DNA of 64,000 nt from an uncultured Pseudobdellovibrionaceae bacterium (GTDB taxonomy: Bacteria; Bdellovibrionota; Bdellovibrionia; Bdellovibrionales; UBA1609): NCBI GenBank assembly GCA_964360255.1, contig CAYHVK010000005.1:24233-88232 (forward strand). The letters run 5' to 3'. The notes below the pieces were generated by a model that saw nothing but the letters and a program-made list of their open reading frames with translations, searched no databases and was not told where the DNA came from. The stretch's first letter is position 1. Every line of letters starts with the position of its first letter. Below are positions 1-64,000 of the stretch, one piece after another. Position numbers and translations under genes: made by a program.

Positions 1-158
1 GCGCGGCAGAGGCCTGAAGAAACGGGACCAACCGATTCTACGGTGGCGATGATCTGAGCTTCGCCGAGACAGTTCTGTGCTTTATCTAGGTTGGCTTGTG
101 CTAAAGCTGAAGTCGCACCAGTTAAAACTAATAGAATTGAAAATAAAGCCGATTTCAT
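1..158 (-). CDS. secreted hypothetical protein, N-terminal part (gene runs off the left edge)
   Basis: Not in the ORF track because it is truncated. Reverse strand from ATG (rc of 156-158) reads MKSALFSILLVLTGATSALAQANLDKAQNCLGEAQIIATVESVGPVSSGLC..., a classic signal peptide. AAGGAG (rc of 165-170) lies 6 nt upstream of the ATG. Confidence 0.6.
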   Translation of the reverse strand, partial: MKSALFSILLVLTGATSALAQANLDKAQNCLGEAQIIATVESVGPVSSGLCR

Positions 159-390
159 AAATATCTCCTTTGATGAGTGAGTTTGAACCCAGAATTTAGG
201 TTTTAAACTTTGAGTTGCCTTTTTGTAACGGATTTCTGTGAGCGGCTCAAGAGGAGCGGCCATCCTCGCCAAATTTAAACAAATGGCGAGAATTTAATGC
301 AGATTGAACTCTAGCAGATTGAGGCCTATCAAATTAACTCTTAAGGCCATTTGCCGCTAAATGACGTGATTATGATTCACAAGCCGTTTT

Positions 391-1545
391 TTACGAAAGC
401 TCGAGCTTTGCAATTGTCTGAAGCTGCATATTCGATGTGCCTTCATAGATCTGGCCGATTTTAGCATCGCGGTAGTACTTCTCAATCGGATATTCTTTAG
501 TAAAACCGTTCCCACCGAAAAGATCCACACCAATAGAGCAGATTTTTTCAGCCGTACGCGAAGAGTAAAGCTTTGCCATAGCAGCTTCTTTTAAAAAGTC
601 CTTACCAGAATCTTTGAGGCGAGCCGCATTGTAAACCATCAAGCGCGAAGCTTCGAGCATCGTGCGCATTTCAGCCAATTGAAATTGAACGCCTTGAAAC
701 TCAGCAATAGATTTGCCGAATTGTTCGCGGGATTTTACGTAAGCGAGAGTGGCGTCGTACGCTCCTTGAGCAATACCCACCATCTGTGCGCCAATACCGA
801 TTCGGCCTTCATTGAGTGTTTCAATGGCAATTTTATAACCTTTGCCCACTTCGCCGATGACGTTTTCTTTCGGCACGACGCAGTTTTCAAATAACAATTC
901 ACAAGTCGAGCTGGCGCGAATACCAAGCTTGTCTTCTTTTTTGCCGACAGAGAAACCTTTCATATCGCGCTCAACGATAAAGCCAGTGATACCTTTATAA
1001 CCTTTTGCTGGGTCCATGTTCGCGAACACCAAGAAGAGGTTCGCTTCGCCCGCATTTGTGATCCAAAGCTTATGGCCATTCAAAACAAAGTGATCGCCTT
1101 TGTCTTCAGCCTTAAGCTTAAGAGCAAAAGCATCTGAGCCAGATGAAGATTCAGAGAGAGCGTACGCTCCCAACCATTTTTGCGCCATAAGCGGTAAGTA
1201 TTTATCTTTTTGTTTGTCAGTGGCCCATTTGATAATGGCGTTTGTGACAAGAGTATTTTGTACGTCCACCATGACGCTGACTGATCCGTCAACGCGGCCT
1301 AATTCTTCAATGGCTAGGCAAGCCATTGTGAAGGTAGAGCCCGCTCCACCAAATTTTTCTGGCGTTTCGATTCCCATTAAACCCATGGCGAAAAGTTTTG
1401 GGAGGAGATCAAGATCCATCTTGGCTTCGGCGTCCATTTTGTGAACGAGAGGTTTGATTTCAGCTTCAGCGAACTCGCGTACGGCCTCGCGAAATGCAAC
1501 TTCGTCTTCTGTGAACTGAGTAAGGGCGCGAAAATCTGATGACAT
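391..1545 (-). CDS. acyl-CoA dehydrogenase (short/branched-chain type)
   Basis: 384-aa ORF with full-length ACAD architecture. Motifs: YALSESSSGSDA, WITNAG, QIYEGTSNMQ. AGGAGA RBS upstream. Confidence 0.93.
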   Translation of the reverse strand: MSSDFRALTQFTEDEVAFREAVREFAEAEIKPLVHKMDAEAKMDLDLLPKLFAMGLMGIETPEKFGGAGSTFTMACLAIEELGRVDGSVSVMVDVQNTLVTNAIIKWATDKQKDKYLPLMAQKWLGAYALSESSSGSDAFALKLKAEDKGDHFVLNGHKLWITNAGEANLFLVFANMDPAKGYKGITGFIVERDMKGFSVGKKEDKLGIRASSTCELLFENCVVPKENVIGEVGKGYKIAIETLNEGRIGIGAQMVGIAQGAYDATLAYVKSREQFGKSIAEFQGVQFQLAEMRTMLEASRLMVYNAARLKDSGKDFLKEAAMAKLYSSRTAEKICSIGVDLFGGNGFTKEYPIEKYYRDAKIGQIYEGTSNMQLQTIAKLELS

Positions 1546-1574
1546 AATGTCTCCTGAACGTTAGCTTCTAAAGT

Positions 1575-1964
1575 ATGAATCCTATTCGAGTACTTATAGC
1601 AAAGCCAGGCCTAGATGGTCACGACCGCGGTGCAAAAGTTGTGGCCCGGGGCTTACGTGATGCCGGATTCGAAATCATTTATACGGGTCTTCACCAAACT
1701 CCTGAGATGGTGGTGAACTCAGCCCTTCAAGAAGATGTGGATATTGTAGGCTTGTCGGTGCTTTCAGGGGCTCATTTGCCCTTAGTGACAGAAATTCAGC
1801 GCTTGATGAAATCAAAAGACATCATAAAGCCCATTTTCGTAGGCGGGATCATTCCGCCTGATGACGCAAAGCAGTTGTTAGAGCAGGGTGTATCTGCCGT
1901 TTTCGGGCCAGGTTCAAGTATTAACGAAATCGTCGAAAAAGTTAGAAAGTTGGTCGCGGAGTAG
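1575..1964 (+). CDS. stand-alone cobalamin (B12)-binding domain protein, methylmalonyl/isobutyryl-CoA mutase small-subunit type
   Basis: 129 aa. DxHxxG B12 ligand motif ([10 protein letters not shown]), GLSVLSGAH and GGIIP blocks typical of the mutase C-terminal B12 domain. Confidence 0.85.
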
Positions 1965-2037
1965 GCGCCAGCTGTCTAAAGATTTGCCGTTCAGTTGTTT
2001 AAGACTTGGCGATTGTGGAGTGGGCTGCCTACAGTCA

Positions 2038-2135
2038 AGTTGCCTAACTGAGCAAAATCAGCTCTATGTAGAGCTAAAATTAAATTGAGATCTAATAGAT
2101 TCCAGCACGAGAGAATTTTGCTCAGCTCGGCAACT
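2038..2135 (+). repeat. 98-nt intergenic element with about 20-nt terminal inverted repeats, copy A (MITE/REP-like or structured RNA)
   Basis: Gapless alignment to 47610-47707 gives 71/98 identities. Termini are AGTTGCCnnACTGAGCAAAA ... TTTTGCTCAGnnnGGCAACT. A central 30-nt block AGCTAAAATYAAATTGAGATCYAATAGATT is 28/30 identical. Confidence 0.7.
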
Positions 2136-2225
2136 CATATTTTGTCGACCTCTTAAAGAACGAAAGCTTTAAAATTTTTTGTTTTTCAATAATCTTTGAG
2201 ATTAGTTTGTCTATAAAATTAATTT

Positions 2226-2342
2226 TTAAACGTTAGCGGCAAGGCTAATAAGCAGGTTCAATAAAAATAAACTAATACCAGCGAAAATAACTTTTTGAAT
2301 CGTGCTTGAAACAAGTGATTCATTTATTTTTACATCGTTCAT
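2226..2342 (-). CDS. possible 38-aa small membrane protein
   Basis: Not in the track (under 60 aa). Reads MNDVKINESLVSSTIQKVIFAGISLFLLNLLISLAANV with one hydrophobic helix. GAGGAG (rc of 2349-2354) lies upstream of the ATG. No homology evidence. Confidence 0.3.
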   Translation of the reverse strand: MNDVKINESLVSSTIQKVIFAGISLFLLNLLISLAANV

Positions 2343-2690
2343 TTTAGTCTCCTCAGTTAAATTCATAGACTTACGAGCGAGATCATATACGAGTCCTCTT
2401 ATTTACGAAATCCCCTCTGAAAACAAGATAATTTCAACACGGAAAATCTACAAAACGCTCGGGGAAATTAGTAAGTGGTTAAAAATAGAGTGGTTTTTAC
2501 TGAGGGTTCTAATGATTCCGGTAAGAATGACAAGATTGTTTAACGTTTAGACAAAGATATTTAAACCTTTATTCTCCCTATGAAAATCCAAGCTTTGACC
2601 CCTTTAGCTGTCAAAATCATTACAGTCGAATTCAACCTGACCGAAATGTTATATTTACTAACGAAATAACTCTCGAAATCAGGACGTATT

Positions 2691-3089
2691 ATGTGGGCTA
2701 AAAAAGCGATTTTATTCACTCTCGTGGGAGTCGTGAGCGCTATGATTCAGTTTTTCACATCAAGCGCTGTAGCGAACGGAATAATTTCGCCCAAGTCGCC
2801 ATTTTTTATGCTCACTCATGATCTTGTGAATTGCAAAACTTTGAAAGAGCAGCGCGGGCATTTAAATAGAGACGACGTAACTCAGAAAAATGTTTGTATT
2901 TTAAACGTGCGCTGTGAATCACGCTTGAAGCTAAACAAAAGAACGCCCGGACCAGTTGTTACTGACAAAGCTTATTGTTTTCCGGCTAAAAATAATATTT
3001 GCCCGAGCGCACAGTTTTGCGCGACGGATATTAAATACTTTAAGCCTAACTACATTAAGTACGTTGTAAAACCCTTAAAATTGCATTGA
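2691..3089 (+). CDS. hypothetical secreted Cys-rich protein
   Basis: 132 aa, N-terminal signal peptide (AILFTLVGVVSAMIQFFTSSAVA), six Cys in the mature part. Weak RBS. Confidence 0.5.
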   Translation: MWAKKAILFTLVGVVSAMIQFFTSSAVANGIISPKSPFFMLTHDLVNCKTLKEQRGHLNRDDVTQKNVCILNVRCESRLKLNKRTPGPVVTDKAYCFPAKNNICPSAQFCATDIKYFKPNYIKYVVKPLKLH

Positions 3090-4514
3090 GTTCATTTTTT
3101 CTATCACGCCCTTAGCTTCAAGCTTAGCTAGGGTTGAAGGTGATACGTATATTCTTGGTAAGAAATTACGGTACTGCGATAGAATTTTTAAAACTGAATT
3201 GGGCATTTCAATTAAAAGTTTCACTTCGCCTTCGCGAGTGAGAATTTTGGCCGGATCTCGTAAAAGATGGCTGTCGATCACTTTTCCGTCACGCTGTGTA
3301 TCGAGAAGGACGCGTTCTAGGTTTTTTGTAAACGTCACATCTTTTGTCGGAATATCAAAAATCATCCATGCCGTCGGGTCGATTTCGCTCAGTTGTGCTT
3401 TTAGCCAGTCATGGGCGGCATTCACTTGGCGAATCACATCTTTGCGGTGCTCGTCGCTTTGAATGAGCGTTGGCTTCACTGGGCCCGCCTTAATCTGCGC
3501 CGGTGCAATTCGATTGGCTAGCATTTCAGAGAGTTCGCGAATCATCGGGTGAGTGATGCGTCCTGCGAGATATTCGTGAAGTTTCGCTAAGAAGTAAGAA
3601 TCGTTAAATGTGAAATACTCATTCGGATTTTGTGAAACTTTGTCTTTCAAATGATCAAAAGAGTAAGCCAGTCCATTTTCTAGAAAATACTGATGGATTT
3701 TAGCGGCAATTAAATCAAACTTATAACTGGTTCCGTCGCTGATGATTTGCGAATACCAAAAATAACGAGAGACAAGAAACGAATCGACCACATTCATGGC
3801 GTCTTCGCGCACGCAGAGAACCTCTTGGCCTTTTACTTTTTCAACCGTTAAAGCACGAATTAAAAAATCGATATCATAAACGCCGAGCTTAATGCCGGTG
3901 AAGTGGGCATCGCGTAGTAAGTAGTCCATGCGATCGGCATCAACATCTGAGTGCATAAGCTGGTTCGAGAGAACATTTTTTGAGCGGCCACTGATAACAG
4001 TTGAAAGCTCAACTGGGTCGATGCCTTCTTCTTTTAAAATCTTAGTGATGCCGCCCTCGAAGTCAGTATTTAAAATAATATGCTGGCCTAGAACCTCATG
4101 GTTGGCTTCGCTCTTATTACTTTTACTGCGCTGCTGTTCTTTCCAGTGATTGATGTAGGCGAGTTCTATGGTATGTGAAAACGGAAATGTTCCTACATCG
4201 TGGAGCATAGCTGCCAAACGCATCATACGATGAAACTGCGTGGTCTCATCGCGCGATGCCGGATTAAAAAACTTTTCATCTGGCGAAGCTTTGCCAATGG
4301 AAGTTAAAATTCTATGCATCACATGGAGAACGCCCAAAGCATGGGCGTGGCGGGTATGAGTGGCGCCCGGGTAAACATAAAAACTAAAACCGAGCTGACG
4401 AATCCAGCGTAAACGTTGATAATAAGGCGTATCTAAGATGCGCGCTTCAACCCGGTTGAGTGTGATGTGACCATGGATGTTGTCATACACTTGTCGCTTA
4501 AATAACTCTGCCAT
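3075..4514 (-). CDS. HD-domain phosphohydrolase (SAMHD1/dGTPase-like, COG1078 type)
   Basis: 479 aa. H...HD...D metal motif (HTRHAHALGV, AAMLHDVGTFPFSH, DADRMDYLLRD). Confidence 0.85.
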   Translation of the reverse strand: MAELFKRQVYDNIHGHITLNRVEARILDTPYYQRLRWIRQLGFSFYVYPGATHTRHAHALGVLHVMHRILTSIGKASPDEKFFNPASRDETTQFHRMMRLAAMLHDVGTFPFSHTIELAYINHWKEQQRSKSNKSEANHEVLGQHIILNTDFEGGITKILKEEGIDPVELSTVISGRSKNVLSNQLMHSDVDADRMDYLLRDAHFTGIKLGVYDIDFLIRALTVEKVKGQEVLCVREDAMNVVDSFLVSRYFWYSQIISDGTSYKFDLIAAKIHQYFLENGLAYSFDHLKDKVSQNPNEYFTFNDSYFLAKLHEYLAGRITHPMIRELSEMLANRIAPAQIKAGPVKPTLIQSDEHRKDVIRQVNAAHDWLKAQLSEIDPTAWMIFDIPTKDVTFTKNLERVLLDTQRDGKVIDSHLLRDPAKILTREGEVKLLIEMPNSVLKILSQYRNFLPRIYVSPSTLAKLEAKGVIEKMNSMQF

Positions 4515-4628
4515 TAAATATATATCGGCGACTTCATCAGATTTAACAACTGCGTTATATGACTCGACTAGACGCCAGTCGTGAAGCGGTGTAATTTAAA
4601 AGGTACCAGCATCAAAAAGGGAGAAAAA

Positions 4629-5024
4629 ATGAAAGCATTTATGACTATGACAGTAGCAGCTTTAGCCGTATCTCAAGTGGCTTGCGCAGCCTCAAACACG
4701 AAAACAACATCGACTGAAACAAAAACTACAACGACAACAACATCAGCAGCGACAACAGCGCCAGCTGCGGCTCCTGCAGCTTCTTCAGCTGGCCGAGGCG
4801 GTTTCGTTGAAGATCGTTTGAAATTTAAAGTCACTGGCATGCACTGTGGTGGATGCGCAGATTCGATTAAAGAAGAAGTTGAAAAAGTTCCGGGCGTAGC
4901 AGAAGCGCAAGTGGATTTTAAAACAGGCGATGTGGTTGTGATTTCATCTGGCCCCAGCAAACTCGAGCGCGCCCCGGTTATTAAAGCCATTGAGAGCGCC
5001 GGAACATTTAAAGTTAAAAAGTAA
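4629..5024 (+). CDS. exported heavy-metal-associated (HMA) domain protein, CopZ/MerP-like
   Basis: ATG at 4629 is preceded by GGGAGA. The track ORF starts upstream at 4581 on a less likely codon. Signal peptide, Thr/Ala-rich linker, then HMA fold with the GMHCGGC metal-binding motif. Confidence 0.8.
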   Translation: MKAFMTMTVAALAVSQVACAASNTKTTSTETKTTTTTTSAATTAPAAAPAASSAGRGGFVEDRLKFKVTGMHCGGCADSIKEEVEKVPGVAEAQVDFKTGDVVVISSGPSKLERAPVIKAIESAGTFKVKK

Positions 5025-5064
5025 GTCGTTGAAATCAACGGCTCACTTAAAATAAGGATGAAAA

Positions 5065-5748
5065 ATGGGAAATTTAGATCCATTACATTTAATCAGCTTA
5101 ATTTTTATTGGATTTGTTCCATTTTTATTTTCTCTTTGTTTTCATGAAATGGCTCACGCCTGGATGGCGAAGAAAAAAGGCGACAGCACTGGTGAAGTCA
5201 TGGGTCGTCTTTCAATGAACCCTTTTGTCCATGCCGATCCGGTAGGAACTTTTATTCTACCGCTTTCATCGATTCTGTTTCAGGCGCCGCTTTTCTTCGG
5301 GTGGGCGAAGCCTGTTCCGGTGAATGAGAGAAACTTAAGCAAGCCTCGCGAAGATATGTTCTGGATTGCCATTGCAGGCCCAGCTTCAAATCTTCTTCTG
5401 GCTATAATTGCAGCTTTTGTTTGTGCAGGGGCCTCAGTTTTTGGCGGATTTTCAGCAGGGCAGACGACTCAAAGTATTGCGGGTTTTGCCTACAGCCTGG
5501 TGCTCGTTAATATGATGCTCGCTATGTTTAATATGATACCGCTTCACCCTCTCGATGGCGGAAAGGTGATCGCCCGATTTCTGCCTTATTCTGCCAATCG
5601 CTTCCTTGAAGACAATGCGCAGAAGCTGAATATCGCTCTGATCTTGCTTTTCCTCGTTGGTGGACTGAGCTTTCTGGGCCATTACATTCGCACTGCTGCT
5701 TATTTCTTAGTCACGATTTGTGAATTTTGCTTACGCCTGATCTTTTAG
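5065..5748 (+). CDS. site-2 protease family (peptidase M50) membrane metalloprotease
   Basis: HEMAHAW (HExxH) in TM1 and NMIPLHPLDGGKV (NxxPxxxLDG) motifs. Multi-pass membrane profile. Confidence 0.85.
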   Translation: MGNLDPLHLISLIFIGFVPFLFSLCFHEMAHAWMAKKKGDSTGEVMGRLSMNPFVHADPVGTFILPLSSILFQAPLFFGWAKPVPVNERNLSKPREDMFWIAIAGPASNLLLAIIAAFVCAGASVFGGFSAGQTTQSIAGFAYSLVLVNMMLAMFNMIPLHPLDGGKVIARFLPYSANRFLEDNAQKLNIALILLFLVGGLSFLGHYIRTAAYFLVTICEFCLRLIF

Positions 5749-5829
5749 GCCCTTAAATTCCATTTTTATGCCATGCATCATCCCATTCAATTTATTGAAA
5801 GATAGGGTCTAGCTTGGTTGAATCACCCT

Positions 5830-6975
5830 ATGACAAATCTACATGTAGAGATTGATCGTTTCTCGGGCCCGATGGCTCTTTTGCTGCACCTTATCCGCCA
5901 GCAAGAAATGGACATATTCGATATTAATATCCATGAGATAACGGCGAAATATCTAGAATCAGTTAAACAAATGAAGAAGCTGAATCTAGAAGGTGCCGGT
6001 GAATTTATCGCCATGGCTGCCACGCTTATTCAAATTAAATCTAAGATGCTTCTGCCGCAATATAATGAAGAGGGCGAAGTTGTTGAAACTGAAGACCCAC
6101 GCCGCGATTTAGTTCGTCGTTTGATTGAATATCAAATGTACCAAGAGGCCGGTCAAAAAATGTATCAGATGCCTTTGCTCAATCGTGACGTTTGGGCGCG
6201 CGCTGAAGCCGAGAAAATCGAAACTCCGGATTCTGAAATTATCATCGAAGAAGACAACGCACTTTACGCTTTAATCGCAGCTTACCGCGCAGCTATGAAG
6301 AATATGAAAAAAGCTGTTCATAAAGTGGGCGAGGCGATGCAATCCATTCGTGAGCGCATCTGGGAACTTAAAGACCAGCTCGTTGTGGGCCGTGAAGCTC
6401 GATTCTTTGAGCTTGTTGAGACGGGCTCTCGTGCGGGTGATCGTAAAGCTCAACTCTTGATTACATTTCTATCGCTTCTTGAGCTTGGTAAAATGAATTT
6501 CGTGGCTCTTTTCCAAGCAGAAAACTTCGCAGACATTCATGTGGAGCCGAAGAAGAACATCGATAAAGACGTGATGTCAAAAGTTGAAGACTATGAATCA
6601 GCTCAAAAACTCTCTCTTGGAGCAGGTGAAGCCAATCCGACAGTGAGCACACAAGTTGAATTTAATATGCAAGATGAGAACTGGGATGAGGAGCCAACTC
6701 ACGCCACAGAAACGCAAGTGGCCGCAGGCTTGTTACACACACCAGCTCCAGTGGATGATGCCACTCTTGATGCAATGATCGAGAGCGAAATCGGTGCTGA
6801 AGATGACTCTATTGAGAACTACGAATCTGTAACTGAAGCCGCCTCAGCCGATGCAGTACCGCAGATAGCTGAAGTGCCGACTGAAGAGTCAGCATCTGAT
6901 GATGATATTTTGGCCGAAGAATTAAAAATTGAGCAAGAGGACAGCGAAAATGGCGAAGAAGAAACCTCAGTCTAA
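5830..6975 (+). CDS. scpA: segregation and condensation protein A with a long acidic C-terminal tail
   Basis: N-terminal FSGPMALLLHLIRQQEMDIFDINIHEITAKYL is ScpA-like. Start is ambiguous (TTG 5818 or ATG 5830). The last roughly 130 aa are D/E-rich. Confidence 0.85.
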   Translation: MTNLHVEIDRFSGPMALLLHLIRQQEMDIFDINIHEITAKYLESVKQMKKLNLEGAGEFIAMAATLIQIKSKMLLPQYNEEGEVVETEDPRRDLVRRLIEYQMYQEAGQKMYQMPLLNRDVWARAEAEKIETPDSEIIIEEDNALYALIAAYRAAMKNMKKAVHKVGEAMQSIRERIWELKDQLVVGREARFFELVETGSRAGDRKAQLLITFLSLLELGKMNFVALFQAENFADIHVEPKKNIDKDVMSKVEDYESAQKLSLGAGEANPTVSTQVEFNMQDENWDEEPTHATETQVAAGLLHTPAPVDDATLDAMIESEIGAEDDSIENYESVTEAASADAVPQIAEVPTEESASDDDILAEELKIEQEDSENGEEETSV

Positions 6976-8536
6976 AAAGACGAAGACGAAAAAAGTTGAT
7001 AATGCGGCTCAAGCAGCTGAAGAAAACGTAGAGACGTTGGTGATCAATGCGGGTTCGGCAATGGCCATGTTTGAAATGCAAGGCGACTCAATCGACTTCG
7101 TCGATGAAGTGACAGCTGAAGCCGAAGCACTTGAGGCGTCAGGCGCTGATGAAGCTGCTGACGCCAATGATGGCACGACAATAGCCATCGACGCTTCAAT
7201 TTTTGATGCGAGCGCAGCTGGTAACGAAGACGCCGAAGTGGCGGCCCTTGATGATGAAGCTCTTTCTTTTGATGGCGAAATGTCGACTCTCGAGTCTGAC
7301 GAAGAAATGGCTGTGACGGCGGCTGATACTGAAGGTACTGAGCTTGAAGGCTTTGCTTCTGCAGAAATCGAAGACGTTGAAGAAATTCCTGAAGAGAAAA
7401 TGGTTTCGATTGTTGAGAGTTTACTTTTTGCCAGCGACAAGCCACAAAGCGTAGCTGTGTTAAAAGCGGCATTTGCCGGAACAAAAATTCGCTCGGCCGA
7501 CATTCGTAAAGCCCTTAAGCATCTTGAAGTTGAGTACATGAGTGGCAACCGCGGTGTTGAACTTGTTGAAGTAGCTTCGGGCTACCAGATTCGCACAAAG
7601 CCAGAGAATGCTGTTTACATGCAGCGGACCATCAAAGCTCGTCCGTTCAGACTTTCGGGCCCAGCTTTAGAAGTGTTATCAATCGTGGCTTACAAACAGC
7701 CTTGCCCTAAAGCGATGGTCGATGAAATCCGCGGCGTTGAATCAGGTCACTTAATGCGTGGCTTACTTGATCGCGGTCTTATCAACTTCGGTGAGAAGAG
7801 CGATCTGCCAGGTCGCCCTATGTATTACGAAACAACGCGCAAGTTCTTAGAAATCTTTGGCCTTCGCCAAGTTCAAGAACTTCCGACTTTAAATGAAATT
7901 GATCAGTTGATTCCTGAGGGTATCGGTCAGCCAGAAGAAGAGAAGAAACAAACTCTCAGTGATCTGACGGGCGAACTTTCACAAACAGTTGGCACAACTT
8001 ATTCTGAAGGTGAAGCAGATCTCACTTCAATCTCTGAAGAGCTTCAGGGCATTAATCTCAGCACGGCTTTCTTTGAAGAAGAAAAACTTCGCCAGCGTCA
8101 GAAAAAAGATCTTGAGAAAGCTCAAGAGATCCGCGAGCGCATGGTGATTGGTGAAACCGTCGCCACTCGTGAGAAAAACTGGCTTGAGAAATTTGATAAC
8201 GGCACGCTTTACGCTGCAAAGGTAAATCCATTTGCGAAGAAGAAGCAGGCTGACACGCCGACTGACGTTTACGTCGAAGAGCCAGTGAATATTGAAGAAG
8301 CTGTATCGGTTCTTGCTGGCCCTATCGATGAGCCAGAAGATGTGCCGATGATGGATGAAGTTGAAGCTCCATCAGCCCTTGAGGCGTCTGAATCAGCGGC
8401 AGAACTAGCGACGACGACTGACGATCTCATGGAAGACATGGAGCTTGAAGAGATGCTGGCCGATGAAGAAGAGCTCGATGAAACTCTACTTGCAGATACA
8501 GATGGTTCTGAACCTGAAGAGACTCCACAAATATAA
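6950..8536 (+). CDS. scpB: segregation and condensation protein B with acidic N- and C-terminal extensions
   Basis: Core IVESLLFASDKPQSV...GVELVEVASGYQIRTKPE...LSGPALEVLSIVAYKQPCPKAMVDEIRGV is the ScpB double winged helix. ATG 6950 has an AAGAGGA RBS; the track start is TTG 6929. Overlaps the scpA 3' end. Confidence 0.85.
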   Translation: MAKKKPQSKKTKTKKVDNAAQAAEENVETLVINAGSAMAMFEMQGDSIDFVDEVTAEAEALEASGADEAADANDGTTIAIDASIFDASAAGNEDAEVAALDDEALSFDGEMSTLESDEEMAVTAADTEGTELEGFASAEIEDVEEIPEEKMVSIVESLLFASDKPQSVAVLKAAFAGTKIRSADIRKALKHLEVEYMSGNRGVELVEVASGYQIRTKPENAVYMQRTIKARPFRLSGPALEVLSIVAYKQPCPKAMVDEIRGVESGHLMRGLLDRGLINFGEKSDLPGRPMYYETTRKFLEIFGLRQVQELPTLNEIDQLIPEGIGQPEEEKKQTLSDLTGELSQTVGTTYSEGEADLTSISEELQGINLSTAFFEEEKLRQRQKKDLEKAQEIRERMVIGETVATREKNWLEKFDNGTLYAAKVNPFAKKKQADTPTDVYVEEPVNIEEAVSVLAGPIDEPEDVPMMDEVEAPSALEASESAAELATTTDDLMEDMELEEMLADEEELDETLLADTDGSEPEETPQI

Positions 8537-8544
8537 AGGCAAAC

Positions 8545-9108
8545 GTGACGGCGCTAAAACAAAAGATACTTCTCAGCATCTTTTTAGCATTTCACGTTAG
8601 CGCCATTTTTGTTCTGCCGAACCCGGATTCAATTTTATATCGTGAGTGGCAAAATGTTTTTGCGACCTATGGTAGCTCGATCGGAATGAACACCACTTGG
8701 CGTTTTTTCTCACCCAATCCGGCGCTCTCAACGGTTGAATATGAAGTCGTTCGTAGTGGTGAAGAGCCAGAGAGACATCGCTATCCAGAATCAGTGGCTC
8801 AGGTTGGCTCTCGCGAAGCCTTCAACCGCCTGATGAACTTTGCCATCTTTATGGCCGCCAATCGCGAGTATTTAGAGAAGTACCTGCATCCTTATATTTG
8901 CAAATTACATCCTGAGGCCGAGCAGATTTCATATTATGTGATCACGAATAAGTTTCCGACCATTGAGAATGCCCAGCTTCGTGCCTCTTCGCGCGAAGAT
9001 CTATCTGTGAAGGCTCGTAATGGTGCCGGGGAGTTTGACTGCAAGAAGGTGGCCGAGAGCACAGAGGCGCCTCGAGAAGCCAATAATGATGAAGCGGGTG
9101 ACGAATGA
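8545..9108 (+). CDS. membrane-anchored partner of the HTTM protein (possible SdpA/DUF5819-like)
   Basis: 187 aa, GTG start 8 nt after the scpB stop, N-terminal TM helix. The WRFFSPNP motif recalls partners of HTTM/SdpB proteins (unverified). Its stop overlaps the next start (ATGA). Confidence 0.6.
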   Translation: MTALKQKILLSIFLAFHVSAIFVLPNPDSILYREWQNVFATYGSSIGMNTTWRFFSPNPALSTVEYEVVRSGEEPERHRYPESVAQVGSREAFNRLMNFAIFMAANREYLEKYLHPYICKLHPEAEQISYYVITNKFPTIENAQLRASSREDLSVKARNGAGEFDCKKVAESTEAPREANNDEAGDE

Positions 9109-10046
9109 GAAAGCTTTTTGACCCGAAAATGCTCATGCGTCACTGGGATCACTTCTGGTTTGCTCCGATCGATTTATTTAAAGTCGGCCTCTTTAGAGCC
9201 GTCTTCGGGTTTACGATTTTAATCATGTACGGCATTCGGCATACGAGCGTTCGTGATTTCTTCTTAAATTCAGGGCTCATGCCCGCCACTGAAGCCCGCA
9301 ATATCTTACCTGAATTTTTGTTATCACCTTTGCCAGTCTTCTTTCACAGCGATGCGCTTAACTACTGGGGCCATACACTTTTCGTAGTTTTAATTTTCTT
9401 ATTCACTATCGGAGTCATTGGCCGCTGGGGCACGTGGATTATTTTCGTGCTCTCGCTCGGCTTTATGCAGAGAAATTTTCCGCTAGTGTACGGCGCTGAT
9501 TTATTCTCTAATTGCTGGCTTTTTTACCTCTCGTTTATTAATCACAATAAGTATTTCTCAGTTCTCAATTATATTCGTCATCGCAAAACATTCTCGGTTC
9601 TGCCTGATGTGACTTCAGATATCTACTCTTCAGCTTTTGTTTGTTTAATTCAAATTCAGCTCTCTCTCAGTTACGCTTACACGGGCATTGAAAAGCTTAA
9701 AGGTATGCAATGGTGGGAAGGTAGTGCAGTTTGGTACGTGGTCGGCATGCGCGAGCTGGTGGCTGTAGATTTGAGTTACTTAAGATATTTTCCGACAGCT
9801 ATTGCGATTATGTCGATGGCGACGGTGATCTTTGAAGTTTACTTTATTTTTGCGGTTGCTAATAAGAAACTGCGACCTTATTGGCTGTTACTGGGACTCG
9901 GTTTGCATTTGGGAATCGCCGGGTTTATGAGCTTACCGTTCTTCGGTATAATAATGATGGCGCCGTATATTCTCTTCTTAGATGCGCAGAAGCTGCGTTT
10001 GTGGGCGGCGTGTTTTATTTATAAATTTAAGAGTCGTAGAACATGA
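9105..10046 (+). CDS. HTTM-domain (vitamin K-dependent gamma-carboxylase-like, SdpB-like) polytopic membrane protein
   Basis: 313 aa. N-terminal HWDHFWFAPIDLFKVGLFRAVFGFTIL matches the HTTM signature as I recall it. About 8 hydrophobic helices. Confidence 0.75.
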   Translation: MRKLFDPKMLMRHWDHFWFAPIDLFKVGLFRAVFGFTILIMYGIRHTSVRDFFLNSGLMPATEARNILPEFLLSPLPVFFHSDALNYWGHTLFVVLIFLFTIGVIGRWGTWIIFVLSLGFMQRNFPLVYGADLFSNCWLFYLSFINHNKYFSVLNYIRHRKTFSVLPDVTSDIYSSAFVCLIQIQLSLSYAYTGIEKLKGMQWWEGSAVWYVVGMRELVAVDLSYLRYFPTAIAIMSMATVIFEVYFIFAVANKKLRPYWLLLGLGLHLGIAGFMSLPFFGIIMMAPYILFLDAQKLRLWAACFIYKFKSRRT

Positions 10047-10280
10047 AGCGCCGCAGCTTCGCAACAGTGTTGTTAATTAAAATCAATTTATTAAAATACA
10101 AATAGTTTTCAATCAATCCTTATTTAATAACAAAAAAATAAAATAAATTTATTATAAATAAAAATAAATTATGCAACTTATTGAAATCACATCAGCAGTC
10201 AGATTTTCTCATTTTCATACGCTCAAGTCTTTTTGCTTGCAGCCGTTAAGATACTAGTAAATTTAGCCACAGAGGTATGT
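10047..10280. promoter_or_regulatory. extremely AT-rich spacer, probable promoter/regulatory region of the RHS toxin gene
   Basis: Runs such as AAAAAAATAAAATAAATTTATTATAAATAAAAATAAATTATG. This is the most AT-rich long stretch I saw in the window. AGAGG RBS at 10271-10275. Confidence 0.4.
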
Positions 10281-13200
10281 ATGTTGGTGACTCGTCGATG
10301 GACTCGGCTTGCGGTTTTAATTTGTTTAAACTTCATGTTTTTAGCTACGTCGGCAGTACCGATTTCAGCTCAAGCGGCTGTCACAGTTACACCACTAGCC
10401 AAAAAAGTCTTCCCGACACATCCCAAGCAGAATCAATATAAGTCGGCCCAGTTTAATGCCACGGCCGGCAGTGGCTATACTATGACCGTCATAAACGGCA
10501 CAGGTGAAGATCTCACTTTAAAAAACTGTAAAAGCCTAGGGCTATTCAAGCGCCTTTTCTGTAACCTTGAGAACCTAGTTATTAAAGCTAAACTTAAGCT
10601 TCGTGTTGATTCAGGTGAGATTAAAATCAACGGCGTTGTCGTGGCGAGTTCTTCGCAGATGAAAAATACCGTGAAGTCATTTACGGTACCGGTCACTTTA
10701 AAAGCTACAAATAAAATTGAAGTAAAATCAAAAGGGTTTATTCTCTCTTACGTAACAGTTAGCATTAGTGGCTCAGCACAGCCGCCAGTGAATGTGCCGC
10801 CTGTTGCAAACTTTATTCATTCTGTAGGTCCGAACAGAGTCGTGTCGTTTGATGCTTCAACTTCACTAGATTCTGACGGCAGTATTGCCAGCTATAGCTG
10901 GAACTTCGGCGACAACACCACTGGCAGCGGCATTTTAACGACCCATACCTATGCTAGCGCTGGCAGTTTTAATGCTAGCTTAACAGTCACTGATAATCAG
11001 GGTGCTACTGCGCAAAAAACGGTGACTGTAGTTATAGTGCCGAATGCTCCACCAGTTGCGAATTTCACAGTTGCGGTCAATGGTTTTTCTGCTCAATTTA
11101 ATGCAAGCACCTCGCAAGATCCTGATGGATCAATTGCCAGCTACAACTGGGACTTTGGCGACAGCACGACGGGTACGGGTGTTCAGCCGACTCATACTTA
11201 TGCCGCTTTCGGTAGTTACCTCGTAACTTTAACGGTTGTAGATAGTTTAGGCGCGCAAGGGCAGATTCAGCAATCTATTACTATTGCTGATATTACGCCC
11301 CCAGTTCTGACAATCACAAAACCCGATGCCACACTCGATACTCCTTTTCTTGAAATTGCAGGCACAAGTAATGAGGCTCTATCTGAAATTCGTGTTAATG
11401 GAGAGGTTTTATCTCTTGATGCTGCAAAAACTTCTTTTAGTGGCTCAAAAATCATCACTCAGTCAGGCTCATTTCAATTAGATTTCGAAGCTCGTGATTT
11501 GCAAGGTAACATAACACAAGTGACCCGAGTCGTTCAGGTGACGCTGCCTCAAGTGCCGTCGACTCCTGACCCCATTGCACCTGTGATTTCTAATAATGAA
11601 ATCATTTCTTTCGGTGACAGTTATAACTTTCTATTTACAGGAGCCAATCCTGTTCAACGTAACGTAGCTGCAAATGCTCTTGTCGACACACAAATGAGCG
11701 GTGTGCGCGGCCGAGTGCTTGTTGATGGTACACCGTTAGACCTTGTTAAAGTCTCAGCAGTAGGTCATCCCGAATTCGGCGAGACGAGCACGCGCACTGG
11801 CGGCGTATTCGATTTTATGTTCAATGGCGGTGGTTCAATTGTACTGCGCTTCGAGCGCGCGGGCTATTTGCCGATTGAGCGGCGAGTAGAAGCCAGCTGG
11901 AATGATTACGTGAGTCTCGATGATGTATGGCTCACACAAATAGATGCCGTCTCAACGCGTATCGCTTTATCAGATGCCGCACAACAAGTCGCAGTGGCAT
12001 CGCGAGTTCAAGATGACTCAGGTTCTCGTCAGGCTGTCATTGTGGTACCGCCATCGACACAAGCGCAATTGAAATTCGCTGATGGTTCTACGCAAACGGT
12101 TTCATCTTTAAATTTTCGTACCACTGAATATACAGTGGGAGTAAATGGCCCCGACAGAATGCCGGCACCGCTGCCACCACAAACTCTTTACACCTATGCT
12201 GTTGAGATCTCTGCCGATGAAGCTTTGGCTGCGGGTGCAACAAGCGTCGATTTCAATCAACCGGTTTATTATTACGTCGAAAACTTTTTAAATTTACCGG
12301 TGGGTACTAACGTGCCAACTGGTTATTACAATAAATCTTCTAGCAATTGGGTGTCTTCATCAGATGGCCGAATTATCGAAGTGTTATCAGTTTCTGCCGG
12401 CTCAGCAGTTATTACTACAAATGAAGCCAGAACTCCGGCAACTGCCGCTGAACTTACGGCCCTTGGTGTTTCTACAGCTGAGCTGCAAATGATCGGCAGC
12501 CGATACACTCAAGGCCAATCGTTATGGCGCGTGCCGATGACACACTTCACAGCTTACGATTGCAACTGGAGTGGCCCGAGACGTGATAAGGCTAATACGG
12601 TAACACCGACAAAAGCGCCATCTACGCTATCTGATAAAGAGTGTAAATGCGAAAAACCCGGTTGCATTATTAATCTCGGCAACCAAGCACTTGGTGAATC
12701 GCTTCCGGTGGCAGGCACTTCTTATTCATTAAACTACTACAGTGACCGTGTAGAAGGGCGCCAAGCTGAGCGAACTGTTCATGTTCCAATTATTGGGTCT
12801 CAAATCAACACGCTAGATCTCGATAAAATCATTGTGCGCATGCAAATCTTGGGCAGAAGATTTGAGACGCAATACAATCCGGCTATTAATCTCAGTCATA
12901 CTTTTACTTGGGATGGCAAAGACGTCTTTGGCCGTTACGTTTCTGGTACGCATAATGCGGTTGTCGCAATTTCGTATCAATATGACAACAGCACGTATGT
13001 ACCTGTACCACCAACGGGCACTTATTCATTTGGTCAGCCGCCGTCTACAGTTACGGGCGGCCCCGCTAGTCGAAAGCCATCCATACAGACTTTTGAATTC
13101 AATCAGGATGTAACCGTACCGCCACTTTCATCAAAAGAAGCGATTGGTGGATGGAGTTTAAACGTTCATCACAAATTAGATGAACTCGGTAATAATTTTT

Positions 13201-16200
13201 ACGCTGGTAATGATTTTGTAAGAGAGAATGTTTCTACTAAAAAAATAGTTCGTGCATTGGCGAATGGGTTTACGAATATTCGCGATCTGCAAGTCGCGCC
13301 AAGTGGAGGAACTTATATTGCAGAAGCGGCTCATATTGTGCGCCTCAATGCAGACGGAAGTAGAACTGTTATTGCTGGTGATGGTGCGACGAATTTCTTT
13401 AACTCTTCGGGCCCAGCTCTCAGTGCCTCGTTATCGATTGCAAGCTTCGTTGTTAAGTCGGATAACTTATTTTATATCTCAGACACGCGCGGATATATTT
13501 GGAGGTATGAGAATGGTCAGATCTATCACCAGGCGGGTAATCCTGCTGGTTCTGATCTCTTTTTAATTGATGCAAAAACAGCTCGTTTTGTGACCCCAGG
13601 TCATATTCGTCTGAGCCCAGAGGGTGAAATTTATTTCGTCGATCGTGGACGCAGACGTATTTTTAAAATTGATGCTGATAATAAACTGATTCATGTGGCC
13701 GGCACGGGTTTAGCGGGCACAACTCTAGAAGGCGCGCAGGCCGTAACCTCTAATATGGATCCACGAGTGATTGCTATCGGTGAGCAGGGTCGTATTTATG
13801 TATCTACTGCAATCTCTGGCCTACGCTCAATTATTTGGACAATAGATAGCGCTGGTGCTTTAGAAAGATTAATCGGCGGCGGTAATAACGACCCGGTTGA
13901 TGGCTCGTTGGGAACAGATATACAGATCGAAGAAATTACTTCTTTAGTTTTAAGTGATGATGAGCGTTTATTTGCTTCAAGTTTGTCTGGTGTTATCGGT
14001 CAGGCCGACAGACGTGGTATTTTACAGATAGTTGCCAATAGCGAACAAGAAGAGGGCGATACGGGCGATGATGGCCCAGCTATTGAAGCTAGTTTTAGTG
14101 CTATCGGCGGTATTGCGTTTGCGGGTAACGGAGATCTCATAGTTGCTGATCGTGCCAATGATCGTCTTCGTAAAATCGAAGGCTTCAGACCCCCAGGTTC
14201 AACTGAGAAGATGGTTGTTTCTAAAAACGGCTCTGAAGTTTACATATTTAATTTGCAAGGCCGACATTTGCGCACGCTCGATGCTTTAACGGGCGATGTG
14301 CTTTTATACTTTGATTACAATGCTCAGGGTCACCTTATCGCCGTACGCGATCAATTCAACAACACGACTCAAATTGTTCGCGATAGCAATAGTGTTCCGA
14401 CTCAGATTGTTTCTCCTTACGGCGTTATAACAAATGTAGCTGTGAGCAACGATGAGCTCATTCGCCTCACCACACCTAAGGGTGAGATTTATAGAATGAG
14501 TTATTTAACAGGATTATTAACAAGCTTTGAGAATCCAAAAGGCGGAGTGAACACATTTGCTTATAACGGCTATGGACAACTTATAGCTGACGATAATGCC
14601 GCTGGTGGTTCTATGACGCTTGCCATGTCGCTGGCTCAAGATAAGCAAGTGATGACTCAGACATCTGCCATGGGTGTTAAATTTGAAATTATAAGTGAAG
14701 TGAATGATGCCGGTGAAAAGATCAGTACCATCGTGCCAGCCAGCGGTGGCGGATTCTCTGATAGATACTATAAAGCGGGTCATCAAGAACGAAATTATTC
14801 TGACGGCTCGACAGCCGGTTTTGAAGTCGCAGCTGACCCAAGATTCGGAATGGCTGGTGCCTATAATCGCCGAGAAGTACTGCTGACTCAGTCGGGAATT
14901 CAGCTCGATGTAGGGCGCACTATTATTGCGCCACTGAGCAATCCGAATGATCCGTTTTCGTATACAAACATTGTTGAGACCACATCATCAAATGGTCGAG
15001 TCACAACTTCTGATTTTGATAAAGCCTCGAGGACAAGAACTGTAGTTTCACCAAAAGGTCGAGTGCTACAATCAAAATTAAACGCGAACAGCCAGCTTGA
15101 CGAAATTGCCATGTCTGGTATTGCACCAACAACATTTAACTATGACAGTCGAGGCCGATTGCAGGCGACGGCGCAAGGGCCCCGCGCGACTTCGATGACT
15201 TACAATTCGGCTGGCTATTTAGAGTCAGTGACAAATTCGCTCAACCAGACAAAGTCTTACAGTTATGACGTCAACGGCAACGTCTTGCGCGAAACTTTGC
15301 CTGACAATCGTTTTGTTCAGTACAGCTACGACGAAAACGGCAATTTGGCATCGGTTACACCATTTGGTAAATCGCCACATATGTTCAGTTATAGCGTAAT
15401 CAATCAGCTCACAAATTATTTGCCTCCAGAATTAAGCGGTACGCCAACGGTGACTCAGTATCATTACGATGCTGATCGCCGCATAGCGAGCATTGATAGA
15501 CCTGATGGGCAAAGTATTGTGAATACGTACCATCCAACAAGTGGCTTATTGCAGATACAATCTTCAGCGACCGACAATATTTCAATGACTTACTTTGATG
15601 GTAAAGTATCGACCATGAATACTGAAGATCTTGTAGGCTCGAGCTTCTTCTACGACGGCTCGATGATGATTCGAGATACGTACACAGGAGTTTTATCTGG
15701 CTATTACGCAAGAAACTTCAACTCAAATCTTGAAATTGGCAATGATGATGTGAACGGCCAGATCGTCAGCTATTTCTATGATGTTGATGGGCTTCTGACG
15801 AATGCTGGCCAGCAGATTTACGCTTATTCAAATGCGAACACGCAGCTATTGAGTTCTACACTAGGTACGGTTAGTGACAGTTTCACTTATAATACGTTTG
15901 GTGAAATGCAAACCTATTCAAGTGCCAATTTCTCTTCAAGCTACACGCGCGACAATCTGGGCCGCATTACAAATTTAGGTGAAAACCAAAACGGCAGTAT
16001 CGTAAATTCAGCTTTTATCTACGACGACGCTGGTCGCTTGGTGCAGGTATCAAAAGGCGGAGTGGTCACAAACTACGATTACGACTCGAACAACAATCGC
16101 CTAGCAAAACGCATAAACGGCGCAGTTGTAGAGTCTGGCGCGTACGATGAGCAAGACCGAGCTGTGAGTTATAACGGTAATGCTTATACGTATAATTTAA

Positions 16201-17162
16201 ATGGTGAGCTGATTTTAAAAACCAAGGCTGGGCAATCTACAGCTTACGAGTATGATGTCTACGGCAATCTGAAGCGGGCCATACTTCCAAATGCTTCAAT
16301 CATAGATTACATGATCGATGGCCGCGGCCGAAGAGCTGCTAAGAAGTTAAATGGCGTAATCACGCAGAGATTTATTTATCAATCGCAGTTGCAAGTTGCG
16401 GCAGAGCTCACTGGTGCCGGATCGGTTCGAGCAAGATTTGTGTACGGATCAAAAATGAATGTGCCTGATCATATGATTATGGGCGGGGTAACATACAAGA
16501 TTGTATCTGATCACTTGGGCTCGGTAAGATTAGTTCAGCGCTCTGATAACCGTCAGATTGTGCAAGAGATGACTTATGATGAGTTCGGCCGAGTGTTGAG
16601 TGATACAAATCCCGGCTTTCAGCCGTTTGGTTTTGCTGGTGGTATTTATGATCGGGATGCTGGGCTTGTCAGGTTCGGTGCCAGAGTGTATGATGCGGAG
16701 ATGGGACGCTGGCTTTCTAAAGATCCTATTCTGTTCAATGGCTTCGATTCGAATCTCTATGGCTACACTTTTTCAGATCCCGTAAACTTTGTAGATTTGT
16801 CAGGCCTTTCGGCTAAAGATGTCGTCCGCATACAACAAATATATGAAGATTACGTAAAAGAACTTACTGCACAGGGAAAAAGAGTTTCTCCTGGAGCGTG
16901 GAATAATTTTCAGTCAACTTTTGGTGCGGGTTATATGGGTTGCGGTGAGCAAGCAGCAGGCTTGGTGGCACGACTCAATGAAGCCAAAGTGAATAAGCAG
17001 TTTGAAGATGCCTGGACATTTGATGTAGGAGAATCTGGATGGTTTCAATTTAATGCTGTTTATCCTCCTGTGCATCAATATGTAACTGGGTCGTCAATGA
17101 ATCCAAATGATCCATCGATTATTGCTGATCCCCATAGACCTAGGTTTGAACAAAATAAATAG
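10281..17162 (+). CDS. secreted PKD-domain, teneurin-like (TTR/NHL/YD-shell) RHS-repeat polymorphic toxin
   Basis: ATG 10281 follows an AGAGG RBS and gives the signal peptide MLVTRRWTRLAVLICLNFMFLATSAVPISAQA; the track start is TTG 10233. Domains in order: two PKD repeats; TTR-like GGGSIVLRFERAGYLPIERRV; NHL-like LIVADRANDRLRKIE; many YD repeats (YSYDVNGNV, YDYDSNNNRL, YEYDVYGNL); RHS core VSDHLGSVRLV, ARVYDAEMGRWLSKDP, YGYTFSDPVNFVDLSGL; then a 117-aa tip. Confidence 0.92.
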   Translation: MLVTRRWTRLAVLICLNFMFLATSAVPISAQAAVTVTPLAKKVFPTHPKQNQYKSAQFNATAGSGYTMTVINGTGEDLTLKNCKSLGLFKRLFCNLENLVIKAKLKLRVDSGEIKINGVVVASSSQMKNTVKSFTVPVTLKATNKIEVKSKGFILSYVTVSISGSAQPPVNVPPVANFIHSVGPNRVVSFDASTSLDSDGSIASYSWNFGDNTTGSGILTTHTYASAGSFNASLTVTDNQGATAQKTVTVVIVPNAPPVANFTVAVNGFSAQFNASTSQDPDGSIASYNWDFGDSTTGTGVQPTHTYAAFGSYLVTLTVVDSLGAQGQIQQSITIADITPPVLTITKPDATLDTPFLEIAGTSNEALSEIRVNGEVLSLDAAKTSFSGSKIITQSGSFQLDFEARDLQGNITQVTRVVQVTLPQVPSTPDPIAPVISNNEIISFGDSYNFLFTGANPVQRNVAANALVDTQMSGVRGRVLVDGTPLDLVKVSAVGHPEFGETSTRTGGVFDFMFNGGGSIVLRFERAGYLPIERRVEASWNDYVSLDDVWLTQIDAVSTRIALSDAAQQVAVASRVQDDSGSRQAVIVVPPSTQAQLKFADGSTQTVSSLNFRTTEYTVGVNGPDRMPAPLPPQTLYTYAVEISADEALAAGATSVDFNQPVYYYVENFLNLPVGTNVPTGYYNKSSSNWVSSSDGRIIEVLSVSAGSAVITTNEARTPATAAELTALGVSTAELQMIGSRYTQGQSLWRVPMTHFTAYDCNWSGPRRDKANTVTPTKAPSTLSDKECKCEKPGCIINLGNQALGESLPVAGTSYSLNYYSDRVEGRQAERTVHVPIIGSQINTLDLDKIIVRMQILGRRFETQYNPAINLSHTFTWDGKDVFGRYVSGTHNAVVAISYQYDNSTYVPVPPTGTYSFGQPPSTVTGGPASRKPSIQTFEFNQDVTVPPLSSKEAIGGWSLNVHHKLDELGNNFYAGNDFVRENVSTKKIVRALANGFTNIRDLQVAPSGGTYIAEAAHIVRLNADGSRTVIAGDGATNFFNSSGPALSASLSIASFVVKSDNLFYISDTRGYIWRYENGQIYHQAGNPAGSDLFLIDAKTARFVTPGHIRLSPEGEIYFVDRGRRRIFKIDADNKLIHVAGTGLAGTTLEGAQAVTSNMDPRVIAIGEQGRIYVSTAISGLRSIIWTIDSAGALERLIGGGNNDPVDGSLGTDIQIEEITSLVLSDDERLFASSLSGVIGQADRRGILQIVANSEQEEGDTGDDGPAIEASFSAIGGIAFAGNGDLIVADRANDRLRKIEGFRPPGSTEKMVVSKNGSEVYIFNLQGRHLRTLDALTGDVLLYFDYNAQGHLIAVRDQFNNTTQIVRDSNSVPTQIVSPYGVITNVAVSNDELIRLTTPKGEIYRMSYLTGLLTSFENPKGGVNTFAYNGYGQLIADDNAAGGSMTLAMSLAQDKQVMTQTSAMGVKFEIISEVNDAGEKISTIVPASGGGFSDRYYKAGHQERNYSDGSTAGFEVAADPRFGMAGAYNRREVLLTQSGIQLDVGRTIIAPLSNPNDPFSYTNIVETTSSNGRVTTSDFDKASRTRTVVSPKGRVLQSKLNANSQLDEIAMSGIAPTTFNYDSRGRLQATAQGPRATSMTYNSAGYLESVTNSLNQTKSYSYDVNGNVLRETLPDNRFVQYSYDENGNLASVTPFGKSPHMFSYSVINQLTNYLPPELSGTPTVTQYHYDADRRIASIDRPDGQSIVNTYHPTSGLLQIQSSATDNISMTYFDGKVSTMNTEDLVGSSFFYDGSMMIRDTYTGVLSGYYARNFNSNLEIGNDDVNGQIVSYFYDVDGLLTNAGQQIYAYSNANTQLLSSTLGTVSDSFTYNTFGEMQTYSSANFSSSYTRDNLGRITNLGENQNGSIVNSAFIYDDAGRLVQVSKGGVVTNYDYDSNNNRLAKRINGAVVESGAYDEQDRAVSYNGNAYTYNLNGELILKTKAGQSTAYEYDVYGNLKRAILPNASIIDYMIDGRGRRAAKKLNGVITQRFIYQSQLQVAAELTGAGSVRARFVYGSKMNVPDHMIMGGVTYKIVSDHLGSVRLVQRSDNRQIVQEMTYDEFGRVLSDTNPGFQPFGFAGGIYDRDAGLVRFGARVYDAEMGRWLSKDPILFNGFDSNLYGYTFSDPVNFVDLSGLSAKDVVRIQQIYEDYVKELTAQGKRVSPGAWNNFQSTFGAGYMGCGEQAAGLVARLNEAKVNKQFEDAWTFDVGESGWFQFNAVYPPVHQYVTGSSMNPNDPSIIADPHRPRFEQNK
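10797..11300 (+). repeat. tandem 252-nt (84-aa) PKD-domain coding repeat inside the RHS gene
   Basis: Both units start PPVANF and contain FDASTS/FNASTSxDxDGSIASYxWxFGDxTTG...THTYA. They are diverged at the nucleotide level. Confidence 0.8.
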
Positions 17163-17176
17163 AGGTGAAATCTACC

Positions 17177-17536
17177 ATGATTAATTCTTTTGTTTGGATA
17201 TTTTTAGTTTTGATTGTGGCTGGCCCACCTTTGATTATGGGAAATGCTTTGGAGGAAGTAGGAATAGTTTTTCTCATTGGTTTGATTTTAACGTCGATTA
17301 GCGAAGGGCTACGTCGAAAAACAACCTGGCAACATAAGTTCAATGTGATAACTGGTATTTTGTTGGGCCTAGTTTATTTTGCGATTGGATTTCCAAGCCT
17401 TAAAAAGCCAGACGGAGAAATTCCTATGAAATATTTAGCATTACTTATCGCTTTCTCAGCACTACCAATTTTATTGGTAGTGCTTATTAAAAAAAATTCG
17501 TCCAAAAAAACTATTTCCTCTATTCTAAATCGATAG
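17177..17536 (+). CDS. four-TM small membrane protein, putative cognate immunity protein of the RHS tip
   Basis: ATG 17177 is preceded by AGAGGTGA, which overlaps the RHS stop; the track start is GTG 17165. 119 aa with four hydrophobic helices. It sits immediately 3' of the toxin gene. No homology evidence. Confidence 0.6.
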   Translation: MINSFVWIFLVLIVAGPPLIMGNALEEVGIVFLIGLILTSISEGLRRKTTWQHKFNVITGILLGLVYFAIGFPSLKKPDGEIPMKYLALLIAFSALPILLVVLIKKNSSKKTISSILNR

Positions 17537-17746
17537 CGCGGAATTTATCTATACTCCGACACAAAAGATAAAAATCTCTGGTTGAGAGAAAAATATGGGG
17601 CCAAGAGCTACTTCTGCGCATATAGCGACTTACCACTTTTGCCAAGAGACATAGGTAACACTTTTATATTCTGACGAATCATTTTAGATGGACGGACATG
17701 GTTAATATATATCTTGCCATATTATGGATTGCTTTTAGAATAATCT

Positions 17747-18274
17747 ATGACTAATGAAATTAATTTGTTAAAAAAATGTCCCATATGTGCTGAGGAAGTC
17801 AAATCGGATGCATTGAAGTGTAAGTATTGTGCACATTGGTTTAGTGTCAAAAGTGTATTGCGTCGTTATCCTGGATTGCCACTGCTAATTTTATTTCTTT
17901 TAGTTTATTATGTTTTTTTCGAAGTCATTATTAAGCAGGATTTGGCTTTAAATATTAAGCAGTTTGATCCAAAAGTAAGTGGAGTCATTGTAGAAAAGCA
18001 TGAGTTGATGCAGAAACATCCCATAATTAATATTATTGGGAAAATAGCAAACACAGGTTCTGATAGTTGGTCTGGGATTCGTGTAGATGCTATTCTCTAC
18101 GATAAGAATGGTAAAACGATAGATATTCTACAAGGATATATTTCTGGGAGATTATCGCCGGGAGAGACTCGAGACTTTGCAATTAAAAGTTCAAGTTGCC
18201 AGAAAAATACAGAACCAGTGGCATTCCATTCATATAAAATAGTAGTTCAGAACGCTTTATCTGAAGTTTATTGA
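17747..18274 (+). CDS. zinc-ribbon / TM / FxLYD-domain protein
   Basis: N-terminal CPICAEEVKSDALKCKYCAHW zinc ribbon, one TM helix, and a C-terminal beta domain with AILYDKNGK (FxLYD-type motif). Visibly low GC. Confidence 0.7.
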   Translation: MTNEINLLKKCPICAEEVKSDALKCKYCAHWFSVKSVLRRYPGLPLLILFLLVYYVFFEVIIKQDLALNIKQFDPKVSGVIVEKHELMQKHPIINIIGKIANTGSDSWSGIRVDAILYDKNGKTIDILQGYISGRLSPGETRDFAIKSSSCQKNTEPVAFHSYKIVVQNALSEVY

Positions 18275-18318
18275 AATCATGGGATGCCGCAGAGCGCTCC
18301 ATATCACAGATAAAATAT

Positions 18319-18439
18319 CAAAATGAGAATGGCTAAGCAGTTATAATAAATAACACTAATTTATCCAACAAATAGCCATATGAGTCTGCACCTAGTTGTT
18401 ATTATTGTTACATTAAGTTCTTTCGCACTAATTAATTGA
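18319..18439 (+). repeat. duplicated leader plus start-codon fossil of the downstream DUF3857 gene
   Basis: 18319-18386 parallels 18482-18548. Both have identical CAAAATGAGA and CATATGAGTC ends and a 29-nt middle block that is 25/29 identical. Copy 1 opens a 19-codon ORF (MSLHLVVIIVTLSSFALIN) that looks like a truncated signal peptide. Confidence 0.5.
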
Positions 18440-18541
18440 TGTCATTGGTCGGGTTGCTTGCTGCGTTAACAACTCAAATCCCAAAATGAGAAATTGAAAT
18501 ACAGCTGTAATAAATAAAACAAATTTATCCGATTAATTCAT

Positions 18542-21500
18542 ATGAGTCATTTCTTTGCTGCTATAAGCGCTCTGCTCTTTTTTGCCAATTCTTGGGCACA
18601 GTCTACACCTTCACTTGCGCCGCCATCGCCTATCGAAATACCAATAGCGATTACCAATCAAAAAACAGATATTACCGTACATAAAAATGGTACCGGAGAA
18701 GAAGTCACAGAGGTTGAATTTGAAATTCTGTCAGAGCAAGGTCGTCAGGCGCTGAGTTTATATCCGATTCAATACAGGCCATCGAAAGAGTCAATTGAGA
18801 TCCTTTCGGCTTTTATCAGTACAAAAGGTTTAGTTGATCGTGTTCCGAAGAAAAAAATTATAGATAAATCGATTGCCAACACGAAACTTGGCATTACAGA
18901 TCAGAGGCAGATTACTATTCCTCTTGAGGGTTTAAAAGTTAAATCTCGTATTACTCTTCGCTATAAAAAGAGAGTTAAAGTACCTACTTTAACCAATGTA
19001 TTTGATCTTGATTCTTCTTTTGGTGCGTTGGCTCCGCAAAAAACGGCTTCTATAAAAATTAAAAGCGCGATGCCTTTATATATTCAAAAGAATGATCCGG
19101 CAAATTCTTTGGTAGTGGTTTCAAGTCAAGAAAAGCAGTGGCATGTCATCGAAGTGAATTTGGTCAAGCCAGTTTTTTCTATGCTTGTGGCTAAAGCAAA
19201 AAGTGGTCAGCAGATTATGCCAGCTGACATTGAGGCCATACCTCGAATCAAGATTTCATCTCTATCTACGTGGAATGAATTTAAATCATTGATTGATGCT
19301 AACTACCAAAAGCGTATAGCAGAGCCAGTTTCAGCAGATATCAAGAAATTGATAGCGCAATTACAACGCGAGAAAAATTTAGAGGATAAAATTGTTAAAA
19401 CTCGTCAGTGGCTAAAAAATAACTTTGTATATTCTGGTCGCTGGACATCAGGGCAAGCTGATTGGATACCAAGATCGATAAACGAAATCGCTGGCAGCAA
19501 AGTTGGCGACTGCAAAGACTTGTCTCTATTGTTTGTAAGAATATTACGTGAAGTTGGGTTGAAAGCTGATATTGCTTTTGTAGGAGTCCCTTCAGAAGAT
19601 ATTGAGCAAATGTTAGCAATGAGCCCGATTGTTGTAAAAGCACCAATGGCTTCGTTAACGTACTTCAATCACGCCATCGCACGAATTGAACTGCAGGGTA
19701 AAGAGATGTTTTTAGACCCAACTCTGCCTTTTACTCAAGGCTCTCGCTCAGATCTTCATTTGCATGGTAAATCCTATTGGTACACAGGTAGTAATACCGG
19801 TTTAAAGAAGATAGCTCTGACTTCAGATAAATCAGATATTGAAAATAACATAACAAAAGATATTGATGGTTATTCTGTTAAAACGCGTTTGAAACTGCGC
19901 GGTTCGCTAGCAAGCTATTTAAGTTCATTAAAGCCCGATAGTGATGATTTTTTCAAAGTTGCAACATCTTTAGCTGGTTTCTCAGATGCAAAGAAAATTT
20001 CATTGAAAGTTATTGATAGAAAAATATCCCCGGATGATTTTTATGATATTGAAGTCAGTTATATAGATACAAAGCATTTTAAGAAAAAAGAGAGTGAGAC
20101 AGTGTTCGCTAAGCTCGCGAACATGCCTGTTTTTTATATGAATACTATTGCGAAGGGTATTGTCCCATATAGTATTGAATTTCCTTTCGAGCTAAATGTT
20201 AAAACTTCTGTGCCAGGACAGTACGTAAATAATGAAACAAAAAAAGACTGTATAGCACTAGGAATGCTAGCGAATTATCGCCGCATGGTACAAAACAACT
20301 CACAAGGCTATACGATTACTGAAGGTTTTCAGTCTGTTTTAGATAATACTATTCTTGACCCAGCAAATATTCAGATGGTTCCCTACAATCAGTCTGACCT
20401 GGTAAAGTGTTTCGCAAATGTATCTGTTGAATCTGTTGCTAAAAATACGGCAGATGCAAAGCAGGTCGTATTTGATGATAAGATAGATCCGAATCCAGAT
20501 CTTGATGAAGAGCTGATAGATAGTAGTAATTCTACCGATTTTTATTTACAGCAAAGGCGCAGGCTCTTAGTTTTGATCGCTAAAAATCCTAAAGAAGCTA
20601 AGTATTTTATAAAGCTTGGTAGAACCACTAGGCACCTAGGTATGATTCACAGTGATCTCTACCAGACTGGTTTTCTGAATGAAGCGCGCGATTGGATTAA
20701 TAAAGGTCTTCACATAGACAATCGAAATGCAGAGGGATGGACCAGCCTAGGTTTTACAGAGTACGGCCGTAATGATCTTGCTAGGGCTACGAGTTACGCG
20801 AATCTAGGTATGAAGTTGAATCCTAAAAATTCGCATGCGTATTATCTTGCCGCTTTGATTTACGAAAAATCTAAAAATGTTAAAAGCGCAATAGAGTATT
20901 ATCAGCTGGCTGAGAAGCATGCCGCAACTCATCGGCAAAAATCCATCGCCATATTAGGTCAGCTTGGCATGATATGCGATAATAAGATCTGTAATCCTTC
21001 CGCTAGAGAACTTGCTGAAAAATTACTTTTAACTAACCCAGAAGACGCCTGGAATATTCACAATACTTCTATTTATATTTCTTATTTAGGTGATTATATT
21101 CGTGCCGCAGAACTCGAACGCAAAGCTTTAAAGAAAATGAATTTCGGAGCGGCTAGAAGTAACTTGGTGGGTATTCTTGGAAATCATTTTAGAAAAATAA
21201 GAGAAAGTGAGTCAGGTGATATTTCAACTTTAGGGCGTTTGGCTGAAGAAGCTTTTGCCCTCGAGCCGGAAAAGCCTCAGGTCTTAAGCATTATGTTTTG
21301 GTATTATCATGATAAAGCTAAAGCAGAAAATAAACCTGAGTATATGCAAAGAGCTGCCGTATATCTTGAAAAGCTACGCCCTTCTATTAGTGCTGAAGAA
21401 TATAAAGAGTATCTTGTGTACTTAAACTGGTCGAATGGACAAGTGGTTCGACAAGAGCGAGTTACATCAAGTGAGTATAATACTAAATCAGCAGGTTATG

Positions 21501-21793
21501 AAGAAGAAGCTAAGCTGAGTCGTATGGATACCCAGACTCCTGAAGCTAAAATTTATGATAGAGAAGCCACTTACGCGATGACGGATGCGATCGAAAAAGC
21601 CATTATTAAATGTAATCTTGATGATTCTGTGAATTATAAGGCTGTGGTAAAAATTGGTTCAGACGGGACAATCGAAGACTGGACGGGTGAGCTTTCAAAC
21701 GAAGATAACACTTGCATCAGATCAGTGATGAAGGGCTCTAAAACTGTTAAGCCACCGAAGGCTCCCTTTCGCTTAATATTTGATTCTGAATAA
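18542..21793 (+). CDS. secreted DUF3857-like / transglutaminase-like cysteine protease / TPR protein with AgmX/PglI-like C-terminal domain
   Basis: 1083 aa with a signal peptide. Transglutaminase-core triad context: GDCKDLSLLFVRILREVGLKA, FNHAIARIE, FLDPT. TPR-like helical repeats at about 20560-21420. The C-terminal roughly 70 aa carry two Cys (KCNLDD...GSDGTIEDW...TCIRSVM...PPKAPFRLIF). Confidence 0.85.
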   Translation: MSHFFAAISALLFFANSWAQSTPSLAPPSPIEIPIAITNQKTDITVHKNGTGEEVTEVEFEILSEQGRQALSLYPIQYRPSKESIEILSAFISTKGLVDRVPKKKIIDKSIANTKLGITDQRQITIPLEGLKVKSRITLRYKKRVKVPTLTNVFDLDSSFGALAPQKTASIKIKSAMPLYIQKNDPANSLVVVSSQEKQWHVIEVNLVKPVFSMLVAKAKSGQQIMPADIEAIPRIKISSLSTWNEFKSLIDANYQKRIAEPVSADIKKLIAQLQREKNLEDKIVKTRQWLKNNFVYSGRWTSGQADWIPRSINEIAGSKVGDCKDLSLLFVRILREVGLKADIAFVGVPSEDIEQMLAMSPIVVKAPMASLTYFNHAIARIELQGKEMFLDPTLPFTQGSRSDLHLHGKSYWYTGSNTGLKKIALTSDKSDIENNITKDIDGYSVKTRLKLRGSLASYLSSLKPDSDDFFKVATSLAGFSDAKKISLKVIDRKISPDDFYDIEVSYIDTKHFKKKESETVFAKLANMPVFYMNTIAKGIVPYSIEFPFELNVKTSVPGQYVNNETKKDCIALGMLANYRRMVQNNSQGYTITEGFQSVLDNTILDPANIQMVPYNQSDLVKCFANVSVESVAKNTADAKQVVFDDKIDPNPDLDEELIDSSNSTDFYLQQRRRLLVLIAKNPKEAKYFIKLGRTTRHLGMIHSDLYQTGFLNEARDWINKGLHIDNRNAEGWTSLGFTEYGRNDLARATSYANLGMKLNPKNSHAYYLAALIYEKSKNVKSAIEYYQLAEKHAATHRQKSIAILGQLGMICDNKICNPSARELAEKLLLTNPEDAWNIHNTSIYISYLGDYIRAAELERKALKKMNFGAARSNLVGILGNHFRKIRESESGDISTLGRLAEEAFALEPEKPQVLSIMFWYYHDKAKAENKPEYMQRAAVYLEKLRPSISAEEYKEYLVYLNWSNGQVVRQERVTSSEYNTKSAGYEEEAKLSRMDTQTPEAKIYDREATYAMTDAIEKAIIKCNLDDSVNYKAVVKIGSDGTIEDWTGELSNEDNTCIRSVMKGSKTVKPPKAPFRLIFDSE

Positions 21794-21999
21794 TGGTCTA
21801 ATAAAATATCATGCCACTCTCAAAACAATCCGTCGCAAAATGAGATAAGTCTCAAAAAAATATCCAAGTGTGTATTATTACGAACCCTTCTGTCGTTTTT
21901 TTTCTTAGCGATTATGACACTGCTATAATAATTGAAGCATCAAGTTGTATGTAATCTGAACTATTCTTTTTTCCACTTTCAATAAAAAATGGAGAGCTT

Positions 22000-22524
22000 A
22001 TGAAGAGTTCTGTGCATATGATTTCTATTGTCTTGGTTTCGGGCCTGCTGCTCACTGCCTGTAATGGTGGAGGTGGTGCTGATTCGACAAGCGAGGCCTC
22101 AAGCTCATTAACCAATAGCGCAAAAGTGGCTTATGAAGATGCAACATTTGAAGAGGTCGCTGATCATGTTCAGAGTTGTCATGGCAATAAGATCTGCGTG
22201 ACCATCTGTCATCGTCCTCCGGGCAATCCTGACAATTCTAAAACCTTAACTTTACCGCTTCAGGCGGCCAATGCGCATTTGAAGCATGGCGGCTCTGAGC
22301 ACCAAGATAAAGACTATTTAGGTGCATGTGATGACGGTGATGGCGATAGTGATGACGGCTCGGGCGGCACAGACGACGGATCAGGTGACGGTAGCGATGA
22401 TGGCTCTGGTAGCACTGACGATGGGTCAGGCGGTACAGATATTCCGGCGTGGTGTTTACCGTTCATTAATTACGATAGTAATTGTGATGGTATTCATGAC
22501 GAAACAGGTGAGTCGTATTTTTAA
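22000..22524 (+). CDS. lipoprotein with CHxPPGNP motif and D/G/S-rich repeats
   Basis: GGAGAG RBS. Lipobox LLTAC followed by NGGGG. Motif ICVTICHRPPGNPDNSKTLTLPLQAANAHLKHGG...YLGACDD. Repeats DDGSGGTDDGSGDGSDDGSGSTDDGSGGTD. Confidence 0.75.
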   Translation: MKSSVHMISIVLVSGLLLTACNGGGGADSTSEASSSLTNSAKVAYEDATFEEVADHVQSCHGNKICVTICHRPPGNPDNSKTLTLPLQAANAHLKHGGSEHQDKDYLGACDDGDGDSDDGSGGTDDGSGDGSDDGSGSTDDGSGGTDIPAWCLPFINYDSNCDGIHDETGESYF

Positions 22525-22674
22525 GTCTTAACCATTTACCAAAATAATAGAGAAATTTCTGTTCATGTGCGGTGTGTCACTAAGAGCTGAGTACCAAGAC
22601 CAAAAACCTCGGTAGACGTCTGGTCTATATTAAAAACGTTTGTAATAGCTGAAGAATAACTCAAAAATAAATCT

Positions 22675-23520
22675 ATGCTTATTTTCTTTTATAAAACTTT
22701 GTTTTGTATCGTCTTGTTGTGTTCGGTATTCGAATTAAATCCCGCTTATGCGCAGAAGAAAACATCCAAGGTTTCAAAGGCGAGCGGAGTGGTTTCTGAT
22801 GCAAGTGCGAACAGTTCTGCCGATACCGAAAGTCAGCCGACAGAAATTAATGCGGACGAAATATTCAAGTCTCTTGATTATCCAGAATTACAGGTTGTGC
22901 CGCGTGCGACTGAGCGTTTGCTGACTGAGGCGCAGTACGAAGAATCACGGCGTCTGCTCGTGCATTGGCCGATTATTTTGCCATCCTTAGCGACGTTTTA
23001 TTTAGGTCTTACTTCTGATGGAGAATATAAGACCGGCGCGACCAAAAGCGAAAAAGACGACGCAGATCTTTACTCGACAGCGGCGACAATGGTGGGCGGA
23101 TTTTGGGTCGCAGCTTCGAGTTTCATAAGTTGGTCTAAGCCTTATCGTACTGGATTGAATAATACGAGAAAGAATAAAGACAAAGATAAGCGCGGAGCTC
23201 TTTACCGAGAGAGAATTGCTGAAGAAACTCTTGAAATGCAAGCTGATACGATGAAAACCTTGGTGCGACTAGCCGTGATTTCGAATTTAGCAGCGACAGT
23301 GGCCGTTGCGTCTTCGCACGAAGTTTCAGATGGTGAAATCGCTATTTCTGCACTTTTGGCCTTTACTCCTTGGATATTTGAACACCGCTACATCACGACC
23401 TGGAACAAACATCTTGAATACAAAAGAAAAATTTATTCGCCCATAGCTTCACTGGGTCTTAAATATAACGAATTGGCGAAGGATTATACTCCGCAGGCTG
23501 TTTTGTTTTGGACTTTTTAA
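22675..23520 (+). CDS. hypothetical exported/membrane protein
   Basis: 281 aa with a signal peptide ending AYA-QK, several hydrophobic segments, and a C-terminal aromatic end (LFWTF). Confidence 0.6.
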   Translation: MLIFFYKTLFCIVLLCSVFELNPAYAQKKTSKVSKASGVVSDASANSSADTESQPTEINADEIFKSLDYPELQVVPRATERLLTEAQYEESRRLLVHWPIILPSLATFYLGLTSDGEYKTGATKSEKDDADLYSTAATMVGGFWVAASSFISWSKPYRTGLNNTRKNKDKDKRGALYRERIAEETLEMQADTMKTLVRLAVISNLAATVAVASSHEVSDGEIAISALLAFTPWIFEHRYITTWNKHLEYKRKIYSPIASLGLKYNELAKDYTPQAVLFWTF

Positions 23521-24449
23521 AAAGCTTAATCTTTTTATGTGTTTTAACTTCGTTGCCGGCTCGCGCTGCGGTCGATTATTCCCTCGATAAACTTCATGAA
23601 ATCAAAAAAGGATGGAGTGAAGAGGGAGTGCATCGCGATCATTGCCGGGCGAGCGAAGAATTTATTAAAACTATCGAGTTTTTGCGAAAAGACCAAACCA
23701 TTCCCGAGAAAGAGATTAGAAAAATCGCCGAAGTGGTGAGCCGCGGATGTGATGGGTCGGCCGAACGATTTTCAAAGGCGTACTTGCTTATGAAAAAATC
23801 TGGTTTGTCTTTTCAGAAGTCTGTAGATGTGGGCTTGGCGATGGTTCGTGAGAGCCCAGTGACCGTCTCTAATTTTTACGAAATCTTCGAGAAAATGTAT
23901 TTAGGCGAGTTTTTTGATGTTAATTTTCAGTCGTCATTTGAAATCGCGTTCGAGCTTTCAAAAGAATTTAAGGGCAATTTAGAGTTTGCTCGTAATGACT
24001 TCAACGATTTTTCAAAGTTCTGTATGGATCATAAAAAAGTCGGTTTAAGTGTTACAAATTGCGCTAAGTTGGCTGTTCGTTTCGCTCGGTTGAGCCAGTA
24101 TTTTCCGAACCGTCTGTTCAAAGATTTTAATGAAATTTATCTGCTTCTGCGTGAAGATAAACGATTTGGCTTATCTCTTCAAGAGAGCCTCAATCTGACT
24201 GAGCAAATTTTAAAAAATGGTCCGGCTGCAAAGAAAAATTTCTTACAAGCTTTTAATTATGCCGTGATGAAAAACGGTCTTAACATAAGCGGAAGAGAAG
24301 CTCTTGATTTTGCTTTACGAATGGCCGCGCGCTCTTATAAGGGTGAATATCCGCCCATCTACCCTGGCGAACAAATGTTTCAGAACGTGTCTCAAGATGA
24401 AACAGAATCGACTTTTCAAGACGAAAAGCGCGAGCCGTCGAAGCACTAG
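23508..24449 (+). CDS. hypothetical secreted helical protein
   Basis: 313 aa. TTG start overlaps the previous stop. Signal peptide LIFLCVLTSLPARA-AV. Confidence 0.6.
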   Translation: MDFLKSLIFLCVLTSLPARAAVDYSLDKLHEIKKGWSEEGVHRDHCRASEEFIKTIEFLRKDQTIPEKEIRKIAEVVSRGCDGSAERFSKAYLLMKKSGLSFQKSVDVGLAMVRESPVTVSNFYEIFEKMYLGEFFDVNFQSSFEIAFELSKEFKGNLEFARNDFNDFSKFCMDHKKVGLSVTNCAKLAVRFARLSQYFPNRLFKDFNEIYLLLREDKRFGLSLQESLNLTEQILKNGPAAKKNFLQAFNYAVMKNGLNISGREALDFALRMAARSYKGEYPPIYPGEQMFQNVSQDETESTFQDEKREPSKH

Positions 24450-24485
24450 CTTAAAGTCGAGCCTCTAGAGTGCCGAAAAAGAGTT

Positions 24486-25421
24486 ATGCGCAGGCTCGCT
24501 TTACCCTTCTGTACTTTTTTCGTCCTTTTTTCATTTCAGGTTTTCGCCGGAGAGCGCATGGTTTCATTGAGCTGGGAAGAGGTTCCTAACGTCGTTCATT
24601 ACGAAGTAGAAGTGGTGGACGAATCCGGTCAAGTCGTAAAAAAGATGAAATTTAAAAAAAATGAATTTAGTGTTCCGCTTAAAGTCGGTTCTTACAAATT
24701 ACGGGCCCGTTCTTTTGATCAAAGATCGGTCACGGGTGAGTGGTCTGATTACGAAGCGATTGTTGTGCCGCCATCAAAAACCTCGTTTGTCGATTTACCG
24801 AAAAAGTCGTTTGTAGCGTCGACGAAAAACCTGCAAGCTCAAGTCGCTCTTGGCTGGAAGTCAGTGGCTGAAAACGCTCGCTATAAAATAGCCGTTTATA
24901 ATGGAGAGGGCCAGTTGGTGGCCGAGAAGACAGATGTAGCTGAAACATCGGTCAGTTTCGAGTTGCCTGCTGGTGAGTACAAAGCCGAACTTGTCAGTGT
25001 GGTGAATGGCCTGCAAAGCGATGAAAAAACTGAAATCCCGTTTCTTGTAATGGGAGCGAAAATGCCACCCGTCAATTTGACGGGTCTTAAGAAAACAGAG
25101 GGTGGAATGTCGGTTCTTTGGGGAGATGTCATTACCGGTGCAGCTTATACGGGTCATCTTGAGCGGCAAGATGTAGCAGCAGAAGAATTGGCACCATGGG
25201 AATCGGTTTATGAATTCAAAAATGTAACTCAAGAAGAACTAAAATTGCCGGACGAACTACGCCCTGGTGTTTACCGCTTAACGATCGCGGCAACGGCAAA
25301 AGGTTGGCAGGCTTCACCATCTGTAAAAAAGCAGTTCGTAATTAAACCGAAGCAGAGAGATTTAGCCTCAATAGAAAGTGAAATGAACTCGAGTTATGAT
25401 TTCACTAAGATTTCAAATTAG
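24486..25421 (+). CDS. hypothetical secreted protein with three FN3/Ig-like repeats
   Basis: 311 aa with a signal peptide. Three roughly 95-aa units of the form LSWEEVPNVVHYEVEV..., LGWKSVAENARYKIAV..., VLWGDVITGAAYTGHL... Confidence 0.65.
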   Translation: MRRLALPFCTFFVLFSFQVFAGERMVSLSWEEVPNVVHYEVEVVDESGQVVKKMKFKKNEFSVPLKVGSYKLRARSFDQRSVTGEWSDYEAIVVPPSKTSFVDLPKKSFVASTKNLQAQVALGWKSVAENARYKIAVYNGEGQLVAEKTDVAETSVSFELPAGEYKAELVSVVNGLQSDEKTEIPFLVMGAKMPPVNLTGLKKTEGGMSVLWGDVITGAAYTGHLERQDVAAEELAPWESVYEFKNVTQEELKLPDELRPGVYRLTIAATAKGWQASPSVKKQFVIKPKQRDLASIESEMNSSYDFTKISN

Positions 25422-25443
25422 AAAAAGCAGAGCTAAAGTCCGT

Positions 25444-27021
25444 TTAACTCTCACAAATTAAATCAGCGATCTTAATCCCATCACAAGCCGCACTCGTAAT
25501 ACCGCCAGCATAACCAGCGCCTTCACCGCAGGGGAATAAACCCTTGTGCGATAGCGACTGTAAAGTCACCGGGTCGCGCGTAACACGCACTGGGCAGCTT
25601 GTGCGCGACTCAACGCCATGAAGCTGGGCTGAATCTGAAACAAAGCCTGACATCCAGTTCGAGAATTTCTCCATGGCATCGACAATACTTCGGCCCATAT
25701 CTTTCGGTAGTAAATCATGCAGTGGAGTTGCGACCACATGTGAAGGTGATGAAGACGCTAAGGCTGGGCCTGATTTGCGTTTCATAAAATCTACTAAGCG
25801 CTGAGCCGGGATTTCTTTAGTTCCGCCCGCGGCTTGAACCATTTTAAATGCATCTTGCTCAGTTTTACGTCTGAATTCTAAGCCGCCCCATTTATTTTTC
25901 ACCGGGTCGCCGAACATTTTCTCGTGATCAACGGTAACGACAATAGCCGCATTGGCAAAAGGGGAGTTGCGTTTGTAATTCGACATTCCATTACAAACCA
26001 CTGAGTTTTGTTCTGTTCCGCTTGAGAGAACATAACCGCCTGGGCACATGCAAAAACTGTAAACGCCGATATTTGAATCTTTATCTGTATGAGCCAGCTT
26101 ATAATTAGCCGCACCTAATTTCGGATGAGCAAAATGCTCACGATACTGAATTTTATTAATCTGCTCTTGCGGATGCTCGATACGCAAACCTAAGGCGAAT
26201 GATTTACCTTCGATGTAGACATTGTTGCGCTCGAGCATTTCAAAAACATCTTCGGCCGAGTGGCCTGTGGCTAAAATCACTTTATTGCTCATAAAGCGCT
26301 CGCCATGTTCTGTTACGACACCTTCGATTTCGCCGATTGGCTCGGCGGTACTGCCATCACTCGCAGCACCAGAATTCTTACCGATAATCAGCTCAGAAAT
26401 TTTAGTATTAAAATGAATCGTGCAGCCATTCTTAATTAAAAACTCCCGCATTTTCGGAATCACTCGGCGAATACGATCTGAACCCACGTGAGGGTTTGAG
26501 ACGTACTCGATCTCTTCAGGAGCTCCGAATTGAACGAGGCGATTCATCACGTATGGAATGTGTTCTGATTTAATTCTTGTGATTAATTTACCGTCTGAGT
26601 AGAGACCCGCTCCACCTTCGCCGTAGCAGACGTTATTGCGTTCATCCATCACACCGTAGCGCCAGAATTTATTAATGCCTTTAATGCGATCGACGGCGTC
26701 GCCACCGCGCTCAAAAAGATGGCACTTGATACCGCGCTCAACTAAGCGAAGGGCGGCGAATAATCCGGCAGGGCCGGCGCCGATAATGAGTGGAGTTGGG
26801 CCTTTGTAATTTGAAGGCTCAATTTTAAATGCAGTGCGGGTGGGCGTTTCGCCTTGATCAAAAACTTCTACTGAATAAACGAAATGAGGCGAGTGCCTTT
26901 GGCGGGCATCGACCGATTGCCGGACGACGCGGTAACTTGAATAGTTGGGGGCTAACCACTGCAACTGCTCTTGTAGATCGTCGTCGAGGCCAACTTTAAC
27001 ATTGTGGAAAACTCGACTCAT
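25444..27021 (-). CDS. FAD-dependent oxidoreductase (COG2509-type uncharacterised dehydrogenase)
   Basis: 525 aa with the dinucleotide-binding motif IIGAGPAGLFAALRLVERG. Overall layout is typical of this family. Confidence 0.85.
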   Translation of the reverse strand: MSRVFHNVKVGLDDDLQEQLQWLAPNYSSYRVVRQSVDARQRHSPHFVYSVEVFDQGETPTRTAFKIEPSNYKGPTPLIIGAGPAGLFAALRLVERGIKCHLFERGGDAVDRIKGINKFWRYGVMDERNNVCYGEGGAGLYSDGKLITRIKSEHIPYVMNRLVQFGAPEEIEYVSNPHVGSDRIRRVIPKMREFLIKNGCTIHFNTKISELIIGKNSGAASDGSTAEPIGEIEGVVTEHGERFMSNKVILATGHSAEDVFEMLERNNVYIEGKSFALGLRIEHPQEQINKIQYREHFAHPKLGAANYKLAHTDKDSNIGVYSFCMCPGGYVLSSGTEQNSVVCNGMSNYKRNSPFANAAIVVTVDHEKMFGDPVKNKWGGLEFRRKTEQDAFKMVQAAGGTKEIPAQRLVDFMKRKSGPALASSSPSHVVATPLHDLLPKDMGRSIVDAMEKFSNWMSGFVSDSAQLHGVESRTSCPVRVTRDPVTLQSLSHKGLFPCGEGAGYAGGITSAACDGIKIADLICES

Positions 27022-27065
27022 AGAGCCTGAGTTTGCCGTTTTGTGTGCGGGGTGTCAATAAAAAC

Positions 27066-27085
27066 GGGCACCGATGAGGGTGCCC
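27066..27085 (-). terminator. Rho-independent terminator after the 27092-27667 gene
   Basis: GGGCACC-gatgag-GGTGCCC hairpin, followed on the minus strand by a short T run (rc of AAAA at 27061-27064). Confidence 0.6.
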
Positions 27086-27091
27086 AAGAGC

Positions 27092-27667
27092 TTACTTGCG
27101 AACGAACTGAAGTTTGTTCATGAAAACTTCTTTTTCGCCCACTTTTGTCCACTCTTCGCAAAGGTCTGAATCTGATGTGCGGCTTTCGCGTGTGCACTCC
27201 ATGATGTCTTTCATAAAGCTGATACGAGTTGTCGTATAAGTCATAAGCTCAAGAGCTAAACGGCGACGAGCTTTTGCTTTTTTGCCGAAAAGGTCAAATG
27301 AACCTTTGCTGAGTTTACGAAGCTGAGCGATTTCATCAGCAGTGAAAGCTGAAAGCGGAAAGTTCAACTCTTCATCATAGCTGTCGTCTTCAAATGAACC
27401 TTGGCGGTAAGTAAAAGACACTTGTACCACTTCTGTTTTTTCAGAAACTTCTTCGCAGAATTCAATATCTGAATCGGGGCCGTTTGAGCGGCAAGGTGAA
27501 ATATCGCGCATTTTAGAAGCTACTTTTCTAATAGCGATATCTTCAATGGCGAGGTGGTGAGCATCTGTTTCTATGTAGATAGTATCGTTGAGGTAAGAAA
27601 CTGAGCGTTCAGCGGCCTGAGCGCTGAAACCGATAACTAATAGACTGGCTAAAATTAATTTTTGCAT
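27092..27667 (-). CDS. hypothetical secreted protein
   Basis: ATG at 27667 with a GGGAG RBS gives MQKLILASLLVIGFSAQA-AE. The track ORF extends 36 codons further upstream without support. Confidence 0.65.
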   Translation of the reverse strand: MQKLILASLLVIGFSAQAAERSVSYLNDTIYIETDAHHLAIEDIAIRKVASKMRDISPCRSNGPDSDIEFCEEVSEKTEVVQVSFTYRQGSFEDDSYDEELNFPLSAFTADEIAQLRKLSKGSFDLFGKKAKARRRLALELMTYTTTRISFMKDIMECTRESRTSDSDLCEEWTKVGEKEVFMNKLQFVRK

Positions 27668-27886
27668 AAGGACTCCCTTGTTTTTGGTTTTAGTTTTCGC
27701 CCAGAGGTTATTGTGGGATTTACGCTCACACACGTTAGAAGGCTGTTTATGAGAGAGTTCTAGCCAAACCCTCAATTACGAGAAGTGTGTCATTTGGGTT
27801 TGATTTGCAGATGCAAATAATCAAATTCTCTTCTCATGTTAAAATATCTTTGCCCTCATAAGCGCCTATGGCTATCTTAAGAGGCC

Positions 27887-28702
27887 ATGGAATACGTTCG
27901 CCTATTGCCAAAAAATACACTCAGCCGTTTTGTCGGCAAAGTGGTCAGAGTTAAGAATCCGAGCTGGCTCGCTACGGCGGCGCGAGATTGGTTTATCGAA
28001 AGATATAAAATTAATATTGCAGAAGCTGAAAAGCCCCTCAGCGAATACCCCTCTATCGGCGATCTTTTTATTCGTAAATTAAAACCGGGTCTTCGACCTG
28101 TGGGTGAAGGTATTGTCCATCCTTGCGATGCCAATCTTACCCGCGCTGGTCAGCTAGAAAATGGAATGATTCTGCAAGCCAAAGGAATTGAATATTCCAT
28201 TCAAGATCTTTTAAAAGATCCGAAAGCGGCTGAAACTTTTGCCGGCGGCCATTACCTCACTTATTATCTCTGCCCAACAGATTATCATCGTGTGCACACT
28301 CCGGTTGAGGGAGAAGTAACGAGTATCAAACATATTCCCGGTCGCCTCTGGCCCGTGAATCCTTGGAGTGTTGAGAACATCAGTCAGCTTTTCGCTATTA
28401 ACGAGCGCCTCGTTTTCAATCTGAAAACTCAATATGGCCCGGTGGCCCTAGTGATGGTGGGCGCCACAAATGTGGGCGAAATATCAGTGAGTTTTGATCC
28501 TTCGATTCGCACGAATGTGGCGGGCGGAGAGGTGAGTGAGAAGTTTTACGCTCCACCTGTAAAGCTCGAGAAGGCGCAAGAAGTGGGCATTTTTCACATG
28601 GGGAGTTCAGTGGTTATGCTTTACCCCAAGGGTGCTATTAAAACCGAGCCTCGTTTAGGCCCGGTGAAGATGGGCGCGAGTTTGTCTCACATTGAGAACT
28701 GA
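27887..28702 (+). CDS. psd: phosphatidylserine decarboxylase proenzyme
   Basis: AAGAGG RBS. Motifs YLCPTDYHRVHTP and the self-cleavage site context FHMGSSVV. Confidence 0.92.
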   Translation: MEYVRLLPKNTLSRFVGKVVRVKNPSWLATAARDWFIERYKINIAEAEKPLSEYPSIGDLFIRKLKPGLRPVGEGIVHPCDANLTRAGQLENGMILQAKGIEYSIQDLLKDPKAAETFAGGHYLTYYLCPTDYHRVHTPVEGEVTSIKHIPGRLWPVNPWSVENISQLFAINERLVFNLKTQYGPVALVMVGATNVGEISVSFDPSIRTNVAGGEVSEKFYAPPVKLEKAQEVGIFHMGSSVVMLYPKGAIKTEPRLGPVKMGASLSHIEN

Positions 28703-28925
28703 TCTAAATCAGGACGTCGAACTTTCAAGCGCTGTCAGCCAGCTCACACGTTCTTGTAAACTTGTCTCATATTGAGAATTGATTTTTCACATAACCCTAT
28801 AAAACAACTCAACTTTTATCCTGTTTTTTACGATGTATCATATGTAGATAGGCACCGTAATTTGCAGTGAATAGTAGTAAGGGTTTTTGCGCCCAAAACT
28901 ATTGTTCACGTACGTGGGGTATTAA

Positions 28926-31337
28926 ATGAAAAGTATGTTTAATAAATTAAGTCACTCGACGCGAAAAGTTCTCATCGGACTTTTAATACTGACGCCTGTT
29001 CTCGCATTTCAAAACTGTAGCGATGTAAAATTTGAAGCCCTTCCAATGTCGAGCGAAGAGCTCGGGCTTATGACAGATTGGATGACTATCAATAAGGGTG
29101 CTAAATACACCAACGATACTGATGTGCTCGTGCAGATCAATGTTTATGGTGGTCAGCTTATGTATTTGACCACAGACCCCACTTGCCAATCAGGCAGTAA
29201 CTGGGAAAATTTCAGTGCTGAGCGCAGCTGGATTTTACCTAAAGAAAATCAGCCATCCACAGTCTATGGTCTCTTTAAGCGCTTAACCACTCGTGGTGCT
29301 CCGGTAGAGACTGAGTGTATGGAAGCGAGTATCATCCATGACGGTATTGCGCCAGTGGTGAAACTCTCTCAAACTCCAGATGAATTCACGCAAAGCGGTG
29401 ATGGTCTTTTCAAGTTTGACGTGACTGATAATATTTCGGGCGTAGAAAAAGTTGAATGTAAAATGGATAACGGAAGTTATGCTCCCTGTGATCTAGCTGT
29501 TAGTCAGCTCAACATGGCAGAGGGTCAGCACCGCTTCACAATTCGTTCGACAGATAAAGCGGGTAACGTTTCGGCGCCAATGGAATATCCATGGATGATC
29601 GACCAAACGCCTCCAGTTGTTAAACTCGATTCAACACCAGCAGCCAGCAGCATGAGCAAAGCGGCTACCTTTAAATTCACTGGGACCGATGCGGGTTCAG
29701 GTATTCATGGTTACTTCTGTCAAGTGACAGGTGAGGCTGAAGCTCCGTGCTCTTCACCGTTTGTGCGCGCTGATGTGGGCGAAGGTCAAAAAAGTTTCTC
29801 GGTGTATGCGGTTGATAACGTAGGCCTTAAATCTCTTGTTATATCTTACAATTGGTTAGTGAATTCGCTTCCACTAGGAGCTTTTGATGTTCTGGGCGTG
29901 ACCGGCACAAAAGATACGAAGCTAGATAGCTTTTTGGCAGGAGATCCGTCGCCGAAAATTAACTGGAGCGCTTCTACCAATGCTGTTAGTTACGACGTGG
30001 CCATATTAAATAGTGCAAAGAATGCGACGGTTTGCTCGGTGAGTGGAGTGACAGGTCTATCTTATCAGTTTCCTTCAAGTTGCTCTTTGACTGATGGCGC
30101 GACTTATTACGCCAGCGTTATGGCTATCAATGCGGCGGGAGTGAATATTTCATCTCCTCTCTTTGCATTTAAAGTAGATCTATTAGGCCCGGCTATTGCG
30201 ATCACAACGCCAGTGACGATTCCGGTCGATCATAAGAGTGCGCTTGTGAAATTCAGCATTACTGACGCCATTTCAGGAGTTGATACGGCTGTTTGCTATC
30301 ATACATATGGTGGAGTGGTATCGTCTTACACTTGTAAGGGTTTAACTCAATTGAATTTAGCTAATTTGTCTCCGGGTCAGCACAGCTTTTCGATCAAAGC
30401 GAGTGATTCAGCGGGCAATTTATCAGAGAGTTCGGAAGTGACTTTCATTCTTGAGAGCCGTGAGCTGATCAAGCACATGGTTGATGTGGATGCGGCACCA
30501 ACTCAAATCGACGTTCTTATGGTGATCGATAACTCTGGCTCTATGGATGAAGAGAGAAAGAAGCTTTCAGAAAAGTTAGCCGATTTTATCTCTCGCTTAA
30601 ATGGTTTAGATTGGCGCGTGTGTTTAACAACGACTTCGCCAAAAACAGATGGTCAGTTGAAGCCCTTTGCAACAGACGTTTATAAGATTGATAAAGACAC
30701 AGTTGATTACAATAATCTTTTCTTAGCTGCGGTTAAAGGAAACTTAGGTGACACTTCAGGTGACGAGCAAGGCATTAAAGCGACAGTTCGTGCCGTTGAG
30801 ACCAATGATTCTCGCTGCTTCCGTAATAGCGCTGCTTTAGCAGTGGTATTGATTTCAGATGAAGATGAGCGCAGCTGGGGTGGATACCCTGAGTACAGCA
30901 CTCAAGGCCAATACCAAGTGCTTGGGACAAAAAATCTTCCTGCCACTGCCGTTGAAGCCGTGCGCTTGAAATACGGCGACAAAAAGATTTTCACGTATCA
31001 CTCAATCGTGATCAAGTATAACGATACCACTTGTAAATCGTCTTCAGCCGGCCAGTATGGTCGTCGCTACGAAGAGCTTTCAGCTTTAACATCTGGTATT
31101 GTGGGCAGTCTCTGCGCCGCTAACTACGGTACTGAATTAGCTCAAATGGCTGATCGAACGAAGAAGAACTTATCGAGTGCCGTTTTAAAATGCGCTCCGG
31201 TAGCGGGGACTCTGAAATTATCGATCACACCAAGTGTGGCAGGTCAGACTTACGCTGTTAGCGGCGATAAAGTCTCTTTCACGCCAAACTTGATCCCAGG
31301 CTCGCAAGTGAGCTTCGAGTACTATTGCGTGAAATAA
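28926..31337 (+). CDS. lipoprotein with tandem Ig-like domains and a C-terminal von Willebrand factor A domain
   Basis: Lipobox-like LAFQNC. Repeated units (D)xTPPVV...F.F..TD..SG(I/V)...C......(A)PC.S........GQH.F....D.AGN. MIDAS motif VIDNSGSMDEE. Confidence 0.8.
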   Translation: MKSMFNKLSHSTRKVLIGLLILTPVLAFQNCSDVKFEALPMSSEELGLMTDWMTINKGAKYTNDTDVLVQINVYGGQLMYLTTDPTCQSGSNWENFSAERSWILPKENQPSTVYGLFKRLTTRGAPVETECMEASIIHDGIAPVVKLSQTPDEFTQSGDGLFKFDVTDNISGVEKVECKMDNGSYAPCDLAVSQLNMAEGQHRFTIRSTDKAGNVSAPMEYPWMIDQTPPVVKLDSTPAASSMSKAATFKFTGTDAGSGIHGYFCQVTGEAEAPCSSPFVRADVGEGQKSFSVYAVDNVGLKSLVISYNWLVNSLPLGAFDVLGVTGTKDTKLDSFLAGDPSPKINWSASTNAVSYDVAILNSAKNATVCSVSGVTGLSYQFPSSCSLTDGATYYASVMAINAAGVNISSPLFAFKVDLLGPAIAITTPVTIPVDHKSALVKFSITDAISGVDTAVCYHTYGGVVSSYTCKGLTQLNLANLSPGQHSFSIKASDSAGNLSESSEVTFILESRELIKHMVDVDAAPTQIDVLMVIDNSGSMDEERKKLSEKLADFISRLNGLDWRVCLTTTSPKTDGQLKPFATDVYKIDKDTVDYNNLFLAAVKGNLGDTSGDEQGIKATVRAVETNDSRCFRNSAALAVVLISDEDERSWGGYPEYSTQGQYQVLGTKNLPATAVEAVRLKYGDKKIFTYHSIVIKYNDTTCKSSSAGQYGRRYEELSALTSGIVGSLCAANYGTELAQMADRTKKNLSSAVLKCAPVAGTLKLSITPSVAGQTYAVSGDKVSFTPNLIPGSQVSFEYYCVK

Positions 31338-31395
31338 AGGGGTCTAAATTTAGATTCTCTTGAGACTCCGAGTCAAATCGGGTAAAACAATCTCT

Positions 31396-31638
31396 ATGGC
31401 TGATAAAAGTAAGAAGTACCCAGAAAACATCAAAGGTCGATACTACGTCGACAAAGAATGCATTGCGTGTGACGCATGCGTGATGGTGACTTCTACTCAT
31501 TTTGGTATGCACCCAGAAGATGGTCATGCCTTCGTTCAAGCTCAGCCTACAACTCCTGAAGATGAAGACCTCTGTCGTGAAGCGATGGAAGGTTGTCCTG
31601 TTGAAGCTATCGGCAACGACGGCGACGCCGAAAATTAA
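31396..31638 (+). CDS. small single-cluster ferredoxin
   Basis: 80 aa from ATG 31396. Motifs CIACDAC...CPVEAI. Confidence 0.8.
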   Translation: MADKSKKYPENIKGRYYVDKECIACDACVMVTSTHFGMHPEDGHAFVQAQPTTPEDEDLCREAMEGCPVEAIGNDGDAEN

Positions 31639-31702
31639 ATTCGCTCATTTTTCTCTTTGAGCCCTATCCTAATTAATTTAATTTTTTAAAAATGAGCACT
31701 AT

Positions 31703-33277
31703 ATGACAAGATCAGAAGAAATTAACCGCCGTCGCACTTTTGCGATTATTTCGCATCCTGATGCCGGTAAAACGACAATTACAGAAAAAATATTATACAC
31801 AACAAACATCATTCGCGAAGCCGGTGTGGTGAAGGGTAAGTCAGGTACGAAAGCCGTTACATCCGACTGGATGCAAATGGAGCGTGACCGCGGAGTTTCG
31901 ATTACATCTTCTGTGATGTCTTTCGACTACAAAGGTCTGCGCGTAAACTTACTCGATACCCCAGGTCACAAAGATTTCGGTGAAGATACATACCGCACAC
32001 TTATAGCTGCTGATTCAGCGGCGATGCTTCTCGATGCTGCAAAAGGGGTCGAAGAGCGAACGAAGAAACTTTTTGAAGTCTGTCGTTTGCGTAAAACTCC
32101 CATTTTTACTTTCGCCAATAAAATGGATCGTGAAGGTAAAGAGCCCCTTGAGCTGATCGATGACGTTGAATCTACCCTCAAGCTTGAGTGTTATCCCGTG
32201 ACTTGGCCTATCGGCATGGGTGATCGTTTTCGTGGTTTGTACCATCGCTTGAACCGTAAGCTTTATCTTTACACTCGTGGCGAAGAAGACCCAGAAATTA
32301 TCGACGTAAAAGATCACAATGACCCGATCATCGTCGAAAAAGTAGGGGATGAGGCATACCTGAAATTCTCAGAAGATCTTGATCTTCTTGAGGGAGCATT
32401 AGGCACCTTCGATCGCGAAAGATTTTTGGCGGGCGAAATTTCACCAATGACTTTCGGCTCTGCGAAAAATACCTGGGGGGTTGATTTATTCCTCGATCTA
32501 TTCACTGAGCAAGCACCAGGCCCGGGCCCGCGCCAAGCTCGTGATGGGATAGTGCAAGCTGAAGATAAATCATTCTCAGGATTTGTTTTTAAAATCCAAG
32601 CGAATATGGATCGCCGCCATCGAGACCGCGTCGCTTTCTGCCGAATTGTTTCGGGAGAATTTGAGCGCGGCATGAAAGTTCAGCATCAGCGTCTGGGTCG
32701 CGAACTCAGACTTTCATACGCCAATTCATTTATGGCCCGTGATCGTGAAACTGTTGATAACGCCTATGCAGGCGATATTTTAGGGCTTGTTGATACCGGG
32801 AATTTTCAAATTGGTGATACCATCACTGATGGCAAAAAAATCGTCTTCGACGAAATGCCAAGGTTCAGTCCAGAATGTTTCGGTCGACTTTCAATTAAAG
32901 ATCCGCTGAAGCGTAAGCAAATGCAGAAAGCTGTGCAAGAAGTCGCTGAAGAGGGCGCCGTTCAGATCTTTTTTGATCCGATCATTGGTGAGCAAGATCC
33001 GGTTCTTGGTGTGGTGGGTGAACTTCAATTCGATGTTTTACTTTATCGCCTCAATGATGAATATAAACTCGATGTGAAGCTCGAGCGTTTGCCTCTCTCG
33101 GTCGCCCGTTGGCCCGTGAAAAAAGATGGCTCGCCAGTGGGCCGATCGATTCAAGGTGGGACAAAGCTCTTTAGAGATGTGGCCGATCGCCCGGTGGTTT
33201 TGCTCCAGAAAGAATGGGATCTCAACTGGCTCATCAAAGAGAACCCAGACTTAGAATTTCATATTACGGGAAAATAA
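31703..33277 (+). CDS. prfC: peptide chain release factor 3
   Basis: 524 aa. Translational GTPase motifs RRTFAIISHPDAGKTT, DTPGHKDF, NKMD. RF3-length protein with RF3-like ordering. Confidence 0.95.
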   Translation: MTRSEEINRRRTFAIISHPDAGKTTITEKILYTTNIIREAGVVKGKSGTKAVTSDWMQMERDRGVSITSSVMSFDYKGLRVNLLDTPGHKDFGEDTYRTLIAADSAAMLLDAAKGVEERTKKLFEVCRLRKTPIFTFANKMDREGKEPLELIDDVESTLKLECYPVTWPIGMGDRFRGLYHRLNRKLYLYTRGEEDPEIIDVKDHNDPIIVEKVGDEAYLKFSEDLDLLEGALGTFDRERFLAGEISPMTFGSAKNTWGVDLFLDLFTEQAPGPGPRQARDGIVQAEDKSFSGFVFKIQANMDRRHRDRVAFCRIVSGEFERGMKVQHQRLGRELRLSYANSFMARDRETVDNAYAGDILGLVDTGNFQIGDTITDGKKIVFDEMPRFSPECFGRLSIKDPLKRKQMQKAVQEVAEEGAVQIFFDPIIGEQDPVLGVVGELQFDVLLYRLNDEYKLDVKLERLPLSVARWPVKKDGSPVGRSIQGGTKLFRDVADRPVVLLQKEWDLNWLIKENPDLEFHITGK

Positions 33278-33358
33278 AAGGTGCCCGGTTGCTAATCGGT
33301 GCTGCGACCTGACATAAATAAATGCATCGCAATACCGATTAGCAACCGGGCACCTTTT
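33276..33358. terminator. 25-bp perfect inverted repeat (33-nt loop) after prfC; probable bidirectional terminator or repeat element
   Basis: AAAAGGTGCCCGGTTGCTAATCGGT (33276-33300) is the exact reverse complement of 33334-33358. The inner TGCGA/TCGCA pairing extends the stem. Confidence 0.6.
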
Positions 33359-33406
33359 AGACCTTCGTCCATCGCCTGTCGGTCGTTATCTGCCGATAGG
33401 ACAAGC

Positions 33407-34516
33407 GTGAAGTGTGTGCAAATTGTAACGTATTTGATGCTCGTTTTTGGCGGCGGTTTTGCCGCAGCTGATAGCACCACTGTGGCTAAAGATGCGCCGA
33501 AAATTAAGTATCCGTTTCGTCCTGTCCAGCAACGAAATCCTTTTGTTAAAGGCCCTACCTATACTTTTGAAACCCGTAATACCAGCGTACGCTGGAAAGA
33601 GATCGCAGTAGCGAAAACTCCACTGCCAGTGCTTGAGATTGAAAGCCATACTCCGCTCGTGCTTTACGGCTGGTCAGGAATGGGTGGCTTCGCCTATTCC
33701 GGAAACACGATTTTGCCGGCCCAAAGAAAAGACTATTATCATAACGGTATTTTTCACAAAGGTAAAAACGGCGAATTGTTTTATCAAATGATTCACGTTG
33801 GGCCGGGTGGGCGAGAAACTTTAGCGGGTTGGGTTGCAGGCACTCAGCTTGTAAGCCCAATGAGCCCCTCTTTTCTAACTAAAACAAAAACTGAGGCAGG
33901 TGTTCCCACATGTGTCTATTTTGGTGATTGTGCTCCGGCGCCAGTGAGTTCTTTAGATGAAATTTTAAAACACATTGAGCCGCCATTAATTGTGCTTGGC
34001 CCTCGTCAGCCTATGAGTGAGCCGGTAAAACCTAAAGCTGCGGTTTGTCCCTTCTCAGCGCCGCTTAAAGTTGTGAAGACATCGCAGTTTGGTAATAGAA
34101 AAGATCCATTCACGGGGCGAACAAAATATCACGGCGGTTGTGATTTGGTAGGGCAGGGCGTATCACCGGCTCCGATCAAGTCGATTATGGGTGGTAAGGT
34201 CACAAATATTTCTGGCGGCCCTACACTTGGTGGGCCCCTTTATGGCTATGCTCGCACCGGAGGGTATGGTTATCAGGTCGAAGTCACCAATGATGACGGA
34301 ACAGTTGTGACCTACAATCACATGGATCGTTCTTGCGTAAAAGTAGCGATGGATCAGCGAGTGGAGGCTGGCACGCAAGTGGGATGCATGGGTTCGACGG
34401 GGCGGAGCACTGGGCCCCATTTACACTTAGAACTTAAAAGAAACGGTGTTAAACAAGATCCAGAGCTGTGGCAAAATTTTGATACGTTATGCGCTGGCCG
34501 AATCAGCAAAAGGTAA
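33407..34516 (+). CDS. M23 family metallopeptidase
   Basis: C-terminal HGGCDL, YNHMD, GSTGRSTGPHLHLEL motifs. The start is uncertain. I chose GTG 33407 (signal-like VKCVQIVTYLMLVFGGGFAAA) because the track start 33299 reads through the prfC hairpin. Confidence 0.8.
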   Translation: MKCVQIVTYLMLVFGGGFAAADSTTVAKDAPKIKYPFRPVQQRNPFVKGPTYTFETRNTSVRWKEIAVAKTPLPVLEIESHTPLVLYGWSGMGGFAYSGNTILPAQRKDYYHNGIFHKGKNGELFYQMIHVGPGGRETLAGWVAGTQLVSPMSPSFLTKTKTEAGVPTCVYFGDCAPAPVSSLDEILKHIEPPLIVLGPRQPMSEPVKPKAAVCPFSAPLKVVKTSQFGNRKDPFTGRTKYHGGCDLVGQGVSPAPIKSIMGGKVTNISGGPTLGGPLYGYARTGGYGYQVEVTNDDGTVVTYNHMDRSCVKVAMDQRVEAGTQVGCMGSTGRSTGPHLHLELKRNGVKQDPELWQNFDTLCAGRISKR

Positions 34517-34518
34517 AT

Positions 34519-34869
34519 ATGAGATATTTAGTACAAATTTTATTAATTTTTTCTGCACAAAATATCAGCTTCGCCGAAGTGGCGAAGATAGACCCGGCTA
34601 TGGCTGAAATGACAGAGGCCTGCATTAAAGGAGCTAAAAAGTTTCAAGGCACAAAAGCGGATCTTGAAAAGGTCTGCGCTTGCTCGGCGAAAAGAATGCT
34701 CGAGATGGTTCGTAGCCCTAATTACGCAGATAAAAATGCCAAGCCTCGTCTCGCTTGGCTTAAAAAAATGTATTTAGACACTCATTCGCAAGCAGAAATT
34801 GATAAAGATCCATACGATATTTTTGAATTTGGCTCTTCGGTGAATGAGGGCTGTATCAAAGAATTATAG
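34519..34869 (+). CDS. hypothetical small secreted protein
   Basis: ATG 34519 after AAAGG. Signal peptide MRYLVQILLIFSAQNISFA-EV. Four Cys. Confidence 0.55.
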   Translation: MRYLVQILLIFSAQNISFAEVAKIDPAMAEMTEACIKGAKKFQGTKADLEKVCACSAKRMLEMVRSPNYADKNAKPRLAWLKKMYLDTHSQAEIDKDPYDIFEFGSSVNEGCIKEL

Positions 34870-35003
34870 ATTCTTAGCCTGCTATAGACCTCTGAAACTC
34901 TCCAGCTCTTTCTAAAGCACATCCATCAAGATCACTTGCGTCATTGCCCTTGCAATTCAGCCCTCCGCAAGAATAAACTTCTCTGTTCAAGGGGAGCTTA
35001 CCA

Positions 35004-36245
35004 GTGGGATCACATATCATTTTATCGTCGCATCCGAATCAGATATTTTCACAATCGGTACCTATTCATTGGGGAGCGAAAACGGCCCGCGAACGTGGGC
35101 CCGTCATCGCCACATTATCAGATATGTCCGTGCGAAATGCGATTGGTACACATGGCGGCTCTTACAGTGTCTATCGGGCTCTTGCCACTTCGGCTGGGCG
35201 CTTACCCAGCGAATTTAAACCTGACTTAACAAATACGGCTCCCGCTGAACGTATCGGACCATTTCCGCAGTGGAGCGACCCGGATAAAATCGTGGCTCTT
35301 GACCCCTGGGGTGCGGATGTTTTCGAAGAGTTCAAAGCTGAAACTAAAAAAGGTTTAGATATTCGTCCATCGATTGCGGTGACGAAAGCTCATATCAATA
35401 TGCTTGAGATTCAAGAGGCCATACAAAAGGGTCGCATTAAAATCGACGGTAAAATTGTCGGTAAAAATGGTGACGTCAGCGTCACTAAAATCGCCCTTGA
35501 GCCCGTTTGGTATTTACCAGGCATCGCTCGCCGTTTTGGTATTACTGAAGGTGAGCTTCGTAAAGGTCTTTTCACTCACACTGGTGGAATGTTCCCAGAA
35601 CTTGTGACTCGTCATGATTTAAAAGTCTTTATGCCGCCTATTGGTAGTTCAACGGCTTATATTTTTGGCCCAACCGATTTTGTTGCGAATCCGAAAAAAG
35701 AACTTACGGTGCGCGTACACGATGAGTGCAATGGCTCAGATGTTTTCGGCTCAGATATTTGCACCTGCCGTCCTTACTTAGTTCACGGTATTGAAGAGGC
35801 CATCAAAACAGCGCAAGCAGGCGGTTCGGGTCTTATTATTTATTTCAGAAAAGAAGGCCGCGCTCTCGGCGAAGTAACGAAATTCTTAGTTTACAATGCC
35901 CGTAAGCGGAATAAAGACGGTGATACGGCTGCAGCATACTTCCATCGCACAGAATGTGTGGCGGGAGTTCAAGATATGCGCTTTCAGCAGATTATGCCAG
36001 ATGCCCTTCATTGGCTCGGTATCACGCGCATCGATAATTTCATTTCAATGAGCGATATGAAGCACGATGCTATCGTGGATAGCGGAATTAAAATTATCAA
36101 TCGTGTGCCGATTCCTGAAGATATGATCCCGCTCGATGCACAAGTTGAAATGGAAGCAAAAAAAGCGGCCGGCTATTTCACTAAAGATAAAACAAAATCA
36201 AAAGATCAGCTTAAGAAGGTAAAGGGCCGTGGACTTAACCAGTAA
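35004..36245 (+). CDS. GTP cyclohydrolase II-like protein, URC1/Urg1-type
   Basis: GTG start 7 nt after GGGGAG. C-terminal RibA fold with VRVHDECNGSDVFGSDICTCRPYL (C-x10-C-x-C zinc pattern). A long N-terminal extension is absent from RibA. Confidence 0.8.
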   Translation: MGSHIILSSHPNQIFSQSVPIHWGAKTARERGPVIATLSDMSVRNAIGTHGGSYSVYRALATSAGRLPSEFKPDLTNTAPAERIGPFPQWSDPDKIVALDPWGADVFEEFKAETKKGLDIRPSIAVTKAHINMLEIQEAIQKGRIKIDGKIVGKNGDVSVTKIALEPVWYLPGIARRFGITEGELRKGLFTHTGGMFPELVTRHDLKVFMPPIGSSTAYIFGPTDFVANPKKELTVRVHDECNGSDVFGSDICTCRPYLVHGIEEAIKTAQAGGSGLIIYFRKEGRALGEVTKFLVYNARKRNKDGDTAAAYFHRTECVAGVQDMRFQQIMPDALHWLGITRIDNFISMSDMKHDAIVDSGIKIINRVPIPEDMIPLDAQVEMEAKKAAGYFTKDKTKSKDQLKKVKGRGLNQ

Positions 36246-37500
36246 ACCAGAACCAACAGCTCCATCGAATGATGAGATTGAGTATATTCTTTCTCCTGAG
36301 GCTATTCGCGACCGTGCGCTGGATATTTATAATCTCACGCAAAAAGGCGATGGTCTTTTTGAAATCAAAGATGAAAAACTCGAAGAAGTGGCAGATTACG
36401 TTTTACAGGTTATTCGTGATCGTCACCCTGATTTAAAAATTTCTTATCATTCGCGATGGTCTCACTTCAATGTTGGGGGGCGTAACCGCGTCAATGAAGT
36501 TCGTGAAGAGGCCCAGCGCACGCCAGGAATGAACGATCTTGAGTGGGCTCGTATGCAATTTGATTTAGTTGTGACTTCGGTACTGCTAGATGCAGGCACG
36601 GGGCCTTCTTGGCGTTTTAAAGATATTGATGGTCATATTTTTGCTCGATCAGAGGGTTTAGCTGTTGCCAGCTTAAATATGTTTACGGCCGGGGCTTTCT
36701 CATCTGATAAAACTCGTCCCCTTCAAGCCGACAGTCGTGCCCTCACGCATATTACCGAAGAAAAAATCAAAGAGAGTTTTCAAGTTTCTGTTTCGAATCC
36801 TTTATCGGGTACAAAAGGCCGCGCCGAGCTTTTACATAAGCTCGGCAAGGTTGTTGAAAACACTCCTGATTATTTCTTAAAAGCCGACACGACATTTCCG
36901 TTTAAGCGTATTGGTAACTTGGTCGATTATTTTGTTAAACATCGCCCAAATAAAAAAATCGAAGCGGTTTTCATATTGAAGACAGTGCTAAAAGCTCTCG
37001 GTGGTATTTGGCCAGGACGTATCGTGATGAACGATGTGAACCTAGGCGATACTTGGTATCACGATAAGCTGGGCACAGGAGTGAAGTCCTTTGTTCCGCT
37101 TCATAAACTATCGCAATGGCTCACGTACTCTTTGTTAGAACCGCTTGAAGAGTTCGGGTTTGAAATATTAGATCTCAATCAGTTGACCGGGCTGGCTGAA
37201 TACCGAAACGGCGGTTTGTTTTTAGACTTAGGGCTATTCGCTCCTAAAGATCCGAATGCTTTTTCTAAACCTGTTCATGCAGATTCACGGCTGGTGATTG
37301 AGTGGCGCTCACTGACAGTTTATTTCTTAGATGAAGTAGCTAAGATCGTGCGTCAGAAATTAGGCAAGTCAGAACAAGAGTTTCCGTTAGCTAAAGTTCT
37401 TGAAGGCGGAACATGGTGGGCCGGCCGTAAGATTGCCCAAGCAAAACGCCCAGGTGGTGGGCCGCCACTCGACCTGATCAGTGACGGAACCGTTTTCTAG
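36229..37500 (+). CDS. DUF1688 / URC4 (Urg3)-like protein
   Basis: 423 aa, overlaps the preceding gene by 17 nt. The size and the YHSRWSHFNVGGRNRV block match my recollection of the URC4/DUF1688 family. Needs a profile search. Confidence 0.65.
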   Translation: MDLTSKPEPTAPSNDEIEYILSPEAIRDRALDIYNLTQKGDGLFEIKDEKLEEVADYVLQVIRDRHPDLKISYHSRWSHFNVGGRNRVNEVREEAQRTPGMNDLEWARMQFDLVVTSVLLDAGTGPSWRFKDIDGHIFARSEGLAVASLNMFTAGAFSSDKTRPLQADSRALTHITEEKIKESFQVSVSNPLSGTKGRAELLHKLGKVVENTPDYFLKADTTFPFKRIGNLVDYFVKHRPNKKIEAVFILKTVLKALGGIWPGRIVMNDVNLGDTWYHDKLGTGVKSFVPLHKLSQWLTYSLLEPLEEFGFEILDLNQLTGLAEYRNGGLFLDLGLFAPKDPNAFSKPVHADSRLVIEWRSLTVYFLDEVAKIVRQKLGKSEQEFPLAKVLEGGTWWAGRKIAQAKRPGGGPPLDLISDGTVF

Positions 37501-37552
37501 GGAGAATGCGGCACCATTTTGACACATTCTCTATCTTACATTAGGAGATACT

Positions 37553-38212
37553 ATGAGCACTAAAACAAAAGCGAACCTGACTATTCTTGAGCACCCCTTG
37601 GTGCAAGACAAACTGACTCAGCTTCGTGATCGCGATACGAACCCTGAACATTTTCGTCGCCTTGTGGTCGAGCTCAGTCAGTTCTTAATGTATGAAATGG
37701 CTCGCAATTTAAAAACTAAAGAAGTGCAGGTGACGACTCCGCTACAAAAGACTAAAGGTCGTCGTATCTCTGAGCGCGTGACGCTTTTACCAATTATGCG
37801 CGCGGGCTTAGCTATGCTTGAGGGAGCGTCAAAAGTAATGCCTTCAGCGGCTATTGGCCATATCGGTATCTACCGCGATAAGTTCGTACAAGATACCACC
37901 GTAGAATATTATTTCAGACTGCCAAAAGATGTTGAAGGCCAACGTGTAGTTGTATTAGATCCAATGCTGGCCACCGGTGAGACAATGGTCGCGGCTCTTT
38001 CGCGTTTGAAAGAACGTAAAATTGGTCCGGTTTCGTTGCTTACTATTCTCGCTTCAAAAGCGGGACTTAAAAAAGTAACAGACGCTTTTCCGGATGTTGA
38101 AGTTTTCACTTTAAGCCTTGAGAGTGTTTTAGATAAGAATGGTTATATCCTTCCTGGCGTCGGAGATGCAGGTGATCGCATTTACGGAACCGTAGGTTTA
38201 GAGGATTTATAG
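37553..38212 (+). CDS. upp: uracil phosphoribosyltransferase
   Basis: LEHPLVQDKLTQLRD..., PRPP loop VVVLDPMLATGETMV, C-terminal YILPGVGDAGDRIYGT. Confidence 0.93.
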   Translation: MSTKTKANLTILEHPLVQDKLTQLRDRDTNPEHFRRLVVELSQFLMYEMARNLKTKEVQVTTPLQKTKGRRISERVTLLPIMRAGLAMLEGASKVMPSAAIGHIGIYRDKFVQDTTVEYYFRLPKDVEGQRVVVLDPMLATGETMVAALSRLKERKIGPVSLLTILASKAGLKKVTDAFPDVEVFTLSLESVLDKNGYILPGVGDAGDRIYGTVGLEDL

Positions 38213-38826
38213 TGGTTATAGGAGTCGCCGGCGGCAGTGGATCAGGTAAGACAACTTTCGCAAGAGAGTTGCTCGCCCGTGTGGGCGTTGATCGCACACT
38301 CATTCTTCTGCAAGACTCTTACTACTTTGATCGCAGCAAAGACTTCAAAGGTGATGGTTCGCTGAATTTTGACCACCCAGATTCAATTGATTGGGATTTA
38401 ATGGCTGAGCATATTCAGCTCCTCAAGCAAGGTGAAACCATTGATTTGCCGATTTATGATTTTGCCACTCACAGTCGCCTGAAAGAAGTGGAGCTTGTTA
38501 AAGCCAAGCCTATTATTATCGTCGATGGAATTTTAATTTTTTATCCTGATCAAATTCGTGATCTTTTAGACTTAAGTATTTATATCGATACGCCAGACCA
38601 TGTTTGTTTCGAGCGCCGCCTCTACCGTGACACTCACGAGCGGGGTCGCACCGCCGAAGGTGTGCGCGTGCAGTATACAACAACTGTGCGTCCTATGCGT
38701 GAGCAGTTCGTTGAGCCCTCAAAAGCTTTGGCTGACCAGGTCGTCAGTGGCCAAGTCGATTTCAAAGCTGAAATCGAACGCGTGTACAAAGAAATCTCTA
38801 ATTTTAATTCTGAAGAGCTAGTTTAA
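38212..38826 (+). CDS. udk: uridine kinase
   Basis: P-loop GVAGGSGSGKTT, then LLQDSYYFD, NFDHPDSIDWDL, YDFATHSR. The GTG start overlaps the upp stop. Confidence 0.92.
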   Translation: MVIGVAGGSGSGKTTFARELLARVGVDRTLILLQDSYYFDRSKDFKGDGSLNFDHPDSIDWDLMAEHIQLLKQGETIDLPIYDFATHSRLKEVELVKAKPIIIVDGILIFYPDQIRDLLDLSIYIDTPDHVCFERRLYRDTHERGRTAEGVRVQYTTTVRPMREQFVEPSKALADQVVSGQVDFKAEIERVYKEISNFNSEELV

Positions 38827-38840
38827 CCGGGCACCTTTTA

Positions 38841-40256
38841 TTACCCGACAAAAAAACGGATCAGTTTCATTTTGAAGTCGGTGTAAGGCGGGTAGCGCAT
38901 CGTCGCATCAAGGGCGAACCATTTTTTAAGCACTGATTTTTTATGAGAGAAAACCTCAAAGCTGTCATTGCCATGGTACCGACCCATACCGCTCTCGCCA
39001 ATTCCGCCGAACGGAAGATTCGGATTGGCTAAGTGAATTATGCAATCATTCACGCAAGCTCCACCGAAAGGCATTGTGCTGAGTACATGATCTTGTAGAT
39101 CTTTGTTTTTAGTGAAGAGATAAAAAGAAAGCGGTTTCGGCTCAGAGGCAATTTTAGTTAAAGCCTCATCAATGTTTTCATAAACAAAGATCGGCAGAAT
39201 AGGGCCAAAGATTTCTTCTTTCATTACGGGGTCACTCCATGACACGTTTTTTAAGAGTGTCGGGGCAATTTTCAACTTGGCGGCGTCGGTCTGACCACCG
39301 CAAATCAACTGATCGGCTTTGATAAAGGCTGAGAGGCGAGAGAAGTGCCCGGCGCCAACAATACGCGCTAGGCTGTCACTTTTGATGGGTTCTGGCCCAT
39401 AAAATTCAGTGATGGTTTTCTTCAGGCTTTCAATAAACTGATTGGCAATATTTTTGTGAACATAAACATAATCCGGAGCCACACAAGTCTGAGACGCATT
39501 CATAAACTTGCCCCAAATAATTCGGCGCGCCGCTGTTTGCATTTCAATATCCTGATCGACAATACACGGAGACTTACCGCCCAACTCTAAACAAACCGGC
39601 GTTAAATGAGCCGCGGCTTTTTGCATGACGATTTTGCCAACGCGAGTACTTCCAGTGAAAAAGATAAAATCGAATTTTTCATTGAGCAGAGCTTCAGATT
39701 CAGGGATGCCTCCACCGATGCAGGCCACATGTTCAGGAGCAAAAACTTCTGCAATCAATTTTAAAATAAACTTTTGTGTTTCAGGCGTCATTTCAGAAGG
39801 TTTTAAAATGACTGTATTACCAGCGGCAACGGCACCCACCAGAGGGGATAACGCTAATTGAAAGGGATAATTCCAGGGGGCAATAATAAGCGTTGAACCA
39901 AACGGCTCTGAATAAATATAAGAACTTGAGGGCCATAAGACCGAAGGTGTCCAAACGCGTTTAGGTTTGGCGAGTTTATTTAAATTTTTAATCATGTGCG
40001 TGATTTCGCCGACCACATAAGAAATTTCTGTTGAATAGGCCTCAAGCTTCGGTTTGCCGAGGTCCGCTGCCAAAACTTTCATAATCTCAGCTTCTTTGGC
40101 GATAATGGCATTTTTAAGTTTAAGAAGCGCTTCTTTACGAAACTCAATGGGGCGCGAGGCGCCGGTCATAAAGAACTTTCTCTGCTTTTGAACTAAATCA
40201 CCGTAACTCGTATTCATTGAAGCCGCCTTAACTTGTAATTCAACTTGAGCATCCAT
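38841..40256 (-). CDS. aldehyde dehydrogenase, class 3-like
   Basis: 471 aa. Catalytic Glu and Cys contexts LELGGKSP and NASQTCVAPDY. GAGGTGA RBS. Confidence 0.92.
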   Translation of the reverse strand: MDAQVELQVKAASMNTSYGDLVQKQRKFFMTGASRPIEFRKEALLKLKNAIIAKEAEIMKVLAADLGKPKLEAYSTEISYVVGEITHMIKNLNKLAKPKRVWTPSVLWPSSSYIYSEPFGSTLIIAPWNYPFQLALSPLVGAVAAGNTVILKPSEMTPETQKFILKLIAEVFAPEHVACIGGGIPESEALLNEKFDFIFFTGSTRVGKIVMQKAAAHLTPVCLELGGKSPCIVDQDIEMQTAARRIIWGKFMNASQTCVAPDYVYVHKNIANQFIESLKKTITEFYGPEPIKSDSLARIVGAGHFSRLSAFIKADQLICGGQTDAAKLKIAPTLLKNVSWSDPVMKEEIFGPILPIFVYENIDEALTKIASEPKPLSFYLFTKNKDLQDHVLSTMPFGGACVNDCIIHLANPNLPFGGIGESGMGRYHGNDSFEVFSHKKSVLKKWFALDATMRYPPYTDFKMKLIRFFVG

Positions 40257-40282
40257 CTTTCACCTCGTATCCTATCTATATT

Positions 40283-41485
40283 ATGAAATACGCCTCTATA
40301 CTGAAAGAGAATAATGTACGTTTGCCTGCGGCTTTTGCTGATCTTGCGGCTTTTGACCAGAACTTGCGCCGTGTGGCAGAGACGGTGAAGCAAAATGGCT
40401 TTCCGATACGAGTGGCAACGAAATCTATTCGAGTCCCAGCATTGATCAAGCGCGCTTTAGATTTCGGTGGCCCTTATAAAGGTTTGATGTGTTATTCGGC
40501 TTATGAGGCGGCTTTTTTAGCCCAACAAGGCTTCGATGATTTTTTAATTGCGTATCCCACTTTGCATACGGGCGAAATAAAAGCTCTCTTAGATTTACAT
40601 GTTTCAGGTAAAAAAGTTTATCTGGTGGTCGATGATATTCGGCATTTGCAGGCTCTTGATTCTGCTATCACACTTTACGCCATGGCTATGCAGCCGTCAT
40701 GGCGTCCCTTCGAAGTCTTGGCTGAAATTGATCTCTCGGTGCGTATCAGCTCATTAGTTTTAGGCGTTAGACGCAGCCCTTTACGATCTATCGAGCAAAT
40801 TATTAATTTCGTCGGCCAAGTTCAAAAATTTAAAAGTTTAAAATTTAAAGGTTTTATGGCCTACGAAGCCCAGGTGGCAGGGTTAGGCGATAATAATCCA
40901 TTTAAAAAAATGATGAATATTGCGATACGCCCCTTTCGTAAGTGGAGCATGCATAAAATCATTCAAAAAAGAAAAGCCTTGCTTGAGGCCTGCCAGCATA
41001 AAAATATCAAAATCGAACTGTTCAATGGCGGCGGAACCGGCAGCACCTTAATGCACGGTGCAGAAGTAGGGGTACTCACTGAACTCACGGTGGGAAGCGG
41101 ATTTTTATGCTCACATCTTTTTGATTACTACACTAATTTTCAGCCTGAGCCTTCAGGCTTTTTCGCCGTTCAAGCGGTTCGTCAGCCCGAGCCGAACTGG
41201 TACACCTGCGCCGGAGCTGGATACGTAGCTTCAGGTGAACCAGGTCTCGACCGTTTACCGCGCCCCTATGATGCTGATCAAAAGCTTTCAAGTTTTGAAG
41301 GCGCTGGCGAAGTGCAAACTCCCGTCTATTCTGAAGCGGCTATTGCTCTCGGTGACCCAGTGATTTTTCGCCCCGCCAAAGCTGGCGAATGGTTAGAGCG
41401 CTTCAATGAAATTCATTTGATCCAAGACGATCACATCGTCGAGAGCGCTAAGACTTATCGTGGCCATGGCGAGTGTTATTTTTAG
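40283..41485 (+). CDS. fold-type III PLP enzyme (alanine racemase N-terminal domain family; amino-acid aldolase/deaminase-like)
   Basis: 400 aa. PLP-lysine context IRVATKSIRV, TIM-barrel-like periodicity, and a C-terminal beta domain. Confidence 0.7.
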   Translation: MKYASILKENNVRLPAAFADLAAFDQNLRRVAETVKQNGFPIRVATKSIRVPALIKRALDFGGPYKGLMCYSAYEAAFLAQQGFDDFLIAYPTLHTGEIKALLDLHVSGKKVYLVVDDIRHLQALDSAITLYAMAMQPSWRPFEVLAEIDLSVRISSLVLGVRRSPLRSIEQIINFVGQVQKFKSLKFKGFMAYEAQVAGLGDNNPFKKMMNIAIRPFRKWSMHKIIQKRKALLEACQHKNIKIELFNGGGTGSTLMHGAEVGVLTELTVGSGFLCSHLFDYYTNFQPEPSGFFAVQAVRQPEPNWYTCAGAGYVASGEPGLDRLPRPYDADQKLSSFEGAGEVQTPVYSEAAIALGDPVIFRPAKAGEWLERFNEIHLIQDDHIVESAKTYRGHGECYF

Positions 41486-41599
41486 ACAGTTACTTGCAAC
41501 CTCCTCTAAATCTAAGACCGCCCTTCTTCAATCTTTTAGATATGCTCATTCAGATTTTGAAATATTTCTGTATTTCATGGAGGTTGTGTTCATTTACTA

Positions 41600-41639
41600 C
41601 TCCGATCGAAGTCGAGAGATTCCTCGACTTCGATCGGAG
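41600..41639. terminator. 17-bp perfect hairpin between convergent genes (bidirectional terminator)
   Basis: CTCCGATCGAAGTCGAG-agattc-CTCGACTTCGATCGGAG. Confidence 0.65.
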
Positions 41640-41699
41640 TGGTTTCGAGAAGGGTAGGACATCTAAGTATCGAGAGAAAAGCTGAAGGTCGAGTGTAGA

Positions 41700-42134
41700 T
41701 TAAGCGTCTAGCGTAGCTTGCGAAGTGGCATCACCACGAATCATTGTGGGCTGATAGCCTACAATATCGGTCGGCACGGCTCCGCCATAGGCTGCGCCTT
41801 TGAGGCCTGAGTAGTAGAGTGAGAAGATAATGCCGCGCAAGCCAAAGCGCACGAGCAAGAAAGGCATTGCGATAAAGGCGGGCCAGCGTGTGGCGCGCTC
41901 AAGAGTGGCCACTAAAAATGTCAGTACAAATGTTGGCATAAATGAAAGCACTGTGAGCAATAATCCTAAATCATTGCGGTCTTGATCGGGGAGATCAGTG
42001 ATCACGAGATCAATATGTTCAATGGCTCCTAGTTCTGAAAAAGCGGGGAAGGGAGCATTGGCGGGGCAGTAAATATCACCGATGCGATTAAAGACACCGA
42101 TTTGCCTCGCGCCGAGAAATTGCGAAGTGCTCAT
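41700..42134 (-). CDS. small membrane protein, putative partner subunit of the GMC oxidoreductase
   Basis: 144 aa with two or three hydrophobic helices. Its start overlaps the GMC stop by 4 nt. Confidence 0.55.
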   Translation of the reverse strand: MSTSQFLGARQIGVFNRIGDIYCPANAPFPAFSELGAIEHIDLVITDLPDQDRNDLGLLLTVLSFMPTFVLTFLVATLERATRWPAFIAMPFLLVRFGLRGIIFSLYYSGLKGAAYGGAVPTDIVGYQPTMIRGDATSQATLDA

Positions 42135-43561
42135 GTTAGGGCCTTTCTCACTGAGGTCGCCGCCATTTGGCTGAAGGCCATAATAGTCAGTGATGGATTC
42201 AATCCCGGTGCTGACGGAAATATACTGGAGTCAGCGATAAATACATTTTTATTTTCATGTAAGCTGAAGTCTGGTGCGACTACAGATTTTTTTGAATCCG
42301 TACCAATAGCGCATCCACCCATTAAATGGAGGCCAAAACCTTGCGCGCACTGAATGGTTTCGCGACCACCAACAGAGTCGAACATTTCGCGAACTAACTT
42401 TAAACCATTGTTCGCACGCTCGCGATCACGAGCGGTTATTTCTTTTTTAATGATCAGCTTGCCTTTTTTAACGGCGAGTTCGCCGCTGGCTTCATCACGT
42501 ATCGCCACTTCCATTGAAGACATGTAACGATAGCGCTTCATAATCTCTTGGTGTTTTTTGCCGTAACCATCAAAAAGCATAGATGTGGCAATTGGCGGCG
42601 CAAATACATTCTCGAATTTAATGCCCATTTTGCGCAGGCCCTTGTCATCAGACTTCACCGCTTGAAACGCTCCTTTGAAAGCATCGATAGGCTCATCAAA
42701 AAAGCTGTAAGACATGTATTGAGGGTGACAAGCGATGCCTTTACCTAAAGCTGGAGCTTTCGCACCGTAATCAGACTGTAATAAAATTTTAGAAGTTCCG
42801 AAGCTGCCAGCGGCTAATACAAGTTTGCGACATTGATACTGAACCGGTTTTTTTGCGCCATTTTCTTTGATGAACGCGCTGATAACCACGGGTTTGTGGC
42901 TACCATCACCGCTTGAGATGCTTTCTACTTCACAATTGGCTTGAACCTGAAGACCTTTTTTTTCAGCCCGAGCAATCCAAGTGGCCATTGTGCTTTGTTT
43001 TGAATTGCGGTGGCAGCCACCTAAGCAAACGATGCAATCATTGCCTTTTTCAAGGGCACAGTCTGTTTGACCACGACGAAGCGGCGTCCAGCCTAAACCT
43101 TTTTTATCAAAAGCATTTGTGAAGAGCTGAGAATTTTTATTAAAAAATTTTTTTTCAATTTTTTGCAAACTTAAGCTTTTCTCAACAGTTGAGTAAGCTT
43201 CTTCAATGTATGAATCAGAGAATTTGATTCCTGAGATATCAGACCATTCTGTCCAGACGGCATCGTCGAAACGATCGAGCAGAGCTTGATTTACAATTGA
43301 AGTGCCGCCAACAGCACGAGCTCTTAAGAAGCCTAATTGTGCGCTGGTGTTCAGCTCAACGCCACCACCCCAGAACAAATGGGCGGAGCTTAAAACTTCA
43401 GGTTTCGGAAAATCTTTGGCTTTAAAGTAAGGGCCGGCTTCGAGCATAAGAACTTTCGCTCCGCTTTCTATCATTTCTAAAGCGAGGCGACCACCTGAAG
43501 GGCCCGAGCCGACAACAATGACATCGTAAACAGCCGGAGTGCTGATGTTCACTGAACTCAT
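42131..43561 (-). CDS. GMC-family FAD oxidoreductase
   Basis: 476 aa. N-terminal YDVIVVGSGPSGGRLALEM...MLEAGP. C-terminal GMC-type block ending ADSSIFPSAPGLNPSLTIMA. Confidence 0.88.
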   Translation of the reverse strand: MSSVNISTPAVYDVIVVGSGPSGGRLALEMIESGAKVLMLEAGPYFKAKDFPKPEVLSSAHLFWGGGVELNTSAQLGFLRARAVGGTSIVNQALLDRFDDAVWTEWSDISGIKFSDSYIEEAYSTVEKSLSLQKIEKKFFNKNSQLFTNAFDKKGLGWTPLRRGQTDCALEKGNDCIVCLGGCHRNSKQSTMATWIARAEKKGLQVQANCEVESISSGDGSHKPVVISAFIKENGAKKPVQYQCRKLVLAAGSFGTSKILLQSDYGAKAPALGKGIACHPQYMSYSFFDEPIDAFKGAFQAVKSDDKGLRKMGIKFENVFAPPIATSMLFDGYGKKHQEIMKRYRYMSSMEVAIRDEASGELAVKKGKLIIKKEITARDRERANNGLKLVREMFDSVGGRETIQCAQGFGLHLMGGCAIGTDSKKSVVAPDFSLHENKNVFIADSSIFPSAPGLNPSLTIMAFSQMAATSVRKALT

Positions 43562-44250
43562 GCGATCTTGCCTCCTGCTGCCGGATTAGCGAATTGCGAA
43601 TAGAATTTGAAAATAAACCAAAGGCTTGTAGCGGTGAGGACGTGCCAAGTCGCGTGTCCGCTTATCCAATGAAGATCAGGATTGCATAAGATTCTCGAGC
43701 GATCGAGATTCCAGATTAAGAAAGCCAATTGTAAAGCAATGAAGCTGAAAATAAACCATCGGTAAGAGGGCTTTGTGGGATTTTTTCTCCACAAAAGAAA
43801 CTCTAAAATTACAAACCACGTGACTTGGCCAGCAAATAAAAAAGAGCCACTGAGGGGTTCGATAATTAAAATGGCCACGGTAATTAACCCTAAACTCACG
43901 GCGCAGATATTGGCTTTTTTCTGCGACCATAAATGCAGGCGGGCGTAGTTGGCTGAAATTAAATAGACTGAAATTAAAAACATAGATGAGAAGTCGACGA
44001 TCTCGCCGATCAAGCTGCCAGAGGCGTGATAAAATCCTGACATCAGGCCAAGAAGAATGGCGAAGAAACCTAAAATTCTTTGTGGACCTAAGTTGGCTTT
44101 TCTACATTCAATAAGAATCATAATGCCGATAATAATATAAGCCAGATTCGACCACGTGTTAGCGGGTTCGCGAATCCAAGAGCAGAGTTGGCGCTCACAC
44201 CACTGAAGAGTAGCTGGAGCTAATGTCGACCAGGGGCAGATGTCTTCCAT
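43558..44250 (-). CDS. alkaline ceramidase-like (CREST superfamily) seven-TM hydrolase
   Basis: Motifs WCE...IREPANTWSNLAYI, FYHAS, DFSSM and GHATWHVL match the conserved His/Ser/Asp/HxxxH set of ceramidase/PAQR-type hydrolases. Confidence 0.7.
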   Translation of the reverse strand: MEDICPWSTLAPATLQWCERQLCSWIREPANTWSNLAYIIIGIMILIECRKANLGPQRILGFFAILLGLMSGFYHASGSLIGEIVDFSSMFLISVYLISANYARLHLWSQKKANICAVSLGLITVAILIIEPLSGSFLFAGQVTWFVILEFLLWRKNPTKPSYRWFIFSFIALQLAFLIWNLDRSRILCNPDLHWISGHATWHVLTATSLWFIFKFYSQFANPAAGGKIA

Positions 44251-44305
44251 GTCTTAAAAGCGTAAGGGGACAATGGGCAATTGTATAGCGTTGGTGTACA
44301 AAAAA

Positions 44306-44722
44306 TTAAGATTTTTTCGGTTGCACCGCTTCAAGCCATTCAGGAATGGGTGAAATGATTTTACGCTTCTGCATATCGAAAAGTGCGATGGTGAGTTCGA
44401 TTTCGCTACAGACCTCGCCTTTAGCGTTGGTCATCGTTTGAAAGACTTTTGCAATCTTGCCCGTATAAGGAGGGCAGCGAGAAGTAATTTTAATGCGTTC
44501 ACGAGCCTTTAGTTCTCGCTTATATCTAACAGTCACCTCAAGAATGGTCGGGCCAATTTGAAGGTCTTTGATTTTATCAAGGCCGAATCCACCTGAAGAG
44601 ATCCACTCCCAGCGAGCCTGTTCATAAATCTTTAAGTAATTGGCATGATTCACATGGCCAAAAGTATCGAGATCAGTTTCTTGAATAATTATATCATGTT
44701 GGTGTTCGTAAGGTTGCGTCAT
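44306..44722 (-). CDS. 4HBT/YbgC-type acyl-CoA thioesterase
   Basis: 138 aa hotdog fold. Motif ETDLDTFGHVNHANYLKIYEQARWEW. Confidence 0.8.
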   Translation of the reverse strand: MTQPYEHQHDIIIQETDLDTFGHVNHANYLKIYEQARWEWISSGGFGLDKIKDLQIGPTILEVTVRYKRELKARERIKITSRCPPYTGKIAKVFQTMTNAKGEVCSEIELTIALFDMQKRKIISPIPEWLEAVQPKKS

Positions 44723-46107
44723 GATTTCGCCACCACCGATGTGGGCGCTTCTTTAATTTTTTTCGCGAGAAAGAAACAAAGAACTACGGCTGGAATTCCG
44801 ATGAGTGCAGTGATCAAAAAGAAAATGGCATAGGCTTCAAAGAGTTGATGTGTGCTCTTAAGTGAATCGACAATAAGTCCAGAAGTCCCTCTCAGAGTTT
44901 TTCCTAATAGAGTGTAGAATGAGCTTAAGAGAGCATACTGAGTGGCTGTGTAGCCGATTGAGGTCAGGGTCGACATGTATCCGACGAGCGCGGTTCCGGC
45001 AAAGCCGGTGGAAAAGTTATCAATCAACATAACCGTAGCGAAAACATCATGCTGACTTCCCATGAGTGCCAAATATGAAAACCCAAGGTTTGATGCCGGG
45101 CCTAAAATTGCGCCTAAGATCATCGTAGTTCTCAGGCCGAAACGAATGGCACAGAGTCCTGCAGCTGCGATACCAGCGAGTGAAGCGAAGAGTCCAATCG
45201 ATCCGCGCACGGCGCCGACCACTTCTTTGGCTATTCCGAGATCGGCGTAAAGTGGGTTGGCCATTGGGCCCATGAAAAAATCAGGTAGTCGATAAAGACT
45301 CACTGCTGCTAAAATTAAAGCGGCCTGCGCGCCGTGGGCTTTAAAAAACTGAATAAACGGACCAGCAATGGCGTCATACATTGAACGTAAAGAAACTTTT
45401 GCTCCCTTGATGGTTTCAACCGCTGATCGTGTCGGTTCAATGGCGAAGAAAGTTGCAATAACTCCGACGCTCATTAATGCGGCCATTGTCATGTAAGAAA
45501 GCGACCAGCCCATTTGAGCGGCGAGAATAAGAATCAATGAGTCTGTGACTAAAAGAGCGGCTCGATAACCAAGCTGATACGATGAGGATAACATGGCCAT
45601 CTCTTCGCTGTTCTCAGAGGCTTCGATTCGCCAAGCATCGATAACAATATCTTGGGTTGAGCTGGCAAAGGCGGCGAGTGCAGCAAGTGCTGTAAATAAA
45701 CCGATTCCGCCCTCGGGCTGAATAATCGCCATCGCTATTAGTGCAAATGCGATTAAGAGTTGTGCTAATACCATCCAGCCGCGTCGGCGACCCAGAAAAC
45801 GTCCTAAAATAGGTGCATCTATTTTATCAACAAGTGGGGCCCACAAAAACTTAAATGAATAGGCAAACCCGATCCAAGAAATAAAGCCGATTGTAGTGAG
45901 CTCAATTCCGCCTTCTCGTAGCCAGTATCCCATCGTATTGCCAACCAACATAAATGGTAAGCCCGCAGCAAAACCCAAACCTAGCATGACAGCAACTTTT
46001 GGCTGGCCAACCGCACGAAGGGTGTCTTTCCAGGTGAGCTTACGTGAGACTTTATCGACTTGTGTATTGGACAAGGTGCAACTCCTGTTGAATATGGCTG
46101 AACTCAA
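44719..46107 (-). CDS. AmpG-family MFS transporter
   Basis: 462 aa, roughly 12-14 TM helices. Motif GLGFAAGLPFMLVGNTMGYWLREGG...FKFLWAPLVD is typical of the AmpG/acetyl-CoA-transporter family. Confidence 0.8.
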   Translation of the reverse strand: MSSAIFNRSCTLSNTQVDKVSRKLTWKDTLRAVGQPKVAVMLGLGFAAGLPFMLVGNTMGYWLREGGIELTTIGFISWIGFAYSFKFLWAPLVDKIDAPILGRFLGRRRGWMVLAQLLIAFALIAMAIIQPEGGIGLFTALAALAAFASSTQDIVIDAWRIEASENSEEMAMLSSSYQLGYRAALLVTDSLILILAAQMGWSLSYMTMAALMSVGVIATFFAIEPTRSAVETIKGAKVSLRSMYDAIAGPFIQFFKAHGAQAALILAAVSLYRLPDFFMGPMANPLYADLGIAKEVVGAVRGSIGLFASLAGIAAAGLCAIRFGLRTTMILGAILGPASNLGFSYLALMGSQHDVFATVMLIDNFSTGFAGTALVGYMSTLTSIGYTATQYALLSSFYTLLGKTLRGTSGLIVDSLKSTHQLFEAYAIFFLITALIGIPAVVLCFFLAKKIKEAPTSVVAKS

Positions 46108-46214
46108 TTAAATTGGAACGCTGAAGGCCACAGTTGGCAAGTGTTGTTTGTGAAGTTCTCTATAAAAACTTTTGCCTATTTGCAAAGTTTAGAAACACTA
46201 GAGATACTAATATT

Positions 46215-47144
46215 ATGAAAATTTTAAGCCTCAAAGAATCCATTGAGAAGTTGTCGCAGTTAAATGTGAAACGCAAATACTGGGTGATGTACTCGAGTTT
46301 GTACGGCGGGCTTGTGAAAGACCCTGAAGCTATGGTGATTCCGCTTGATGATCATATGGTTCATCGCGGAGACGGAATTTTTGAAGCCTTTCGTTTTCAT
46401 AATAAAAAGATTTTTGATGTTGATGGTCACTTAAACCGTCTTTTGCGCTCGGCCGATCTTGTTTCACTTAAGATGCCCTTTTCTAAAGATGAAATTGCAA
46501 ATATTTGCCAGGCTGTAGTCGATAATTCGCCAGAGCCAGTCGGCATGCTCCGCTTATTTGTCTCTCGTGGTTTTGGTGATTTTTCTCCTAACCCTTATAG
46601 TACAACGGGGTCACAGCTGTTTGTGGTTTCGATGCCGTTTAATCAGCTGCCGACTGAGAAGTATGAAAAAGGGGCGAGCATTGGTTTTTCAAAAGTGGCG
46701 GTTAAGCCCGGTGTATTTGCGCAGGTGAAAAGCTGCAATTATTTGCCAAATGTACTCACCAAAAAAGAATCCATCGATAATGGTTGGGACTTTTCTATTA
46801 ATGTCACAGAAGAGGGGTGGATTGCCGAAGGTCCGACGGAGAATATTTTAGTTTTAAATGCGAAGAATGAATTGTTGGCTCCGAAGTTTGATTACACCCT
46901 TCGCGGTACGACTTTACTGAAAGTTTTAGAGCTGGCCGAGAGGTTTAAATCTCAGCTGGGTTTGACTCAAATCACCAACGCCGATGTTAAGGCGCAAGAT
47001 TTGGTAAAAGCGAAAGAAGTAATGATGGTAGGTACAACTCTTGGAGTACTGCCGGTGACCAAAGCAAATGGCCAAGCCTTAGGTCTAGGTTGCCCGGGGC
47101 CTGTTGCCAAGCTTTTAAATTCTGAGCTGAACAAGTTATTTTAA
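46215..47144 (+). CDS. class IV (branched-chain / D-amino acid) aminotransferase family protein
   Basis: ATG 46215. Motifs HRGDGIFEAFRF and the PLP-lysine context QVKSCNYLPNVLTKKE. Confidence 0.8.
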   Translation: MKILSLKESIEKLSQLNVKRKYWVMYSSLYGGLVKDPEAMVIPLDDHMVHRGDGIFEAFRFHNKKIFDVDGHLNRLLRSADLVSLKMPFSKDEIANICQAVVDNSPEPVGMLRLFVSRGFGDFSPNPYSTTGSQLFVVSMPFNQLPTEKYEKGASIGFSKVAVKPGVFAQVKSCNYLPNVLTKKESIDNGWDFSINVTEEGWIAEGPTENILVLNAKNELLAPKFDYTLRGTTLLKVLELAERFKSQLGLTQITNADVKAQDLVKAKEVMMVGTTLGVLPVTKANGQALGLGCPGPVAKLLNSELNKLF

Positions 47145-47242
47145 GAGGTACCAGTTTACTTTCCACATTTTCCGGACAGCCTCGGCCTTTTCAATTTGCC
47201 CAAACATTGACATTGAAGCCAGAAATCCAAATGCTTGAGGGT

Positions 47243-47584
47243 ATGTCTACTTTATTTAGTAAAATTATTGATAAACAAATTCCGGCAAAGATTGTTCACG
47301 AAGATGAGCTTTGTTTAGCCTTTCATGATATTCATCCTCAGGCCCCAACGCATATTTTGATTATCCCTAAAAAAGAAATTCGCTCGATGGCAGAGATTAC
47401 TGAAGAAGATAAAGTGATTCTCGGGCACTTAATGTTTACCGCGAATCAAATAGCCGAAAAAGTCGGCGTTAAAGATAAAGGCTACCGTCTTGTTGTTAAC
47501 ACCAATCAGTGGGGCGGGCAGACGGTTTATCATCTTCATATTCACTTGCTTAGCGGCCGCGCTTTGAGCTGGCCACCTGGGTAA
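47243..47584 (+). CDS. HIT-family (HinT-like) nucleotide hydrolase
   Basis: Histidine triad VYHLHIHLL; N-terminal FSKIIDKQIPAKIVHEDE. Start is ambiguous (47231 or 47243). Confidence 0.88.
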   Translation: MSTLFSKIIDKQIPAKIVHEDELCLAFHDIHPQAPTHILIIPKKEIRSMAEITEEDKVILGHLMFTANQIAEKVGVKDKGYRLVVNTNQWGGQTVYHLHIHLLSGRALSWPPG

Positions 47585-47609
47585 TTTAACGTTAACTCGA
47601 CAAAGTGCG

Positions 47610-47707
47610 AGTTGCCGTACTGAGCAAAACAACCATCGGACTTAGCTAAAATCAAATTGAGATCCAATAGATTTGAATACATTCGTATTTTGCTCAGTTG
47701 GGCAACT
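47610..47707 (+). repeat. 98-nt element with terminal inverted repeats, copy B
   Basis: Same length and orientation as 2038-2135, with 71/98 gapless identities. It begins 26 nt after the HIT gene stop. Confidence 0.7.
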
Positions 47708-47820
47708 GACCTTTTAACACACATACGTACATCCAGCAGACCTCTGTCTATTCGGGACAGTTTTGGACTCTTTTTACGAGATAAATCACCGATAATATAG
47801 AGGGACTAGGAGTAATTTTT

Positions 47821-48915
47821 TTGCTGAAACCGATTTTAGAATGTCCAGTTTGCAACTGCAGTGGCTTTAAAAGCCTTTACGCGCTTAGCAGCGCGGATGT
47901 GGTGCAATGTACAGACTGCGATCTTCTTTACGTGCCGATGCCGACTCCTGAAGTGACTTCGATTTATAAGGCTTCTTACTTCAAAGGTGATCAAGAAGTT
48001 CATGGCTATGGTAATTACGAAGATGAATACGAGAGCCACTATAAAACTTTTGAACATCGAATTAAAGAAACTGAAATGGTTATGGGTGGCAAGGGCCGTG
48101 TGCTGGATGTGGGCTGTGCCCTCGGACACTTCGGCAAAGTCGCTAAAGACCGCGGCTGGGATGTCTTTGTTACCGACGTCTCTGATTTTGCCGTTCAGAA
48201 ATCGGCGATTCAGTACGGCCTGAAAGGTTTTGTTTCATCGCCAGATAAATTGCCAGTAAAGCCCGGTCAGTTTGATTGCATCACTCTTTTTGATGTGATC
48301 GAGCACGTCAGTCAGCCACTCGAGCTTCTGCAGAATATGCGCGAAGCTTTAAATAGAAATGGTGTTCTTCATTTGACGACGCCAAATCAAAATTCTTTAT
48401 CAGCCAAGCTCATGGGTAAACACTGGTATCACTTGAAGCCAGAAGAGCATCTGCTCTACTTCAGTCCCTCAACGATCAAACTCGCTTTAGAGAAGACGGG
48501 TTTTGAAGTTATTCAGCTGAGGCCAATGGCTACTTTCATGCGTGTAAAAGATATTTTTATGCGCCTCAGACGTTATTCAAAGTTTATCGCGAGTGCTGGG
48601 CTCAAAATTTCTAAAATGCTTGGCCTTGATGAGAAAATCATCAAAATCTATGTCGGTGAAATGGAAGTGTGGGCACGCCCTCAGCGCTCTGAAGAGCGGA
48701 AGCATGTGAAAGTCCCTCATCCCGTTGATGTACCGCAATCGAGTGTATTTGATGTTGTTTGCTGTCCGAACTGCAAAAGCTCTATCTATAAAGAAGAGAT
48801 TCAGAAAACAGAAGAAATTCTCTGTACGAACTGCGATTCTTCGTATGAAATAGTCGCAGGAGTCATTGATTTTTCACGTTATGGCAAAAGAAACTCGAGA
48901 GCACGCGCAGTTTGA
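47821..48915 (+). CDS. class I SAM-dependent methyltransferase flanked by zinc-ribbon modules
   Basis: TTG start. N-terminal CPVCNC...CTDCDL. SAM motif I VLDVGCALGHFG. C-terminal Trm112-like CCPNCKS...CTNCDSSYEIVAGVIDF. Confidence 0.8.
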   Translation: MLKPILECPVCNCSGFKSLYALSSADVVQCTDCDLLYVPMPTPEVTSIYKASYFKGDQEVHGYGNYEDEYESHYKTFEHRIKETEMVMGGKGRVLDVGCALGHFGKVAKDRGWDVFVTDVSDFAVQKSAIQYGLKGFVSSPDKLPVKPGQFDCITLFDVIEHVSQPLELLQNMREALNRNGVLHLTTPNQNSLSAKLMGKHWYHLKPEEHLLYFSPSTIKLALEKTGFEVIQLRPMATFMRVKDIFMRLRRYSKFIASAGLKISKMLGLDEKIIKIYVGEMEVWARPQRSEERKHVKVPHPVDVPQSSVFDVVCCPNCKSSIYKEEIQKTEEILCTNCDSSYEIVAGVIDFSRYGKRNSRARAV

Positions 48916-50986
48916 ATTCTCTGATCGGCAATATTCTGCTTTTCTCTTCTTTATTTCGTTTCTAATTTTCGCTTTCACATCGGCCCACTCCGTCACATTT
49001 GAAGATTCCGGACTCTTTATCAGCGCCATTAAAGCTCTCGGTTTGCCGCAGCCTCCAGGCTATCCTCTTTATATTCTTCTGGGGCATGTCTTTACCTACA
49101 TACCGTTAGGCTCATTAGCTTATCGCATCCACTTGCTTTCAAATATTCTCGGAGCAGGAACCGCCGTATTTTTATTTCTTTCACTGCGACAATTAAAATT
49201 CCCGAAGTGGTCGTCATTTTTCTCAGCCCTCGCAGTGGTGACGGGCAGTACTTTCTGGAGCCAAATGATCGTGGCCGAAGTTTACCCTCTGCATATTTTT
49301 ATTTTCTCAGTTTTATTTTATCTCGCACTTTTGATTTTAAAATCTTACGAGCCAAAAAAACCGAACGAAAGTCATCAGAATCGGCTTTATATTTTGTTTG
49401 GAGTAGTTTTGGGCCTGGGTTTAGCCAATCACTGGCCACTTCTTGTTATCGGCACTCCGCTCATACTTTTCTTCGTTTGGCCCATCAAAAAACAAATCTT
49501 CAAGCAAAGCTGGAAGTGGTTGGGGAGTAGTCTTTTAACCGCCGCGGTATTTTATGGCTTTATGATGTGGCGCTCGCAAGCCAGCCCGGTGATTTCTTTC
49601 TTGGGGCCGCTTGATTCATTCGGTGATTTGATGGGCTACATCAATCGCAGTTATTACCGGGTGATTGAAAACAAATGGGATTCAACATTTGTTGATAAGC
49701 TTTACTTCTTAGGTGATTTTATTTTCGGTTTAGTCTGGCGCGAATGGTTTTTAGTCGGCGCTGTTTTCGTTCTTGGTTGTTACTCGGCCATAAAAAAGTA
49801 TTCAAGAATCCAAATTGTCGGATTGCTTTTCGGTCTTTTGGCCACGCCCATCGTTTTACCCATTCAATTGCCGTTTGAGTTCAATCTCCTCAATCAAAAC
49901 GTACTTAAAGTTTTTCACCTAGTTTCATATTTTGCAGCTGGCTTGATACTGCCTTATGGCTTTGAAATGATTCGAGCTTGGCGGGCGAAATTATTTATTC
50001 CAATAGCGTCAGGTGTCGTAGCGCTCACCATTATTCTCAACTTTATTGATAATGATCTTCGCACCGATCATTTTGCCGAAGATTATGGGCGTGTGATACT
50101 GAGTTTTATCCCCCCTTCAGATAAAATTCGTCCTTTAGTAGCGGGTACAGATGCCGACGTTGGCCCTCTGTCATACATTCGTTACGGATTGGGTGAACGC
50201 GCAGATCTGAACTTGTACACTCAATCTGGCGTTTTCTTTGATCACCGTATTTTTGATCCTTGGATGTTTAAAAAAAGCGTTCGAGTAGAGAAGACCGAGA
50301 ATTTCTTAAAAGACAATGAGATTGTTTACTCAACGAAGGTACTCGATATTCTCGAGGCGCGCACCAATCTACCCTTTGTTTTCAACTTCAATGGTCTCCT
50401 TTACGAAATATCTTTGCAGACAAAACCACCACTCGGGGCTGATCAGGTGACTTTGACTCTAGTGAAACAGGCTCTTGCTGATTATATCAAAAATCCGCAC
50501 GTTTCAAATTGGCTCTACCATCGTGAGGTTATTGCAGCTCGTCTCTGTAACTTTTTAATTTTGCGTGAGCCGACTGGCGAACCATTTGAGAAAATTAGAA
50601 GCTGCAAACAAGTTAGAGCTCGGCATCTAGCTAAAGAAAAACAATTTGCTGCGGCCGATACGATTTACAAAGAATTAATTGGCTCAGCTCAAGATATGAT
50701 TTCAGCAGAACGCCACTCGCTTCGTTACTTCCAATTGATCAATCGCTTAGACCAAATCAACACCGAGCCCAAATCTATTGATCAAAAATACGCCAGCTTC
50801 TCTGAAGCCATTGAATATGCGGCTCCAGCTTTAGACGATTATAAAGAGTGTGATAACAACGTAGTGACTGTGATTAAATCTGTTGAGGGACGCGTCCCTT
50901 TAAGCGAAAACGTTAAGACAAAGCTCGCTCGATTTGCGAAATGTAAAGCGAAACCAGCGGCTCAGCCCGCAGGTCGGAATAGATGA
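48881..50986 (+). CDS. DUF2723 / PMT-like (GT-C fold) polytopic glycosyltransferase-like protein with helical-repeat C-terminus
   Basis: Motif FEDSGLFISAIKALGLPQPPGYPLYILLG resembles the DUF2723/TMEM260 signature. More than 10 TM helices. Overlaps the methyltransferase 3' end. Confidence 0.75.
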   Translation: MAKETREHAQFEFSDRQYSAFLFFISFLIFAFTSAHSVTFEDSGLFISAIKALGLPQPPGYPLYILLGHVFTYIPLGSLAYRIHLLSNILGAGTAVFLFLSLRQLKFPKWSSFFSALAVVTGSTFWSQMIVAEVYPLHIFIFSVLFYLALLILKSYEPKKPNESHQNRLYILFGVVLGLGLANHWPLLVIGTPLILFFVWPIKKQIFKQSWKWLGSSLLTAAVFYGFMMWRSQASPVISFLGPLDSFGDLMGYINRSYYRVIENKWDSTFVDKLYFLGDFIFGLVWREWFLVGAVFVLGCYSAIKKYSRIQIVGLLFGLLATPIVLPIQLPFEFNLLNQNVLKVFHLVSYFAAGLILPYGFEMIRAWRAKLFIPIASGVVALTIILNFIDNDLRTDHFAEDYGRVILSFIPPSDKIRPLVAGTDADVGPLSYIRYGLGERADLNLYTQSGVFFDHRIFDPWMFKKSVRVEKTENFLKDNEIVYSTKVLDILEARTNLPFVFNFNGLLYEISLQTKPPLGADQVTLTLVKQALADYIKNPHVSNWLYHREVIAARLCNFLILREPTGEPFEKIRSCKQVRARHLAKEKQFAAADTIYKELIGSAQDMISAERHSLRYFQLINRLDQINTEPKSIDQKYASFSEAIEYAAPALDDYKECDNNVVTVIKSVEGRVPLSENVKTKLARFAKCKAKPAAQPAGRNR

Positions 50987-51954
50987 GCGGCTTCTTCAAA
51001 CAAAAACCTTTTGCAGTTCTTGACGGCGGTTTAGCCACGGCCATTGAAGCTAAAGGAGCTGACCTCAACCATCCACTTTGGTCGGCCAAAGTTTTAAAAG
51101 AAAACCCCGAATTTATATTCGATTCCCATTTCGAGTTTATGGAGGCCGGAGCCGACATCGTTCTTACTGCTTCCTATCAAGCCAGTGTTAAAGGCTTTAA
51201 AGATTATGGTCTCTACGACCGCGAAGCGCGAGAAACGATTTTCTCTTCTATAATGCTGGCTTGTTATGCTCGCGAAAAGTATGCCGAGCGCCAGAGGCAA
51301 AATAAAGAAGAACCAAGAAATATTTTGATTGGCGCTTCATGCGGCCCTTACGGAGCCACTTTAGCTGATGGCTCTGAGTACGCCGCGAGTTATATCGATC
51401 AGCAGACGGGGACGGTAAAAAAAGAAATCTCCGCTGATTTGGTCGACTACTATCAAACTAAAATTGAGATCTTGCTCGCTCCGCGAAAAAACTTTACCTG
51501 TAATTTTTTAGCATTCGAGACTTTGCCCGCAGCTATTGAAGCCCAGGTGATTGCTGCCATCATGAAAAAGTATCCGGGCGCCCGCTATTGGCTTTCGTTT
51601 TCAAATGCCCAAGAGGCGGAGCGGGCCATTAAAATATTAAGTACAAACCCCCAAGTGATCGGCTTTGGTCTGAATTGCATGAGCCCTGATCTTGCACTTG
51701 AAGCATTGCCTGCGCTGAAGGCTCAATTGGGCTCAAGCGCTGCGGCCTTAGTTGTTTACCCCAATAGCGGAAATGTTTTTGATCCGGTTCAAAAAGTTTG
51801 GGCCTCGGTAAAACCCAAAGCTTACGACTGGTCTGAATTCGCGAAAAAGGCCAACGAACTTGGCGCCACTGTCATTGGTGGTTGCTGCCAAACGACGACA
51901 AAAGAAATCAAAGCTATTTCTTCAGCGCTTTCTTATAAGCCACCACAGTTCTGA
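50983..51954 (+). CDS. mmuM: homocysteine S-methyltransferase
   Basis: Motifs LDGGLATAIE...LWSAKVL, NCMSP and GGCCQTT (zinc Cys ligands). The ATGA start overlaps the upstream stop. Confidence 0.88.
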   Translation: MSGFFKQKPFAVLDGGLATAIEAKGADLNHPLWSAKVLKENPEFIFDSHFEFMEAGADIVLTASYQASVKGFKDYGLYDREARETIFSSIMLACYAREKYAERQRQNKEEPRNILIGASCGPYGATLADGSEYAASYIDQQTGTVKKEISADLVDYYQTKIEILLAPRKNFTCNFLAFETLPAAIEAQVIAAIMKKYPGARYWLSFSNAQEAERAIKILSTNPQVIGFGLNCMSPDLALEALPALKAQLGSSAAALVVYPNSGNVFDPVQKVWASVKPKAYDWSEFAKKANELGATVIGGCCQTTTKEIKAISSALSYKPPQF

Positions 51955-53227
51955 TTCGCGCCATCGAGTGGTCGACAATTTGTTTTGGATATTTTGCAGT
52001 TTCAAATTCTGGAATCCATTTTTTAATATACTCGAATTTAGGATCAAACTTTTTCTGCTGTTGTTCAGGATTAAAAATTCTAAAATACGGAGCCGCATCG
52101 CAGCCCGTACCTGCCGACCACTGCCAGTTGCCATTGTTAGCTGATAAATCATAATCGAGAAGTTTCTCGGCAAAATAGCGCTCACCTTTACGCCAATCCA
52201 TCATTAAATCTTTAACTAAGAAGCTGGCCGTCACCATTCGTACACGATTGTGCATAAACCCGGTGGTATTCAACTCGCGCATACCTGCATCTACGAGCGC
52301 ATAGCCCGTGCGGCCCTCGCACCAAGCTTGAAACTCATCTGCGTTCACACGCCATTTAATATTATCGTACTCGGGTCTGAATGCTTTTTTTTCAACATGA
52401 GGAAAATGAAAAAGAATTTGCATAAAGAACTCGCGCCAAATGAGTTCGCTGAGCCAAGTTTCATTGTTTTTAATGGCGATCTGCACGCACTGTCTGACGC
52501 TGACAGTGCCAAAGCGAAGGTGAATTCCCAATCGTGAAGTGGCATCCAGAGCCGGAAAATCTCGAGTGCCATCATATTTTTTAATTAAAGACACATCAAA
52601 TTGAGGTGGCTCAAAAACCATATCTGTTTTTTTAAAATCAATATCGCTTAAATCAAGCCAGATTTTTTTCTTCGTCCGAAGAAGATTTTTAAAATCTGTA
52701 ACATAACTTTTGTAATCTGATGATCTTAAAGTTTTCAGCCATTTTTTCTTGTAAGGAGTAAAGACGGTGTAGGGCTGGCCATCATCTTTCGTCACTTCGT
52801 TTTTTTCAAAAATGACTTGGTCTTTAATTGAGTTAAATTCAATTCCTTTTGATTTTAAAAATTTTGCGATTTTTTCGTCTCGAGCAATAGTGCCTGGTTC
52901 GTAATCGCTAGCGCAAAAAACCTGTTCTACATTTTTTGTGGCGATAATTTTCTTCCACACCTCGAGAGGTGATCCGTAATAGAGATGCAATTGCGCACCC
53001 TGAGCCACTAACCGTTTCTGGATATCTGACAGTGCTTGATAAATAAAATCCACGCGCCGATCTGACTTGTCTTTTAGTTCTGAAAGTAGGTCATGATCGA
53101 AAATAAATAGCACTTGAACGGGGAGGCCACTTTTTAAGGCGGTCGAGAGGACGGCGCTATCTTCAAGACGCAAATCTCGTCTTATCCAGGCAATACTGAT
53201 CTTTGTACTGGCTTCTGTCGCACTCAC
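51914..53227 (-). CDS. deoxyribodipyrimidine photolyase / cryptochrome family protein
   Basis: Motifs IAWIRRDLRLEDS..., WREFF and NGNWQWSAGTGCDAAPYFRIFNP. The 3' end overlaps mmuM by 41 nt (convergent). Confidence 0.9.
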   Translation of the reverse strand: MSATEASTKISIAWIRRDLRLEDSAVLSTALKSGLPVQVLFIFDHDLLSELKDKSDRRVDFIYQALSDIQKRLVAQGAQLHLYYGSPLEVWKKIIATKNVEQVFCASDYEPGTIARDEKIAKFLKSKGIEFNSIKDQVIFEKNEVTKDDGQPYTVFTPYKKKWLKTLRSSDYKSYVTDFKNLLRTKKKIWLDLSDIDFKKTDMVFEPPQFDVSLIKKYDGTRDFPALDATSRLGIHLRFGTVSVRQCVQIAIKNNETWLSELIWREFFMQILFHFPHVEKKAFRPEYDNIKWRVNADEFQAWCEGRTGYALVDAGMRELNTTGFMHNRVRMVTASFLVKDLMMDWRKGERYFAEKLLDYDLSANNGNWQWSAGTGCDAAPYFRIFNPEQQQKKFDPKFEYIKKWIPEFETAKYPKQIVDHSMARIRTVVAYKKALKK

Positions 53228-53350
53228 TTGGGCCTCCGTCTAGGGTAAATTAGTCTGAATCGTGAAACTGGTCACGACCTTTATCGAACTTTTACAAATA
53301 AAAATGTGCGCTCGAACGAATTCTGAAAAAATAAGAAGACGAGGTAATTT

Positions 53351-54172
53351 ATGAAATCTTTAATTGCTGTATTAGCTTTGTCATTTACTTTTGTCGTCAC
53401 CAGCGCCCACGCCGAAGAGTACTCGGCGGTCTCTGTGATTGATTCGCATGCTCGAAGTGTCGCTTCAGAGAGCATGGCCCTCGATGTGAGCCAAGTGCGT
53501 GATCGCCCTTTTACGGTTCAGGTGGCTTCACACTTAAATGAATTAAATGCCATTGAACATGTTGAGCGTTTAAAAGGTGAAGGCTTTAGCGCCTTTTATT
53601 ATCCAAATTTTATAAAGAACCAAGTTCTCTTTAAAGTTTGCAGCGGTCGCTTCGCCAATCAAAATGAGGCTGAAGCTTATCGCGCTGAGTTTATCAAAAC
53701 TACGAGTGAAAACTTATCGGTCGTCGCCTCTCTTCTTTCTCGTCCAGGTTCTGATGCCGTGGCCACTCAAGCCTTACTGAAAGGAATCAAAAAAGCAGAA
53801 AAAGAAATGGACGACAACTATCGTGGCGATGTGAAGCAAGAGCGTGCCGAGAGCACTAAAGTTAAACAGAATCGCGCGATTGCCTCGGTGGCAACAGCGG
53901 CAGCAACTATTGCTACGGAAGCGGGTAAAAAAGTTTACTCACTTCAAGTTGCAGCCTTCCCGAACGAAGAGCTGGCGAAAGAGAACGTTAAGAAAGCTGA
54001 AAAAGAAGTGAAGGGCTACGAAGTGTTTTATCGCGCCACTCAAGTGGATGGTAAGACTTGGTATCGTCTTTTCATCGGTCGTTTTAATGAATATCAAGCG
54101 GCGAATGATGCGAAAAAGTCTATGCCTGCAGAAAAATACCCAAGCCCAATCGTACGCAAACTTTTCGAGTAA
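53351..54172 (+). CDS. secreted protein with two SPOR-like (peptidoglycan-binding) domains
   Basis: Signal peptide. Two units of the form F/YxxQVAxxxN...A......L......F........YRVxxGRFxxxxEA (FTVQVASHLNE..., YSLQVAAFPNE...WYRLFIGRFNEYQAA). Confidence 0.8.
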   Translation: MKSLIAVLALSFTFVVTSAHAEEYSAVSVIDSHARSVASESMALDVSQVRDRPFTVQVASHLNELNAIEHVERLKGEGFSAFYYPNFIKNQVLFKVCSGRFANQNEAEAYRAEFIKTTSENLSVVASLLSRPGSDAVATQALLKGIKKAEKEMDDNYRGDVKQERAESTKVKQNRAIASVATAAATIATEAGKKVYSLQVAAFPNEELAKENVKKAEKEVKGYEVFYRATQVDGKTWYRLFIGRFNEYQAANDAKKSMPAEKYPSPIVRKLFE

Positions 54173-54190
54173 TGATCAAGCGGAGTTTCT

Positions 54191-54631
54191 ATGTCAGATC
54201 CAAAAAAAGAACTTCGTGATCGTCTTACGCCTGAGCAGTTTCAAGTGACACAAAATGATGCGACCGAAGCTCCCTTTAATAATGCTTACTGGGATAATAA
54301 AAGAGACGGTATCTACGTGGATGTAGTGAGCGGCGAGCCACTTTTCTCATCCATTGATAAATACGATTCAGGTTCTGGTTGGCCTAGCTTTACGCGACCA
54401 CTTGTTAAAGACAACGTGGTTGAAAAGCCCGATCATAAGCTTTTTGTTCAACGCGTAGAGATTCGCTCTAAAAAAGCGGACTCTCATTTAGGCCACGTTT
54501 TTGAAGATGGCCCGGTGGAAGAGACAGGACTTCGTTATTGTATGAATTCTGCAGCCCTGCGTTTTATACCTAAAGAAGATCTTGAAAAAGAAGGCTATGG
54601 CCAATTCGCAAAACTTTTCGCAAAGAAATAG
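54191..54631 (+). CDS. msrB: peptide-methionine (R)-S-oxide reductase
   Basis: Motifs [17 protein letters not shown] and RYCMNSAAL. Confidence 0.95.
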
Positions 54632-54638
54632 GTGATTT

Positions 54639-55127
54639 ATGGCTACTGAAAAAGCAACTTTAGCCGCCGGCTGTTTTTGGGGTGTGCAACATCTCCTCGA
54701 TGAAATTCCGGGCGTGATTTCTACAAAGTGCGGGTACATCGGTGGTCAAACGAATGATCCGACCTACAAGCAGATTTGTGAAGGCGACACGAACCATGCC
54801 GAAGCGGTTGAAGTGACGTTTGACCCAGATAAAGTTTCTTATGAAACTATTCTCTCTTACTTCTGGCGCCTCCATGACCCCACTCAGCTCAATCGTCAAG
54901 GCCCAGATCACGGCACTCAATACCGCTCGGCCATTTTCTATCATTCGCCTGAGCAGAAAGAGAAGGCTGAGAAGTCTAAGGCTGAATTTGATAAGAGCCT
55001 GGTTTTTACACGCCCAGCAGTCACTCAAATTGTGCCCGCTCCCACTTTTTATAAGGCTGAAGAGTACCATCAGGATTATTTTAATAAAAACGGTGGCCCT
55101 ATCTGCCATATTTACCGTCCTCGTTAG
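54639..55127 (+). CDS. msrA: peptide-methionine (S)-S-oxide reductase
   Basis: Catalytic motif GCFWGV, plus GHAEAV, DPTQLNRQGPD.GTQYRSAIF. Confidence 0.95.
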   Translation: MATEKATLAAGCFWGVQHLLDEIPGVISTKCGYIGGQTNDPTYKQICEGDTNHAEAVEVTFDPDKVSYETILSYFWRLHDPTQLNRQGPDHGTQYRSAIFYHSPEQKEKAEKSKAEFDKSLVFTRPAVTQIVPAPTFYKAEEYHQDYFNKNGGPICHIYRPR

Positions 55128-55165
55128 CCCTTGATGGCTGAAACGGGCTGTGACATAGTGTCGTA

Positions 55166-55714
55166 ATGTCTAAAAAGCGGACTCAAAAACTACCTAAGGC
55201 CCTTGCTGCTAAAGTAAAGCCGCTCAAAGCTTTATTGCTGGATTGCGACGGTATCTTAACGGATGCGAAAGTTTGGTATGGCGGAGACGGTTCTTGGCGC
55301 CGTTCATATTCAATCCGCGACGGCTTTGGTCTTAAAAAATTGATCGATGCCGGCTTCACAGTGGGTATTATTACTTCATCAGCCACTGAAGATATTCGTG
55401 AGCGGGTCGCCAGCCTTAAAATTCCACATTTTTATGAAGGCCGCTTTGATAAGGTAAACGCCTTCAATGATTTTAAAAAGAAAACTGGTTTTAAAAATAA
55501 CGAAGTGGCTTATATGGGCGATGATGACCCAGATGTTCCACTTCTTGAAATCGTCGGTTTTGCGGCTACGGTGGCAGATGCATTGCCATCAGCCTTAAAC
55601 GCAGTTGATTATGTCACTCAAAATAAAGGTGGCGACGGCGGCGTTCGTGAAGTCTGCGAGCTTATTATTGAAAATTCAAAACTCTATAGGAGCCTAATAA
55701 ATGCAAAAGTTTGA
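55166..55714 (+). CDS. kdsC: KDO 8-phosphate phosphatase (HAD-IIIA)
   Basis: Motifs LLLDCDGILTD, GIITSS, YMGDDDPD and GGDGGVREVCELI. Immediately upstream of kdsA and overlapping it. Confidence 0.85.
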   Translation: MSKKRTQKLPKALAAKVKPLKALLLDCDGILTDAKVWYGGDGSWRRSYSIRDGFGLKKLIDAGFTVGIITSSATEDIRERVASLKIPHFYEGRFDKVNAFNDFKKKTGFKNNEVAYMGDDDPDVPLLEIVGFAATVADALPSALNAVDYVTQNKGGDGGVREVCELIIENSKLYRSLINAKV

Positions 55715-56552
55715 AGCCTTAAAAAAGCCCGTATCAGCAAAAATCGCAGGACAAACAATCACGTGGGGAGCGGCCGATAATTTCGTTCTCTTCGGCGGCC
55801 CCGATATCGTTGAAGATGAAGGCCTTGTTATGGAAGTGGCGCAAGAGCTGAAAAAAGTGACCACAGAGATGGGTATTCCTTGGATTTTGAAATGCTCTTA
55901 TGACAAAGCCAACCGTCAAAGCGCAAAAAACTTTCGTGGCCCGGGCGTTGATAATGCTTTGCAAATTCTCTCACGTATTAAAGCTAAAGTCGGTTGTGGT
56001 TTATTAACTGACGTTCACGAAACAATTCAAGTTGAAGGCGTTGCCGAAGTGGCCGACGTGATTCAAATCCCAGCGTTCTTATGTCGTCAGACTGACCTCG
56101 TTGTGGCCGTAGCTAAAACTGGCAAAACAATGCACATCAAAAAGGGTCAGTTTATGGCTCCGTGGGATATGGCCGCTGTTGTAGCGAAAGCCGTTGATGC
56201 AGGTAACGACAAAATTCTTCTCTGCGATCGCGGAACATCGTTCGGTTACAACCGTTTGATCAACGATATGATTGGTCTAGTAGAGATGAGAAAGACGGGC
56301 TTCCCGGTGATTATGGATATCACCCACTCAACGCAGTTGCCGGGTGCTCAAGGCACATCAAGCGGTGGTCAGAAGGGTATGCAGCCTGTTCTCGCCCGCG
56401 CTTCGATGGCGGTCGGTGTGGATGGTATTTTCTTAGAGACTCATCCAAATCCAGATGAAGCTTTATGTGATGGACCAACGTCGATTCCACTTAAAGATAT
56501 GGCGCCATTATTAAAATCATTGAAAAGTATTTGGGCTACACACCAACTGTAA
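55701..56552 (+). CDS. kdsA: 2-dehydro-3-deoxyphosphooctonate aldolase (KDO-8-P synthase)
   Basis: Motifs ILKCSYDKANRQS, IQIPAFLCRQTDL, CDRGTSFGY and DITHS. Confidence 0.95.
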   Translation: MQKFEALKKPVSAKIAGQTITWGAADNFVLFGGPDIVEDEGLVMEVAQELKKVTTEMGIPWILKCSYDKANRQSAKNFRGPGVDNALQILSRIKAKVGCGLLTDVHETIQVEGVAEVADVIQIPAFLCRQTDLVVAVAKTGKTMHIKKGQFMAPWDMAAVVAKAVDAGNDKILLCDRGTSFGYNRLINDMIGLVEMRKTGFPVIMDITHSTQLPGAQGTSSGGQKGMQPVLARASMAVGVDGIFLETHPNPDEALCDGPTSIPLKDMAPLLKSLKSIWATHQL

Positions 56553-56608
56553 CAATTTGAATAACTGCGCGATGTTAACAACGGTTCCGTTACATCTGCT
56601 TAACGCCC

Positions 56609-56678
56609 ACAGACGACGGTAGCTATTGGGGCCAATGGGGTTTTTTTGGGCGTTTGCCCACTATCTAACGTCGTCTGT
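56609..56678. terminator. long imperfect inverted repeat between convergent genes (terminator-like)
   Basis: The 22-nt arms ACAGACGACGGTAGCTATTGGG and CCCACTATCTAACGTCGTCTGT pair at 19 of 22 positions. The loop holds an inner T7 run and a TGGGC-gttt-GCCCA hairpin. Confidence 0.45.
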
Positions 56679-56738
56679 AAGTGTCAAAAAATGATTATGA
56701 AATGATGATTAAGTAAAAAATAAGTCGCATCGTCGCGA

Positions 56739-57905
56739 CTATTCAAGCGCGGCTTCGCAAGCTGCATCTTTAACAAAGCGGAGCGTAGATGTCGCGACTT
56801 TTTTCGCGATTTCAGCAGATGCAAGAATGTCGATATGACCGACGCCCTCAAGTAGAACCTGCTTAAGTTTGCGTTTCTTAGCCAGTTCTTTCTGCTCGCG
56901 TAAAAGAGCTAAAGAATCATCTTCGGCGCTTACAAGTAAAGTCGGGATTCTAGATTTATAATAAAGAATTTTAGATTCTAACCACTGGCTTAAAGCCACA
57001 TAGCTGATCTCGCCATCTTCAGAGACATAACCATTCAGCCTTAAGGCGCGCATTTGACGATTTAAAGTGTCAGGCACATTTGAGCCATCGAGATAATAAA
57101 CATCAATAAATTCTTGCGGTGATATATTTTCAAGATTGATAAGTCCATGCAAAGTGCCGAGCTGGCGAAGAGATATATAGTTCGCCGTTAAGCGCAAATT
57201 TTTATGCAAAAGACCGAATGGAATATGATGCGAAATTGTATCTGAATGATCATTCTTAAGATTGAATAAACTAGTTAACGGCTCAAGTAAAAAACCACCT
57301 AAGATTTCGCGAGTGTTCAAACTGAGTGGGCTGGCAATCGGAATAAACGCCTTCACTAATTTCTCAAGGCGCTTCGCACGCTGAATATCAATTACAAGTT
57401 TGCCAGAGGCATCTTTTGTTAGGCCCGCAAATGCCAAGTGAGCCATCATTCCGCCCATAGAATGGCCTTGATAAATAATTTTACGACCACCAGATTCACG
57501 GGAGACAAATTGAATTAAAGCGGGAACATCAAAAGTTGGTAGATTTTCAAACAACATTTTCTTGTCAGATTCGGGACTTGCAATTTCAAGAGATTGAAAA
57601 GGAGGCTGACCGTGCCCCCGCCAGTTGGCTAAAAATACTCGGTGACCTTTTTTACGATAAATTTCGGCCACATTGCGAAACGAGTTCCAGTTGCTTGTGT
57701 AACCATGAACCAAAAGCATAGGTTCGCCCTCAGTCATCGGTTGATCGTTTTTGTCTAACAACTCAAGAACATGAAGGCCAATGCCGTCTTCAGTTTTTAC
57801 CTGATGGTGCTTGGCATGTCGGTAATGGATCTCGCTGGCGAAAACAGAAGTCGATTCAAAAAAACTGATGGCTAAAACAGCCACTAAAAATAAATATTTG
57901 CTCAT
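56739..57905 (-). CDS. secreted alpha/beta-hydrolase (lipase/esterase-like)
   Basis: Signal peptide. Nucleophile elbow GHSMGG. HGYTSN oxyanion region. C-terminal GVGHIDIL (catalytic His context). Confidence 0.8.
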   Translation of the reverse strand: MSKYLFLVAVLAISFFESTSVFASEIHYRHAKHHQVKTEDGIGLHVLELLDKNDQPMTEGEPMLLVHGYTSNWNSFRNVAEIYRKKGHRVFLANWRGHGQPPFQSLEIASPESDKKMLFENLPTFDVPALIQFVSRESGGRKIIYQGHSMGGMMAHLAFAGLTKDASGKLVIDIQRAKRLEKLVKAFIPIASPLSLNTREILGGFLLEPLTSLFNLKNDHSDTISHHIPFGLLHKNLRLTANYISLRQLGTLHGLINLENISPQEFIDVYYLDGSNVPDTLNRQMRALRLNGYVSEDGEISYVALSQWLESKILYYKSRIPTLLVSAEDDSLALLREQKELAKKRKLKQVLLEGVGHIDILASAEIAKKVATSTLRFVKDAACEAALE

Positions 57906-57941
57906 AGAGTAGTTATAGTCAGACCTGAGGTTTTTTTAAAG

Positions 57942-59048
57942 TCAGTTTGAAAAAATGTTACTTTTTTTAGCGAGCCAATATCTTGATAAAAAACCGACGT
58001 CAGATGTGATCAGTTGCAATCCAGAGGCATTTAATAGGGGCTCTATCGGAGTCTTAATGTAATTCGTATAAAAGGGTTCATGAAACTGCTGGGGGAACTC
58101 AACTAAAAATTGATCTAACTCAGTGCGATCACCCAATTGAATGCTATCAACCGCCGCAAAATAGCCACCAGGTTTTAGTAAACGCGAAGCTTCAGCAATG
58201 ACTTTTTGGCGAACGTCAGACGGAAGCTCATGAAATAAGAAAACGCAAAAAACTAAATCGAAACTTTCATCTTTAAATGGCGTTTGAGCGGCATCAGCTT
58301 TAACAAAATCAATTTGCTCAAGGTCAGCTAATTTTTTCTGCGCTACTTTTAGATAAGGCTGGCTTATGTCACTCACGGTCACTTGGCTATTTTCAAAAGC
58401 CAGTTTAACGAAACGAGAAGCGCGGCCTGTTCCGCTAGCCATTTCTAAAACTTTGAGGGCGGCATTTTCGCCCACCCCATCTGTGGCTAGGGCTTGCTTG
58501 AGAGGTCTAATAAAAAGTCGGCGCATGGCATCGGCCATGCCTGTGAAAAGAAGTTCTACTTGGTGTTCGTAAAGCTCCGCCGATTCGGTCGACAAATAAC
58601 CATCTGTCTGAAAATGAAAATTACGCGTGTAATATTCTGGCAAGCCAGCGGCATTTTTCTGAGCCTCTTTTGAGAACTTTTTAGTGGCTTTTTTATTGCG
58701 ACGCCAGCTGATTTGTAGGCCGTCCCATAAAATCTGGGGGATGCGAAGCAAATGTTGAAAAATAGGTTCGGGTTTTAAAACTGAAGGCGGATAAATTCCT
58801 AAGGCAATATTCTCAGAGTCCGCTTCAACCAGAGCTTTCACTTCATTCTTAAGTAGCTCAAGGCTTTTTTTATCAAGAGGCTTAGCCATATTCTGAGTCA
58901 AGGGCAGCCAGCGAGCGGCATTTGAGAGCACCTGCATTTGCATAAAGTAATGTACAGCTCGAAGAGCTGAGAAGCCCTGTATCGGGTATTTCATCCAGTT
59001 CTGAGGGAAGCCAGCTGGTTTATTGAGGAGGCTTTTGCCTTCGTTCAT
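57942..59048 (-). CDS. class I SAM-dependent methyltransferase
   Basis: SAM motif I VLEMASGTGRASRF, an acidic residue after beta-2 (VSDIS), and LKPGGYF. Confidence 0.8.
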   Translation of the reverse strand: MNEGKSLLNKPAGFPQNWMKYPIQGFSALRAVHYFMQMQVLSNAARWLPLTQNMAKPLDKKSLELLKNEVKALVEADSENIALGIYPPSVLKPEPIFQHLLRIPQILWDGLQISWRRNKKATKKFSKEAQKNAAGLPEYYTRNFHFQTDGYLSTESAELYEHQVELLFTGMADAMRRLFIRPLKQALATDGVGENAALKVLEMASGTGRASRFVKLAFENSQVTVSDISQPYLKVAQKKLADLEQIDFVKADAAQTPFKDESFDLVFCVFLFHELPSDVRQKVIAEASRLLKPGGYFAAVDSIQLGDRTELDQFLVEFPQQFHEPFYTNYIKTPIEPLLNASGLQLITSDVGFLSRYWLAKKSNIFSN

Positions 59049-59093
59049 AATACAAGTTTACTCCTCTGCGAGTTTTATGTACAGCCTATTACC

Positions 59094-60266
59094 ATGAGTT
59101 TACTCGAGCATTCGGCTCAAACCCGTACATTTATTGATCGTTATTTTCCGCAAACAACTATTGACCAGTGGAATGACTGGAAGTGGCAAATTCGCCACCA
59201 AATCAAAACAGCCGCTGAGCTTTCGCGTTTTATTACGCTCACTGAAAACGAAAAAACGGCATTGGCCCGCGCCGATAAATTTTCTTTCGCTATTAATCCT
59301 TACACCGTTAGTCTTCTTGAAAATGATCCGGCAGGAGCCATCCGCCGCACCCTAGTGGCGGTTGAAGAAGAGTGGATGAATACCGAAGGCGAAAGCGAAG
59401 ATCCGCTGGGTGAAGACCCCCATCGCCCGGTGAAAGCGATTGTTCATCGCTACCCAGACCGAGTTCTATTTTTAGCTACAGGCTTTTGCGCTGTTTACTG
59501 TCGCTATTGCACACGCTCACGTCTCGTCGGTGATGCCGCCCAATACAAATCTGAGATGAAAGCTTGGCAGGATGGCTTTGATTATATTCGTAAAAACCCT
59601 GAAATTAGAGATGTGCTAATTACGGGTGGTGATCCGCTGACTTTATCTGATGAAAAATTAGATTTTATTTTAAAAGAAATTCGCTCCATTCCTCACGTAG
59701 AGTTTATTCGCATCGGTACAAAGGTTCCATTTGCGCTTCCGCAAAGAATTACCCCTGAGCTTTGTGCAGTTTTAAAAAAGTACCATCCACTTTATTTAAG
59801 CGTTCATGTAATTCACCCACGTGAAGTGACAACAGAAAGCCGTCAGGCCTGTGAGCGCTTAGCCGATGCGGGCTTACCTCTCGGGAGTCAGACCGTGCTT
59901 TTAAAAGGCATTAACGACAATGTCGAAGTGCTTAAAAAATTAATGCATGAACTTTTAAAAGTCCGCGTGAAACCTTATTATCTTTTTCACTGTGACCCGG
60001 TAGCGGGCAGTGGGCATTTAAGAACTTCGGTGCAAAAAGGCTTAGAGATGATCGAAGGACTTCGTGGTCACACCACGGGCTATGCGGTTCCGCACTATGC
60101 TTTAGATATGGCGGGGTCAGGCGGTAAAGCTGCGCTTGTGCCTGAATCTGTTGTTGGTGAAGAGCAGCGAGCGACCCAAGATGGACACGGCTCACAACGT
60201 TTTCTTAAGATCCGCAATTTCCGTGGTGAAACTCATTTATACCCGGATGGATTCGACGAACTCTAA
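59094..60266 (+). CDS. KamA-family radical SAM enzyme (lysine 2,3-aminomutase-like)
   Basis: CAVYCRYCTRS (CxxxCxxC), ITGGDPL and the overall KamA layout. Confidence 0.88.
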   Translation: MSLLEHSAQTRTFIDRYFPQTTIDQWNDWKWQIRHQIKTAAELSRFITLTENEKTALARADKFSFAINPYTVSLLENDPAGAIRRTLVAVEEEWMNTEGESEDPLGEDPHRPVKAIVHRYPDRVLFLATGFCAVYCRYCTRSRLVGDAAQYKSEMKAWQDGFDYIRKNPEIRDVLITGGDPLTLSDEKLDFILKEIRSIPHVEFIRIGTKVPFALPQRITPELCAVLKKYHPLYLSVHVIHPREVTTESRQACERLADAGLPLGSQTVLLKGINDNVEVLKKLMHELLKVRVKPYYLFHCDPVAGSGHLRTSVQKGLEMIEGLRGHTTGYAVPHYALDMAGSGGKAALVPESVVGEEQRATQDGHGSQRFLKIRNFRGETHLYPDGFDEL

Positions 60267-60271
60267 AATTA

Positions 60272-60688
60272 TTAATCCTCAAGACACTCGGGCTTAATTC
60301 TATTTTTCAAATCTTGAATAGCACCATAAGTTAGCGTGTAGCCATCGTAAGCCTGTTTATTCCGTAGGTTCTGCTCTTCAATTAAAAGTTTCATTTGATG
60401 ATTCATTGTTTTCATTTCAGCCACAGCTTGGTCGATTTTCGCTTCTAATCGGTCAATTCTTGCGTTAGTCCCATCAATGCGAGCATTTACACCATCAAAG
60501 CGCGAGTTCGTCTCGTCAATACGTGCATCTGCTTGTTCGAAGCGGGCCTCAACTTCAAAAAATCGACTGGCGATTTCAGCACGGAATTCACGCATAAATC
60601 CCAGGGTCACTGGGGCTTCAGATTCTCTTTTTGCTAATAGTTCTTTTTTCTTCATTTTATAGTCACTTAGCAAAACTGGTGCTAACAC
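60272..60688 (-). CDS. coiled-coil protein with six ARIDxxN-type heptads
   Basis: GTG start 6 nt after GGAG. Heptads: ARFEQAD ARIDETN SRFDGVN ARIDGTN ARIDRLE AKIDQAV. Confidence 0.55.
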   Translation of the reverse strand: MLAPVLLSDYKMKKKELLAKRESEAPVTLGFMREFRAEIASRFFEVEARFEQADARIDETNSRFDGVNARIDGTNARIDRLEAKIDQAVAEMKTMNHQMKLLIEEQNLRNKQAYDGYTLTYGAIQDLKNRIKPECLED

Positions 60689-60775
60689 GAGAGTCTCCTA
60701 AAATTGAGATGAAATACTTTGTGGGCGGAAATGTTCGGACACTTTTCGGTATCCGGACAACACCAGCTCGGGCGA

Positions 60776-61348
60776 CTAAGCGATTTTCTTCGCGTTATAA
60801 AGGCGATCAATAATAACCGCCACCGCTAAAGATTTAATAACATCACCAACGATAAATGGAATCACACCAGCAGCTAATACAGTTGAATCTGGCATAAAGA
60901 AGCGAAGACCAAGTGCGCCGGTAAAGATAATGAAAGCTCCAGCAAAGAAGCTCACGGTAAAGGCTGACCAGAACGTGCGTCCGAAACCGCGATCGCTTAT
61001 AGCTCCGACGATATAAGCCGCGAGAACCATTCCCACTAAGTAACCGCTGGTGGGGCCGATAACAGTTAAGCTTTTGCCCATGGCCATAATCGGCGCACCG
61101 AAAAGACCTAAGGTAAAATAAGAAACTAAAGTGAGGCTACCAAGAGTAGAACCCATTAAAAGAGCAATTAAAACCACTCCAAAGGTTTGACCCGTCAGCG
61201 GAACCGGAGTGCCTGGAAGCGGAATCGCCACTTGCGAGAGTAAAGCCATTGCTACAACGCCTATGCTCACAGTTATAAGAGATTTCACAACATTCGTGAG
61301 GCTAGAGCTGAGATTTAAACGTTCTGGGACGAGAGCTTTTGAAGACAT
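60776..61348 (-). CDS. bioY: biotin transporter BioY (ECF S-component)
   Basis: ATG 61348 after AAGGAA. Motifs IPLPGTPVPLTGQTFGVVLIALLMG, GPTSGYLVGM and PFIVGDVIK. Confidence 0.85.
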   Translation of the reverse strand: MSSKALVPERLNLSSSLTNVVKSLITVSIGVVAMALLSQVAIPLPGTPVPLTGQTFGVVLIALLMGSTLGSLTLVSYFTLGLFGAPIMAMGKSLTVIGPTSGYLVGMVLAAYIVGAISDRGFGRTFWSAFTVSFFAGAFIIFTGALGLRFFMPDSTVLAAGVIPFIVGDVIKSLAVAVIIDRLYNAKKIA

Positions 61349-61445
61349 AGTGTTTCCTTCAGAAATAAGGTGCTGCAGCCAAAAATTATCTTTACGGAAC
61401 GCTCCCGTCAACCTACAGTTTTACCAATTATTTTAAGGGGGATTT

Positions 61446-62747
61446 ATGAAATTTTTGATATTAGCGGTGGCGTCAGTAGCTATGTCTGCAGCGGCTTTAT
61501 TAGTCAGCCCGAGCGCAGTGGCAAATAATAGTCTTAAAGCTCCTATGAGCTCTGTAATGCCTCACTATGACCTTGAGATGACAGGACAGGAGTACCGCCA
61601 GGTTTTTGAAAATCCATCAGCTCAAATTAAAATCAGCTCGCTTTCATTAGCGAACCTTCAAGATATTTTGCAGGTTGGCAAAAGAAACCTCGATTGGTTG
61701 AAGCTGATCAATGCCAGTCGCAAAGATAAACTTTCTCTTTCAACAGAGGCCACTCAACAAGGTTATCCAATGGATCAACCCCGCGAGTACAACCCGACAT
61801 TAATTCGCGCTAGCTTTAATAATTTAAAAACTGCCATGCCCACAGCTTTAAGCGCTGTTATTTTCGGCACGGGTGCGTTGCCAACAACACTTCCTGTAAC
61901 TGATGAAGAGTATATTGAATGGGGTTTGAAAACAGATCGCGTTTATCAAATTGCAGCTCGTTGGCTCACCATGGAGCCTTATTTAGGTCAGCTTCGTATG
62001 CGTCAGTTTGAAGATATTCGTGGTTTTTACTTTTTGTCGCAAATGAAAGATCGTAAAGACAAATTCTCTGATTTCAAAAGTCTTCCAGCGGCTGAACAAG
62101 AACAAATGCGTGTATGGCTTGTGCAGATGTGCATGAACGCACGTCAAGCTCGCGCCACTTGCAAAACTAAAGTTGAAGGAATGATTTCAGGAGCTAAAAC
62201 GGCGGCAGAGTTAGAGAAGTTCTTCGCCGATTATTCTCCTTATGGCCAGAGTCTTTGGGATGAACTAATGCTTATTCCCTCAAACGGAAAATTCCCTGAC
62301 GTGCGCTGGAATGGCGATACAGATGTGCGTATTCCGTTTCGCCCTGTAACAGACCCAGCCATTGCCAACTATCTTACAAAAAATCTTCAAGAAGAATGGC
62401 AGTTCGGTAAAGCGTTCAATCTCTATGTTGATTTCTCTCTATCGAGCAGCGATGCGGTTTTTGTCACTTGGCAGCCGGGTGTGACTCCGCATGTTCCGTA
62501 TTTGGGAGCATCAGAAATGGTGATGGATTCAAACGCACCAATTTCAGAGTACGATGTGCAGTGGACCATTCGTCATGAATTTGGTCACGTGCTTGGACTG
62601 CCAGATTGCTATGTTGAATTTTACAACGAAGATACACAATCGATCATTTCGTATCAGCTCGACACCACAGATTTGATGTGCAGCCGTCGTGGTCATATCA
62701 ATCAACGTCATCTCGACGAACTTCGCGCTAATTACAGCACGAAATAG
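61446..62747 (+). CDS. secreted zinc metalloprotease (metzincin-like HExxHxxGxxD)
   Basis: Signal peptide. HEFGHVLGLPDCY lies near the C-terminus. Confidence 0.75.
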   Translation: MKFLILAVASVAMSAAALLVSPSAVANNSLKAPMSSVMPHYDLEMTGQEYRQVFENPSAQIKISSLSLANLQDILQVGKRNLDWLKLINASRKDKLSLSTEATQQGYPMDQPREYNPTLIRASFNNLKTAMPTALSAVIFGTGALPTTLPVTDEEYIEWGLKTDRVYQIAARWLTMEPYLGQLRMRQFEDIRGFYFLSQMKDRKDKFSDFKSLPAAEQEQMRVWLVQMCMNARQARATCKTKVEGMISGAKTAAELEKFFADYSPYGQSLWDELMLIPSNGKFPDVRWNGDTDVRIPFRPVTDPAIANYLTKNLQEEWQFGKAFNLYVDFSLSSSDAVFVTWQPGVTPHVPYLGASEMVMDSNAPISEYDVQWTIRHEFGHVLGLPDCYVEFYNEDTQSIISYQLDTTDLMCSRRGHINQRHLDELRANYSTK

Positions 62748-62757
62748 TTCTCTCGAA

Positions 62758-62793
62758 AAAACGAAGTTTCTCCTCTGAAACTTCGTTTTTTTT
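62758..62793 (+). terminator. Rho-independent terminator
   Basis: AAACGAAGTTTC-tcctct-GAAACTTCGTTT hairpin followed by a T run. Confidence 0.75.
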
Positions 62794-63095
62794 CTTAAGT
62801 AACATAATACTTAAGCAGTGACGATTCTAGTCACAAAAATGTAGCCATTTCTCAGGCAAGAAAAATCTTTTTATAGCTCATATAAGTTCAACGTTCTAAG
62901 TCGCATTGTGAAGAAAACTTCATACGTTTTTTATGCGCGAGTTTGATGAGTGTTATCGTGCGTTTACTACGGTCAACTTTTTCCTGCATTTTAAGCGGGT
63001 GGACAAAGTTTAAAATGGGATCATAGTAGTTATAGGGCTTCAAAGAAAAAGGCTCTTTGAGGCCTAGATAACCAAACTTTCTAGGAGGTTCCTCT

Positions 63096-63410
63096 ATGAA
63101 ACATGCAGCCGTAGCCGTTAGTCCAGTCGTTACTTTCAAGGGTTTTCACCCATCGGACTACACCGTAAATTACATCGAATCCGTATTAGACCATATCAGA
63201 GAAGAGTCGCCTTACGGTGCGGCGTTACGTGCTACGTTCAAGCGTGAAAACAATGTGATTCGAGGGATGATTAATGTGACCTCTTCAGCGGGTAAGTTTT
63301 TTGCGATTGCTGAGGGCAGTCGGTTACACGAAGTGAGTCAGAGATTGAATCACCAACTGCGACGTCAGTTGAGTAAATGGAAAAAATTAAGATTTCATCG
63401 CGGAGAGTAG
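63096..63410 (+). CDS. short HPF/RaiA-like (ribosome hibernation factor family) protein
   Basis: Strong AGGAGG RBS. 104 aa whose beta-alpha-beta-beta-beta-alpha-like pattern and basic C-terminal helix (RLNHQLRRQLSKWKK) resemble S30AE/YfiA proteins. Assignment is tentative. Confidence 0.65.
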   Translation: MKHAAVAVSPVVTFKGFHPSDYTVNYIESVLDHIREESPYGAALRATFKRENNVIRGMINVTSSAGKFFAIAEGSRLHEVSQRLNHQLRRQLSKWKKLRFHRGE

Positions 63411-63458
63411 GGCTCCCGCAGATGACCAAAGTGGATGTAGCTTTTAGCTACTGAAACT

Positions 63459-63489
63459 AAAAGGGCACCGTTACGGTGCCCTTTTTTTT
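63459..63489. terminator. bidirectional Rho-independent terminator
   Basis: AAA-GGGCACCG-tta-CGGTGCCC-TTTTTTTT. It overlaps the stop codon of the convergent minus-strand gene. Confidence 0.75.
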
Positions 63490-64000
63490 ACTTCCCACTT
63501 ACAGTGCGAAGATAGAAGCGTTTCTTAGATGCCGGAGCTGTTTCGCCGTCATTGAAAACTTTAATATAAGCAAAATCTGAGCATGAACCGTCTTCACGGT
63601 TCACGAAGTCACAGCCTTGAGTTGCACCAACTGTGAATTCTGCAAGTTCGGCTTCACTGTTGATCGTTGTGAACTGTGAACCCGCGGCTTCGTTGACCCA
63701 TTTCACGGCCCCTTGAAGAGGTCCACCATTGTAAGACACTTCAACTTTTACCGGATATTTGTAAGCGAACGTCGGGCTGCTCTTCAGTTGTAAAGAGAGC
63801 TTATGAGTCGCTGTCTCGCCAGCACCAATCGTGTGAGAGATGGGGTTCGCACGTGAACCAGCACCACGGCTGTCGAGTACGCTAGTGCCATCAACAGTTA
63901 TGTTGGCTTCAGCCACCGCTCCGCGATCAAGACGGAAGTTACGAGTCGCTAGCGCGCCTTCAATAATAGCTTTGAAAAGACCCGGAGCGCGAAGGCTTGA
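63488..64000 (-). CDS. C-terminal part of a hypothetical (probably secreted, beta-rich) protein; gene runs off the right edge
   Basis: The frame stays open from 64000 down to the stop at 63488 (...RNFRLDRGAVAEANITVDG...). The track start at 63916 is only an internal GTG. Confidence 0.6.
   Translation of the reverse strand, partial: SSLRAPGLFKAIIEGALATRNFRLDRGAVAEANITVDGTSVLDSRGAGSRANPISHTIGAGETATHKLSLQLKSSPTFAYKYPVKVEVSYNGGPLQGAVKWVNEAAGSQFTTINSEAELAEFTVGATQGCDFVNREDGSCSDFAYIKVFNDGETAPASKKRFYLRTVSGK

Follow-up and report, generated by a model that had tools for sequence, protein, structure and literature searches.

One known sphingolipid-degrading system is the SphR regulon of Pseudomonas aeruginosa, which comprises cerN (a neutral ceramidase) and the sphingosine-induced operon sphBCD, encoding a cytochrome c, a flavin oxidoreductase, and a threonine-aldolase-like PLP enzyme, for which an oxidize-then-retro-aldol logic has been proposed and left unproven (PMC3900636, PMC11893366). 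In the eukaryotic route (sphingosine kinase, S1P lyase, and FALDH/ALDH3A2), PLP-dependent C2–C3 cleavage likewise delivers a long-chain aldehyde to a class-3 aldehyde dehydrogenase (ALDH).

Here, we describe a locus in the window (the whole stretch of 64,000 nucleotides that was analyzed, from an uncultured Pseudobdellovibrionaceae bacterium) in which a GMC-family flavoprotein, a small protein, a PLP enzyme, and an ALDH, together with an amidase, form a conserved and previously undescribed cluster. On sequence grounds, we favor, with some reservation, reading positions 38841 to 44250 as a ceramide/sphingoid-base catabolic module. It resembles the SphR regulon in combining a ceramidase, a flavin-dependent oxidoreductase, and a PLP aldolase-type enzyme (SphD being likened by description), and in both systems the oxidation of sphingosine at C1, followed by retro-aldol cleavage yielding glycine along with a long-chain aldehyde, is a proposal. 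The parts differ: the oxidoreductase looks like a cytoplasmic GMC/Fe-S dehydrogenase and has a small partner of a new kind, whereas that of Pseudomonas is a Tat-exported FMN/FAD-linked oxidase with cytochrome c; the ceramidase, unlike CerN, is of the membrane CREST type and lies inside the operon; and the ALDH is integral, in places even fused to the partner, and would supply the aldehyde-to-acid step missing from the Pseudomonas scheme. Compared with the eukaryotic route, the base would be activated through oxidation of C1 to a carboxylate and not through phosphorylation, and the proposed two-carbon product is glycine rather than phosphoethanolamine; the module has no linked homologue of the kinase or of S1P lyase.

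Organization of the locus

An earlier note on this DNA described five minus-strand genes at 41700 to 46107 as a single unit. Re-checking the open reading frames returned the same coordinates (Table 1), the same three 4-nt overlaps (42131-42134, 43558-43561, and 44719-44722), and the same 55-nt gap (44251-44305) between the thioesterase and ceramidase genes. That gene set missed two conserved partners, the PLP enzyme and the ALDH, which lie just outside it. With these included, the module would comprise three transcription units: the ALDH, the PLP enzyme, and the ceramidase-GMC-small protein triplet. The inverted repeat sits in the space between the converging PLP and small-protein genes and, judged from its sequence, is probably a bidirectional terminator-like hairpin; it has no T-run. 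Shuffled sequence contains promoter- and terminator-like sites at least as often as the stretch from 38700 to 46400 does.

Table 1. Features of the module and of the genes adjoining it
Feature	Coordinates	Strand	Details
Class-3 aldehyde dehydrogenase (ALDH)	38841-40256	-	471 aa
D-threonine-aldolase-family (DTA-family) PLP enzyme	40283-41485	+	400 aa; convergent with the small-protein gene
Inverted repeat, 21 bp	41596-41643		95% complementary, 6-nt loop
GMC partner, small helical protein	41700-42134	-	144 aa; matches no family
GMC-family FAD flavoprotein	42131-43561	-	476 aa
Alkaline-ceramidase/CREST-type 7-TM hydrolase	43558-44250	-	230 aa
Hotdog thioesterase (4HBT_2 / YbgC-like)	44306-44722	-	138 aa; Pfam 80 bits
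AmpG-family MFS transporter	44719-46107	-	462 aa, TTG start; TIGR00901
Class-IV aminotransferase (AT4), divergent from AmpG	46134-47144	+	Pfam Aminotran_4 142 bits

A predicted CREST-type ceramidase

By sequence and by predicted structure, the 230-aa protein is a true member of the alkaline-ceramidase/CREST family, as had been proposed from four motifs (EPANTWSNLAY, FYHAS, DFSSM, and GHATWHVL), all of which are present in its translation. It matches the Pfam Ceramidase model PF05875 at 75 bits (cut-off, 32.5), and its AlphaFold model (pLDDT 93.8) has as its best PDB match human ACER3 (6g7o; E 1.5e-5, TMq 0.77), such that sequence signature and fold agree. Residues S71, H75, D86, H199, and H203 and the WCE motif are invariant in the family alignment and align with the equivalent positions of ACER3; the two proteins share a Pfam family, a 7-TM fold, the N-terminal WCE motif, and the Ser/His/Asp/His/His residues of the Zn site. 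The bacterial protein is shorter (230 aa, versus 267 aa for ACER3), has additional invariant cysteines (C5, C18, C23, and C189), and, as a predicted ceramidase, shares its operon with a dehydrogenase. The family also turns up in many unrelated gene neighborhoods.

A GMC flavoprotein with a dedicated small partner

The 476-aa protein matches both Pfam GMC_oxred_N and GMC_oxred_C, in keeping with its earlier description as an FAD alcohol/aldehyde oxidase of the GMC family; as to function, however, its profile and Cys alignment point to an Fe-S-bearing subunit of a dehydrogenase more than to a simple oxidase. The profile (A4) reaches the alpha subunit of Burkholderia cepacia FAD-GDH (6a2u_B, from a gamma-alpha-beta complex) and the large subunit of Gluconobacter fructose dehydrogenase (7w2j_A) at E values of 3e-24 to 5e-24, with the next-best family at 6e-17, and by this measure its nearest solved relatives are catalytic subunits of direct-electron-transfer, FAD-dependent dehydrogenase complexes. 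Its Cys cluster is invariant, and C176, C179, and C183 align with the 3Fe-4S ligands in the Cys-rich Fe-S loop of these subunits (PMC6719666), although the first spacing differs (C-x2-C-x3-C, versus C-x5-C-x3-C in the solved relatives). As in FAD-GDH and fructose dehydrogenase, a small all-helical partner is encoded beside the catalytic subunit; here, in contrast, the partner carries no Tat signal and is fused to ALDH in some lineages, there is no cytochrome c subunit, and the substrate would probably be a lipid amino alcohol instead of a sugar.

A more distant likeness, in the chemistry of the substrate, is to CapO/CmO (PDB 8b7s; E 2.4e-14 over the FAD-binding N terminus), a GMC oxidoreductase that oxidizes the primary alcohol (C3-OH) of chloramphenicol, itself an N-acyl-2-amino-1,3-diol (PMC9590159). 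CapO/CmO lacks a small partner and acts in the degradation of xenobiotics. We know of no Cys cluster in it.

The 144-aa partner matches no Pfam or NCBIfam model and represents a small family that is new, 1.84 billion proteins having yielded just 286 cluster representatives. It had been called a membrane subunit coupled to the oxidase. The coupling stands, since the GMC gene is its neighbor in every one of 27 loci from across the phylum, and we regard it as the GMC enzyme's dedicated partner; a membrane location is weakly supported, by one conserved hydrophobic stretch (about residues 55 to 77) in what is otherwise a helical bundle (AlphaFold pLDDT 91; six main helices and a 4-residue turn). 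In structure, the model weakly resembles the gamma subunit of FAD-GDH (6a2u_A; Z 3.7), and PF13618 does not match the sequence. In six loci of family f22 (L124, L125, L127, L132, L133, and L136), the small protein is fused to the N terminus of an ALDH, which ties the dehydrogenase and ALDH steps together.

The PLP enzyme and the aldehyde dehydrogenase

Sequence comparison assigns the 400-aa protein to the fold-type-III PLP enzymes of the D-threonine aldolase/D-3-hydroxyaspartate aldolase family: its profile (A3) matches these aldolases at E values of 1e-24 to 1e-20, with K47 aligned to the PLP lysine, and its PDB relatives (only 6qkb, 7yqa, 7dib, and 4v15) are solely D-specific beta-hydroxy-amino-acid aldolases and dehydratases. 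Because its C-terminal domain shows no alignment to the domain that binds metal in known D-threonine aldolases, the enzyme may have either aldolase or dehydratase chemistry.

The 471-aa ALDH (Pfam Aldedh, 292 bits) is by similarity a class-3, FALDH-like enzyme, with ALDH3A1 (3sza; 427 bits) and fatty aldehyde dehydrogenase (4qgk; 418 bits) as its best PDB relatives. It is syntenic with the module in L008, L009, L010, L012/L122, and L014. Module-linked ALDHs are of different subfamilies, class 3 in the window versus betaine/amino-aldehyde-like in the fusions.

Conservation of the module and exchange of its amidase

Around the GMC-small protein pair, a DTA-family gene lies within a few kilobases in 21 of the 27 loci, in at least five orders or orientations, and an ALDH lies nearby in 12; each of three loci added subsequently (L191, L192, and L193) has all four genes. 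The ceramidase-GMC-small protein triplet is kept, with overlapping junctions, in eight other loci. Elsewhere the hydrolase is replaced: in two genera, and in two layouts (L124/L133/L193 and L191/L192), a neutral ceramidase (PF04734) lies beside the module or within it, and in L118 an amidase-signature enzyme is encoded immediately upstream of the GMC gene, such that, across lineages, three unrelated amide hydrolases interchange at the module. A row consisting of an ALO/VAO-type oxidase, a neutral ceramidase, and a DTA-family enzyme (L190, in a sampled genome from the GTDB class of G420, which we take to be Gammaproteobacteria) is, by its gene content, an independent parallel to the module.

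Either ceramidase family is present in 34 of 44 module-bearing genomes versus 105 of 357 others, and co-occurrence within family f22 is 17/18 versus 36/82 and 10/18 versus 10/82, although genomes of one phylum are non-independent samples and Fisher p-values therefore overstate the association.

Proposed route and substrate

We infer substrates and reactions from what is observed of family membership, conserved catalytic residues, linkage, fusion, and co-occurrence. Overall, ceramide would yield a sphingoid base, whose oxidation at C1 would give a D-configured 2-amino-3-hydroxy acid and, from this, glycine and a fatty aldehyde that becomes a fatty acid. The CREST-type ceramidase would cut the N-acyl chain off a ceramide-like lipid at the cytoplasmic membrane, and the GMC flavoprotein, held by its helical partner and using FAD and probably an Fe-S cluster, would oxidize the C1 primary alcohol to an aldehyde; these two steps could also occur in reverse order. 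An aldehyde dehydrogenase would then form the 2-amino-3-hydroxy fatty acid, which the PLP enzyme would split into glycine and a fatty aldehyde (or, alternatively, dehydrate), and a class-3, fatty-aldehyde-type ALDH would convert the long-chain aldehyde to a fatty acid. The ALDH of the window may serve the amino-aldehyde, the released fatty aldehyde, or both. Sphingosine has the (2S,3R) configuration; as C1 becomes the carboxyl group, reasoning from the CIP rules gives a (2R,3R) product, i.e., a D-configured beta-hydroxy-alpha-amino acid.

In line with the earlier suggestion of an amide-linked lipid substrate, an amide-linked sphingoid lipid is the best-supported class. It is possible, if rather unlikely, that the substrate is some other N-acylated or free amino alcohol, with the ceramidase-family proteins acting as general amidases; among the candidates are N-acylethanolamines, serinol or other 2-amino-1,3-diol lipids, peptides ending in an amino alcohol, and chloramphenicol-like natural products. 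Consistent with this, the L118 hydrolase belongs to the family that includes FAAH, neither ceramidase family was seen in 10 of the 44 module-bearing genomes, the genome containing the window (G000) lacks the known route to sphingoid bases, and a GMC enzyme does oxidize chloramphenicol (PMC9590159). Peptidases (M14, M16, GGT, and M19) are also common near the module, but predatory bacteria are protease-rich, and such neighbors are expected by chance. Against a non-sphingoid substrate, two unrelated hydrolase families specifically associated with ceramide have been recruited independently to the module, and an enzyme specific for D-beta-hydroxy-amino acids is needed only for a 3-hydroxyl with the sphingoid configuration.

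The adjoining AmpG-thioesterase-aminotransferase block

The two remaining genes of the original five were correctly identified, as an AmpG-family transporter (TIGR00901, 445 bits; cut-off, 350) and a hotdog thioesterase (4HBT_2, 80 bits). Their inclusion in one pathway, with AmpG importing the lipid and the thioesterase handling acyl-CoA, is doubtful, and slightly more so than a non-sphingoid substrate: together with the divergent AT4, they form a separate block. That block is kept in two relatives (G001, L144; G005, L151), where it stands alone, the 3.7 to 4.2 kb examined containing no match to the ceramidase family or to GMC. In the eight syntenic loci, other genes, and not this block, lie upstream of the ceramidase and its triplet. 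The 4-nt AmpG-thioesterase overlap and the lack of a terminator-like site in the 55-nt gap do make read-through possible, and the block, which abuts the module in G000, may be cotranscribed with it. An AmpG homologue also lies 3 to 8 kb from the module in 2 of 20 other long loci (L118 and L119, from two other families), which is above chance for a single-copy gene, but the total is only 3 of 21 with the window, and the sole AmpG of G000 fits a housekeeping muropeptide permease.

Direction of the pathway and origin of its substrate

No alpha-oxoamine-synthase (SPT-type) gene was found in G000, a genome 99.9% complete; the substrate is therefore probably not self-made, and the earlier idea that the bacterium's own sphingolipids supply it is unsupported. 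To our knowledge, typical Gram-negative prey lack sphingolipids. A biosynthetic role, in which the aldolase would join glycine to a fatty aldehyde and reduction and N-acylation by a reverse-running ceramidase would yield ceramide independently of SPT, fits the missing SPT-type gene and the established reversibility of D-threonine aldolases and alkaline ceramidases but is highly improbable, given that ALDH reactions are practically irreversible, GMC dehydrogenases act oxidatively, a module-linked carboxylate reductase is missing, and the ALDH-partner fusion speaks for channeling of an aldehyde product. As a catabolic module, the cluster most likely breaks ceramide-type lipids down into glycine and fatty acid and bypasses the customary phosphorylation.

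Gene layout and two conserved blocks

An earlier note on the window had read five minus-strand genes as a single operon for the trimming of an amide-linked lipid, encoding an AmpG-type transporter (AmpG), a hotdog thioesterase (TE), a ceramidase-like protein (CER), a GMC oxidoreductase (GMC), and a small protein of 144 aa. All five genes appear in an ORF listing (see table), with the junctions as claimed: start/stop overlaps of 4 nt at three of them and a gap of 55 nt at the fourth. Profile searches bear out four of the five family calls (AmpG-family MFS, 4HBT_2 hotdog thioesterase, Ceramidase PF05875, and GMC oxidoreductase), and the four motifs quoted for CER are all found in its 230-aa translation. 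The observation itself is confirmed; the interpretation is supported in part, in that the ceramidase–GMC–small-protein triplet recurs elsewhere and the unity of the five genes does not hold.

Coordinates of the features discussed
Sequence	Feature	Coordinates	Strand	Length (aa)
Window	Aldehyde dehydrogenase (ALDH)	38841-40256	-	471
Window	Divergent ALDH and PLP-enzyme start codons	40256-40283
Window	PLP enzyme (D-threonine-aldolase [DTA] family)	40283-41485	+	400
Window	Small protein	41700-42134	-	144
Window	GMC flavoprotein	42131-43561	-	476
Window	CER	43558-44250	-	230
Window	AT4<>AmpG-TE block	44306-47144
Window	TE	44306-44722	-
Window	AmpG	44719-46107	-
Window	Class-IV aminotransferase (AT4)	46134-47144	+
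G000:C9 (L006)	Second CREST ceramidase paralogue	37659-38312
L004	CREST-adjoining gene	2166-3644
L040	CREST-adjoining gene	6551-7996
L037	CREST-adjoining gene	2243-2998
L136	Aspartate-semialdehyde-dehydrogenase-like and aspartokinase-like genes	6342-7448, 4840-6189
G472:C55 (L190)	Candidate sph-like operon	1-7056

A single-protein genome scan with CER returned no matches; an alignment-based scan of species-representative genomes yielded 80 loci. In the eight closest of these (45 to 55% identity; MAGs labelled Bacteriovoracaceae or Bdellovibrionales), CER is followed by GMC and then by the small gene, with overlapping junctions, and in most of them a convergent homologue of the window's PLP-enzyme gene and a homologue of its ALDH come next. 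Because AmpG and TE lie upstream in none of the eight, because AT4 diverging from AmpG–TE recurs by itself, and because the window's AmpG is the sole AmpG-family gene in its 99.9%-complete genome (G000), the supposed five-gene operon is, judged by gene order, made up of two blocks that are conserved separately and lie side by side. The first unit is better described as a ceramidase/GMC-dehydrogenase/partner/ALDH/D-aldolase module with a predicted role in sphingoid-lipid catabolism. Consensus scans for promoters and terminators gave signals no commoner than in shuffled sequence, so the case for co-transcription comes from gene spacing. The divergent start codons of ALDH and the PLP enzyme are just 26 nt apart, leaving almost no space for two promoters.

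The second block centers on AmpG, whose family membership is clear (TIGR00901 of NCBIfam, 445 bits against a cut-off of 350). AT4 diverging from AmpG, followed by the thioesterase, is kept in G000, in G001 (of the window's genus), and in G005 (loci L144 and L151 besides the window), and no ceramidase-family or GMC match lies beside it within the 3.7- to 4.2-kb loci examined in G001 and G005. The translational coupling of an AmpG permease to a thioesterase, beside a D-amino-acid/BCAT-type transaminase, is itself unexplained, and the block may be linked to the recycling of prey peptidoglycan. In two other families (loci L118 and L119), an AmpG homologue also lies 3 to 8 kb away from the module, a proximity that may reflect a loose functional tie.

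Components of the module

CER scores 75.2 bits against PF05875 (cut-off, 32.5), and the profile of its family (A1) matches human ACER3 (6g7o) at an E value of 6e-12. Residues S71, H75, D86, H199, and H203, together with an N-terminal W-C-E motif, are invariant in 29 homologues; in the alignment with ACER3, the SxxxH, D, and HxxxH of that enzyme are matched by the Zn-site residues of CER (Ser-x3-His, Asp, His-x3-His). An AlphaFold model (pLDDT, 93.8) contains seven long helices, in keeping with the transmembrane fold of ACER3 and AdipoR; its best Foldseek match in the PDB is again ACER3 6g7o (E value, 1.5e-5; TMq, 0.77), with Myomaker, SIDT1/2, and AdipoR1/2 ranked next. The CREST fold, on which the earlier reading had hung, is therefore present: by sequence and model, CER is a member of the alkaline ceramidase/CREST superfamily, and it is predicted to hydrolyse ceramide.

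Homologues of CER below ~43% identity sit in heterogeneous neighborhoods with no GMC gene nearby, some adjoined by photolyase and succinate dehydrogenase, and the CREST family is present in many further contexts unrelated to the module; thus, the ceramidase family as a whole is not tied to it. G000 itself holds a second CREST paralogue (32% identity) with no GMC gene beside it, and a third match from the profile search likewise lacks an adjoining GMC gene. In three Bdellovibrionota-type loci (L004, L040, and L037), genes of one cluster lie directly beside a CREST homologue; those of L004 and L040, the two scanned, are DNA photolyases by Pfam, an association that is unexplained, and the L037 member is shorter. 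In L037 and L040, the CREST homologue is also flanked by a DTA-family gene on one side and, on the other, by a gene cluster (succinate dehydrogenase in L040, the locus scanned).

The GMC flavoprotein contains both expected domains (PF00732, 98.6 bits; PF05199, 62.5 bits) and an N-terminal GxGxxG FAD fold in which G18, G20, G23, and E41 are invariant. Its predicted catalytic pair consists of H412, present in at least 90% of sequences (H-L-M-G-G), and the invariant N455 (N-P-S), both of which align with the H...N region of 6a2u_B. The family profile (A4) matches 6a2u_B, 8hdd_A, and 7w2j_A at E values of 3e-24 to 5e-24, the next family following at 6e-17; by sequence, the closest relatives of GMC are the catalytic subunits of FAD-dependent glucose dehydrogenase (FAD-GDH alpha, 6a2u_B) and fructose dehydrogenase (FDH large, 7w2j_A). 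Four invariant cysteines (C168, C176, C179, and C183) align with the Cys-rich loop of these subunits, the loop that in BcGDH holds a 3Fe-4S cluster beside the small gamma subunit (PMC6719666). In the alignment, C218 and C222 of BcGDH are matched by C179 and C183, and the CC pair of FDH is matched by C176. The spacing of the first cysteine differs, and the Fe-S cluster of GMC is putative. In contrast to the FAD-GDH/FDH complexes, with their Tat export and cytochrome c subunit, neither feature was found in the window's module: N-termini of the small-protein family lack a twin-arginine motif, and no cytochrome c occurs among the Pfam-scanned module neighbors (a minority of all neighbors). With the module, GMC dehydrogenases of the Fe-S/small-subunit type would come to include one that is cytoplasmic and works without a cytochrome.

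The 144-aa small protein is modeled as a six-helix bundle (pLDDT, 91) and has one conserved hydrophobic stretch with a proline at its center. PF13618 (Gluconate_2-dh3, the gamma "hitchhiker") has no match in 23 members of the family at E values up to 10 and none above its cut-off in relatives; Pfam offers nothing for the protein, lenient E values included. A Foldseek search against the PDB was empty, and a wide VIA structure search stayed below a Z score of 4 throughout, with 6a2u_A and 8grj_C ranking third and fourth of 48,161 chains at a Z score of 3.7, tied with unrelated helical proteins. A profile search of 1.84 billion proteins recovered 286 cluster representatives, and no named family is indicated among the 150 matches listed (as judged from the listing itself). 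Of 401 genomes drawn from the phylum, 44 encode the small protein, which would define a new protein family that appears small and closed.

For the PLP enzyme, PDB matches are limited to D-3-hydroxyaspartate aldolase and D-threonine aldolases, and its profile (A3), with E values of 1e-24 against 6qkb and 1e-22 to 4e-20 against 7yqa, 4v15, and 7dib, also reaches D-specific hydroxy-amino-acid dehydratases after the aldolases. The invariant K47 aligns with the PLP Schiff-base lysine (H-x-K) of solved relatives. The alignment covers residues 8 to 272; the C-terminal 130 residues, where the aldolase family has a domain with divalent-metal ligands, are conserved in the module family but align to no solved member. 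Alignment places the enzyme as a homologue of D-threonine aldolase/D-3-hydroxyaspartate aldolase (fold-type III) in its N-terminal PLP barrel. DTA-family orthologues in a Polyangiaceae MAG (L170) and in genome G473 (L189) have no GMC, small-protein, or ALDH neighbors.

The window's ALDH is, by its best matches (3sza [ALDH3A1], 427 bits; 4qgk [fatty aldehyde dehydrogenase], 418 bits) and its short length, assigned to class 3. In family f22, six loci encode an ALDH of 630 to 684 aa, nearer to betaine/amino-aldehyde types, whose N-terminal 140 to 190 residues are the small protein; here, the GMC gene overlaps the start of the fusion and the PLP gene belongs to the same operon. Such fusions tie the ALDH to the dehydrogenase step and suggest that the small protein bridges the two enzymes as a scaffold; together with the linkage patterns, they point to aldehyde channelling. 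In L136, an f22 locus, an aspartate-semialdehyde-dehydrogenase-like gene directly precedes GMC and an aspartokinase-like gene is divergent from it; the presence of amino-aldehyde-handling enzymes at the module may go beyond chance.

Linkage, distribution, and parallel loci

We compared 27 loci: the window, six of the closest CER loci, and 20 long loci fetched from small-protein carriers. All 27 have GMC directly beside the small protein (18 as free genes from a crude gene caller, 6 as fusions, and 3 by tblastn alone). In 21, a PLP gene lies within a few kilobases, on either side and in convergent or divergent orientation; 12 loci have an ALDH and 8 a CREST ceramidase.

Different lineages have different amide hydrolases at the module, three in all and unrelated to one another. 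In the window and its relatives, the hydrolase is the CREST ceramidase. A neutral ceramidase (PF04734, ~300 bits) diverges from a PLP-GMC-small::ALDH operon in one genus (L124, L133, and L193), and a neutral ceramidase 36% identical to it occurs in a second genus (L191 and L192) in the order PLP<>ceramidase-ALDH><small-GMC (<>, divergent; ><, convergent). Lastly, an amidase-signature enzyme is encoded directly upstream of GMC in L118. Across the 401 genomes, one of the two ceramidase families is found in 34 of 44 genomes with the module versus 105 of 357 others, leaving 10 module genomes with neither. Within f22, the CREST type is present in 17 of 18 module genomes versus 36 of 82 and the neutral type in 10 of 18 versus 10 of 82, although these counts come from related, nonindependent genomes, such that p-values overstate significance. 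The three hydrolases and the co-occurrence point the same way, toward ceramide as the likely substrate.

The full CER-GMC-small-PLP-ALDH cluster of genus f1:g1 (G000 and G001) is 50 to 64% identical to that of f22:g84 (G110 and G219), and the remaining f1 genomes that were sampled, 26 of them in the phylum draw, gave no match to the small protein. This combination, across two different families, hints at horizontal transfer of the whole cluster.

Among 400 genomes sampled from the GTDB class to which G420 belongs (taken to be Gammaproteobacteria), one has, on a single strand at locus L190, consecutive genes for an oxidase of the ALO/VAO type, a neutral ceramidase of 892 aa, a DTA-family PLP enzyme (fold type III), and an SDR, together with a ketopantoate-reductase-like gene. 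Its gene content suggests a candidate sph-like operon for sphingolipid catabolism, an independent parallel to the module. A MAG labelled Lysobacteraceae (isolate WA131c) was rejected as independent evidence: with the same 429,514-bp contig 3 and a match in the same region, it appears to be genome G093 (= G419; loci L075, L119, and L169), from the window's own phylum, and its label is probably wrong.

A proposed route for sphingoid-base degradation

In the proposed pathway, ceramide would be deacylated, the C1 alcohol of the sphingoid base dehydrogenated by GMC with the small protein, and the product converted by an ALDH to a 2-amino-3-hydroxy acid, which the PLP enzyme would split into glycine and a fatty aldehyde or, alternatively, dehydrate; a class-3 ALDH would then yield the fatty acid. 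Deacylation and oxidation could come in either order. By CIP rules, (2S,3R)-sphingosine oxidised at C1 becomes a (2R,3R) amino acid, an analogue of D-allo-threonine. We infer that this configuration explains why a D-specific aldolase family, and not L-threonine aldolase, is linked to the module.

The source of the substrate is a separate matter. The earlier note had looked to the sphingolipids that some Bdellovibrio-like organisms make, but G000 is without any alpha-oxoamine synthase (its best TIGR00858-family match reaches only 25 bits), and we rejected an endogenous substrate for this genome; the substrate would therefore be external or other than proposed.

The same oxidise-then-retro-aldol idea has been proposed for the sphingosine-induced sphBCD operon of P. 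aeruginosa (PMC3900636, PMC11893366), the only studied system of bacterial sphingoid-base destruction, whose chemistry and product are still undefined (PMC11893366). There, SphC is a periplasmic FMN/FAD-linked oxidase and SphB is a cytochrome c (PMC11893366), whereas the window has a GMC protein without a signal peptide and a noncytochrome partner. A precedent for the alcohol oxidation exists in a GMC enzyme that oxidises the primary alcohol of chloramphenicol, an N-acyl-2-amino-1,3-diol (PMC9590159). Literature searches found no description of the module. As predicted from its genes, it would be a variant, with new enzymes, of a pathway that has so far been a hypothesis, put forward for Pseudomonas.

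Our overall reading, which we regard as plausible yet somewhat short of probable, is that predatory Bdellovibrionota possess an undescribed ceramide/sphingoid-base degradation that operates without a kinase or S1P lyase, turns the bases into D-configured 2-amino-3-hydroxy acids and these into glycine and fatty aldehyde, and is built on a new small scaffold family coupling an Fe-S-bearing GMC dehydrogenase to an aldehyde dehydrogenase. Sphingoid bases are host antimicrobials and signalling lipids, and their destruction by bacteria is an open question, to which the module brings a complete, testable enzyme set (amidase, primary-alcohol dehydrogenase with its partner, ALDH, and D-specific PLP enzyme) and a stereochemical rationale for a D-threonine-aldolase-type enzyme. 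If this reading is true, unrelated ceramidases and oxidases have been convergently recruited to one chemistry, and the module would provide the missing enzymology for the long-standing sphBCD hypothesis.
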